From: Takakia lepidozioides
Lineage: Eukaryota; Plantae; Bryophyta
Direction of reading: 5' to 3'
DNA length: 64,000 nt
Assembly: GCA_030704615.1 (NCBI GenBank)
Contig: CM060731.1
Coordinates: 85,994,001 to 86,058,000, forward strand
A program made the translations under genes and the position numbers. The notes beneath the pieces were generated by a model. It worked only from the letters and a program-made list of their open reading frames with translations. It was not told the origin of the DNA and did no database searches. Shown here piece by piece: positions 1 through 64,000 of the stretch. Position 1 is the first letter of the stretch. Each line of letters opens with the position of its first letter.

Positions 1-419
1 GCAATGAGCAATGACAAAATTCATGACAGGAAGATGCATGACCAAATCTTTTGACGAATGCACCTCGTATATGAAATGAGTGTGGAACGTTTGTGGGGTG
101 GATTAAAGAGTACAGAGGATGAATGTACAATGGATGTTGTACAAAGGAAAAAATTCATGAATGGAGCACGCATGAATACAGTGTAGATGAATGCACAATG
201 GATATGAGAAGAGTCAGGGAGGTTTGTGAGATGGATTCATACATATTGCAATTTAAACGAAAGGTGATTCTGTGATTATTATTTGTTCTAAAGGAACAAC
301 TACGGTGGAGGAAGGGGATTCAACGTTTTCCAGATAATATGAAAATAAATATTAAAAAAATACAGTTCAGTCTGACTCAGAGTCAGTACAATGTATCCCC
401 GCTTCCTCTGCATCTAAGT

Positions 420-3400
420 CTAAGTATTTTAGAACACCGGATCCACGCTGGATACACCTACGGCTGGCCACTAAAAAGTCAGGGGATAGGGACTCGGCCG
501 CGTGAAGTGTCATTGCCTCGGCATAAACAGGAAGAAGAAAATTGGAAAGGGGGCTGTCGAAAACAGACTCGCCATAAATGACTGTATCTCCTGAAGATCC
601 ACCGCTGCCTTTCCTGAAAGACAGCCTGAAAAAGTTATTACTGTAACTTTGATGTTATCGAGAAATTGAGTATGACTCCCAAAGAGGGTTTAGCACTTAC
701 TCACATGAAAAGTCGTTGTCGACCTGCTTATCTTCGGGATCGTCATCATTTCGAATTTGAATCCGATCAGTCTGTGTGCCTGAAGTGGAGCCAGACAAAA
801 GGGGGAGGAGCACTGTGTTGTAGAGGTCAGAATCACCCTCCATGCCAAAAAGGCTTCTTCCGCCTGCCTTGCATGTGTGGTAAGTTGCTCCTGCACCAGA
901 CATGAGAACATGAATAGTTTGGAGGGGGGGATTTAAGCAGATGAAACTGTTGAAAGGAAACCAATTCGGAAGGGAAAAAACGAACCTGTGGACACAGAAA
1001 GATCGACCACCCGTGCAGAGCGGTGGCTGCATGACTCTAGCAGTATTTGCATGAACGCTGGTGACTTTTCCTTTGCACCTCTCCAGGGAGTGCCATCTGG
1101 TCTCTTCAGAGTCTGACTGGATTGCATGAAGTTGTACAAAATGTCATCGACATGGGGCTCATAAGGGGGGTTGACGAAACAACCCTGGTCAGAAATCTCA
1201 AAGCTGCGAATGGAGGATGGTGTCTTTGAGGTGCGAATCCTCCGCAGGCAGATTGCCTCGAACATCCTCGTCTGGCAAAGATAGCAGGTTAGTGTGGTAA
1301 ACACAATCTATAGTGGAAGTGTGTATATCGGCTATTCAGAACTCTGACACAAAAAAATCATGAATCGGTGATGATCGGTGTCGATCATAACACATTCTAC
1401 TAGAGTGGAGCTGCAGAGAAAATTGAAACTCATGATCAAAGCACAAGCAGAAGGGAGACGGCATACCAGCTGACCAGGGAAACCCCCTTTCACAAGGTAG
1501 AGGCTGTTCACACAATTCCATGTGCGCAAAACTTCAAACCCTGAAGACTTGAGGTATGATGCCAATGCCCGACGACTATCATTGTCACATGACTGAAAAA
1601 GCAGAAGTGTCCCTGCATCAGAGAGGAAGTTGTTGCAGAACCCGAACACCCAATTCCAGTAGTTGTCCTCGAATTTGTTCCAGCCTGGCGTCTTGCCCTT
1701 TGGAAGAACTTCTGGCACAGCCTGGCCATCTGGGATGTCGAGAATGACAATGTCGGCCGCATAAGTTTTCTGCACACCGCACACGAAGGTGGGACCTGTG
1801 CTCACCTGCAACAGACATGTTTTTTATAAGAACGATGGCAAGATTGTTTTCAAAGAACGAGACTGAAATACTGCCAACGAAACTTTCAGAGAAAAAGAAA
1901 AGAAACTGGAATTCTCACCAGATTGAGGAATGAGATTATATTGTCCCAGGTAGGGGATGGCACCCCAGTGTATCCTCTCTTTCGACTCTGCATCATCGAA
2001 AGCCAACCCTCATTAACAATTTTCATCTCTCCTGCGGAATCAGAACGGGAAGGGTGTGGCTTAGCATCGAACACGCACTGAAGAGTGCGGGTATATCTTC
2101 CAGCAGTAAAGTCCTGCCCACTCTCCATCTCCTTTTCATTCTCCTTCCCCTTGTCATTTTCCTTCTCTTTGGACTTGTCTTTGTCCTTTGGCTTTGCTGG
2201 TGAGATGGCTATGACATCAACAGCCTTGTCTTTTGGTTTGCGGCCCGCCTTCTTTCCCTTCTGCGGCGTTCCCTGAGCATCAGGCTCCTTGGCAGCCAAC
2301 GTTGCTATGTTTCGTTGATACTCTTCGTCAGTCAAAGGCGCCAGCATCTCAGCGTTATTGTTCAAGTATTTCATATGCTGTTCTTGAAAGGTCGTGTGCT
2401 CAGGTGGGCAGTCAAGGTACCAGCCACAGTCTCTGAAGTGAGAAGGACTCCAGTCCTTCAATATCCCTGCAGTATACATGGTTGGATCGTTTGCAGGGTC
2501 CGACCACATGTCAAGATAGTCGGGAATTCCGCTCAGGTGATTTCCTTCCATAAGCACATATTTCGTGTACCTGAAAAAAGGAGATAACTCCCAACCCACA
2601 AAAGCGCTCAGTGAGTAAGATGCAAGTAGAACAGAATGAAAAAAACATAGATTGAAATGGCTCTGAGAACTGCTCCAAGGACCTTTCAGGACCACACTAC
2701 TGCTCCAGATATGAATGTCGTCAACGCCATTCAGAACATTCCATTCAATGATAATGTAAATACACCCCAATCCAGGTGAATGCAAATTATCGTTTAGGAA
2801 TGACACATACATAGAAGTGAATGTCGTCAACGACATTCACTAATGAAGCCAAATTAATACTTAAATGAAGCAAAATCACAGGATGGAAATCAAAAAATCG
2901 AGTAAGGAACCCACCAGGAAAACTCAATGCACATTCATAACGAACATATCACTGAGGACCTCACAACATCACTGTATGTGAATGACGTCAACGCCATTCA
3001 CAAAAATACCAAAAAGAAACCAATTACTTAGCTCCCAATCCATGTAAATTCAATTTGTCGCTGTTGAATAATACAAACACAGCAGTGAATGTCGTCAACG
3101 ACATTCACTTTGGATTTCTCATAACAGAGCTTATCAAGCCTCCAGATTCCTCGCAAGAGGCAAAAACAATGCAGAACAACTGAATGTCTGCATTGACATT
3201 CAGCAAAATGAAGTGAGGAACCCTCACTGTAACCTCTATGGACATTACAAAAATTTACATAACTCTGAGGACCTCTCAACAACTCTGTAGGTGAATGTCG
3301 TCAACGCCATTCAAGGACATTATCAATTCTAATCAGGGACAATATAATTGCACCCTTAGATCCTAACCAGGTGAATTCATATACTCGCTTAAGAATGACT

Positions 3401-5264
3401 CAGACAAAGAAGTGAATGTCGTCAACGACATACAATCTGGATCTAAGATTGCAATCCATATGAAGCCACATTTTTTCCCAAAAAAAACAGTAGAGTTTCA
3501 AGTATGACATTGCACCTGTACACAACTCGCATCATGGCCCACTCTCCTCCAACCTGACTGTCAAAGTCGTTGGACCGTAAAATGTTACCATCTTTGGAGA
3601 ACTCCCGGAAAAAACAGTATCTCCAGGTGAGACCTCTCCACTTCCTTATGTATGCCTCCAATGACATTTGGGGAGGGGAAACAATCGAAATATTCAGGTC
3701 CTTCAAAGTTTGATCCAGCACAATGACGGCGCGCTTTTCGAGCTGCAAATAGTATATTTGTCAGAATTGCAAAAGAGATAGTCATCACATACTTGAAGAG
3801 AAGAAAACAGCATGTTCGAATACACACCTGACTCCAAAATGTAGCCTTGTGGAGCCAGTTATCAAACACCAAATCACTGATTCCTCCACCTTTGTGCCAG
3901 GCTGTATGGTGCTCTTTGGGAACTGATTCAAGTCCTTTACTGTTTGATCTGAGTTCCATATCTCCAGCCACCTTATTTTTGTTTGTGGGTCGACCATCGA
4001 TATGGCCAGCCGGTGTAATTTCTCCTGCTGCATCTCCGGATGCACATACTTGTCATAGTGTGTTTTGATCTGCTGAAGGAACTCAGGACCAAGTCCAGGA
4101 TCTACTATTCTAAGCTGCTTTCCGAAGGCTGACATCAATTTGGTTCTTCGCATTTCAAACTCCTTCTTTATTGCAGCTTCCACGCCCTTTGATGTCCTTA
4201 GTTCTTCTGGTGTAGTGCGGTAATATTCGGATTTTCCCTTCTCAGCTGCCTCTGCCAGTTCTTGCTGCATTCATTCAAGTAGTGATTAGCTCCGAAGGGA
4301 CTACAAACATATATTCGAAAAGTAAACAGAGTACAGACTCGGGCTTACCGCATACATGTACTCCAGAAACGCCTCTCGTGTCAAAGAATACCAAGTGCCT
4401 ACAGCTCTTCCTGTTTCGCACTTCTTGATGATATTGGGTGGTAGTACTGTCCGAAAATCATCCAGCTTCATCAGACCAATCCTCTGAATTCGGAATAGTG
4501 TGTGAACCAAGCTTGTTGTCACATGCGATTTCTCTGTCAATCTGCAAAAACATTGGAAACATTGCATTCCTTAACACTGTTTTTTGAGAATTAATAAGAC
4601 ACTACAGAGGGAATGAAATCTCCTGGATGACTTACTTGTTCACGTCGTGCATAGCTGTAAGAAGCCTAGCGATGTCGTTTCCAGGATCCAAAACCATTGC
4701 CTCCACAGCAACATGCTTGTCTTTGTCTTTCGAATGGTGTTTCTGAATGTATCCCATCCATGCCAGCAATCGGTGGTTGCCGTCCCAGACATAGAACATG
4801 TGGTTGCAGAATTGCTGGGTGTTCTTTCCCATCATGAGGCCCAGCTCGAACTCCTCATTGGCATCTTTCCAGCACTCATCCCAGTTATCACTGATCTCTG
4901 GAGACACTAATGTGCTTTTCCCATTTATATCCGTCAGTGACACATAAAAAACTTGTGCACCAAGTCTATATCCATGCACAAAATCACTCTCCAATTTTGT
5001 TATGTCATGGGAAAGAGGTGGACGCACAACAGGCATTGATATCATCCGGCACAGAGGTATGTCCAGACGCCCTCCAGATACGAGCATGTCCCTTATAACC
5101 TCCTGAGAGTTTACCTTCTGGAATGACATGAGTTCTTTCACCTTGTCAAGGTAGTGCACTTCGGATTCATCTGCTTCATCTGTATTCTCTGAGCTTTTTG
5201 CGGACTCGTCCCCATCTCCAGATCCTTTCCCCTCTGATCCTGTAGGCTTCGACCTCACAGTTTT
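420..5264 (-). pseudogene. Spliced ParB/Srx-like + beta-class N6A/N4C DNA methyltransferase-like gene, copy A (exon 2 onward)
   Basis: Exon 4636-5264 has RPPLSHDITKLESDFVHGY and FYVWDGNHRLLAW (ParB/Srx DGxHR). Exon ~1467-1806 has DIVILDIPDG (motif IV position). Exon ~985-1271 has PWRGAKEKSPAFMQILLESCS..RVVDLSVSTG, and the next exon has ATYHTCKAGGRSLFGMEGD (motif X-I-II order of the N6_N4_Mtase family). GT-AG introns. One frameshift near 3880. The 3' end is approximate. Confidence 0.8.
2711..3435. repeat. Intronic array of 24-bp palindromes GTGAATGTCGT-CA-ACGACATTCAC (copy A)
   Basis: Copies at 2711, 2817 (perfect), 2978, 3085 (perfect), 3180, 3291 and 3412, spaced 95-161 bp apart with partly homologous spacers. 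Confidence 0.9.
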
Positions 5265-5306
5265 CTGCACGATGCCATTCAGTTCTGACTGAGTGATTTG
5301 CAAATA

Positions 5307-5598
5307 GTGAATGGCGGTAACGACCATCACTCTGTCTCAAAGAAACTCACCATGAATGGTGTGAAAGAATTCAGCACAATCTACACAAGCAAAGCTGATA
5401 CTGCCGTATTCAAAACAAAAGCGAGAGCGATAGCGAACGGCGTTAACGACGGCGTTGTGTAATGACATACATGTGCAACTGATTGGCGGCAACGACAATC
5501 AGTGTAGTTTAGGGCGGATAGTAAGTGCAGACTCTCTCTTCAAACACATAGGTACATAAATCTCATGAGGAGAATCGAATGGCGTTAACGACGCTCGC
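5307..5598. repeat. Degenerate copies of the copy-A palindrome in intron 1
   Basis: GTGAATGGCGGTAACGACCATCAC (5307), ~5433, CTGATTGGCGGCAACGACAATCAG (5479), ~5575. Confidence 0.75.
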
Positions 5599-5656
5599 AA
5601 TTCAGTAGTTCCTGCTAAAGAAGGGAAGAGGAAGGACTCCTTGAAAGGCAATCAGA

Positions 5657-7630
5657 CGGGATGGAGGCTTTGGAGATCTAGGAGCAAATGTTGCGCGAAG
5701 GGGCGAAGCCCAACCACATCACATTTGTTTGTGTTTGCAATGCGTGTGCAAGCCTGGGAGCTCTGGAAAAGGGGAAAGAGGTCCGTGGTGACATCGTCAA
5801 AGCTGGAATTGTACCAGATGTCATTCTGAACACTGCCCTGGCGGACAGGTATGCCAAATGTGGGTGCATTGTCAGACCTGCAATTGTACAAAATGTCATT
5901 CAGAACAATACCCTTGTGTACATGTACGAAGGGAGTATTCGACAGTATGGATGAACGAGATGTTGTGTCATGGAGTGCGATGATTGCAGGATATGCACAG
6001 CAAGGGTGCGCGATGGAGGCTTTGGAGATCTAGGAGCAAATGTTGCGCGAAGGGGTGAAGCCCAACCACATCACATTTGTTTGTGTTTGCAATGTGTGTG
6101 CAAGCCTGGGAGCTCTGGAAAAGAGGTTCGTGGTGACATCGTCAAAGCTGGAATTGTACCAGATGTCATTCTGAACACTGCCCTGGCGGACAGGTATGCC
6201 AAATGTGGGTGCATTGTCAGACCTGCAATTGTACAAAATGTCATTCAGAACGATACCCTTGTGTACATGTATGAAGGGAGTGTTCGACAGTATGGCTGAA
6301 CGAGATGTTGTGTCGTGGAGTGCGATGATTGCAGGATATGCATAGCAAGGGTGCGGGATGGAGGCTTTGGAGATCTAGGAGCAAATGTTGCGCGAAGGGG
6401 TGAAGCCCAACCACATCACATTTGTTTGTGTTTGCAATGCGTGTGCAAGCCTGGGAGCTCTAAAAAAGGGGGAAGAGGTTCGTGGTGACATTGTCAAAGT
6501 TGGAATTGTACCTGATGTCATCCTGATCACTGCCCTGGTGGACATGTATGCCACATGTGGGTGCATTAAGGATGCGAAGGGAGTTAATTTCAACACCAAG
6601 GCTGAACGAGATGTGGTGTCGTGGAACACGATGCTTGCAGGGGCATGGGATGGAGGCTTTGGAGACCTATGAGCAAATGATGGGGGAAGGGGTGAAGCCA
6701 CATCATGTTTGTGCGCGTTTGCAGTTCGTGTGCAAGCCTGGCAGCCCTGGAAAAGAGCAAAGAGGTGCATGGTTGCATCGCCAAAGCTGCTGGAATTGTA
6801 CCAGATGTGATTCTGAACAATACCCTCGTGGACATGTATGCCAAATGTGGGTGCATCAAGGATGCGGATGAAGTGTTCAACAGTATGGCTGAATGAGATT
6901 TGGTGTCATGGAATGCCATGCTAGCAGGATATGCACAGCAGGGGCGCGGGATGGAGGCCTTGGAGACCTATGAGCAAATGATGGGTAAGGGGTGAAGTCC
7001 GACCAGATCACGTTTGTGTGCGTTTGCAATGCTTGTGCAAGCCTGGCAACCCTGGAAAATGGCAAAGGATGCATGGTGACATCATCAAAGCTGGAATTGT
7101 ACCAAATGTCATTATGGACACTGCCCTGGTTGACATGTATGCGAAATGTGGGTGTATTGAGGATGCAAAGGGAGTATTTGACAATGTGGCTGAATGAAAT
7201 GTGGTGTCGTGGAATCCGATGATCGCAGGATATGCCCAGCATGGTTGTCATACGGAGGTCCTGCAACTATTTGAAGGAATGCAAAAGAATGGCTTGAAGC
7301 TGGACAGTATCATCTTTATATGTGTTCTCTCTGCATGCAGCCACATTGGCCTACTGAATGAAGGAAGATGCTACTTCGATTCCCTGAGTCAACATCATGG
7401 TGTCACCCTGCCAGTAAATCACTTTGGCTGCATGGTGGACCTTCTAGACGTGCGGGACAACTACATGAGGCAAGGTACGTGATTAATAAAATGCAAATCA
7501 ATTTAGATGTTGTGGTGTGGAAGGCCTTGCTTGGTGCCTGCAGAATCCATGGCAATGTGGAGATGGCTGAATGTGTGGCAACATCTATCCTCAAGTGGGA
7601 TGAACAGGATGCCGTGACTTATGTGTTGCT
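5657..7630 (+). pseudogene. PLS-class PPR pseudogene, 3' part with E domain; starts with ~2.5 units of the 352-bp repeat
   Basis: PNHITFVCVCNACASLGALEKGKEV, NTALVDMYAKCG, ICVLSACSHIGLLNEG, HFGCMVDLL, VVWKALLGACRIHGNVEMAE. Many frameshifts and stops. The DYW region is missing. Confidence 0.9.
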
Positions 7631-7814
7631 ATAATTCTGGGTTTGGGTGGTGGAGCTTCTCCAAAGCTTGAAGATGGAAGTGAATACAAATTTTAATGAG
7701 CTTGATGAGAGGGGCAGTCCTTTGCACAAGTTTGTTCAGCATCTTAAATTTGGACATGTTTGTTTGTTTCTCGTGGTGTGGCTTTGGATGGAGCCCTTGA
7801 TGAACTTGCATGAA

Positions 7815-9741
7815 GCCTGTGCCTACAATGAGGTGCCATAGCCAATAGCTGTCCAATGGTAATCTCAGCTTTGGTCTGGCATATTACTTCAGTCAGAGTC
7901 CCTTCATTACCCTGCACTTGTGAAGCTTCTTTCTTCACTTCATCTTCACCATCTTCATCTTCTCTATCAGAGTCCGAAGAATCTGCCATAGGGATATCAA
8001 TATTCTTCTGCATTTCCCTTATGGTATCAGCCACTTCCCTGTGCAGTTCTTTCTCATCTCTCCAAGCCTCATCATCTTCAGGCACATCACTGCCATCTTC
8101 ATTATCATCTTCTTCCTCATCCACTAGAGGTATTAATTTAGCTTTGCTTCTGGTCACTATCATTGTACTTACTTCTGGTACAAAACATGGCCTAACCATG
8201 TGAGCTGCCACCACTGGGCCCTCATTCACAGGAGCTCTCATCTCATTTTGGTGTCTGATCCAGAATGGACAGGCTGCTTTGCGATGTCCTGCCTGATTAC
8301 AATAGTAACACAGTTCTTCACCATTGGGTCCTCGCCCTTGGTCTGCTCTAGAATTATTTCTATAATCCTGATTACGTGGCTGGTAATTCCCCCTTGGATT
8401 ACCCTGGTAGTTGCCTTGGTAATTCCCTCTTGGATTACATCTCCCTGCCATACCATTGTTATAACTACCAGACCTACCATAGTGGTCTTGATCATTATTT
8501 CTTCTTGGCTAGGGCTGCACTTAATGCACCCTTACTTGCTTAGATTCCCTTGCAGCTGTCCTTCTGTTGTAATAACAATTCTTAGTAGAATGGTTATCCA
8601 TTTTACAGATAGTACAGTGTTTCTCCTTCATGTGGCACTCAGCTGTGGTATGGCCTTCATTCTGACATTTTGCACACCATACCCCATTTCTCCAATGTGT
8701 TGCAGCCTCTGTGGCATACTTTTTCAATATTTCCTCCAGCCTCTTTTCGTAGTTATCCCTCTTCAACTTCTCCTTCTTCTTACTTTTCCTCTTGAGCTCT
8801 TTCTCTTCTTCTTCATCTGACTCATCTTCAGAGTCCTCTTCATCCCTTTTATCTCTCCTGAGCATTCCCAATTGCTCAATTCTGTTGGCTGTTTCAAATG
8901 CCTCTTCCACTGTATTATGGGGTAGCATATCCACTTTCTTTTGTAATTCAGGTCTTAATCCACTCACAAACCAGGTCTTTTGTAACCCTGGTGCTGGCAC
9001 AGCAGCCAACTTTTTCATCATCAACTCCATCTTTTCCATGTACTCTTCAACAATTGCATGCTTCTTTTGCTTTAACTGTTGTAAACTCCCATACACTTCA
9101 TCCTCAGTTTTGCTTGTCCTAAACCTGTTTCGGAATGGTGTACTAAGGCCATTCCAGGTTAGGAAATGATTATCAGGAAATCTTGCATACCATTCACTTG
9201 CTTTCTTGATAAGTGAACAAGGAAATAGTCCCATCTTGGCATCATCGCCATTCTCATTGTTCACAATACACATGTGCTCAAATTGGCTGATGTGTACATC
9301 AGGATCCCCTTTTCCTGCATATATTGGAAAAGGTGGTTTTGCCCGTGTTGGAGGTACCGCCATCTGTGGCCCTACACCCTGCCCACTGACAGGTGCTGGT
9401 CCTCTTGTTGGTGCTGGTCCTTGAGGACCTACTGTTGTGTTGGTGGCACTCCCACCAGGTGTTGGCCCCTGAGCACTCCCTGCTACTGGCCCCACTGTAT
9501 TCTCAGTATCCCCAGCTCCAGTTGCACTACTTCCCACACTCCCTGTCCCCCCAGAGCCAGATCCAAGCTGCCCGCCTGATCCCCTTGAGCCGACACCTTC
9601 GTTGGCCTGTGATCCAAGTGCTCCACTTGATCTAGGTCCAACAGGTTGGGATGTCCTGGTTGTAGTCTCAACCTCAACTGTTGGGTCTACTTCTTCATAC
9701 TCTTCATCTTCCAAATTCTTCTCTCTGTTTTCATCTTCCAA
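7815..9741 (-). mobile_element. Ty3/gypsy-type gag, truncated before the protease
   Basis: ORF 8521-9741 has a Retrotrans_gag-like core (YAGKGDPDVHISQFE, ASEWY, TWNGL..FRNRF, LQQLKQ, FVSGLRPELQ). CCHC knuckles CAKCQNEGHTTAEC, CTICKMDNHSTKNC and CYYCNQAGHRKAAC. VTRSK motif. Confidence 0.85.
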
Positions 9742-10975
9742 GTTCTTCTCTTGGTTTTCCTCTTTCTATGATTGTGTGCTTAGAATGTATGGTGGACAAC
9801 GATGTATGTTGTGGTATGATGCTTAGGTGCACAACACCCCTCATGTAACTCAACTGGAGTGGTGTTAGAGTGTCTGAACTCTTTGTTGGCTCTGCCACAT
9901 CCTCCTCTCCTTCTTTGTCTTGTGATTCAGAAACTGGAGTTCCTGCTTTTGGTGTCCCATGCCAACTCTGATCAAAGATTTCTGTCAAATCTTTAATCCA
10001 GGGATGTACCTCAGATCTCTCCCCCTCATGGCTGATCTTCCACCTGTACCAAATCCCTTAATCTTTCTTGTAAAGAATAAGAAGGAGTGGCATCCAACTC
10101 TGGTTCTTCCGGTATGGGTGATGTACTCTCCGGTCTTAATGGTGTGAGAGGTCCAGATGATTCCCCTATGTCTATTCCTCTCTCCCAAAGATAGGGATAA
10201 TTAGCTTTCAAATAACTTTCTCTCTTCGCTGAATCACTGTGGAGTCTAGCTTCTCTTTCATCACTCATGTCCCATGTCTTTCATATCTTTAATGAGGCAA
10301 TAACCAAAACTCTCTTCTGTAGTACCTCTCGTATATGCCTGGGTTTCTTTCAAGCTTCAATGCACCCTTGGCTATACTAGAAGTCTTCGTTACTATATAG
10401 CCATATGGCAAACATGTCTGAAAAGCTGTAAGTTTGATCCACAGGATATCCTTAGGAATCCAATTCTTTACCAGTACCAATTCTTCATGCATATGAGTAT
10501 AAACATTCACTTTCCGTTCCTCCCAGCCTTCAAACTCCACTCGTTTAATGGATAGCTACGCTATCACATAAACCAGTGTTAGTAACCAACTTGCTCTCCC
10601 TCTACAGGCCACTTGATAAATCTTTATCACTCCTTTCTCCAGACCCCACTCAGGATCAGCATCATGCACTCTCTTAAGAATGTTTTCTTTGCAACCGTCT
10701 GGCAATTCCAGGAATCTCTGAAAGAATTGCTTGGACAATCTTTCTTTCTCAGTTCCACAGGGAATTTGATTCATATCAAATTCCTTAATTCTCCAACCAC
10801 CATGATCCCACCAGATGCCTGTCACATCTGGTTGTTCTTGACCCAGTTCCCCAGTATGGTCGCCAAATGTTGAGCGGCTTTTACTCACCCATCCCTTTGC
10901 TATCCGAGGTGGGAACTCCAAGATAGAAGAGTTGGATATCTCTAAGCACTCAGCCCGCTCAGAACAATCAGTCAT
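9731..10975 (-). pseudogene. Degraded extra ORF(s) upstream of gag, unknown function
   Basis: Co-oriented ORF pieces 10556-10975, 10289-10540, 10026-10268 and 9731-9988. A less broken homologue lies at 12053-12912 (+). Confidence 0.5.
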
Positions 10976-12908
10976 GTCCTACAGCTTGTGTATCATGGAA
11001 GTGCTTCATGTTTGTATTCCTTCTTGCCTTCATGTCAGCAAATTACTTTACTGTTTATATTTAAGCATCAGATTGCTTCAGCAATCTATCAGGTTCCAAT
11101 CACTCATCCATTCATTCCACAACTTCACTCCGGTCTCTCTACACAGTGTGAGTGTATCGAATATGTATCAGATTAAGTTCTATCAAGTATCAGGCCGAAG
11201 CCATGGTGTCCCAAGTCTGCTCTACAGTATATCTCTACAGCTTGCATGGATCAAGCACCAACAGATCGTGTCTCCTCCTCCACTGCGCTCTTCCTTCCTC
11301 AGCTCCAAATCATTCTCTCTCCCTCAAGGCCAAGTCCTGATGCCACAAGTGTCCTCTCCGAAGTGTCCCCTCCATGTTGCTGCTCTGCCTAATCTATCTG
11401 CAAGCTATTCTAACCGCCTAACTAACTAACTGTCACCCAAGAAATAAGCACGGATGTTGTTCCCACACAGTCGTTCCCTGCCAATGATAATCGTTCCCTA
11501 TGTATGCTGTGACGGGCTGTGCCAAGCTGTGACTGTGCCGAACTGTGACTGGCTGTGTCGGACTGTGACTGGCTGTGTAAAGCTGTATCGGCCTGTGACT
11601 GGTTGTGATAGACTGTGATAGGCTGTGTAAGGCTGTGTCCGGCTGTGACAAGCTGTGTCCGGTTGTGATAGACTGTGATAGGCTGTGTACGACTGTGACT
11701 AAGTGTGTAAGCCTGCCTGACACCCCTAAGGCCTCTGTTGGTCTAAGTCTACCATCCGGTAAGTCTGCACAAAAATTAAGGGTACCCCACAGAACTCGTA
11801 AAACTGTCTAAGTCCCAGACAACCCTCTAACAATAACTTACTAACATGAAGGCAAGAAGGAATACAAACATGAAGCACTTCCATGATACACTAGCTGTAG
11901 GTCATGACTGATTGTTTTGAGCGGGCTGAGTGCTTAGAGATATCCAACTCTTCTATCTTGGAGTTCCCGCCTCGGATAGCGAAGGGATGGGTGAGTAAAG
12001 CCGCTCGACATTTGGCAACCATACTGGGGAACTGAGTCGAGAACAACCAGATGTGATAGGCATCTGGTGGGATCATGGTGGATGGAGAATCAAAGAATTT
12101 GATGTGAATCAAATTCCCTGTGGAACTGAGAAAGAAAGATTGTCCAAACAATTCTTTCAGAGGTTCTTGGAATTGCCAGACAGATGCAAAGAAAACATTC
12201 TTAAGAGAGTGCATGATGTTGATCCTAAGTGGGGTCTGGAGAAAGGAGTGGTAAAGATTTATCAAGTGGCCTGTAGAGGAAGAGCAAGTTGGTTATCAAC
12301 ACTGGTTTATGTGATAGCATTGTTATCCATTAAACGAGTGAAGTTTGAAGGCTGGGAGGAACGGAAAGTGAATGTTTACACTCATATGCATGAAGAACTT
12401 GTACTGGTAAAGAATTGGATTCCTAAGGATATCCTATGGATCAAACTTACACCAAGAACAGCTTTCCAGACATGCTTGCCATATGGTTATATGGTAACGG
12501 AGACTTCTAGTATAGCCAAGGGTGCATTAAAGCTTGAAAGAAATCCCGACATATACGAGAGATACTACAGAAGAGAGTTTTGGTTATTGCCTCATTAAAG
12601 ATATGAAAGACATGGGACATGAGTGATGAAAGAGAAGCTAGACTCCATAGATATTCAGGGAAAAGGGAAAGTTATTTGAAAGCTAATTATCCATATCTTT
12701 GGGAGAGAGGAATAGACATAGGGGAATCATCTGGACCTCTCACACCATTAAGACCAGAGAGTACATCACCCATACCAGAGGAACCAGAGTTGGATGCCAC
12801 TCCTTCTTATTCTTTACAAGAAATATTAAGGGATTTGGTACAGGAAGAAGATCAGCCACGAGGGGAGAGATCTGAGGTACATCCCCGGATTAAAGATTTG
12901 ACAAAAAT
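9979..12908. repeat. Long inverted duplication: arms ~9979-11035 and ~11836-12908, spacer ~0.8 kb
   Basis: Near-identical peptides on opposite strands (GIWWDHGGWRIKEFD...; MSDEREARLH...). Confidence 0.9.
11505..11705. repeat. 10-bp minisatellite (GGCTGTGACT-like)
   Basis: About 20 degenerate tandem 10-mers containing CTGTG. Confidence 0.85.
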
Positions 12909-13582
12909 GTAGTGTGAAAAAGAAGGGCATAAAGGTAAAGCTTGCTAGCCTAAGACACAAGCCCTTAATCAGTGACTCTACCATTCATGATCAGAGACCA
13001 GATGCCCTCATCCACGCCGCAGCGGAAGAGAAGACATGGATGGGACTGGGAAGTTTCTCCCTTTCATGACTTGGTACATCTAAGTAGGGTTTGCATGCAC
13101 CAATAAGGTTGGTGTGATAATTTTAGTCTTACAAACAGATCACTATCAAGGTGAATACACAGCCTATGAAGTGATTCCCTTTAAGCTGTACATACTGAAC
13201 TTCCTCCAGAATGATAGCACTATGATGTGAGAAGACAACATGGATATACCACAATGTACAGACATAGGTAATTCCTGCCTCTCATGGTTTTTCTTTTATC
13301 TCACAAGTGACCCTCCCTTCATTTTTCCTTTTCTTCCAAAACAAAGACCCTCTTCATTCTGATGCTTGCAGAAGCAATCAGTTTGTCAGGCAGTGGATAC
13401 AAAACACCCCTTAACTGTATCTACATTTTTCCAAGCACCACATCTGCATTCAGCCTTTAAGCAACGGATTTCCAAAACTGAGCCCTCTCATTCTAACTAT
13501 CAAAATGCATGGACAGTATCAGTCATGCAACCCTTAAGTGCTGCAGCTACACTCAATAATTTGCAGGAGTTCTATCATTCAG
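12908..13582. mobile_element. Putative LTR-like insertion, same family as 43694
   Basis: Both start TGTAGTGTGAAAAA..GGGCATAAA and share CCACGCCGCAGC(G/A)GAAGAGAA.ACATGGA. Both start exactly where a retroelement coding sequence is interrupted. The right end is not defined. Confidence 0.5.
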
Positions 13583-14210
13583 CACTCTATTGTGCAACGA
13601 CGCAATGGCGTGAGCATTGCGCGTGAGCGCGCGAGCGTACGCTCACGCAGGAGTGACGTGGCGTGAGCCTGCACACACGCTGATGTGGCGTGAGCGTCAT
13701 GTCAGCATGCTGATGTGGCGGTAAATGATGACATGGCACTGTCCGTCATCTGCCACGTCACCATTAACATGCGCCGCCTATAACCGTGGATGGTCCTATG
13801 ACCGTGGAATTAATGCAGGGAATCTTGCCTAAATAGAATCAAGACGAGCATTGAGGCCTACAATTGCAGCATCCAACAGTGTGCAATTACAAATGCTTGT
13901 TTCACTTTTACAATTACGAGGACGACAAAATATCCTCACAAAGTGTGCGCCATAAAGGCTGCCACGGGACCTCCTCCCTCCTCAAATAACAATGAGAGTT
14001 AGGATCATCTTCAAAAGATGATTGTAGTGCATAGCGACAGCAAGACATGTAGACTTCAAACGGTGCAATGACAAATGTGCACTACCTAAAAGTTGTCACT
14101 CAGAGCTGACTCCGTATAGTTGGAGGCCATATCATTGCACAGCCGACGAATTGATGTGAATTACACATTTCAAATCATGGTCATCCACATACCGCATTAC
14201 ATAGTTCATG

Positions 14211-17200
14211 CTACCCATGTGTTGTATCCCGCTGCAAAAGAGTATCGACCTCATTGAAACTCATAGTGGCCTGGTGAATGAAGTTGTCGCGTTTGGGATC
14301 GCAAACCATCCTCCTCAAAAATATGAAATACAAATGTTTGCAGGGTATGAATTTACCTCTCTTGCCCAAACTGGTTGATAGCATATTCACAAAATCAGGA
14401 CATGTGCAATTGGGGAAATTGGAAACCGTGATGTCGTAGGTCCTGTCATGAACAGCAGATGTGGAAGTGATGATTGTGAATACCCGACCATATCCTGGAT
14501 CGGGTACTTCCGTGGTGCTTCCAACACGAGCTTGGAGCATTCTTGCGGACTCCACTTTGCCAAAGTGTTCAGCGGTTGGAGGGAAACGCCGAACGAGCTT
14601 TCCATCTCGTTTGGTTGGCCACAAGTCAGGATTTGCCGGGGGGACCCGGGAGGACGCAGAAGTAGTAGCACATGCATGGAGTTGGGGTTGTCTCGCAAGG
14701 GAAAAACCTGCCTCCTCCAGCATTTCAATCTCTTGAAAGCTGAGATGTGTTCCCACCTTCACGGGCCAAACGGTTGGAGGAGTTGGCTTCATCACTACGG
14801 AAGGACGCACAGTTCCATGCACACATCTGGCACAATCATCTGCGCAGAACCAGAACTTGTGGTTCTTGGCTTCTGGTTGACCGTATGGACGCATCAAGCC
14901 CGTGAAAGTCGGAGCAGGAGTCGGGGCACCACCTCTGGATATAGATGAAGTGCATTTCTCGAAATTAGTTGCCCTGATCGCGTACATTTCACACGAGACC
15001 CTACACTTGTGCGTTCTATGTGCCAAACGTGGTCGGGGCATGCGGACTCAAGCACATCAAGGGGGTTGTTTCTCTCCTGCACCATTTCAGTGGCACTATT
15101 TGATGCTGGAGCTTGCCGTCGTGTTGGAGGTTCCTCCACAATGGAGGTTCCGGACATGGAGCTGTCATGCAGGGGAACACGAGGCTTCGAGAAGTTATCA
15201 CGGTCTGCCTTGTGGGAATCTGAATCCGAACCAGGTGGAGTGTTCAATTTCCTCTTACAGGAGCCGAATCTCTCCTCCCCTTCAAGATGTGGAACTCTAG
15301 AAACAAGTGGCGTTCCCTGGGCATACATGCTCACCGCCCGTGCTATCTTGATTGGATCCCCAGATCTGTTTGCAGCACGCAACATCAACTCCCATTTGTC
15401 CGGACCCTTGCCACCAACCCCACCTCGTAAGAAATCACGGTATCGGGTTTGTTGTTGCAAGGCACGTATCAAATCATCTGTTGTTGCCACATACAAATCC
15501 CGACCTCGTTTCCTAGACTGCTGCAACCATGCGTTGTGCACAGTTTCTGCCAAATTGCAAGATGGCATGTCCGCCATTTCCTCAATGGACATGTTCTGCA
15601 AAGAGGATAACCACACTTCAGAACAGTGCACAGGAAACAACATAAAGAAAGCAATGAGTCAAAAATATGGAAAGCAAATGTATGAATAAAGCATGAAATA
15701 GAAGCCTCGTACCATTGTCATGGCTGCTCCCCACTGTCTATACCGGAAGTGCCAAAACGCCAGCCAATCTTCCAATGCTCTCATACTCTCAAGTGATGCA
15801 GCTCCAGAAGAGAACCACCATGCACGAATTGTCTGGAACAAAGTGTCCGCCTCCTTCATTGTTCTAGCATCTTTGTACTCTTTGCACAATTTACGGTGCT
15901 GAGTCTGCATCTCTGGTTTGATGTCCGACTTTGTATGTTTTTCTAGAGATTGTGTCCAATGGAATAGACATGTACGCTCTCTTCCTAGCATAGGCACTTT
16001 TGGGTCGCCCGATCCAAAGACAATACGAACAGCATTGAAATTTGCTTGAGCACTATCCGCCATGAAACCTGCGAAATTTGGAGATGGCAGCCCATGGCAG
16101 CCCATGACACGTATCAGGGAATTCCACACGAGCTTCTGGGATTCTGTATCCTTGGATTGCATGTCACAAACTGCAATTGTCATAACTCGTTGGTACACTG
16201 GATCGTAGACATGACAAGCCATTGTCGTCCAATCCTTCACTTGTTTCACATGATCAAACATAAGAAAACAGTTCTGCAAGTCCCCAGTCTTCTGCATCCG
16301 CTTCACGAGGCTAACCCACTGCCCTCCCCAACAGTCGACATTTTGAAAAGAAAAACTTTGATGGCACCTTGACCTGGGAATACATTGTCCTGGATGTAAT
16401 CGTACTTGCTCACTCGTTTCAATTCCAAAATATTGTCTATGTAGCCTCTGATCCCAGAGCCCATTCTCAATGCATTGATCTGATGCCGAATGTTAGGTGA
16501 ACTTAAAGTGGAGAAATGATCCATGACCAGGTCCAATGCTGCACCGTCAAGTTTAGTCCCCACAGAATCTCCTTCACTCAAAATATGGCTTTCCAAGAAG
16601 GACTTGCTTGCGCCAAGAGCAATTGCAGATGTTGTTGCGGATGGGTTTCTCCCGAACTCCTGTTTGATCAACCTCGATACTGTCTCAACACTCTCCCTGT
16701 AATCCCCCTTCGAGACAGGATGGTTATGGAATCCAAAATGCACACAAGCTCTCGTCATTGTATTCAAATGGTGGACAACATAGTACATTCTTGCTCCGCA
16801 GAGCGCCAAACAGGATGGCACAAGTTTGCAGAATTTGCAGACGAAAGTGTTTGCCGGTGGAGGGGCAGTCCCAGGCTGAAATGGATTTTCCGCCAGACCC
16901 TCCCATTCGCTTTGATTATGAACCCCAGACTGAAGAAAGTGTCTGCAATTCAAATTATTACACCTAAGGTGTCCATTGCAAACTGTCCTCCTGAAAACAA
17001 GCTTGTCATCATTCTGAATATTGGATGTTTTTGTTCTGCACCACGGGTGCCAGTCGTGTTTCTTGTCCATTCCATGCATCATGATTGTTACACCTCCAAC
17101 TCGCGGAGGAGGAGGCAGCTCGAATAGGATATCGCCATCAAAAGTCTCCGGCAAGAACTTCACAGGCACCTGCTTCAAAGATTCCCAATCAATTCCCCGC

Positions 17201-17722
17201 AACTCACTTTTGAATCCAGCCATTCTCCCATCGCCCGCAATTTTGGAATGACACTACAAATCTCTTCTTCATCAGCTTCTCCAACCACAGTAGGAAGGAC
17301 TGGATTTGGAATTTCACTTATGTCATCATCGGAAGAATCCGAAAGCTCAACGATTGGAGTGGAGGACGTCTGTTCTTTTTTCACCACCACCTCCCTCTTG
17401 TCTTCAACGACCGAAGCAGCAGTCCCGGGCGTCACATATGACCCAAGGGACTGTCGCCGAGGCTCTCCAAGTACTCTGTATCGACCAGGACGCACTCTCC
17501 ACTGGCTGATATGAGCCGTCTCATCACGGTTTTGGAAAGAATATTTCACCAACTTCCCTTTAAGATCGTACACCTCTTTCTCCAAAAGATGGAGCCATTC
17601 TGCAGCTGAAAACGGGTAGCCAAGACATGTTCCAGAACAATTGCAAATCCATTGTCAAGGACTTCCTGGGAGAACGGCACTGGTTTGTCGTCAGAGAAGA
17701 ACTCCGCTTCAGAGGAAGCCAT
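14211..17722 (-). pseudogene. MULE-type DDE transposase with N-terminal GCM-like Zn domain and C-terminal SWIM (copy B)
   Basis: GCM-like WCRTKTSN..CNGHLRC..C..CKFC..CGARMYY..GFHNHP. D1 LMFDHVK, D2 FMADSAQANFNAVRIVF, CxxH CLFHW, E NLAETVH, SWIM CTCPDF...CKHLYFI. One intron at ~15597-15711. Several frameshifts. Confidence 0.85.
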
Positions 17723-18577
17723 CTTCCTTCCTCGCGTACGTTTGTACCTTGCTATCGCAGATCTAGTGTAAATCGGTTTACTGCTGTCTCCAGAACACAG
17801 TTGAAGAATGAGCAGAGAATATGGCGGAGGAAGCTCAGATAATGACTGTGCATATTATGTTATTCTTTCCAGATATGCAGCCGTCCATTTTAATTACTTT
17901 TTTTGTGGGCCCAATGGTCAGAGTATCCCTAGGTGCAGTGTCGGCAGCTGTAAAACCGTTAACCAGAACCTCATCAATAAACCCAACAACAAAGCCGACT
18001 TCCTGGAAGCATGCCACAGGATCTGAGAATGGGATTGCAGATTAAGTAAATATATCTTTATACTACTACCAATGTTCATGCGCACCTGGAAAGTTCAAAA
18101 TGTGAAACGAACGTGGGGTTGGCTAACAAGGATGACCGTGTATAATATCCCAAAATTTGTCATCAAACTCTCGTTCAATTACATATATTTGTCTAAGACT
18201 GTGCACCAAGATTTCTTGGATTCGCTGTTATTTTTAAATATTGAAACCGTTCTAATAAAGAACACGCCGTTTTTTTTGGGCGACACACGTCAGACATCCA
18301 TAACTGAATACGAACAGCTGTACACCAATTGCTGGTATGTGCACTAATAAGGGAACGACTATGTGTAACGGTCACGCGGGAGGGAATCCGATGCTTCTAG
18401 AGACACGCAAGAACGCAGGCAATCCCGCAAGAAATCGGGAGTCACTGCGTTTTTCTGCTTTTCGCGCTTAGAGGGAGAGTGGTAGTCAAGCTGGAGAGGG
18501 TTCATTCTAGAATACGAAAGAGAAGAAAGTCTCTTTATTTTACTTCCCTTAGAGAGAGACGCAGAGCAAGAGAGAAA

Positions 18578-18874
18578 ATGACGAGGCGTCGTTTGTTGGA
18601 GAACACAGGGCCAAGGCAGCAGGTGAACGCGGAGACTGATTCACAAGAGCAGACGGAGACTGAGGCAGCGGCTGTGACACAGTCGGCGATAAGAGTGCGC
18701 CAGCCTGTGGAGGCAGAGATGATTCGCAGGGACACTGAAGAAAGTGGAAGCACGCGGAACGCCGAACCGGGAGAAGGTCAAGAAACCCTAGCGCAGACAG
18801 AAATTCCAGCAGATGTGAGAGGGAAGAGGAAAGCTGCAGAAGGGGATCAAATTTCAAAACCTACGAAGGTGCCA
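18578..18874 (+). CDS. Probable exon 1 of the copy-A ParB-MTase gene, displaced by inversion
   Basis: 99-codon low-complexity exon with an NLS-like RGKRK, ending in a phase-0 CA|GTAAGT donor. It is divergent from the transposase as in copy C. The acceptor at 5264 is also phase 0. Confidence 0.6.
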
Positions 18875-18909
18875 GTAAGTTTTATCTAACTTATATTTCA
18901 TTGTTGAAA

Positions 18910-21900
18910 ACACCACATCTGGTTCAGCCATACTGTCGAACACTCCCTTCATACATGTCCACAAGGGTATTGTTCTGAATGACATTTTGTACAATTGCAG
19001 GTCTGACAATGCACCTACATTTGGCATACTTGTCCGCCAAGGCAGTGTTCACATCTGGTACAATTCTAGCTTTGACGATGTCACCACGGACCTCTTTCCC
19101 CTTTTTTAGAGCTCCTAGGCTTGCACACACATTGCAAACACAAACAAATGTGATGTGGTTGGGCTTCACCCCTTTGCGCAACATTTGCTCCTAGATCTCC
19201 AAAGCCTCCATCCCGCACCCTTGTTGTGCATATCCTGCAATCATCGCACTCCACGGCACAACATCTCGTTCAGCCATACTGTCGAACACTCCCTTCATAC
19301 ATGTACACAAGGGCATTGTTCTGAATGACATTTTGTACATTGCAGGTCTGACAATGCACCCACATTTGGCACACCTGTCCGCCAATGCAGTGTTCAGAAT
19401 GACATCTGGTACAATTCCAGCTTTGACGATGTCTCCGCGGACCTCTTTTCCCTTTTCCAGAGCTCCCAGGCTTGCACACGCATTGCAAACACAAACAAAT
19501 GTGATGTGGTTGGGCTTCGCCCCTTCGCGCAACATTTGCTCCTAGATCTCCAAAGCCTCCATCGCGCACCCTTGCTGTGCATATCCTGCAATCATCGCAC
19601 TCCACGACACAACATCTCGTTCATCCATACTGTCGAATACTCCCTTCATACATGTACACAAGGGTATTGTTCTGAATGACATTTTTTACAATTGCAGGTC
19701 TGACAATGCACCCACATTTGGCATACATGTCCACCAGGGCAGTGTTCAGAATGACATCTGGTACAATTCCAGCTTTGACGATGTCACCACGGACCTCTTT
19801 CCCCTTTTCCAGAGCTCCCAGGCTTGCACACGCATTGCAAACACAAACAAATGTGATGTGGTTGGGCTTCGCCCCTTCGCGCAACATTTGCTCCTAGATC
19901 TCCAAAGCCTCCATCGCGCACCCTTGTTGTGCATATCCTGCAATCATCGCACTCCACGGCACAACATCTCGTTCAGCCATACTGTCGAACACTCCCTTCA
20001 TACATGTACACAAGGGCATTGTTCTGAATGACATTTTGTACAATTGCAGGTCTGACAATGCACCTACATTTGGCATACTTGTCCGCCAGGGCAGTGTTCA
20101 GAATGACATCTGGTACAATTCTAGCTTTGACGATGTCACCACGGACCTCTTTCCCCTTTTTTAGAGCTCCTAGGCTTGCACACACATTGCAAACACAAAC
20201 AAATGTGATGTGGTTGGGCTTCACCCCTTTGCGCAACATTTGCTCCTAGATCTCCAAAGCCTCCATCCCGCACCCTTGCTGTGCATATCCTGCAATCATC
20301 GCACTCCACGGCACAACATCTCGTTCAGCCATACTGTCGAACACTCCCGTCATACATGTACACAAGGGCATTGTTCTGAATGACATTTTGTACAATTGGA
20401 GGTCTGACAATGCACCCACATTTGGCACACCTGTCCGCCAAGGCAGTGTTCAGAATGATATCTGGTACAATTCCAGCTTTGACGATGTCTCCACGGACCT
20501 CTTTTCCCTTTTCCAGAGCTCCCAGGCTTGCACACGCATTGCAAACACAAACAAATGTGATGTGGTTGGGCTTCACCCCTTCGCGCAACATTTGCTCCTA
20601 GATCTCCAAAGTCTCCATCGCGCACCCTTGCTGTGCATATCCTGCAATCATCGCACTCCACGACACAACATCTCGTTCATCCATACTGTCGAATACTCCC
20701 TTCATACATGTACACAAGGGTATTGTTCTGAATGACATTTTGTACAATTGCAGGTCTGACAATGCACCCACATTTGGCATACCTGTCCGCCAGGGCAGTG
20801 TTCAGAATGACATCTGGTACAATTCCAGCTTTGACGATGTCACCAACGGACCTCTTTCCTCTTTTCCAGAGCTCCCAGGCTTGCACACCCATTGCAAACA
20901 CAAACAAATGTGATGTGGTTGGGCTTCGCCCCTTCGCGCAACATTTGCTCCTAGATCTCCAAAGCTTCCATCGCGCACCCTTGTTTGTGCATATCCTGCA
21001 ATCATCGCACTCCACGACACAACATCTCGTTCATCCATATTGTCGATCACTCCCTTCATACATGTACACAAGGGTATTGTTCTGAATGACATTTTGTACA
21101 ATTGGAGGTCTGACAATGCACCCACATTTGGCATACATGTCCACCAGGGCAGTGTTCAGAATGACATCTGGTACAATTCCAGCTTTGACGATGTCACCAC
21201 GGACCTCTTTCCCCTTTTCCAGAGCTCCCAGGCTTGCACACGCATTGCAAACACAAACAAATGTGATGTGGTTGGGCTTCGCCCCTTCGCGCAACATTTG
21301 CTCCTAGATCTCCAAAGCCTCCATCCCGCACCCTTGTTGTGCATATCCTGCAATCATCGCACTCCACGACACAACATCTCGTTCATCCATACTGTCGAAT
21401 ACTCCCTTCATACATGTACACAAGGGTATTGTTCTGAATGACATTTTGTACAATTGCAGGTCTGACAATGCACCCACATTTGGCATACCTGTCCGCCAGG
21501 GCAGTGTTCAGAATGACATCTGGTACAATTCCAGCTTTGACGATGTCACCACGGACCTCTTTCCCCTTTTCCAGAGCTCCCAGGCTTGCACACCCATTGC
21601 AAACACAAACAAATGTGATGTGGTTGGGCTTCGCCCCTTCGCGCAACATTTGCTCCTAGATCTCCAAAGCCTCCATCCCGCACCCTTGTTGTGCATATCC
21701 TGCAATCATCGCACTCCACGACACAACATCTCGTTCATCCATATTGTCGATCACTCCCTTCATACATGTACACAAGGGTATTGTTCTGAATGACATTTTG
21801 TACAATTGGAGGTCTGACAATGCACCCACATTTGGCATACATGTCCACCAGGGCAGTGTTCAGAATGACATCTGGTACAATTCCAGCTTTGACGATGTCA

Positions 21901-23960
21901 CCACGGACCTCTTTCCCCTTTTCCAGAGCTCCCAGGCTTGCACACGCATTGCAAACACAAACAAATGTGATGTGGTTGGGCTTCGCCCCTCGCAACATTT
22001 GCTCCTAGATCTCCAAAGCCTCCATCCCGCACCCTTGTTGTGCATATCCTGCAATCATCGCACTCCACGACACAACATCTCGTTCATCCATACTGTCGAA
22101 TACTCCCTTCATACATGTACACAAGGGTATTGTTCTGAATGACATTTTGTGCAATTGCAGGTCTGACAATGCACCCACATTTGGCATACCTGTCCGCCAG
22201 GGCAGTGTTCAGAATGACATCTGGTACAATTCCAGCTTTGACGATGTCACCACGGACCTCTTTCCCCCTTTTTAGAGCTCCTAGGCTTGCACACACATTG
22301 CAAACACAAACAAATGTGATGTGGTTGGGCTTCGCCCCTTCGCGCAACATTTGCTCCTAGATCTCCAAAGCCTCCATCCCGCACCCTTGTTGTGCATATC
22401 CTGCAATCATCGCACTCCACGGCACAACATCTCGTTCAGCCATACTGTCAAACACTCCCGTCATACATGTACACAAGGGCATTGTTCTGAATGACATTTT
22501 GTACAATTGCAGGTCTGACAATGCACCCACATTTGGCACACCTGTCCGCCAAGGCAGTGTTCAGAATGACATCAGGTACAATTCCAGCTTTGACGATGTC
22601 TCCACGGACCTCTTTCCCCTTTTCCAGAGCTCCCAGGCTTGCACACGCATTGCAAACACAAACAAATGTGATGTGGTTGGGCTTCGCCCCTTCGCGCAAC
22701 ATTTGCTCCTAGATCTCCAAAGCCTCCATCGCGCATCCTTGTTGTGCATATCCTGCAATCATCGCACTCCATGACACCACATCTGGTTCAGCCATACTGT
22801 CGAACACTCCCTTCATACATGTCCACAAGGTATTGTTCTGAATGACATTTTGTACAATTGCAGGTCTGACAATGCACCTACATTTGGCATACTTGTCCGC
22901 CAGGGCAGTGTTCAGAATGACATCTAGTACAATTCTAGCTTTGACGATGTCACCACGGACCTCTTTCCCCTTTTTTAGAGCTCCTAGGCTTGCACACACA
23001 TTGCAAACACAAACAAATGTGATGTGGTTGGGCTTCCCCCCTTCGCACAACATTTGCTCCTAGATCTCCAAAGCCTCCATCCCGCACCCTTGTTGTGCAT
23101 ATCCTGCAATCATCGCACTCCACGGCACAACATCTCGTTCAGCCATACTGTCGAACACTCCCGTCATACATGTACACAAGGGCATTGTTCTGAATGACAT
23201 TTTGTACAATTGCAGGTCTGACAATGCACCCACATTTGGCATACCTGTCCGCCAGGGCAGTGTTCAGAATGACATCTGGTACAATTCCAGCTTTGACGAT
23301 GTCACCACGGACCTCTTTGCCCTTTTCCAGAGCTCCCAGGCTTGCACACACATTACAAACACAAACAAATGTGATGTGGTTGGGCTTCGCCCCTTCGCGC
23401 AACATTTGCTCCTAGATCTCCAAAGCCTCCATCCCGCACCCTTGCTGTGCATATCCTGCAATCATCGCACTCCACGACACAACATCTCGTTCATCCATAC
23501 TGTCGATCACTCCCTTCATACATGTACACAAGGGTATTGTTCTGAATGACATTTTGTACAATTGCAGGTCTGACAATGCACCCACATTTGGCATACATGT
23601 CCACCAGGGCAGTGTTCAGAATGACATCTGGTACAATTCCAGCTTTGACGATGTCACCACGGACCTCTTTCCCCTTTTCCAGAGCTCCTAGGCTTGCACA
23701 CACATTGCAAACACAAACAAATGTGATGTGGTTGGGCTTCGCCCCTTCGCGCAACATTTGCTCCTAGATCTCCAAAGCCTTCATCCTGCACCTTTGTTGT
23801 GCATGTCCTGCTTCATCGCACTCCATGACACCACATCTGGTTCAGCCATACTGTCGAACACTCCCTTCATACATGTCCACAAGGGTATTGTTCTGAATGA
23901 CATTTTGTACAATTGCAGGTCTGAAAATGCACCCACATTTGGCATACATGTCCACCAGGG
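18910..23960 (-). repeat. Tandem array of ~14 x 352-bp units derived from a PPR (PLS) coding segment
   Basis: Near-identical MLREG.KPNHITFVCVCN ORFs start at 19184, 19535, 19887, 20239, 20591, 21297, 21649, 21998, 22350, 22702, 23053, 23405 and 23757. Confidence 0.95.
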
Positions 23961-24442
23961 CAGTATTCAGAATGACATCTGGTACAACTCCAGCTTTGAT
24001 GTTGGCACCACGGACCTCTTTGCCCTCTTCCAGGGCTGCCAGGCTTGCAAATGCACAGACGTGATGTGGTCGGGCTTCACCCCTTCCACCATCATCTGCT
24101 CATAGGTCTCCAAAGCCTCTCCATCCCGCGCCCCTGTTGTGCATACCCTGCAAGCATCGCGTTCCACAACACCACATTTCATTCAGCCATATTGTTGAAC
24201 ACTGCCTTTGCATCCTCAATGCTCCAACATTTGGCATACAGGTCCCACAAGGGCATTGTTCAGAATGACATCGAATATAATTCCAGCTCTGACAATGTCG
24301 CCATGGGCCTCTTTGCCCTTTTCCAGAACTGCCAGGCTTGCACACGCACACAAACGTGATGTGGTTGGGCTTCACCCCTTCCCCCATCATTTGCTCATAG
24401 GTCTCCAAAGCCTCCACCCCACGTCCCAGGTGTGCATACCCT
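23961..24442 (-). pseudogene. PLS-PPR pseudogene segment upstream of the array
   Basis: [26 protein letters not shown] motifs, frameshifted. Cut at 24442 by a CACTA terminus. Confidence 0.85.
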
Positions 24443-25261
24443 CACTACTACGTTTAGGGGGGGTTAGCGACGCCAGGACCCCGGGTGCGCCGGACGCGCC
24501 GACCCCCCTGCGACTGCAGCGTCGCACACGCGCCTGGCCCGGGACTTGCGACGTCGGGGCGTCGTAACGCCGGCGCCCCCGGATTCGTGAATAGGGTTCA
24601 TCGCTTGCAAAAATTGGCCCTGCATTCCTTCCCCTCGCTGCATCCCCCCTTCTCCCAAGGCGCTTGTCCGAACGCCGTCCTGGCAGTCTTGTGTACATAT
24701 CTCCCATGGCAGAAAACCCGAGCACTATAGTTTACTGCCCTCCTCACGAGCATAGAGCTACATTTTCGTGCAAAGGGGAGATCTGCCGGGTGATGGAGAA
24801 ATATCTCTGCGTTCGATACCACCTGAAACCGGGGTCGGTATTTTTGGAGGAGGAAAGAAAGGATTCAAACGGAGTTGTAGTCGAAAGTATTGTTGTGCTC
24901 CACGATGATTTCGGCGACGGCAGGGAATGGCGAGTTCCACCATCGGACAACGTCATATACAGGGCTGTTGGGGACTTCATTTGCCCGCCAAATGCGCCTT
25001 CTATCCTGGCGCCTTCCACGAAACAATCCGCGAATCAGAGAGTGGGTACCTCAAAGAGAGAAGTCCGTAACGAAGTAAATCCAGAGCCGAACCCATCAAT
25101 GAAGATGAGCGAGAACCGGGTTGTTCACAACCTGTCCGACTCCCGATGAGGTCATGGAAGTTCCGAGATCATCTTGGAGATCAGACAAGTCCTCAATGGA
25201 CATCAGCGGACGAGGGAGTCATATTCCCAGCACGAATTTCCAGTTACATGGCCCAAAACTG
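24443..25261 (+). mobile_element. CACTA-ended transposon half E with transposase N-terminal fragment (ATG 24706)
   Basis: Starts CACTACTACGTTTAGGGGGGGTTAGCGACG with GCGACG/CGACGTC subterminal motifs. LCVRYHLKPGSVFLEE...WRVPP..YRAVG is homologous to copy C (LCNRFKLVPGSVFLED) and copy B (LATRFQLQNGSIF). Confidence 0.8.
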
Positions 25262-27467
25262 CCCTTCTTCAACACATTTCACCCTGTTTTTCCCTCTTGT
25301 CAGAGTCGGCCCTAAATTTCCATGTTGAATTCTGCAAGTTAGCTGGTTGAGTGAATCTGGTTTGGAGTGACTTTGACATGATACTACCAATGTGATAACA
25401 GGAAAGTATCCAAAAACAAGTAACAGATAGAAGGTGTGGAATGAATAGTTTGTTGACCCCAGTCAATGGTGGGACAACCGAGGCAAAAAGTTGAATCCCT
25501 GTGAGAGTAGCAGACGCAATTCAGCATAGGAACTAGTGTGATTGGGTGTTTCCTAGGTTGTCATTGTCAGCTGCTAGCAGCAAGGAAAAAGATGAATGCA
25601 TGATTTGTGCAGATGCATGGATAGCTGAAGGAGAAGGGATAGAGTGTGGGTCCAGATTCATCCAAGAGGGCCAGATTTGTTTGTGTGATTGTGAGAGAGA
25701 TCGCGGCAGAGACGGGTACACATGGTGGCTTCACCGTGTCCCGGGCATGGTTCGAACGTGGTTGCAGATGGAACAGATTTTCAATTTACCGAGCTTGATG
25801 ACTTTGTATTAGTAGTAGTGGGACAATCATACGCCAAGAACATGTATACTGCCTAGAGCTACGTGTCGAACTGGTTGAGATGGGTTAGGCTGCCACTGTC
25901 ATCTCACCGAAAGCTTATGAGAAATTTGTAATTCCAGATTAAGGGGCTAAAACAATATCATTTGAGGTGGAGCATTCAACTATCCATGCTATGTGAGATT
26001 GTTGCGAAATTATTTATCATTTACTGGGGACAAGTCGGAAGGCAAATGCGTGGTTTGCAAATATTAAGCCCTGGCTATCAAAGTAAATTTGAATCATTCT
26101 CATGCTCACAGTAGAGTGATATCTGATGCACATAGACCAATCAATTGACACTAGGCGTCATGTGTAGCTTGAATTTAAATATCACTTAAGAGTTCCTTAC
26201 AAGCAGGCTTGAATGAATGTTGGCAAATGTTGAATGTTTGTCAGATCCTTGTCACTGTTGGGAAACAGCCAAGCTTGTGCTTGTTGTTGGTTGTCAAGAT
26301 GAGAGTTGTCTCCACTGAAAACCGTCTCCAATTTGTAGTCATTGATACCACTCTGCACACTCGGATTGCATCTAGATATTGAAGCATCTTTGAGTTTGTT
26401 GTTTCCAAGCACCCCTACATGTAACCATGGGCATGGTATTTCCAATTTTTGCAAGTTTTCCTTCTTCATGCATGTGGGAGGTTGTCCGTGACTAACTGAG
26501 GTGTGTGGTGGCAGCTAGAAATAAAGGCTGTTCCTGTACTTCCAGAAGTTGCAGATCCAGCCCCTAATCAAAACGGGCAGTCCAAGGTGCATACTGATTA
26601 AACCCCTGTTACTTGTTTCGGCTGATTACTGTACCAAATTGACTTAAGAAGCATTGCTTGTGGCTTTCAAAAACGCACTCTATGTGTCTGTTTGGTGACC
26701 ATGACAATATGGAGGATAATAAATGTGGCAGGTTCTCTGGGAAACACGTGGGGCATTTGCTACAGCTGGCCTGATGGATTCAACTATCTCAATGAAACTA
26801 GCGGCTGCTGGCGCTGTAGTTTTGGAGGAGGTCTGTGCTCATGAAACTCCTTTTTCTTATTCAAATTGGTGCACGAGAAGCGGTTGCATTTGTAATATAC
26901 TTGACTCTTATGCATTTTTGCCAGTCAGCTAGCTGAGTTTCTGAGGTCAAACCACTATTTTATTCTGGTCTACAGCTTAAGGTATTGTAGGGGATCGATT
27001 TCTGATCTTGGGGACTAATTGGATGAGAGACAACATATGTTTCCTTCTTCAGACTGCTCTGACATTAGCCTGTAAGTTTGGCACCATTCAATTTTGTAGA
27101 TCGTGAAGAATATGTTCTAACATGTTTACTTAGGGTTCTTAGGGTAACATGCTTGAAAAATACAAGGACATGTGTAGGGGCAGACAACTGAAACTGAAGA
27201 TAGTTCGGCGCCCGCAGTGACAACTTCCAAGAACCCAAGGGTGGTGTAACATGATTGTCAAGTCTGTAGAGGTTAGATATAAGGGTTCTTGAGCTTTTTA
27301 TGTTCCTGCTACGAGACTGAATGGAGCACTGAATTCACTTGCTAGGTTGAGGGTGTGATTTGATTGAATCTTCACTGTGACTTTGAGGACATTGTTCCCA
27401 TGGATCTTGATCATTCTGGAGCCAGGCATGGGTTTATGAGAAGTCAGCTTACATTTGTCATAGTTGA

Positions 27468-27731
<264 letters not shown>

Positions 27732-29294
27732 TAGCATGAGTGTCTACCAATTAAGGCATAGGATGTGTGGCCCTATATAAGATGTCTATTTGCCGATTCA
27801 AGAGTTTTGGCAAGGTTGAAAAATGAGAGGCCTCTGATGTCTCTCTATTCAAGAGAAGGCTAGAACCAAGTTGCCCTATTGCCTCTCTTCCCCCTTTTCT
27901 GGTCCAAATCAGGTCCAAGGTCTTTGGCCAGACTTCGGAAGATACACTTGTCATGACGATGACTCTCTCTCTTCTCTCTCTCGTCCATGGACATCGCCAA
28001 GGTTGTCATGTTTGCTATAGTCCTAAGAAGTAAAGACAGATCAGGGGCAGATACTACTGTCCCTGTAGAAATTCCTGGTTGCTAAAGGCCTGAGCTTCGA
28101 GGACTAGAAGTGCCTAGCAACTTACCTGCACGAGACAATTTGTCTGAGTGGTTTGGAATCTGTTGATACAGTTTCCTCGTTCTACTACTGGTGCCATGGG
28201 AACATGAGGACCCCCTGGATGCAATGAAGTTTCTTTCATTTTCTTTCTCTCTTTCTACTGTTCTCCAAGGCTAGCAAAGGTCTTATGAGTACAGTCTGTT
28301 GTTCTCCATTGTTCTACTTGTCCTTGGGCCCCTTTGGGCCTCCCTTGGACATACTAAATTTCTACAAGATCCAAGGGACGTACTGTTATTTCCTTACAGC
28401 TTCCCAATGTTGAGTGGGGAGTCTCAGCTGCGAAAATCCAATGTGCCTCGCATCTACCTGCTTGAGGGATGGTCTTTGGGCAGCACTGGATGTATTTGGA
28501 AGTAGCTTTTGGTAAATTCTGCCTTGTCCCATGGCTATATGTGGCTCTCTACTGATGGTATTTCTTTTTATCTCGTTCTTAGTCTGCTGTTTGCAGGTCT
28601 ACTCACATAATGTGGCTAACCTCAACTTTGGGAATGTTGAATCTTATTTTCTAGAAGGAGGAGGTACCTCGGGCTGTGGAGGAACTCCACGAGGAATTGT
28701 CACGGGTGATCTTGAAACATGTGAACAAGTCTGCTATTTTTAATTGACTTCATGCCATCTGAGACCCAAGGTGGGAAAGGCTCTCCCTGAAGAGCATACA
28801 CCTGTTTCCCCTTCGTCACGGCTGGTTACATACACACACAAATGTGAGATTATGGTAGATACATTTGTAGAGGTGTGGAGGGAACTCGTGCTCACATTCA
28901 GGCACACCGTCTTCTCTCACTAATTGGTTCTTGCAATATGGTTGTGGGGTTACATTGCAGGGGAATTGGTGGGAAGTTTGTTGATGATGTTTGGTTGTCA
29001 ATTAGTTCTAATAGCTGGAATACCACAGTAAAGTAGGGAACGGGTTTTCATTTAAATTTCCAAATCCATAAACTAAAGCCAGAAGGAGAGAAAGCAGTTT
29101 GAAAAATTAATAAACAGTACCGTGCTCAATGCCAATTGGCCTAAGAGAGGGGCGTTGTGGGATTTTTAAACCAGAGGATCCAAGATGGTGTCTTATAATT
29201 TTGTGTTGAGGCAGTGATGCAGAACTGCAGCCCCAACATTGTGTTAGCATTTGCGGTTTGATTCCCTGTGGATCAATAGCTACAAGAAACCTGC

Positions 29295-32200
29295 ATGCAT
29301 AGATGGTCAACTAAAGCGGCACAGTTGATAAAATCAGGCACCTCAACCATGACCACAACCTCTGGAAGAGGATCAAGAGAGGGAGTCCAAAATGCCTCTT
29401 CTGGCACTTCTGGGCATGTGAAGGTGCTTTGTGAGGCAGGCAGACTAAACGAGGCTCTACAGACTTTAAACCAAGGAGGCATTTCAGCAAATTCAGAGCA
29501 TTTTGAAGCAGATTCAGATATGTATGTCTGTCTCTTGTATAAGTGCATCAAGATGGAAGGCCTTGAAGCTGGAAAACATGTGCACACTCACATTATCCAA
29601 AGTGGATTCACGCCAAATGTTTTTCTACTCAACACCCTTGTCAACATGTATGTTAAGTGCGGGAGCATCATGGATGCTCACCAAGTGTTCAACAATCTTT
29701 GATCACGTGGAATATAATGTTGGCAGGATTTACCAAGCGTGGGTGGTCAAATCCTCCATGGGCCACAAGGTCAAGGCCAATGTGGTGAGGGCACCTTCTT
29801 CTTCGACCTATTTCAGCCTGTTTTGCCCTCTCATCAGACTCGGCACTGGGATGCATACTGAATTGTCAAGGACAATGTGGTGAGGGCACCTTGATGTGGT
29901 GAGCAAATGATGCGCGAAGGGGTGAAGCCCAACCACATCACGTTCATTTGTGTTTGCAATGCGTGTGCAAAGCCTGGGAGCCCTGGAAAAGGGGAAAGAG
30001 GTCCATGATGACATCGTCAAAGCTGGAATTGTACCAGATGTCATTGTGAACACTACCCTGGTGGACATGTCTGCCAAACGTGTGTGCATTAAGGATGCAA
30101 AGGGAGTTTTCAACACTATGGCTGAACGAGATGTGGTGTCATGGAACACAATGCTTGCAGGATATCCACAGCAGGGACGTGGTAGGGAGGCTTTGGAGAC
30201 CTGTGATCAAATGATGGGGGAAGGGGTGAAGCCCGACCACATCATGTTTCTGTGCATTTGCAATGCGTGTGCAAGCCTGGCAGCTCTGGAAAAGGGCAAA
30301 GAGGTCCATGGTGACATTGTCAGAGCTGCAATTGTACCAAATGTCATTCTGAACAATACCCTTGTGGACATGTATGAAGGGAGTGTTCGACAGTATGGCT
30401 GAATGATGGTGTCGTGGAGTGCGATGATTGCAAGATATGCACAGCAAGGGCGCGGGATGGAGGCTTTGGAGACCTATGAGCAAATTATGTGCGAAGGGGT
30501 GAAGCCCAACCACATAATGTTTGCTTGCATTTGCAAGCCTGGCAGCCCTGGAAAAGGGCAAAGAGGTCCATGGTGACATCGTCAGAGCTGGAATTGTACC
30601 CGATGTCATTCAGATCAACACTGCCCTGGTGGACATGTATGTCAAATGTGGGTGCATCGAGGATGCAAAGGGAGTGTTCGACAGTATGGCTGAACGAGAT
30701 GTGGTGTCGTGGAGTGCAATGATTGCAGTGATGCACAACAAGGGTGCGGGATGGAGGCTTTGGAGACCTATGAGCAAATGATGTGAGAAGGGGTGAAGCC
30801 CGACCACATCACGTTTGTGTGCATTTGCAATGCGTGTGAAAGCCTGGCAGCTCTGGAAAAGGGCGAAGAGGTCCATGGCAACATGGCAGTACAGGTGTGG
30901 CCGACGGTTCCAGAAGTCAGACAAGCTGCAGGTTTGTCAACTTATGTGTTGGCTTTTACTTGGTTGCTCACCATTTCTTCACTAGAGTCCACATCAGTTT
31001 TCTTTGTTTGGGCGTGGCTATCAGCAAATGATGTGGAAAGGGGTGAAGCCCGACCACATCACGTTTGTGTGCGTTTGCAAGCCTAGCAGCCCTGGAAAAG
31101 GGCAAAGAGGTGCATGGTTGCATCGCCAAAGCTGGAATTGTACCAGATGTGATTCTGAACAATACCCTCGTAGACATGTATGCCAAATGTGGGAGCATTG
31201 AGGATACGGAGGGAGTGTTCAACAATATGGCTAATCGAGATTTGGTGTCATGGAACGTCATGCTTGCAGGATATGCACAGCAGGGGCGCGGGATGGAGGC
31301 CTGGGGGAAGGGGAGGCCTTGGAGACCTATGAGCAAATGATGGTGGAACTGGTGAAGTGCAACCACATCACGTTTCTGTGCGTTTGCAATGCTTGTGCAA
31401 GCCTGGCAGCCCTGGAAAAGGGCAAAGGGTGCCTGGTGACATCATCAAAGCTGGAATTGTACCAAATGTCATTCTGGACACTGCCCTGGTGAACATGTAT
31501 GCGAAATGTGGGTGCATTGAGGATGCAAAGGGAGTATTTGACAATGTGGCTGAATGAAATGTGGTGTCATGGATGATCGCAGGATATGCCCAACATGGTT
31601 GTCATAGGGAGGTCTTGCATCTATTTGAAGGAATGCAAAAGAACGGCTTGAAGCCGGACAGTATCACCTTTATATGTGTTCTCTCTACATGCAGCCACAC
31701 TGGCCTACTGAATGAAGGAAGACGCTACTTCGATTCCCTGAGTCAAGATCATGGTGTCACCCCGCCAGTAAAGCACTTTGGCTGCATGGTGGACCTTCTG
31801 GACGAGCGGGACAAGTACATGAGGCAGTAAACCTGATTAATAAAATGCCAATCAATCCAGATGTAGTGGTGTGGAAGGCCTTGCTTGGTGCCTGCAGAAC
31901 CCATGGCAATGTCGAGATGGTTGAATGTGTGGCAACATCTATCCTCAAGTGGGATGAGCAGGATGCCGCGACTTACGTGTTGCTATATCAAACATCTATG
32001 CTGCAGCTGGCAGGTGGGATGATACTGCAAAGGTGAGAAGAATGATGAAGGTCAGAGGGGTTAGAAAGGAGCCAGATAACAAGTTGCATCCCAGAATTAA
32101 GGAAATCCATGCTGAGCTGAGAAGATTGTCTGGGCAGATGAAGGAGGCGGGGTATGTGCCTGACACACGCTTTTTATTGCATGATATGGAGGAAAGGAAT

Positions 32201-32389
32201 TTTCTCTTTGCCACCAAGGCCATTGGTTTTGGGCTGATCAGCACGACTCGTCAAGAATCTTCGAGTGTGTGGAGACTGCCACACCTCCACCAAATTCAAA
32301 GATTGTTGGCCGAGCAATTGTTGTATGGGACGCTAACTATTTTCCACCACTTTGAAGATGGGATTTGTTCTTGTGGTGATTACTGGTGA
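29295..32389 (+). pseudogene. PLS-class PPR-E-DYW RNA-editing factor pseudogene
   Basis: N-terminal LCEAGRLNEALQTL, many PLS repeats, E domain VVWKALLGACRTHGNV, DYW domain MKEAGYVPDT...HHFEDGICSCGDYW*. Multiple frameshifts, and the HSE motif region is deleted. Confidence 0.92.
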
Positions 32390-33107
32390 AAGGATGTTTT
32401 CTTGGAAAGATGCTAGTGTCTTGCTTCATTCATTGATCCGTGTAGCTACTCAGACCATCCACCATTTCCCGAGTGTTGATCATCATGTATTGTTGAGTGC
32501 AAGATGCAAGTGTCTTGCTTCATTCATTGATATGTGTAGCTACTCAGACCATCCACCATTTCTTGATAGTGGGGTCTACCCGGCATAGGTGGGAAGTCAG
32601 CCCACAATTGCACTTGACTGAAGGGGTGATTTTTGACTGATTCTGGCGACAGTGGATGGAAATCAGAGTGTTGTCCTAATTCTGGGTTTGGGTGGTGGAG
32701 CTTCTCCAAAGCTTGAAGATGGAAGTGAATACAAATTTTAAAGAGCTTGATGAGAGGGGCAGCCCTGTGCACAAGTTTGTTCAGCATCTTAAATTTAGAC
32801 ATCTTTGTTTGTTTCTCGTGGTGTGGCTTTGGATGGAGCCCTTGACGAACTTGCATGAATATTGTCAAAAGCTAGCCTTAACCCACCAAGATCCAATCCC
32901 ATGGTGGATGCTTGAAAGTTCATACAGTGGATGTAAGGGTATTTGGGTATGTTGTTATTGGTTGATGCGGCTTGTGAAAATTGAACATTGAAATGCAGAT
33001 CCGCCATTTTTCTTCCAGAAAAAAACAAAACATGGGATCTCTGCATGTAACACCGTGGGGATGACCCACCCCTTTTTTGTGAAAAATTGAACATAGTCCT
33101 CAGAATT

Positions 33108-33121
33108 CGTCGCTAGTAGTG
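33108..33121 (-). mobile_element. Possible orphan CACTA terminus
   Basis: CGTCGCTAGTAGTG is the reverse complement of CACTACTAGCGACG. No partner end or TSD found. Confidence 0.35.
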
Positions 33122-33498
33122 CGGAGCAACGCGAAGCCCTAGTGTGTTGAGTGTATTGTAAATTCTAGCAACGACCGAAGGTCGAAAGCTAGTTTAGCGT
33201 AGAGCAGGAATATGGTGCCATAGTGCCACGTCATCGTTGCCACGTTTCGTCGTCGTCAATTTTTGTCGGATCTGCCCGGCCTGCCCGAAAACCCAGAACC
33301 TTTCTTGACCCGAAGCTTTCTTCAATGGCCTGAAGGGGCGTTGCGCATTGTGAACCAAGGAGGCGATTCGGCACACCAAGGGCTCACCCCAAACAAGAGG
33401 GTATTTTTTCTGCGTTCTTCGTGCGTGTGAGAGCCTCCAAGCTCTTGAAAAGGGCACAGAGGCACATGCTAACATCATCAAAGCTAGAATTGGGTCAG

Positions 33499-34170
33499 AT
33501 ATCATTCTGGAGACAGCCCGTATGCTAAATGTAGAAGCGCGCAAAGTGTTTGACAATGTAACTCAACAAGATGTGGTCTCTTGGAACGCCATGATCACGG
33601 GATATGCTCAGCATGGGTATGGTAGGGAGGCTCTGGAGATCTATGAGCAAATAATACTGGAAGGGGTGATACCCGACAGGGTCATGTTTACTCTGCTAAT
33701 GAAGGCACCTTCTTCAACACATTTCACCCTGTTTGGAGTGAGTTTGATATGATATTGCCAATGTGACAACATGGAAGTATGCAGAAACAGGTAACAGAGA
33801 CGAGGAGAAGCTGTGGAATGAATACTTTTATGACCTATCATTCTGGAGACAGCCCGTATGCTAAATTTAGAAGCGCGCAAAGTGTTTGACAATGTAACTC
33901 AACAAGATGTGGTCTCTTGGAAGCCATGATCACGGGATATGCTCAGCATGGGTGTGGTAGGGAGGCTCTGGAGATCTATGAGCAAATGATACTGGAAGGG
34001 GTGATACCCGAAAGGGTCACGTTTACTCTGCTAATGAAGGCACCTTCTTCAACACATTTCACCCTGTTTGGAGTGAGTTTGACATGATACTGCCAATGTG
34101 ACAACAGGGAAGTATGCAAAAACAGGTAACAGAGACAAGGAGAAGCTGTGGAATAAATACTTTTCTGACC
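33499..34170 (+). repeat. ~337-bp tandem duplication of a PPR fragment
   Basis: TATCATTCTGGAGACAGCCCGTATGCTAAAT occurs at ~33499 and ~33836. Encodes EARKVFDNVTQQDVVSW. Confidence 0.85.
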
Positions 34171-34431
34171 CCAGTGGTGGGACAATCGAGGCAAAAAGGT
34201 GAATGCCTGTTGGATTACAGAGAGTAGCAGATGCAAGTGAGCATAGGAACTAGTGTGATAAGTTGAGTTGGGTGTTTCGTAGAACAAATATAGGCTGTCA
34301 TTGTTAGTTGATAGTAGCAAGACAAGGATGTAGTATGATTTGTGCAGAGGCATGGATAGCTGAAGGAGCAGGGATAGTGTGTGGGTGGACAGATTCATCC
34401 GAGAGGGCCGACTTCAAGCTCCAGATGACCT

Positions 34432-35405
34432 ATGATTCCATGTGGATCAATAGCTACAATAAACCTGCATGTGAAGATACTTTGTGCGGCAAGCAGCCTG
34501 ATAGAGGCTCTACAGACTCCAAACCAAGGAGGCATTTCAGCAGATTCAGATACGTATGTCTGTCTCTTGCTTAAGTGCATCAAGATGGAAGGTCTGGAAG
34601 CTGGAAAGCAGGTGCACACTCACATTATCCAAAGTGGATTCACACCAAATGTTTTTCTACTCAACACCCTTGTCAACATGTATGTTAAGTGCGGGAGCAT
34701 CATGGATGCTCATCAAGTGTTCAATAGAATGCCTCAACGATCTTTGATCACGTGATAATGTTGGCAGGATTTACCAAGCATGGGTGTGGTAGGAATGCTT
34801 TGGAGACCTATGAGCAAATGCTGCGCAAAGGGGTGAAGCCCAACCACATCACATTTGTTTGTGTTTGCAATGCGTATGAAAGCCTGGGAGCCTTGGAAAA
34901 GCAAGGACAATGTGGTGAGGGCACCTTCTTCGTCGACCTATTTCAGCCTGTTTTGCCCTCTCATCAAACTCAGCCCTGAGATGCATATTGAATTCTGTAA
35001 GTTAGCTCTTTGGGTGGATCTGTGGTGGTTTGGAATGATTTCGACAAGTAACTGCCGATGTGGCAGCAGGAAAGTATCCAAAAATAGATAACAGAGATGA
35101 GGATCTACCAAGCATGGGTGTGGAATGAATGCTTTGGAGACCTATGAGCAAATGATGCACGAAGGGGTGAAGCCCAACCACATCACATTCATTTGTGTTT
35201 GCAATGCATGTGCAAGCCTGGGAGCCCTGGAAAAGGGCAAAGAGGTCCATGATGACATTGTCAAAGCTGGAATTGTACCAGATGTCATTTTGAACACTGC
35301 CCTGGTGGACAAGTATGCCAAATGTGGGTGTATTAAGGATGCAAAGGCACTTTTCAACAATATGGCTGAACAAGATGTGGTGTCGTGGAGAGCGATGCTT
35401 GCAGG
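34432..35405 (+). pseudogene. 5' part of a second PLS-PPR paralogue, interrupted by CACTA end D
   Basis: Paralogous to 29260-29700 (YVCLL.KCIKMEGLEAGK.VHTHIIQSGFTPNVFLLNTLVNMYVKCG). Ends at ...ATGCTTGCAGG|CACTAC. Confidence 0.85.
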
Positions 35406-35848
35406 CACTACTACGTTTGGGGGGGGGGGGTTTTAGTGATGCCCCAGCGACCTCCAACCGCCGCGATTAGCGACGGAAATACTCTATGGGGCCCTGGGCG
35501 CGCCGGGGGCATTTTGTGACGTCGGGAAGTCGCAGAGACGTCGCTCCCGGAACGTCGCTAATTAGCGTCGTCGGGGAATCGCAAACCCCCCGGCCGTGGC
35601 ACCGGCGCGACTTGCGACGTCCAGGCATCAAATAAATAAATAAAATAAAATAAAATAAAAATCTACGACGTTTTTTCTGCGACGTCGCATTAGGGACGTC
35701 CGGGGGTCATAAATGCGACCCCCAAACCTCACAGTAGGGGGGTACATTTGAATTTAGGTGGGAAAATTTGAATTTGAATTTAAATTTGAATTTTGAATTT
35801 CAAAAACTAGTTGACCATTGACTCGGCGTTGACCATTGACTCCTTCCT

Positions 35849-38800
35849 ATGTGGATGCAACAGAAAAGGTTATACATTCTTAACCAAATTGTCGTGGCAA
35901 CAATTCGTTTTTGTGGTGTTTGGCGCTTACTAATATGCTGGGTAGTTGGACAGACCCGGTGGCTCCAAAGTTGGAATGGTTCCCAAAGTACAACGGACAT
36001 GTGGAGCTTCCCCAAACCCGACAAACTGTCCGACCCCACATTCGACATGTGGATGAACCGCATGACATGGTGGTTTCAGGTACTTTCCCACGCTTCATTT
36101 GGGGCTTCTACTCTTGTATCAAATGGATTTATTGTATTTTTTGAGGAAAGCGGTCTGATGGAGAATGTCCACAGGTGACGACGAATGCGCAAGAGCAGTT
36201 TGACACACAAGCACATCAGTTCAAGCTAGAGATTTCTGGTGAAGCAGAGAGCCTACGCGACTATGTGACAAGGTACTTTCTGCTCTACAAAACCGACCTA
36301 TTCTTTCGAGAGATACCCCATGCCCGCCGGAGCCACGAGTTCACCGACCAGCCGAATGCGGACAAAGCGGCAATGCGCCTTCTGTACAGGTACATTAGTT
36401 GTGAAGAAGTCCTTGGAAAAATGGCACCGAATTTCCGGATTTGGGCCCTGGGGGATGGCTGTCCAGGGGGTGACTGGCACTCAGTCTGGAAATTCGGCGC
36501 CATTTTTCCAGTTGCAGGCCCAGTCAGATCTAGGACTTAGCCATTCTCGGCCCCAACCTGGGAAAATGGCGCCGCATTTCCAGTTCAGGGCCCCGAAAAT
36601 GGCTAAGTCATTGGGGTGTGTGGCACCGAAACTGGAAATTCGGCGCCATTTTTCCACTTCTGGGCCCAGTCAATTCTGGGACTTAGCCATTTTCGGCCCC
36701 AACCTGGGAAAATGGTGCCGACTTTCCAGTTCAGGGCCCCGAAAATGGCTAAGTCCCTTGGGTGGCTGGCACCGAAACTGGAAATTCCGCGCCATTTTTC
36801 CAGTTCCGGCCCCAATCAGTTCTGGGACTTAGCCATTTTCGGCCCCAATCTGGGAAAATGGCGTCAAATTTCCAGTTCAGGGCCCCGAAAATGGCTAAGT
36901 CCCTGGGGTGGCTGGCACTGAAACTGGAAATTCGGCGCCATTTTTCCAGTTCCAGGCCCAGTCAGTTCTGGGACTTAGCCATTTTCGGCCCCAATCTGGG
37001 AAAATGGCGCCGAATTTCCAGTTCAGGGCCCCGCAAATGGCTCAGTCCCTGGGGTGGCTGGCACCGAAACTGGAAATTCGGCGCCATTTTTCCAGTTCCA
37101 GGCCCAATCAGTTCTAGGACTTAGCCATTTTCGGCCCCAATCTGGGAAAATGGCGCCGAATTTCCAGTTCAGGGCCCCGCAAATGGCTCAGTCCCTGGGG
37201 TGGCTGGCACCGAAACTGGAAATTCGGCGCCATTTTTCGCGTCTATTTTGCAGTTTGATTCCCTAAAATTTACCTTGTTCCCGGGACCTCATTATGTGTG
37301 TGTTTCTTGAATGCAGGTACTGCAAGTTCTCCCTTTTGGAGAAAGGTCATCTGTCCTTCGAGCCGCCATTCTTCCTCCCATGGAGGAACCCTGGGGCTGA
37401 CTCCATGTACACTGACGTTATCGTGAAGGAGTGGCATCTGGAACATTTGCGCGACTGCCCTTGGTATGTGGACCTTCCGCCCGGCTCGCTCGACTCATCC
37501 GAGTTTCAATTGAAGCTGGATGCGGAGGCCCGACGAAACCGGGCTCCGCTGCCTCCGCTAGGTCCAAAGGAGGCGAAAGCGCTTGCCAAGTCCAGGAAAG
37601 CGGCAGAGCTTGCTCAGGTAGGTATTCAGGAGAAATTGAATGAGAAGAATAAAGGTCAAAAGAAAAGGACACGGAAATAGGGGAGTACAGTAACCCCCAA
37701 AAAACAGAAAACCACCAGGGCACCAGAGGAGGCGCAGGAGGGGCCCCAAGGGAGTGACTCCGACGACGACTTTGTGCAAGGTCCTGCGACTGCTGCTACT
37801 GGTACCAAGTCACCGGTCGTCCGGGTTCCCAAGTCAGTTCGGACTGGGACTGGCTCTGTCAAGAAGTTGGCATTTGAGGGCGAGCCTACACGGCGGTATT
37901 CGGCGGTGATGTTTCCGCAGAGGCCAAAGCTAGAACCCCCAACCATCATCCAATGTGTCAATGAGAGCTTCCTTGACGCTCTGGCTGCCAAGGCGAAGAA
38001 GGTGGCACACAGCAAGTCTGTGGAGGAGCTAAAGGGGAAAGCCAAGAAGAGGGCTCCCAGTACAGAGCCTAAAGACACCCTTGGTTTCGAATCCATGATG
38101 GAATTCTTCACGGCTGTGAGCACGGATTGCAAGAGCACTCGGGGGGGGGGGGGGGGGGGGTTGAGGTGGAGAGAGTCTGCGATATGATTCTCCTCGATAT
38201 TCCAGATGGGGAGCTGCTGAAGGGCCTGGATGGTGTGCCCACCTGGAACAGGTTTACTGAGGACTACTGGAGAGCCGGGTTTGGGCTGGTGGGGATGCTC
38301 CTGGATGACGGTGGATGTATTGTGGTCCTTGCCACAAGAGGGAAGACCACAGACAATGATGTGGCAAGGTGGACACCAAAAAGTGTCACCCCGGTCCTCC
38401 TCAAAAAATGGTTCTGCATCAATACGCAGGGGTTGCGAACAGAGGGCCAGAGTGTAAGTTATCAATCTATTGCATTCACTTCATATTGTGGTGTATCTGA
38501 ACTAGACCCTGGAGTTGATCCCTCTTTTGTTGGATGTGCAGACTTTGGTGTTTGAGGCATATTGTTTTGTGAAGAGAGGGTCTACGTTCAAATTCCGCAA
38601 CGACGGTCGTCTTGTTGATGCCGCTGTGCACCCTGTTACCTACGATGTTCTCTACAACTACGTGCCCCACTCCAGTATGCCGAAGGACACAAAGACAGGC
38701 AAACCGTGGCGGTACAGCCGGACCCGGAGCCCTGCTTTCATCCAAACCCTCATGGAGACGTGCTCGGATGTCCAAGGGCGGATTCTTGATCTCACATGCG

Positions 38801-39673
38801 GCACGGGTAAGCCTTCACGTGCACAGTTTGTCCCCTGGCCTGATTGCAATTGCATGCCGCATGCTACTAACTGCTCGCTTTGTCCATCAATGTGGGCAGG
38901 GACGTTGTCCGACAGGCATGTCTTCGCCTTCGAGCCAGATACTGTCCTCCACAACTCCGAACTTGCAGCGGCTGAACGTCTTCCGAAAGAGGAAGAGGCA
39001 TCCTTAGAGGATGAGGAAGAATCCGACAAGGAGTAGGAGGAGATACAAGTTGGGATCGAGGCCGAGGAGCCCCCGGTTTATGAGTGAGTGGTCACATTAT
39101 AAGTTGCCTCCTGATTTCGTGAGGCACCTCCCTTTGCTCTCTTATTTCATTGAAAGACCCTTTGTGCTTCTGCTGGTATTGACATTCTTGAAGTGGATTT
39201 GTTCTTACTGTAGGATGCCAAGTACTGCAGGATGGACGTCTACATCGCTGTTTATGGGAAGGAGGAACGTGCATTTTTTTGCCAGGGGGGATTTCATGCC
39301 AAGTCCAGAAAGGGACTACATCCTTCCTACTTATGCTGCCTGGCTTGCTTCGGTGTCCATTAGGAGGTCTTCCGAACCTAGTCGTGTACAGCAAATTTTA
39401 GACGGGGCAAACCTCAAGAAAATGAAGAAGAGGGAGGAGGCAGCAGCTATTAGAGCTCGTCAGGCTCGTAGATTTGTCTTGGATTCTGCTGAGGAAAGTG
39501 GGGGAGAAGAGGCAGAAGATTCCCAGGAGGTGAGGTGGACAGTCTTCCAAGGAGAGGACGGTATTTTTGAGAGGCATAGTGGAACTGATGCATCTCATAG
39601 CTCAGAGGATGGGGGGGATGAGGGGGATGAGGAGGAAGGTGGGGCAAGTTCCTCGGAGGGTGTAGGAGAGTAG
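35849..39673 (+). pseudogene. ParB-MTase family gene, copy D (ParB exon absent)
   Basis: PTFDMWMNRMTWWFQ, MRLLYR|YCKF, MYT...CPWYVDLP, DMILLDIPDG, LLDDGG, KWFCIN, LYNYVP..PWRYSRTRSPAFIQTLMETCS..RILDLTCGTG, RHVFAFEPD. Intron positions match copies A and C. Confidence 0.8.
36413..37240. repeat. Intronic 146-bp tandem repeat built from GGCGCC-centred imperfect palindromes (copy D)
   Basis: Period 146 bp (36616, 36762, 36908, 37054). Each unit contains TGGAAATTCGGCGCCATTTTTCCA and its near reverse complement, plus the inverted pair GGACTTAGCCATTTTCGG / CCGAAAATGGCTAAGTCC. Confidence 0.95.
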
Positions 39674-39905
39674 TGCCCATTCCGGCTATGACAGTTAGGA
39701 CACACTTGTATAGATGTGGCTTGCCACAAAATTTGCAATAAAATGTTGCATTTCATTGCTATGACGAGTCCACTGGTGCCAAATTCCAACTTCATATGAT
39801 CCTATTTCCGTGCCTCCTAACCCTATTTCCGTGGACACACAATGGTCCGCTCATGTTTTTTTTTTTTCTGCTCATGCTCATGCCGCTCATGAAATAACAG
39901 CCCCC

Positions 39906-40505
39906 TGTGTAGTCAGGCCGGATTGGTCTATGAGAACCACCACGGTGCATCTGAGCAGGCAGAGATTGAAACACCCAAGCTGACTCTCCCAAGAACCTTG
40001 CAGTAAACATCAGGAAGAACACCAAATCATGGTACTAACAAATGCATCTCAGGGCCGAGTCTGATGAGAGGGCAAAACAGGTTGAAATAGGTCAAAGAAA
40101 AAGGTGCCCTCACCAGACTGTCCTTGACCTTGTGTCATGACCCATGGAGGATTTGACCGACCATCAACCCAAAAGGACCTCTTGTGTGTGCTGTTTGTGT
40201 CTGTAGTCAGGTAATGTCGGATTGATCTGTGAGAACCACCACGGTGCATCTGAGCAGGTAGAGATTGAACACGGCCTGCTAAGACCAAAAGCTGACTCTC
40301 CCAAGAACCTTGCAAACATCAAGAAGAATGCCAAATCATGGTACTGACAGGAGCCAAGAGCCCACCTTTGCAGGATGGGCAAACTTCTTCAGATCGTACA
40401 TTAAAAAAAAGCGACACCCTTCCCCCATCATTTGCTTGATCCTTCATCTGCCAAGACAATCTCTTCAGCAAGTCTTCAGCTCAGCATGGATTTCCTCAAT
40501 TCGTT
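39906..40505 (-). other. Minus-strand PPR-locus fragments (local duplication and a DYW-domain scrap)
   Basis: Reverse complement of motifs at 29745-29850 and 34905-34985. 40440-40503 matches the GAAATCCATGCTGAGCTGA...GCAGATGAAGGA segment at 32100. Confidence 0.7.
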
Positions 40506-41094
40506 GAGAGCTTGCAGCTTGCAAGGTGAACGATGGCGGAAAACGCAGATCAAGAAGATCAAGATCCGAGCATTTCGGGCAGTTCCGAAAACGTTGGCGC
40601 GGCAATTTCTATTGGCGTATTTCCCACCAAAAGGCAGGGGACGAGGGACGAGGGAAGAAAAAAAAAAAAACAAAGGGGTGCTAGGAGATCGGCGACTGCG
40701 ATGCCATGCCCTAAATCCGGATGGTCTGGATACAACCGCGTTTGGACGGGCAAATGCGCGCCACGTCTGCGCGGGTCTGCTCTGTTGTGCGGGTTCGGCG
40801 TGGTCTGCTGGACGACATATAGACCCAGCGGGCAGACCCATCGGAGGCGACTCGGGTGGACCGACACGCGGGCGGGGCCGACCACGGGCTGCCACGGCCG
40901 CGGGTGGGGGGACTGCTGTCCGCGGGCGTGTGGGTCTGCCGACCGCGCTGCGCGGCTGCCCAGTAGGGGGTGGGGGGGGGCGGGGGGTGGGCTGGGAGAC
41001 CCCGCGGCCGTGCAACCTGGCCCACACGTGAGACATAAACTCCCAATGATTCAAAAATGAGAGGCCATGTGATATTACTTTTAGCAGGTAATGC

Positions 41095-41511
41095 TGTAAA
41101 ACCAAATTCTCGCACACCCGGGTTATTCTACTTCCTCTGCGGGTTTATGCTATGAAGGGGAATATAAGCTCGGTAAAGCAGGCGAGTGAGGAAGAAGGAT
41201 CTCTCAAAGAGGAGAGGAGATCTCACAGCCGAGACACTCTATTCATCCAGAAACTCAAGTACATCTGTCACCCGTACACAAGAACACTGAAGGTACACCG
41301 GGGGCCCTTGGGCTTCCAGCTAATCCTTTATATAATCTTTGAGGGGTAATCTCATCAACCATGTTGTCTTCTCCTGATTGGCTCTTTAGATTTTAGCTAG
41401 GTTACCATCCAGATAGGATGCCACGCAGTCATTTTTAGGATAAACTAGCTGTTAATCCAAGACAACCTACTTTATTTAAAATAGACATGTCAGGTCGTCA
41501 TCTTGGCTACA
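41095..41511. mobile_element. LTR (TG...CA, ~417 bp)
   Basis: TGTAAAACCAA...TTGGCTACA terminal inverted ends, directly 3' of the truncated gypsy integrase. No matching TSD. Confidence 0.6.
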
Positions 41512-43693
41512 TCCTAATGGTCATCCATTTGCATTCATCACTGTGAATATATAGGTATGTAGAATCAATGTCATTACATATGTAAAACTCCTGGCACGCA
41601 GAGTTGCGGGATGAAAAAACCTCGGGAAAAAAAACCTTGCTTTGCAATTTGAGCGAAGGACAAAACTTTCCTGGGGAAAAACCCCATCTAGTGGCGTGTG
41701 AAATCTGAGGAGCTTGGGTTCTAGGTAGCAGGGTTTTAGTTTTACAGGGCACACACTGATGAATGAAGGTCGATACATCTTGATGTAGGCCTTTCCAGTA
41801 GTACTTCTCTTGCACCTTTTGACAATTTTGGCCACCCCCAAATGTGCAACATAGAGTGAAGCATTAAACAATTCTAATAGAGCAGGTACTGAACTCCTTT
41901 TAGAACCTCCACAGCATGCTCTTGCCCTTGAACTAAGATAACTTTTAACAGTTTCCCTTCATGCTCCCGATGAGATGGGACATGATAGTTTATCTGTCGC
42001 ATGAGCCTGGGAGGGACGCCAGGTAAATGCGACTGATGTCTATACTTGTGGAGAAGAGCCTCGTACAGGGGATTGTCCATGTCTGCGTGACACATGGCAA
42101 AAACCCCCACAGGTTAGTGCAAGCTTGACTTGGAGTGTCCGCCTCAGTGAGCTCTAGCCAGAACAGCAAGACTCCAGATTTATGGGGCAACCAAATGTGA
42201 ATACAAGCAGTCATTTTGGAGCATATCTCAGTCCCAAGGATATGGTAGGAATTAGACAGTATGCCAAAACAGAAAAAAGAAGATGTGAAACAATGGGAAT
42301 AACACCAGCCAGACCCCGTTAGTGACTACAAGTCCATGCAGCACCCAAATAAAACTAGCCTGCAACAAAAGACATCAGATCCCATGTCGACATGAGATCT
42401 GGAAGAGGAGCCCGTGTATCTGCAAATAGTGTCAAAAGGTCATGGCCACAATCCATAACAGCAGCAGCATTAGTAGTAGGTAGAGATTGACGAACAAGAT
42501 CATTGGATAGAGTAGTGTAAGGCTCTGGTGCTTCAGTCTCCCCCCTAGCTGTCAAGGCATCTGCGTTTGTATTTTTTTTGCCCTTCTTACAACAAACATC
42601 GTAATCAAATATCTGAAGGTCTAGAGCCCATTGAGCCAATCGGCCAGAGAGTACTCCTAAACAGCTGCAATTTTAGAGGGATCAGGACTTATACCAGCAC
42701 CGGACAACATATGGCCAAGAAAATGCAACTCAGACATACGGAGATCACATTTTTTTGCCTTTACTTTTAACCCAGCTGCACGTAACCTGCACAGAACTCT
42801 TCAAAGATCCACCATATGAGCCTCAAAGTTAGAAGAGTACACGTTAATGTCATCCACATAAACCAGGGCACATTCCCATCGAAGATTACCCAATACCACA
42901 TCCATTAGCCGCTGAAAGGTTGTAGTGGCGTTGCAAAGCCCAAAAGGCATGGTTTTGAACTGGAACATTCCCATTTTGCATGTAAAGGGAGTCTTTTCCT
43001 TGGCAGATTCTGTCAAAGATACTTGCCAAAATCCAACAGCCAAATCCAGCGAAGAAAAGATGGTGGCTCCATTCAACTGATCCAGGGTTTCGTTGATCCG
43101 AGGTAAAGGATAAACATCCTTCTTTGTCAAAGCATTAAGCCAGCGAAAGTCCACACAAAACCATGTAGACCCATCTTTTTTGGCAACCAAGACAATTGGA
43201 CTGGCCCAAGGAGACACAAAAGGCTTAATAACACCTAAATCTAACATCTTCTTAACCTCTTCTTGCATGATCTTTCTTTCTCTTACACTCTCTCAATATG
43301 CATATTGTTTGATAGGGTTACCCTCGGTGACAATATCATGTTTGAGAATAGAGGTTCTGCCTAAATCACGCGACCCTTGACTGAAGACATCTAGATTGTC
43401 CTTAATGATGGAAAATACCCGACCCTTCGCTTCTTCTGTCAAGCCAGAGCCTATCTTGACATCACTGAGGACAGCAAAAAAATGGGCTTCTTGTTCCTTA
43501 GTGAGTGGTCGTACCTTGGATGCAGGAACAGATTGGGATAATAGGACTAATTGATCCACTGGTCATCAAGCAACCCAAGATCTTGTAAGGTTAGAGCACT
43601 CTGAATTTCTGAAACATCATCTAGTGCTATTGCAGAAAGACGTGCTATCACCTGGCCTTTTCGAATGCGAATGGGGATCCTTTCAGGATTAGC
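41512..43693 (-). mobile_element. Ty3/gypsy pol pseudogene (RT, RNase H remnant, integrase Zn-binding domain)
   Basis: SPWASPIVLVAKKDGS, CVDFRWLN, YPLPRI, MPFGLCNA, VYVDDI; WALDLQIFDY..GKKNTNADAL; HLGVAK...YYWKGL..DV..FIHQCVPC. Confidence 0.92.
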
Positions 43694-44640
43694 TGTAGTG
43701 TGAAAAAAAAGGGGCATAAATCCCCTTCTAAGAGTTAATTTCCATACTGGTCATAGACCAGCAGATCATGTTACTTCCCCATAGCTCACACCTGCTGGTT
43801 CTTTCTATGACTAAACCCTATTTATTTACTCTAATTCTGTTTATGACCAGAGACTGTATACCCTTGTCCACGCCGCAGCAGAAGAGAATACATGGACAGG
43901 GCTGAGGTTATCTAAATTGTTTTGGGGTTCTTTTAATGAACGGATTCACCACATATGCCAGGGTTCCTTTTATGATGTTTCAACACACATATCATCACAG
44001 AGTTAGGGTTATCCATCTCCATGAGAGGTGTTCACTTGCTAATATTTGTATAACTGATCCACCGGATATAGATCAGCTTTAGTGAGAGTTCAGTACAACT
44101 ATCTTGTATCCTTTGTGGTTACTATTCAAGTCAGCCAACTCAAGGTTTTTCCAGATATGACCTCACCATGAAATCCCACCATTTCCCCTTTTACCAAGCA
44201 GCTCTCATCATCTTTCACTCTGTTTTATCTTCTCTCTGATGAGCAGTCTTGAATAAGAATCGCTAAGTCCACAAAGACATCCAGGGTGCTGGATTTTTTG
44301 CAATCAACTCATGGTATTTCCACTCACTTACTTGATGCCTTCCCCATTCCCATTTTACTGAGTGGCTCTACCATCCATCCCTTTTCTCTTCTCACTACCA
44401 CCCAACACACATGCAATCATCTGTGCATTCTTACTACATGCTGATGCAGAGTCATCAGAGCCTGATTATCCAAGTGGTGTATCCTGCAGATGTCATCATA
44501 GGAATTCAGAGTATGTACATTCTATACTCTACCCTAAAACAGACTCCTTCTCATTTTGTTACGACACTTCTATCCTTGATTACTCACTCTTATGTAAGGC
44601 AACTCTTATTCTCTCCCCGTCCTCTAGGAAGCCTATTGCC
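43694..44640. mobile_element. LTR-like insertion interrupting the gypsy element; itself hosts the LINE
   Basis: Same start motif as 12908. Interrupts the polyprotein between protease and RT. Probably resumes at ~61660-62590. Confidence 0.45.
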
Positions 44641-45394
44641 ATTGGATGGACTTGATACGGGAGTACATTAATGTCTCTGTGACTAAATGCCGGCCTTGTG
44701 ACCTCGTGTCCTTGTTTGTTTCGACCTGAAGCGCTTGGCTCCAGGTAAGGTAGTGCATTGGATTTAGTTGGAAAGCTTAGGGCATTTCCCTCTTTAGAAT
44801 ATGCCTACACGGGCCATTCCCTGCAACTCCCTGGAGTGTGATCTCTGAATGGTAACAAGCGGACCCCTACCGCTTGGGGGCAGCCCCTCCGCCCAAATTG
44901 GGCAGTCGTATGCTCTGTATAGCATACTCGACACTTGGGCTCGGGTTGGTTCATGTGCTTAAACTTATAGCCTGCGAGACCAATCAAAATTTTAGCTCCT
45001 ATCAACATCAACACTCCCCAGGGTGATTCCTGGGAATTGGTTACTTATGCCAAATCTAGGGCTTCATGTATAGTTTTTGGGGTGAATCCCAGGATGGACG
45101 ATGTGTCCTTTAAAACTACATGCTCTAGCTTAGGCTTGGATTTCATGGCTAATGGTTCCATCTCGAGACTTGATAACAGGGGTACGTTGAAGGTTGCAAT
45201 GACCAAAAGTGCTTCTAATAGAGTCCCACATCAATTCAATCTCAAAGAAGTTCGTACCTTGACTGGCTGGAGAGCGGTCTTAGACATTGGTGATTCAATG
45301 GGGCACTCTAGGAAGACAACCAAGGGCAAGGACTTCAACTTGAGAGTTTCTAATCGGTTTGATGCTTTGAATGAGGTTGAATCCAAACAGCCAG

Positions 45395-45805
45395 AAGGAC
45401 AAGATGCCCCTAAGTGTACAGAACCTGAACGTCCTGAATCTGAAGGATTTGGTACTCTGAATGGTTTACCAATCCTCAAGGTTTACACAAGACGAACAAA
45501 TTCTATACACGGGGTAATTGTCCCCAAGCCGTCAGATGGACAATCTGTCCCTAAGTGTGTAGAGCCTGAACGTCGTGTAACTGAAGGATTTGGTACTCTA
45601 AATGGTTTACCAATCCTCAAAGTCTACACAAGACGAGCAAAATCTACACACGGGGTAATTGTCCCCAAGCAGTCTGACGGACAATATACCCCTAAGTGTG
45701 CGGAGCCTGTGCGTCGTGTAACTGAAGGATGTACCCTGAATGGTTTACCAATTCTCAAAGTTTACACAAGACGAGCAAAATCTACACATGGGGTAACTGT
45801 CCCCC
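45395..45805 (+). repeat. ~140-bp in-frame triple repeat in the LINE ORF N-terminus
   Basis: PKC.EP.R...EG(F)GTLNGLPILKVYTRR..S.HGV.VP occurs three times. Confidence 0.9.
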
Positions 45806-48800
45806 CTTTGCAGAACGGTTGGCCGTCCAGGAGCAATCACAAGCTACCTAGACGACAAACAATTCACATGCAAAGGGCTGGCTTGCGGCTGGCCACTTTC
45901 AACTTCTCAGGGCTTACTAACCAAAGGAAACAACTCGAAGTGGGACAAGTCCTTCGGACTAATGATATTCATATCTGTGCTGGGCAAGAAACATGGGAAA
46001 CATTGGATAAACTGGTTGGAGATGTGAATGGTTATAAATGGGCAGGTAGGATGTGTACTCTCAAGGCAGCCTCTGCCAAACGCGGTCAAAAAGGGGTTGG
46101 ATTCTTTGTCCGTGATTTCTTGTTTGATAATTGTGAAATTATCAACAAGGGTTTGAGGTACGAGCATAGTATCTGGCTAAAACTGAATCTGAAGGGCGGC
46201 ATGAGTACGAAGGACCTCTTTGTGGGTTGTGTTTACATGCCCACAGAGGGGACCCTTAGTGCTGACGCAGACAAAGCCTTCGAAGATGTAAAGCTGGACT
46301 GTGCTTCGTTCCTTGCCAAAGGTCAGGTAGTGCTATTGGGTGACTTCAATGCCCGGGTGGGCAAAGGGCTCCATCAGGACGATATCATTGGGCCTTTTGG
46401 TGAGGACGAGCTGAATTGTAATGGTAGACGGTTAATTAACTGTCTGGAAGAGCTTCAGCTTTTGACCTTGAATAACAGGACAAGAGGTGACCAAGTGCAG
46501 TGGACTCGTGAGAAATCCCAAGCTGGGGAACGTTCCATTGTGGACTATATCATAATGGACAAAAATTTGTTTCCCTAGTGTGCCAATGTGTTGATCAACA
46601 TAACTGATATTGGTACCTCTGACCACTTCCTGGTTTGGACTGAGATCAAAGGTGTTTTCCCAACACCAAGAGATCTGTGAAATGTTCGATTCGGAAGTGG
46701 CGCATAGAAAAATTCCATAATGAGGAGGTCAAGGCTGAATACGTCCAGGCCTTGCAAGAGGCTCTCCCTCACTTTGTCCAATCGCTCCAAGAACTTCAGT
46801 CTCGCTCTGACAACGCAAGAAATGAAGTCGAAAGAGCAGTGGACTCTTGGGAGAGTTTCGTTTCCTCCGTGGCTGACAAGATCATTGGGAGGAAACTAAT
46901 TGTCTGCGGTAGAGCTGTTAATTGGTGGACCAATGAGATCAAACTCAAGATAGCTGAGAGACGAGCCCTCTATAAAGAGTGCTGCAATTTGAAAACCAAC
47001 AGAGAATTGTGGGCGAGGTACTACCAGCTCCGTAAAGATATCAATCAGCTTGTTAGGTCTCAGAAGAAATTATAATGGGATAAGTTATACAGTGAAATAA
47101 ACTCAAACCACCATGGTGGTAATGACAAGAAATTATGGTTGGCCCTTCAACGTTTGTACAAGCCTAAAAACGGTCAGCAAGTACAAGAGCTGAAGACTAC
47201 TAAAGGTGCAGTGGTGACTTCATCAGTTGACATTGTCAAAACCTTTGAAAATCACTACAGTATCCTTGGCAGAACTTCTAGGTCTAATAGTGAGGGGTCT
47301 TCTGCTGAATGGAGGGACACAGTTGGAAAAACTGTTCCTATGATTCAAAACAGCCCTGATGAACTGGAGTATATTTCAATGGCTTATAACGCTCCCATTA
47401 GTTCTTTTGAGATTGTGGAAGCAATTGAACATTTAAATGGATATAAAGCTGGTGGACCCGATGGTATTGTCAACGACCTTATCAAGCACGGTGGCGATCC
47501 CATGATAGAGGCCCTAGTTCTCCTCTTTAACCTTATCTGGAAGACTGAAATGATCCCTTTCGCTGGCGACAGGGGGTCATTGTCAATCTATACAAGAAGG
47601 GTGACAGAGAAGAACCGGGGAACTACCGTGGCATCACGCTCCTCAATGTTGTTGGCAAGACATTCTGCAGAGTTATAAGTACTTGTCTCAAGGTTGATCT
47701 GGAGTCTAGAGGTTGTTTCCACGAAGGCCAAGCTGGCTTTCGGCGAAACAGGGGCTGTGTGGATCATATCTTCAGTCTAAGCCAGATTATTCAGGGAAGG
47801 AAAAAAGAAGGGAAACCCACTTATGTTTTTTTCTGGATGTCAAAAAGGCTTATGACACAGTGTGGAGAGATGGCCTATGGTTCCGCCTCTGGTCTTGTGG
47901 GATCAAGGGAAAGATGTGGAGAGTTGTCCACAACTTGTATGCTCACACCAAAAGCTATGTCACTGTTAACGGACAGAAGTCCAACTCTTTTGACATAGAC
48001 CAAGGTGTAGCTCAAGGATGTACTCTCTCCCCTCTGCTCTTCAATGTTTTCATCAATCAACTCCTCGAGGATGTGGAAAGTGAGGGATTTGGGTTAAGGG
48101 TGGGTGATACCACCATACCAGCCCTTATGTTTGCGGATGACTTCGCAGGCATAGGGGAGACTCCAACCAATCTCCAGGAGTTGATTGATTGCGCGAAGAG
48201 ATACTTTGATCTTTGGGGGCTAGAGGCTAATGTCAGCAAATGTGCAGTGGTAGCATTCAACGACAGAGGAGAGGAGGAAGTGATCTTAAGTGGCAGTGGG
48301 GTAGCCAAGAGATCCCGGTCCATGGAGCCATCCTATTGTTTAATTTTTTCATCCATAAATGGATGTCATTGGGATGAGTTACCTGGGCGTTGAGTTTTCC
48401 TCCAATTGTAATTGGGATGCACATATCCGGAAAGTTGTTCAAACTGGCAAGGGCAAAGCTCTGGGGCTCACTAAATTTTTCCACTGCAGAGGGGTCAACT
48501 CTGAGGTTACGAAAACCATGCTTTGTCGCGTTATTTAGACCTGCCTTGGAGTACGGATCTGCTATATGGGTTGATAACTCCAACCAGGCTAAGTCTCTAG
48601 AATCCATTCAAGTGGGGGTGCTTAAGGAGTGTATGTCAGCATGCTCCAAAACAGCCAATGTGGCTGTTCGGGGTGAATTTGGCATTCCATCCTTAACCTC
48701 CCGACGAGATGAATTCAAGGTCAGATGGTGGGGTCAGCTGCAACATATGCCCAACACCAGATATCCTAAGTTAATCGACTCTATATCTTGGAAACAGGAC

Positions 48801-49921
48801 CGCCCTGTCAGACAGGCTAAGTCCTGGCGAGGTAGCCTATACTATATGCGCACACAAATGCATGCATATGGAGGAATGTATGCGTGCATACAAATTTTAG
48901 ATATGCATAGGAACAATTTTATATGCACAACACTTAAATAAGGGTACAAAAAAAAAAAAAAAAAAAATTGTGATTCATCCAATCTTAGGGTCCATAGTCA
49001 AAATTTCAAAGGATGGAATAAGAATATTCTATATAGAATATTCCATATTCATTGTATTATTATTCCACATGGGTGAGTGTAGGAATGGGAGAGGAACATG
49101 TTGCTTTGATGGCTTTCCAACATGAGAAAAAAGGTCGAAAAATTAAAAAGTGACGAGGCACGGCTCTTTGTTAGATACAAATGGTGAAGGTACGGGCTCT
49201 TCCAATGGTGGGAGTCTAGTTTGAAGTTCAGAATGGAGCAATGCTAAGGGAATGCTAGGGAGCTTGACAATGTGATGGAGATGGTCCGCCTGCGCATTTG
49301 GGTAGTAAATGGCGATGGCCCGCAAGGGAATTCAATTTTACAAAAAAACTATTGATTGGTAATCGAACCCGCAATCTCATAACTTAAAAAACATAATCCT
49401 TACCAAACCACCACCCATTTAATCTTGTTACATAGGTTTTGCAGTATCTATATATCTATCTTCTGAAACATTTTTATTTTACAAAAACATAATGTCCATC
49501 AGAGATAGAACCCACAACCTATCGGGTATCAAGCCTAGTTCATACCACTACACTACCCATTCAAACTTGAAACACCAATGAAATGAAACACTAATGAGAT
49601 AAAGATAGTCACCCTGTGTGTACATAACATGCCACAATACTCATAAGGGTTGATCTTACTAATGATGAAATTTGATAGTGCTGAAGTGCATGTCGAACTT
49701 GCATTCAGGTAAAGGGATCTATGAAATGCAGTAGAGATCTATGTACAAACTATTACATAGATAAATCAAATGACAGGAAGATAACATGAAATCTGATTTC
49801 AACACCATGTCATTTGCCCCATTTGTTTTACCTTACACTAGAGAGAAATACATGTATCATAAAAAATAACAAAAAATTCGGACTGACAATGAGGACAATG
49901 TATTGTATTTGTAATTTCTAA

Positions 49922-52900
49922 TTACCTACATAACATCATCAGCTGATACTTCATCATCCGTGTCATAAGCCTGTGATTCAGAGGCAACAACTGATCATTG
50001 GAAAGACCTACATCACGTTGTTGATGTATTGAATGCAAAGCTTGGGACTCGGCATACGAAGGTAGATAAAACGATGAAAGAGGACTTTGGGGTAGACTAT
50101 CGTAGATGGTCCGCACAATCCCATCACTGCATCACACATACATGTATACTTATATTAACAAATCAAATGGGAATGGTTTGCTTTGCAAATAATATAGAGA
50201 TTGCAACAAAGGGAATGGAGGCGAGACATACTCACTAGGAAGTACTGCCGAGATGAAGACCAAGCTTGTGCGCCACCTTAGGAGCGGGGGGTTCCAACAA
50301 ACTCACAGGACGTTGAATGGTTGGAGTTACCACAGATGAAACCAAAACGGGTTGAGTATTTTGAAGTGCAGAGAGACGTGCTGCATACAACGTCTGGTCC
50401 CCCTCAAGACCAAATACGACGTCCAGACTCGCGGGCAGCAATAAATGTAGAACCTACAGGAAAAAAACATGCAATGATGATATTATATCGGATAACAGTT
50501 AATGATCATGAATCAGCTCAGAAGATTTTAATTACAAAATGGAGACCAATGCAAACCTGTGCCAGCTGTGAGATCTAAAATGCGGGAGCCAGGAGGTGAG
50601 CATGTCTCCAACAACACTTGCATGAAGGCGGGACTACGGTCTCGTGCACCCCTCCAGGCTTGTTGAGGAGCTTGCATGGGTAGTGCAACATCTGGAATGT
50701 GGTTGTAGATGGCATCCAACTCAACAGGGTCTGCAAGGGGGTCCACAACTTTGCCAGACTCACGCAGTTTGAATAGTCCTCCTTGCTTGGTGAGGACATG
50801 GGCATGGAAGATCATGGTCTGTTAGACGTGCCATTTCCACAAAAACAGTGCACCCGGATGGTTTAATAATATGTATGAGAGTAGGAAGATGAAACATCAA
50901 ACAATGAGATATTGAAGAGGGATGATTTTTACCTTTTCTGTCTGAGTGTGTAGAGGGGTGGTATTGATGCAAGTGTATTTCCTTGATAATACGGAAATAG
51001 AGCTGCCCCTGGAGTAAGAAAAGAGCTCCAATGCAAAAGAATCATCGGAGCCCTGCAAGAACACCAAGCATCCATTGTCATCCAACAGGTCATTAGCAAT
51101 GGAGAATGCATACTCCCAATACCGTTTATCAAAAGCATTCCAGGGAGGAACCTGTACACCATCCAAACAACCCTGTACAGACATTCCTGTTGGGCAGTCC
51201 ACAATGATCATGTCCACAGCCACAGGCACGCTTTTTCCATCCACAACACTAGACCAAGTTCCTGGCAACTGCAAACAACATACAGAAAATATAGGAGTCA
51301 ATAACCGGATGATGAGGATATAAAAACATCGAAGAATTCCTTACATTCAAGTTTGTTTGTTGGGGGAAACTCACATTTTTTAAGAACTCCATGAGCTCTT
51401 TCAAGGTCGCATCAGGAGATGTACTTGAGGCCTCCACCATATCAATGAAATGAGTAGGCATGATCTTCATGCGTTACATGCTAGGTGCACCACCAGAAAA
51501 TGACACTGCACTGTAAGGATGTTCGCCTGCCTTTGGCTTGTTTCCTCGAGTAGTAGGTGCAGGCACTACAACCAACTGATTTGAAGGATGTGAAGAACTA
51601 CCAATAGGACCAGCAATAGAAGCCACACCTGCATTGGGGGCCACACCTGCATTGACATCCGCACCTTTTCTTTTTCGTGATTTGCGTTTTGGTACACCCA
51701 CAACGGCAGGGACCACTTGGGCTACAGCGTCAGCGGCCTGTGTAGCAATCTGTTCTACATGCTCCAGATCAAGAACATGGACTTCAGTGGAGATACCCCC
51801 TTCATCACTCACTGACTGCCTGCGAACACATTCCTTATGAAGTCCCATTTCTGCATAGGGGATAGTACCCTTGGGCATATCCAAATACCAACCCCCCCCT
51901 TCCCGGTGTTCCACACCCCAATCTTCCTCAATTGCAGGTGTGTACATGGAAGCTTGTTGAGCACCAAACTTCCAGGCCATCAGAAACTTGGGCTCAGCCT
52001 TAAGTCGATCACTCGGTACAAGCACAAATCTCATGTACCTAAAATACAAACACATTCAAAGTTATTGTGGAGACAAATATTTATGCAACCTGTTCAACAA
52101 TTGAACAAGCACATTAAGAAACATGTATATCCCAATGTACCAGAAAAATACTTGAAGCATAGACATTTTTGACTTACAAGGTGTATACACTATCCATGTA
52201 CAATGCAATGGAAAGTACCTGAATAAAATCCGTCTCACCACCTTCTCCCCACCTGTTTGTTGTTCCCAATCATTGCCTCTGAATGGCACCTTTGGCAATG
52301 AGAACTCTCTATGAAACAACTCATTGAAATGAGTCATCTTCCATGTATCTATGTAGTCTCCCAGACTCTCACTCTCTCCTTCCTCCAAGGCAACATGAAA
52401 TTGGCCAAGCTGAGTGGTGTACAAGGCAAACTGAGCCAAAGCAACCTTGCGAAGCTGCCAGAAAATACAGTCAGTTAAATAACTATGTTAATGTGTCATC
52501 AACAAAATGAATTAATTGCATTGAGAAGATAGTGATTGTATATGTACCTGCCACCAAAAAGTCCTTCTATTCAGCCAAGGATCAAGTGTTGGCCCACTGA
52601 TAGGCCCGGGTGGAAAAAAATTACGGTCGTGAAGTGTTTGGTCTCCATTCTATATATGTAGCCATTCCACCTTTTCTTCAGGATCCACCCGGGCGGTAGC
52701 AATGTTCACCATTTTCTCTTGGGTCATTTCCTCTGATCCTGCCTTTACACGTGACCAATGTAGTTTAAGTTCTTGGAGAAACCCCTCTCCAAGGGTTGGA
52801 TCAGCAATAGGAAGCAACTTCACAAGCTGACTCTTGTGTTGCTCCCTTGCTTTCAATCCAGCCTATCTCATTGTATTTTCAAGGCCCTCTTGACTCTTTG

Positions 52901-55499
52901 GCCCGTTAGCAAGTTTGTAAGCTTCCCCCGCCATGCGTTGGGCCTCAACAATATCATGCTGCCAAAAGAACCAAAACAGTTCATAACATGAACCAGAGGT
53001 GAATCTTGTCTATGGATGCAAAGAATGAAACTTGGTTAAGACATGATGTTACCTTGTACAAAATCTCTGTCATTGCATGGACTGTCAGGTTATACCAAGT
53101 CTTTCCTGCTTTCTTGATGCATTCGTCGTATTGCTCTTTCCTCAATACATTCTTCCATTCAGAGACAGGTGTAAGGCCAATCATATTGACCTTGCAAACC
53201 AAGTGCACAAATTTGGATGTAACATGTGCCCTCTCTGTTGCCCTGCACATATAAAATATGATCATTTGAAAGAAGATGTGTATATGTACATCCATTGAGC
53301 AAGAACATGACAACATTGAACATGAAAGTAAATGAAGAATAGAAAGAAACTCACACATTCACTCCATCCATGATAGACCTGAGGGAACCACAATTTTCAA
53401 TGTCCGCATTGAGCACCCAACTTGTCACACAGACATGTCTTGACAAGTTGGCCCCATGAACTTCATTGATATAGGGATACCATGCTTGAAGCCTATGATT
53501 CCCATCCCAGACATGAAACATCTTCCCCCGAAGATGATGCAACTTTGGCTTGGACTCAAGATACTTCTCAAACTCATCATTGACTGTTTTCCAATGACTA
53601 TCCCATGTAGAGATGATATCAGGACCTACATCTATAGTAGATCCATCAATCCCCTCAACAGAAACATAGAATACGGCTGCTCCTAGATGGTATCCAGAAT
53701 AGAAGTCTCCTCTAAGCTTTAGGATGTCGTTGGCAAGGGCGGGCCTAACAACCTGCATAGAAATCATGCAACACAATGGAATGTCCATAACTCCATCCTC
53801 AATGAGGAGGGACCTGAAAGTTACATTCAGATCTTGTTTCTTTTCCAGAATAATTGTCTGTTTGGCATCTAGAGAAAGAGGATCACTAGATGTTGTATCC
53901 TCTTCATACTCATCTGCCCCCCAATTCCCTGCATCAATGTCGTCAATAATGGTTGCAAGCGTCCCGGCCTCCACAGCTTCAGTTGTAGTAGTAATTTCCT
54001 AATTCCATAGACCAAAACAGTTCAAGATGTCAGTGTATGAGAAGAGCACATGTGTGAATGTATAATATGTAAAAAGAGCAGTTCAGTGTCATGGTTGCAT
54101 GAAGAAAACAAATGAATTTGGATAGTCAACTAATTCCATGAATATCCTTGTCTTTCAAAGCTTACAACTTGGAGCAGAATACAGGCCTGAGCATCCCGAC
54201 AGAGGACCTCCGACCACCTACGCCGGCGCATATGACACATATGTGCAACCAACTCAAAATTTGACAAGATTTGAGGCCCTTGAAGAAATTTTTGCTCAAG
54301 GAGCTCCAAGCATATGCTCCGGCGCATACCATGGAAGGGAAGTTGTAGCCAAACATACAGGAGCACCTTGAAAGATCAAACTAGGCCTATGGAAGCATGT
54401 GGAGTTGTGGAGGTGGCAACGTAGAAGCTTTGAGATACTTGAATACTGTGATCAGCCAAAATAGGGAAGGTTCCCCAAGCGTCTGCGCCGACGGAGGTGG
54501 CAGCCTCGACACTTTGGAGCTTACGTAACACAAGGAATATACAACAAAAAACCAAGCTCCAAGCATCTCCGCCGGCGGAGATGCTTGCATGAGGTTCCTG
54601 AAACCTAGGAGCTAAGCAAAAAAAGATTGTGCTCAATGGGATGCGCCGGCGGATATGGCAGCCCAGCCCGCTCGGAGCATCAACAACTTATGAGATTGCG
54701 GAGAAACAAAAGAGATGGAAGGGGGGGCGAACTTCCTGAAATATGTGAGCAGCCCTGCTGCACGGGTCTGCGTTGACAGAGGTGGCAGCCTTGGCGCTTT
54801 GGAGCTTCCGTAACACAGGGAATATGCAAAAAAAAACCAAGCTCCAAGTATCTCCACCGGCGGAGACGCTTACAGGAGGTTCCTGAAACCTATGAGCTGA
54901 GCAAAAAAAAATGTACTCAATGGGTATGCGCCGGCGGATATGCCAGCGCAGCCCACTCGGAGCATCAGCAATTTTTGAGCATGCGGAAAAACAAAGGAGA
55001 TGGAAAAAGGGAGAACTTCCTGAAACATTTGAGCAGCCCTGCTGCACAGGTATGCGCCGGCGGATACGCCAGCCCAACCCGCTCGGAGCATCAGCAACGT
55101 ATGAGCATGCAAAAAAATAAACGGGATGGGAGTAGAGGAGCACTTCCTGAAACATGTGAGCATCCCAGCTCCAACGGTATGCACCGGCGGAGGTGGCAGC
55201 CCAGCCCTTCCAAGCATCAGAAAAAACCAAGGGGAATGAGCTGTCTCCGCCGACGGAGACGGTTGTGTGTATGTGTGGAGATTCGCAAACTTGTGAGAGT
55301 TGAAGTGACTTAGGCATCTGCGCTGGCGGAGGTGCTAGATTAGGAGCAGCTTGGTGGGGCTTATGCGATGGCGCATATGCCTAAGTGCAGGTCATGAAAA
55401 AAAAACAAAACTACAGCTTACCTTCTCCATCCGCAGCTTGCCTCTACCACCACCACCACCAACAACGCCTCCCCCTCGAGTGTCCTTCTTCCTCCCCAT
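49922..55499 (-). pseudogene. ParB/Srx-like + N6A/N4C MTase-like gene, copy C
   Basis: Exon 1 at 55422-55499 (MGRKKDTRGGG...MEK, phase 0). ParB exon ~53355-53998 (VVRPALANDILKL, FHVWDGNHRLQAW). MTase: DMIIVDCPTG, PPWN, LLDDNG, AWRGARDRSPAFMQVLLETCSPPGSRILDLTAGTG|STFIAARESGRR./FGLEGD. A few frameshifts. The 3' end is approximate. Confidence 0.85.
54215..55380. repeat. Intron-1 array of ~12 CGCCGGCG-centred palindromes (copy C)
   Basis: Perfect 28-bp palindrome CAAGCATCTCCGCCGGCGGAGATGCTTG at 54560-54587. Variants at ~54217, 54311, 54480, 54640, 54765, 54846, 54923, 55049, 55176, 55241, 55314 and 55361. Confidence 0.9.
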
Positions 55500-55904
55500 C
55501 GCCGCAACAGCTCATTGCCTCGGGGTGGTATAGTATAAGGCCGAGATGCGGCGCCTCTGTCTCCTCTTCGCAACGGAAGTCTCCAGGGTGTAGAGACTAG
55601 AGACGTGTTAAATGCTTGTGTAGTTGTGTGTGTGTTTGTTTGGGGGAGTGGCAAGGGATAATGTGCAAGTATACTAGACTATGTTAGTGTAGTAATGATA
55701 CCGGGTTAGTCATGTAGTAATGGCAACAAGTTTAACTGAATAGAAACAGTTTATTAACAAAAAAAGTAGAGGTTGTTTCATAGCATGGCTTGTTGGTAAG
55801 GTTGTGGTGTATTTTCCACTAGGTTGTGGGTTTAGACCTGCCCCCGCCAAGGAGAGCGGGGGGAAAGAGGGGCGAGGGCTAAGGCCTTAAAAAGGCCAAA
55901 TTGG

Positions 55905-56506
55905 CCAAATCTGAAATGTGAACATTTTTTATACACTCTGGCGTTATTGTTTTTTGGACTACATGGGTTACACGTGGATCCTCAGAAGATGGTTGTACGA
56001 TTGACATGTGACTTTGTGGCGGCGCCTTCATAATACAATATAAAGTAAGTGATAAAGTAACTAAATATTTTGTTATGGGTGTCTTAATCAATTTATTGGT
56101 TTTAGAGTCAATTGTCGCCACAAATACTTGTACTCATTACTCATACATGAGTAATCAAAGAACAAATCAACATACATGTCATGGGATTTGATTGTAAATA
56201 AATTGCCAAATCTGAAATGTGAATTTTTTTTATACACTCTGGCGTTATTGTTTTTTGGACTACATGGGTTACACGTGGATCCTCAGAAGATGGTTGTACG
56301 ATTGACATGTTACTTTGTGGCGGCGCCTTCATAATACAATATAAAGTAAGTGATAAAATAACTAAATATTTTGTTATGGGTGTCTTAATCAATTTATTGG
56401 TTTTAGAGTCAATTGTCGCCACAAATACTTGTACTCATTACTCATACATGAGTAATCAAAGAACAAATCAATATACATGTCATGGGATTTGATTGTAAAT
56501 AAATTG
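55905..56506. repeat. 301-bp tandem duplication in the intergenic region of copy C
   Basis: CCAAATCTGAAATGTGAA occurs at 55905 and 56206; the two units are near-identical. Confidence 0.92.
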
Positions 56507-56855
56507 TGCCGTCTAGTGTGTCAGTTCATAGTTGGATGATTAATCAACGATTGGTTGTAAAATAAATGGAAACATGCAGAGCATTTATGTTTCATATGCT
56601 CATTAGAAGAAGGCAGTACATTGGTTTCTAAGATCTCAACAACGGCGCCGTTGTTTTAAAAATAAGGGATAGTCCATTTAGTTGTTTCTGTCAGAGAATA
56701 ATATGGATGGAGCACATGCCTCAAAAAATTTGGACCTTCTGGATTGATGATACACATAAGTAATGTAAGCCATTTAATGTATTTGCATAAGGTCTTGCAA
56801 GATGTGCGCTTTCATTCATTTTGCATCTTCTCTCAAACTTTGAGGGCATTGCCAA

Positions 56856-59800
56856 ATGTCTACACCAAAATATGCATTGCTTTCATGTCCACCTGATGCA
56901 AAAGTAGTTCGTTATCCTTGCAATGGAAACAAGTGCATTATCCCAGAACCTTGGTTATGCAATAGATTCAAACTTGTTCCAGGTTCAGTTTTTTTGGAGG
57001 ATGATGGAGATGATGATGCCTCCACAGTGTTGCTTCCAGTTTTCAATGACGGCCAAAAACAATGGGAGTTGTTTCCAGACACTTTCTCCAAGTACTGTGT
57101 CACAGGTACGAGCTATACACAGTCACATGATGAGAGGCACACTTCTATTGCAAGAAAGAACGATCAAGCTGCAACAAATGGGAGTTGTAAATTGAAGGAG
57201 GAGGTTGCAGATTCGGCGAGCTTGGGGTCTCATAATTCGGATTGTGTTGAGGTTTCTAAGAGTGTATTTTGTGGATCTCAACCTTCCTCATCTGCTCATA
57301 CAGTCTTGCTTCATGACATGAAGCCTCGGAAAACTCCATTGGACAACACCACGTCTGATTGTTGCGAATGTGCGAGGGGTTTATCTTCATCTCCACGACT
57401 AGCAGGGGAGGCTACATTTGCATTTCCTTATGGTGTGTTGTCCATTTTGAGTATCTTGGCAACTGCTCGGAGGAATGGATCAAAAGGATAGCTTTCTACC
57501 TTAGACTATAGTCACATTCCAGTGCATCGTGTTCGGTGTCTTCCTCGAGCTTTTGATGGAAAAGTGATCCATGAACTCCCCCCCGTGGTCAAACTACGTA
57601 CGGACCGTGGTTCACAGTCCCTCCAAGGCATGGACCGCAAGTTTGATGGTCATCCTTGGTGCAAGACCAATACCTACAATATGTCTGGTGTTCCAGATCA
57701 TGTGAAATGTAGTAAGGTTCTTTGTGTTGGAAAGCTCATATGTCAAAGTAGCACTTGCCCCTTCTTCAAGAAAGAAGGAGAATGGAATGACCGCTATTGG
57801 GAAGGCAATGCAGACAAGGTGTTCATTGCAGGAGCCCAAGTTCCATTCAACCAGTTCAAGTGTAGTTTCTGCAAAGAAAGACCTTTTTGTGAGGCGCATT
57901 GTGGGGCAAGAATGTACTATGTCACAAGTTCCCTTCCAACATATACACATGTTGCAGTTCACGTTGGGTTTCATAACCATCCATGTGCCAAGGGCGAGGA
58001 TATAGAGGCTGCGGAAAATGCATCAAGCATGATTCAAGAGCACGTTAAGATGAAGCCATGGTCGACCCGGGAGCTATTTCTTTGTCAATGGCCCAAAAGC
58101 TCTTGATTGATCGAGTTCTTGTGGCTGATGGCACAGAGACAGTACGTCTTGAGGGAGAGGCTTTGGAAGATATTTTTGAAGAGTTTGCCCATGTTTATAG
58201 CCCCAATGTGAAAAACAAGGTCACATCTGCACGTGTCAATTCCATCATGTCCAAATTGGAGTTGAAGCGTCTGAGTACATACCATTTCATTCACAGCAAT
58301 CTCCTTCCAGGCCAACATACTTCTCATCTCCCCCATGTTTTCAAGATGTCTGTTGCTGGTCCCGGGAGTGGTGTTGATCTTGTGCGTCGCATGAGTGAGG
58401 GGGATCTACGCACAAGTTGGGTAGTATTTGACCATGTCAAACGCATCAAGGATTGGACAACTCTTGCGTGTCATGTCTATGAACCATATGTCAAGCGAAT
58501 GATGACCATTGCCATTTGCGATATGAAAACAGAGGATGCAGATGCTCAGGTGTTTTTATGGGAGATGATCAATGAACAAGCAAAACTTGCTGGCTTGAAC
58601 AAACCAAATTTTGCTGGCTTCATGGCGGATGCAGCAGGAGCGAATTGGGCTGTTGTTCGAAGGTTTATGGATCTGATCCCAATGTCCCAATGGAAGGTAA
58701 AGAAAGAACATGTTTATATCATTGGGCTGAAAGCCTCCGAAGACACACCAACGACTATATCTTGGAGGACTTCCATGAAAGGCACACTCAGCTCTGTTAT
58801 GAATGGAAAGATAGTGCTACCTTGGAGGATGCTACAACCACATACATTGCAATTCGGGCTTGGTGGCTCTCTTCAGGAGCATGCACAGAAAAGAGTCTGC
58901 CAAAACTGGATTCATGGCTTGCATGGTGGCACTACAGATATCGAATGTGGGGCCAATGGATGAGAGATGACATGGATGTGGAGGCAGATGCAGATATGCC
59001 TACCACTAATTTGTCTGAGGCAGTCTATTCTGCTTGGTGGAAGACAGCAGGCAATGGGAAAAAAATGAAGGTGGATCTATATGAGGCCACCATGCATGAC
59101 ATGTCACGAGCTCTTTTGCAGCAGACAACATTTTACAGACACACCACAGGAAAGACATGGGGGACGGGGCCCGACAAAGAGGAGCTCATGTTGCGTCAAG
59201 CAGCTAGATCTAATAGCCCAGCAAAAATGGGTAAGGTTGTACGTGGCATAATAGGTGGAACACCCATGCACACAAGGGGGGTTCAATTGGAGGGAGACAA
59301 TCGCACTATTCCAGTCAAACGCAAGTTAGGCGATGAGCATGATGGGCCAAACGAATCTTGGAGGTGTGATATGAATGTAAAGACTGTTCCAGTGCGCGCC
59401 ACTGGGATGCCCAGTCCACACCAGCCATCTAGGTTTGTCAGCTCCAAATCAAGTCATGACATTCCTGGTTCTTCGACTTTCTGTGAGACAAATCCATATG
59501 TTGCTATCCCTCCTCAGCCAATGCAATGGGGAAATCCAGTGAGAGAGACACAAGACTTTTCCGATGCATTGTTCAGGATTCAGCGGACAGGTCTTGCTTC
59601 CATGGTTCGTTGTTTTGCCTTGGTTGGAGTTTCCAAGGATAAATGCAAAGCGCTCATCAGGAAAGGTAAAGGAAGTCCTGCACCTTGCTTCACTGGCAAG
59701 TTACTAGCACCGAACATGAAAGAACCAAACTGCAAGTTTTTTGGTTTTGCCCCACAGATGTTTTGTCGTGTGTTGGAGGGACCGTGCCATCCTATTGCTT

Positions 59801-60396
59801 GGGAAAACCGGGTATACCTAACGTGTGGCCTGTGAAGGTTGGAACCAACCTTACACAAGAAGAGGTGGACAACTTGACCCTTGCAGGTTTTCGACTAGTC
59901 CATCCTCCCAACGTTCCTGATCCGAACTTTCCCGTGGGACCACTTCCAGTGGAACAACATATTCATCAAGGTGTTGTCCTTCCTGTGGGTAAGTATCCCA
60001 CTACACGCTATGGGGTGCGCATTCGACGTCCGGATCCGACTCCTCGACACTTGAGTCGCCAAGAGTCAGCAGAGACTCTTATTGCTGAGGTTCGTGGATT
60101 CAGAAACGTGCCTCAGCCAGATTATGGGAGAATTTACCAGCTACAAACAGAGGGATCTACCAGAGCATGATTGGTTTACAATGTATACATTGATCAGTTT
60201 CCATCTTGTGATTGTCCCGACTTTGATGAGCTATCTGTCAAGAAGAAAAAAACAAACATATCTACCTTGTAAGCACATGTACTTCATGTACAACGTGCAT
60301 CTAGGATGCGCCGGGGCTTATGAGATCCACCAACCTTCCCTTAGCCAGTTAGAGGTTAGGGCTATGCTAAAGAAGGACCCTAGTTCAACTTCTTAG
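56856..60396 (+). pseudogene. MULE-type DDE transposase with GCM-like and SWIM domains (copy C)
   Basis: HPWCKTNT..CVGKLIC..C..CSFC..CGARMYY..GFHNHP; VVFDHVK; FMADAAGANW; CLYHW; TNLSEAVY; VWPVKVGT; C.CPDF..PCKHMYF. Stop at 57491 and about five frameshifts. Confidence 0.88.
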
Positions 60397-62832
60397 TGAC
60401 ACATGAAATGCACAAAAAAAGAACCTCTAACTTGTGCCGTTCATTTTCATGCATGTGATATGTAATTATCTTGTTACTACTTTATTCCAAACATGACACA
60501 TAGCATTTGTTAGTACAGAAGTTCCTATTTTGGTTAAAATGGAACTTGTGTACCTGTCATACAAGTTTTCAAATTATAGAACTGCTTGGCATTACTAACA
60601 GACATGCAATGTGGTGGTTCCAAACATGACACATATGCATTTGTTAGTACAAAAGTCCATATTTTGGTTAATATGAAACTGTTTTCCTTGAATACAAGTT
60701 TGCAAACTATTACTTTGGCCAGGGATCTTGTATTCTCTTCAGTTTAAGGTGGTGCATTAGTTGGAGTTAGTGGTCACATGCATCTTTGACCATTGACTAC
60801 TGATTTTGTTAGCTAAGATTTTTAATTTTTTTAATTTTTTAATTTTCTATATACATATGATGTAACATTTGCATATGCAATAAATACGCTGTATTCTATG
60901 TTATATAACTCCACTGCATACAATCTACAATGTGTGCATACAAATTTGTCACATGCATATATAATAAGGGATTTTGTGCATGCATGCACGCAACCTGTGC
61001 ATATGGAATAGCAACCCCCGTCCTGGCAGAAGAGAGTAGAAGAGCTTCTCAAGGACCTGGACCCGGATCCGCAAGTCTTGACCCTGCTGGATAAATCTGA
61101 CTTAGAGGCTGTAGTGTCCAAAGCCATGTCTGTTGCCATGAGATTGTCTGATGAAAATGAAGTTAGGCAGAAAACTTCCCCGAACTTGTTTCCAGTCAGT
61201 GACATGGGGGAGGACATCTTGGATGACCTCAAGGGTCTACCCACTCTCGGCACTAGACTGAAATTTAAACTCAGGGCAGGAAGCCTACCCTTGAACAGCA
61301 AACAGAAGCAGAGAGGAAAGGGAGAGTGCAATTGCCCGTTGTGTGGGCAATCTGAAGACAGTATTCATTTTCTGATACACTGCCCGGGGTTCTCTCACCA
61401 AAGAGACGCTCTCTTCAACTCTATCAAGGGAATTGTGCCTGTACCCCTGTTTACCAACTTTGAAAGTCTCGAGGCTGAGCCAAAAGCCCAGGCCCTCCTG
61501 AGGCCTAGTTTTTGGGCAAATCACACACAGCAGATTGATGCTTGTGTGAAGGGATTTCTAGGGGATATCTGGAAAACCCGGATTAATTCTTTATATGAAG
61601 GTAAGTCTTACTACCAACGTCAGCCCCTGACAGAGGTAGGTTCATCTCCTCTCTTGTCATGACATCCTGAGTGGGATGCTACTCCAGCTTACTAACTACT
61701 TATCAATGCAGACCCAGCCTAGCTATCATAAACACCTTCATTCTAATTCCTAAAATCCCAAGTATCCAGCTTGCATTCCTTTTCTCTCAGGTCAGTAACT
61801 GAGCAGCCCTATAGCAGCATTGAATCCAGGCTCACAATGCTGGAAACAAAGCAAAAATCAAACTTAGAGATTCTATAACTCCAGAACTACTGCATCGTCC
61901 CTCAATCATCATTCCAACAACGAATTGCATCATCTCACTTTCCCTCGACGCATTCCTGGTCTGAAATCCATGTCGTACCTCATTCCATTTTCAAAACCTT
62001 TCTTTCTCTCAAGTCTGGTGTAAAAGTTGAAATCCTAGAACAACATCACAAGTATCCTACATTTAATCCGAAGTAGAAGAAGATCAAGTACATCTTACTC
62101 AGCCAATTTATATCCTCTTCAAGTGGTGGAGGCCAATTGCCAGGTTAACCCCCCCCCACATCCTCTGTCAGACACCTCATAATGCTGGCCGCCGCTTCCC
62201 TTACTGGCGCTCTCTCAGAACAGAATGCATTACGCCAAGGTGTGTGAATCCTTCACCGCCCCCCCCCCAGCGATTTATCCCTTAGTGTGCCAGCCGTCAT
62301 GATCCAGCAGCACCTCAATGGCACCACCGCTCCTGGTAGTGTAACCTTAACTGCCGCCGTCGCTGCACTCATCGACGCTTCCCAAAACCAGATACATTAC
62401 TCCATGTTGCACACAATCCTTCACCGCCCTCGTCAGCAATCCTCCAGCGAGCCATGCATTGTCAACAACATGACAGCACCATATCTCCTACTGGCAACAG
62501 CACGAATTACCAGCCTGCTAGTCCTATCTTCCCCTTTCCTTCCCTTATCTCCTACATCACTACCACTAATCACAAGCCTAAACTATGATTAAGACCAGCA
62601 GAAAATAGATTGCCCGATCAGACCACCTTAAACAGATTGCCTCACTCGGGCTGCCATGCCTGCCAGCACTCCACCCATAGCCCTGATCCGGCACTCCCGC
62701 CGTTCACCCTTCTCGACATCCTAAGTTGCAAACGCAGTGGATGAACTCCATCCAGCAACTACATCTGCACACTTAGCTGCAAGTAATTCTCCATAGGACA
62801 AAAGAAATAAATTTTAGTGGATGATGAATCTC

Positions 62833-64000
62833 TCACAGATTCACACTACAAGCTACCAACAATCTAAAATCCCCTCTAAACCCTCGATCCAAAACACCAG
62901 AGGCCACCAAACAATGCTTTTGTAACATGAGCTTCTTCCATCCTTCAACCTCCAAGCACCGACCTTGAGGACCAAGAAAAGTCAGCCTTGTTGGGAGAAT
63001 TTTCTGAAAATAAGCCGGTATGTCAAAGTCCATATGACTTCGCAGAAAGGTGGTGTTAGAAGGGATAGCCAGAGGAGCTCCACTCTTCTTACCTGGGAGG
63101 GGAATCTGCCACTGATGCAAATAGTTAGGAGCAGTGTTGGCAAAATCAAAATAGCGTGTCCAATTGAACTGTTGCCCTGCTCCTCTCTGCACTGCTTCAG
63201 CCAAACTCCTCATTTGAGACAGGTGCATCATAGCACAACCTGCTGGAAGAGTCACACTATTCAAATGGACCTTACAAGGTTTAGCACAGTCAGTTTGAAA
63301 CCACATTACACTGCTGAGGACATCGATGGTGGCTCCAGCCCCTTTCATCCAGTCGAGCCCTAGCAAGAGCTGCTCTCCTAAAGTAACAATACAAGTTAAC
63401 ACTACAGACTTACGACTTATCTTAACTGGCACAGTCACCAGCCCCAGGGGCTGATACGTTGTACCATCAGCATTAATACTGACTTGCATGCCAGTAGCAG
63501 GAGTTAGTTTCAAGCCCAACAAACGTACAATGGTGATGGAAATGGCAGAAATGGTACAGCCAGTGTCCACTACACAAGGGAAAGACAAATGGCCAATGTG
63601 ACATTGGGTCATGAGTGGGTGCACACGCTCTCTTTGCAGGCTTCTATTAGCTTCACAGTGCATCAGCTTAAATTCATTTGACAATACAGCTGACAATACA
63701 GGTTTTTCATGCACAGGGTAGGCTACTTTTTGACCGCCTGGCCCCTTTACAGACGGTCACGTTCATTTAAAGACTTCTCCCCATTCTTAGTCTTCAAATA
63801 CTCTTCAATCATGCCAGGAACCAAGTCAGCATACGTGCATAATCGAGTGTAGTGTTCCAGTGACCCACAAATGTAACATGCCACTCTTTTTTCCTTTGAC
63901 TTCATATCTTTTTCCCGTGTGGGTGTGACCATGATGGGATTCTGCAGGTGAAGACTTGCCAGGTTGTGAATGCCAGGAGCTATCAGTTCGTAGCAACTGT
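62833..64000 (-). mobile_element. Ty3/gypsy gag knuckle and aspartic protease (likely the 5' part of the 41512-43693 element)
   Basis: CYICGSLEHYTRLC; CVVDTGCTISAI...LLLGLDWM; same strand as the pol piece. Confidence 0.85.

Follow-up and report, generated by a model that had tools for sequence, protein, structure and literature searches.

The 24-bp palindromes in the non-coding parts of a transposon accessory gene of Takakia lepidozioides are likely binding sites of the gene's own protein, a reading suggested by sequence comparison to which we assign a probability of about two in three. The gene copy that carries them (copy A) lies within the window, the 64-kb stretch of DNA analysed here, and is a broken copy, cut at its 5' end and frameshifted near 3884 within the middle-region exons, of a multi-copy, probably spliced gene of a plant DNA transposon that joins a ParB/Srx fold to an amino-methyltransferase (Table 1). 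The family was taken as multi-copy because of its many variant contigs, a status that reflects these variants and not contig depth, and one contig, from a sequencing run guessed to be RNA, reads through a predicted intron unspliced. Since copy A is cut where PPR-like sequence starts, its exon 1 is missing here, and its partner gene is likewise absent from the window. Being both cut and frameshifted, copy A itself is dead and would be bound in trans. The position of its array-bearing intron is common to two paralogues in the window: in paralogue B the intron is short and array-free, while paralogue C, which has no ParB exon, carries an array of its own there.

Table 1. Features of the ParB-methyltransferase (ParB-MTase) gene copies, their palindrome arrays, and the transposases in the window.
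Feature	Position	Strand	Remarks
Copy A, linker, amino-methyltransferase exons, and C-terminal tail	371..2570	-	Boundaries approximate
Copy A, predicted phase-2 GT-AG intron (at R/Y) containing the internal array	2571..3515	-	Predicted from sequence
Copy A, internal array, 7 copies (2711, 2817, 2978, 3085, 3180, 3291, 3412)	2711..3435	.	24 bp each
Copy A, three exons, predicted helical middle region (4541-4349, 4264-3828, 3742-3516)	3516..4541	-	
Copy A, exon with ParB/Srx-fold domain (WDGNHRLLAW; GxxR-like motif)	4636..5290	-	5' boundary approximate
Copy A, 5' cluster, 4 copies (5307, 5433, 5479, 5575)	5307..5598	.	24 bp each
Point at which copy A breaks off and PPR-like sequence starts	5657	.	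Comparison with other family copies, which continue differently
Second degenerate Mutator-type transposase, no adjoining ParB-MTase gene	14200..17650	-	Weak SWIM match
Array of paralogue C, 12 sites, 146-bp tandem units, TGGAAATT-CG-GCGC-CA-TTTTTCCA type	36414..37238	.	In intron 36390-37316
Paralogue B (24-43% identity in the stretches that match)	50400..55499	-	Predicted exon 1 55499-55422, intron 1 55421-53999
Array of B, 11 copies, AGCATCTC-CG-CCGG-CG-GAGATGCT type	54213..55381	.	
Degenerate Mutator-type transposase, head-to-head with B	57000..60200	+	

A preliminary description of this DNA had reported at least 11 palindromes in copy A, and 11 were found, in two clusters of seven internal copies and four at the 5' end. 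In the internal array, which consists of three tandem units of ~270-310 bp with two palindromes per unit plus one extra copy, the arms GTGAATGT and ACATTCAC flank CG-TCAA-CG. The sites had been laid out as two 11-nt arms around a central CA (11+2+11), but N8-CG-N4-CG-N8' describes them better; the core dinucleotides are CG at 19 of 22 positions, compared with a CpG observed/expected ratio of 0.27 in the intron spacers. Six of the 11 copies match the consensus with ≤3 mismatches, a level at which 0 of 100 shuffled sequences gave any match, and relaxation to ≤8 mismatches brought in only two window sites besides the 11, both at 8. Of the 8 arm positions, 6-8 are complementary in each of the internal seven, compared with 5, 2, 7, and 4 in the copies at 5307, 5433, 5479, and 5575, respectively; 5433 is a poor palindrome because of a deletion at 5450 that sets copy A apart from other members of the family. 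The palindromes are indeed better conserved than their spacers (92-94% versus 59-66% identity between tandem units). Across the family members represented in sequencing contigs, the positions listed as variable within 5283-5657 number 1 of 96 in palindromes and 22 of 279 in spacers (Fisher p = 0.013), a contrast that is no more than suggestive given the dips in cover at 5435-5472. The two clusters are alike in motif (71%) but not in flanks (31%), in a comparison that two of the four 5' copies entered. The proposed confinement of the arrays to two introns stands for the internal cluster, which sits in a predicted GT-AG intron, while the 5' cluster is non-coding and presumably intronic; predicted GT-AG intron 1 of paralogue B holds an equivalent array, and the 5' cluster is likely the remnant of an intron-1 array.

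The motif of copy A was found solely in its own gene within the 64 kb, in 0 of 80 relative loci, and in no viral contig, with one isolated match in bacterial genomes that was taken as chance. The three paralogues (A, B, and C) of this single genome and window have three different arm sequences, with CG at 20 of 22 core dinucleotides in the array of B, and the spacers in copy A are tandem duplicates of one another rather than the bodies of inserted elements. Judged within these 64 kb, it is extremely improbable that the copies are the ends of an unrelated MITE or the sites of a host transcription factor.

Besides paralogues B and C, many of the 80 relatives fetched have arrays of their own, and the geometry common to families is an 8-bp arm, CG, 4 bp, CG, and the complementary arm. 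We counted sites with strict CG cores and arms matching at no fewer than 6 of 8 positions in 47 dereplicated relatives together with A and B. At a spacer of 4, the upstream zone (46.3 kb) contained 22 sites and the internal zone (70.8 kb) 13, compared with none either far upstream (63.8 kb) or around the ParB exon (40.8 kb) and a single one far downstream (74.4 kb); the eight other spacer lengths gave 9 sites with all zones summed. Upstream, CG was the top core among the 16 dinucleotides (18 versus ≤4 for any other). Arrays of at least 3 copies occurred in 14 of the 24 relative clusters having at least 1 kb upstream, versus 1 of 39 flank tiles, and also in 2 of 20 window tiles, both within the PPR tandem array; at other spacer lengths, such arrays were seen in 1-2 of the 24 clusters. 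Fewer than 3 copies were present in 10 of the 24, which decay or cutting explains in some of these clusters and not in all. In line with the preliminary description, the arrays of the relatives go with the ParB-MTase gene and not with MITE ends or element termini. Some relatives also have a second palindrome family that does not contain the CG-N4-CG core.

The arms remain complementary yet differ from family to family. As complementarity was itself a search criterion, it provides no independent evidence, and the sharing of arms within clades of the protein tree, whose deep branches are weak, is expected from linkage alone. In L015, L019, and, with less clarity, L006, the likeness of a second array to the first extends into the flanks, so that arrays can be made uniform by copying instead of selection. 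Neutral arrays, in which a hairpin-prone palindrome seeds slippage and conversion homogenises the products with no protein reader, would fit these tandem repeats and their occasional copying along with flanks, but we regard them as very unlikely because the CG-N4-CG spacing is constant across proteins that are just ~30-45% identical, CG is kept in CpG-poor introns, and in A, L038, L058, and L060 the arrays have their motif in common but not their flanks. A role as RNA hairpins in the pre-mRNA, either for splicing control or as a small-RNA source, is highly improbable: their location in predicted introns and their capacity for stems of 10 bp closed by 4-nt loops speak for it, but mismatches compatible with G-U pairing on the sense strand are not in excess (G-T 120 versus A-C 117 in 18 arrays, p = 0.90, a count that omits the four weak arrays L030, L042, L063, and L064), as expected for duplex DNA, many site centres are self-complementary (GATC, GCGC, and CCGG), and no Rfam match at gathering score was obtained in 1-5700.

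The protein of this gene carries a predicted ParB/Srx fold. The domain was modelled with a pLDDT of 93.6, and in a structure search the ParB/Srx superfamily made up the top 12 of 13 VIA rows, including KorB, a bacterial ParB-family regulator with a ParB fold (Z 7.8, rmsd 2.6 over 90 residues). Structures of this superfamily also led a Foldseek search, although no single match in either search is better than middling (E of 0.02 at best in Foldseek, Z below 8 in the other). GxxR is the nucleotide-binding motif of ParB, with conserved Arg/Asn, and the conserved residues among 66 members are R52 (52/66), G133 (60/66), R136 (57/66), A139 (56/66), and N180 (60/66). In sequence searches with the ParB exon, Pfam gave no ParB match, 2 of 66 members had weak DndB matches, a profile search of PDB sequences returned one irrelevant match, and no relatives were found in bacterial or archaeal genomes or in viral contigs. 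The bacterial ParB-family CTP clamps that act as regulators (VirB and KorB) are HTH-based. In the model of relative P0005, helices and a long helix are followed by a helical region; its structure search listed no ParB-type HTH match for the middle region, with matches covering approximately residues 220-411 and generic long helices, which does not imply that an HTH is absent, and no other DNA-binding domain was identified in this region.

The methyltransferase part is less uniform. Relatives P0005 and P0012 match PF01555 above the cut-off (E 4.9e-7 and 1.9e-8, respectively), with this part of the P0005 model being of low confidence, while a Pfam search of copy A's own exons gave no match. Ten loci with more than 3.5 kb downstream had no methyltransferase match, which could reflect decay, truncation, or a different domain. 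Motif IV of active N4/N6 DNA methyltransferases is (D/N/S)-P-P-(Y/F/W). Copy A has a motif I (DLSVSTG) near 1000 and a motif IV near 1740 that reads DIPD, and no aromatic residue is present at motif IV in B (DCPT) or C (DIPD) either, whereas the Ceratodon relatives retain it (DTPF and DQPY). The earlier suggestion that the palindromes are methylation sites is doubtful for copy A, as its D-I-P-D has no aromatic residue, and its methyltransferase fold would more likely serve to read CG than to catalyse. Alternatively, the element might encode an active methyltransferase for N4-cytosine (or N6-adenine) that modifies both CGs and thereby writes the element's own epigenetic mark. Such an activity could be expected from the invariant part of the site, which is the two CGs, from the D-x-P-F/Y retained along with the PF01555 match in P0005 and P0012, and from the same idea having been put forward for algal elements. 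We nevertheless consider such an enzyme an unlikely explanation, given that the motif IV aromatic is also missing in L005, L020, L080, L044, and L048, and that families without it still keep the gene and, where testable, the arrays. This explanation overlaps with binding by the gene's own protein and differs from it by requiring catalysis.

The gene is arranged head-to-head with a Mutator-type transposase in six of eight clusters having at least 5.5 kb upstream, and also in copy B, which places the intron-1 array between the two divergent genes. Both transposases of the window have a D1-D2 spacing of 66 aa, in keeping with the Mutator D..D..CxxH..W..E arrangement and zinc finger; in the one at 14-17 kb, CxxH follows D2 by 32 aa, with W and N-L-x-E after it, compared with corresponding spacings of 69 and 24 (here 66 and 32) in Muta1 of the Mutator superfamily. 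As Pfam gave no MULE match and the SWIM match was below the cut-off (E 0.003), the Mutator assignment derives from the reading of motifs, which also led us to reject a Sola identity for the partner. Mutator elements are marked by TIRs and TSDs of 8-9 bp; no convincing element TIR was found in a TIR/TSD search of the window and 12 long loci, the copies being decayed or cut. The location between divergent genes, together with the ability of transposases to bind and activate cognate copies, would also suit sites bound by the partner transposase as an internal enhancer or for synapsis, like subterminal repeats, with the ParB gene as their mere location. This is quite unlikely, as the far-upstream sequence devoid of strict sites covers most of the transposase genes found and the outer flanks, the internal arrays sit 1-3 kb inside the ParB gene at positions that differ from family to family, and in algae, ParB genes paired with different kinds of transposase likewise adjoin inverted-repeat arrays.

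Cognate binding of the palindromes by the element's own protein thus seems quite probable from sequence. The likeness to parS cannot be kept as originally worded, since bacterial parS palindromes are ~16 bp and these are 24-bp N8-CG-N4-CG-N8' sites in a eukaryotic transposon with a transposase as partner. No ParA was found among the 46 of 155 window ORFs scanned, where the flank of copy A is cut, and the neighbour in relatives is the transposase. Self-recognition is the part of the original proposal that survives, as the ParB/Srx fold, the gene-tied arrays, and the complementary family-specific arms fit it, while segregation of the parS kind does not. Each subunit of a protein dimer would read one half-site, in which the variable arm would identify the family and the fixed CG would offer a contact that all families share and that is probably sensitive to methylation. 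Multiplication of the sites by tandem duplication would limit dense binding to the cognate family, and an NTP-gated ParB clamp might then load, spread, and keep the element expressed against host silencing, like VANC of Arabidopsis and VirB of Shigella. This full anti-silencing clamp model is drawn by analogy and is tentative, being somewhat less than an even bet.

Self-recognition by ParB-type accessory proteins was proposed for algal transposons in 2025 (PMC12477816; 10.1101/2025.02.11.637652), and the accessible text of these sources provides the closest parallels. The accessory protein of Sola1-1_Ec32, whose proposed role is to bind the transposon that encodes it and to modify it, is likewise a fusion of a ParB-like domain with an N4/N6 DNA methyltransferase (~1,100 aa in Ectocarpus), encoded on the strand opposite the transposase. 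The likeness is one of domain make-up, as the host there is a Sola-1 element of a brown alga with a 4-bp TSD rather than a land-plant element with a Mutator-type transposase, and the accessible text describes no target sites, as opposed to the defined 24-bp sites here (PMC12477816). Bostrychia Plavaka PAG3 similarly combines a ParB-like with a DNA-modifying domain and has tandem inverted-repeat arrays at the gene, but its modifying domain is a 2OG-oxygenase, its host is EnSpm/CACTA, and its repeats are given as "adjacent" instead of intronic (10.1101/2025.02.11.637652). VANC, from the VANDAL elements of Arabidopsis, is also an accessory protein of a Mu-like transposon whose family-specific motifs built up through tandem repeats within introns and other non-coding sequence, and its binding and hypomethylation were shown experimentally (PMC5735166, accessible text). 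Its motifs are 9 bp and in a single orientation, whereas the sites described here are 24-bp palindromes in which a pair of CGs is fixed, and the protein here has a ParB/Srx plus methyltransferase fold. VirB shares the ParB fold and uses palindromic loading sites, needs no ParA, and counters silencing by spreading (PMC10653881, accessible text). KorB has the same fold and likewise palindromic loading sites; VirB and KorB are prokaryotic and have no methyltransferase domain, and the protein described here is known from its sequence and predicted fold. No land-plant description of such an array was found in the literature searched. The present analysis adds the grammar of the sites, the way in which that grammar diverges from family to family, and a host of Mutator type, with the caveat that the Bostrychia supplements may already show the repeat grammar.

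Few transposon proteins have been shown to recognise their own element and alter its epigenetic state, namely VANC (PMC5735166, accessible text), TnpA, and some transposases; for ParB-type accessory genes, this has so far been no more than a proposal, made for algae. It is conceivable, if rather doubtful, that seed-free plants harbour a large Mutator-type transposon family with a bacterial-type NTP-gated clamp, family-specific 24-bp addresses, and a methyltransferase fold that senses or blocks host CG methylation, which by spreading would constitute a re-addressable form of anti-silencing. Since nature provides at least a dozen pairs of protein and site that are alike in core and divergent in arms, the algal proposal can be tested directly by cross-binding. 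Such pairs could reveal if a ParB clamp is able to function on the chromatin of eukaryotes, and tools for targeting the epigenome could draw on the specificity code that they might yield.

Copy A is a predicted spliced gene on the minus strand, within a window of plant DNA, PPR-like tandem arrays, and retroelements. Its only named relatives are Ceratodon proteins, which points to a seed-free plant as the source, and its family is large, with 552 clusters (50% identity) matching the copy A exon at E ≤0.001. The first retained exon has a confident predicted fold (pLDDT 93.6), for which the top Foldseek rows were Noc, ParB, PadC, and Srx (E 0.02-0.1) and ParB/Srx structures made up the top 12 of 13 VIA rows (KorB Z 7.8). 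Conservation of a GxxR-like motif and the flanking Arg/Asn extends to 52-60 of 66 relatives. An N4/N6 methyltransferase domain, which passes Pfam in two relatives, aligns with the C-terminal exons, but the aromatic residue of motif IV is missing from copy A. Searches with the predicted model of P0005, a relative's protein, revealed no DNA-binding domain in the middle region of the encoded protein. Public contigs hold many variant copies across 1-5600, and relative to these contigs copy A is cut at 5657, with a deletion at 5450 and a frameshift near 3884.

The preliminary description claimed at least 11 palindromes in copy A, and 11 were indeed recovered by relaxed searches. Six match the 24-mer at ≤3 mismatches, compared with none in any of 100 shuffles. 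The internal cluster consists of three tandem units, between which the palindromes are, as previously claimed, better kept (92-94% identity) than the spacers (59-66%). CG occupies 19 of 22 core dinucleotides, and CpG o/e is 0.27 in the spacers of the intron holding this cluster. Palindromes 3180 and 5479 are altered on both arms. The parS label had to be dropped, however, as these are 24-bp sites of a plant transposon gene and not a bacterial parS.

The two paralogues in the window have arrays of their own. Copy B carries 11 palindromes, unlike those of copy A in sequence, inside its predicted intron 1 (CG at 20/22 core positions), and copy C has 12 sites in an intron at the same position as that of the copy A internal array. 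Head-to-head with copy B is a degenerate transposase showing, by motif reading and as far as the account of Muta1 consulted extends, the Mutator D-D-CxxH-W-E arrangement. Pfam gave no confirmation of this class for the window transposases, and TIRs were not found in the window or in 12 long relative loci. Between copy B and its transposase (55898-56506) lies a tandem 302-bp duplication, each unit of which contains another 24-bp palindrome, TGATTACT-CA-TGTA-TG-AGTAATGA.

Two identical CACTACTACGTTT starts are likely CACTA-type left ends, and no matching right end was identified in the window. Copy C starts about 400 bp after the second of these and so may be the passenger of a CACTA element. 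Copy A is truncated at an edge of the PPR-like arrays, and the CACTA-like ends also sit at such edges. The ORF downstream of the first such end resembles a nucleoside-monophosphate kinase fragment and is possibly a captured gene piece.

Table. Positions of the palindromes, paralogues, and other features in the window.
Feature	Position	Strand	Basis or setting
Palindromes, copy A internal cluster	2711, 2817, 2978, 3085, 3180, 3291, 3412		relaxed motif searches
Palindromes, copy A 5' cluster	5307, 5433, 5479, 5575		relaxed motif searches
GT-AG intron holding the seven internal palindromes (predicted)	3515-2571	minus	splice-site prediction
Paralogue B	about 50.4-55.5 kb		tblastn
Paralogue C	about 35.8-39.0 kb		tblastn
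CACTACTACGTTT starts (two, identical)	24443-24455 and 35406-35418		abut PPR-like sequence, then GC-rich repeats
Large tandem arrays, degenerate PPR-like, about 350-bp unit	5657-7600, 18910-24442, 29900-35405	both orientations	
Inverted repeat, 1.07 kb (93%)	9978-11045 and 11834-12908		flanks 10-bp tandem array; adjoins Ty3 gag-like region
Short ORF with a loop of 12 protein letters (not shown)	about 26,000-28,500	plus	downstream of first CACTA-like end

Relatives were represented by 80 loci from metagenome contigs, forming 47 clusters at 90% exon identity. Unbiased palindrome clustering found two settings for their arrays: upstream of the ParB exon, at distances of 300-2500 bp, and within the gene, 1-3 kb in. 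A transposase of the type seen beside copy B lies on the opposite strand in 6/8 clusters with ≥5.5 kb upstream. Arms around CG-N4-CG include GACCCTCT, TGAGGTGC, GGTATTGG, TAAGGTCT, GCTTCTYT, and TCAACTTT; copy A's own motif is present in 0/80 loci. In old AT-rich copies the core CGs have decayed to TG/CA, which suggests that they were 5mC-methylated after copy death. Upstream of the ParB exon, loci L041, L042, L045, L058, L059-L063, and L072 also contain interleaved palindromes of a second family, which have GGAGCCAAGC-type or TGTGAAGAAC-type arms and no CG-N4-CG core and may serve a different factor, for example the transposase. Palindromic tandem arrays recur much farther downstream of the exon, at about +9000 to +10200 in L064 and about +7500 to +8300 in L060, and are possibly subterminal repeats or other elements.

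The arrays are real and family-wide. With CG cores and a spacer of 4, strict counts (copies A and B included) were 22 sites upstream and 13 internal, versus 0 far upstream, 0 around the ParB exon, and 1 far downstream; the other eight spacer lengths yielded 9 strict sites altogether, and CG was the sole strongly enriched core dinucleotide. Arrays of ≥3 copies occurred in 14/24 clusters with ≥1 kb upstream (the other 10 had <3), versus 1/39 flank tiles and 2/20 window tiles, both of the latter in a PPR array. The motif but not the flanks is common to both arrays in copy A, L038, L058, and L060; flanks are also common in the relative loci L015 and L019, less clearly in L006. Arms track protein clades (25-row tree; 7/22 branches strongly supported), an agreement that linkage alone predicts and that is thus no proof of co-evolution. 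Arm mismatches are balanced (G-T 120 vs A-C 117), as would suit a site in duplex DNA better than a stem in RNA.

Comparable systems have recently been proposed; the arrays are a variant of that kind rather than categorically new. As far as the portions consulted describe them, in Ectocarpus Sola1-1_Ec32 the strand opposite the transposase carries a ParB-like and N4/N6 methyltransferase gene (PMC12477816), and Bostrychia PAG3 is itself a ParB-like and 2OG-oxygenase gene with adjacent inverted-repeat arrays and proposed binding to its own element (10.1101/2025.02.11.637652). The part of PMC4738411 seen mentions algal and fungal ParB-linked methylases and not the copy A family, and that of 10.64898/2026.08.24.746577 does not mention ParB. 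No land-plant description of such arrays was found in the literature searched, most subscription papers being outside its reach.

Symmetric sites of constant length, in which the inner pair is invariant and the outer arms differ by family, multiplied within any available intron of one gene, are what would be expected of a cognate dimeric binder. The best candidate would be the protein of the gene hosting the arrays, both because its fold family loads on palindromes, as known for VirB (PMC10653881, in the portion seen), and because the arrays follow this gene and not the transposase or its outer flanks. We consider cognate binding by this predicted protein probable (about 0.7). The suggestion that the palindromes are methylation sites is doubtful for copies A, B, and C, whose motif IV (DIPD, DCPT, and DIPD) has no aromatic residue; 4mC/6mA writing is possible in members keeping DxPY/F. 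The purpose of the arrays is less sure than cognate binding. A loading-and-spreading clamp that would counter silencing, modeled on the anti-silencing roles outlined in the parts seen of the VANC (PMC5735166) and VirB (PMC10653881) reports, is a tentative lead, with the odds somewhat against the full model.
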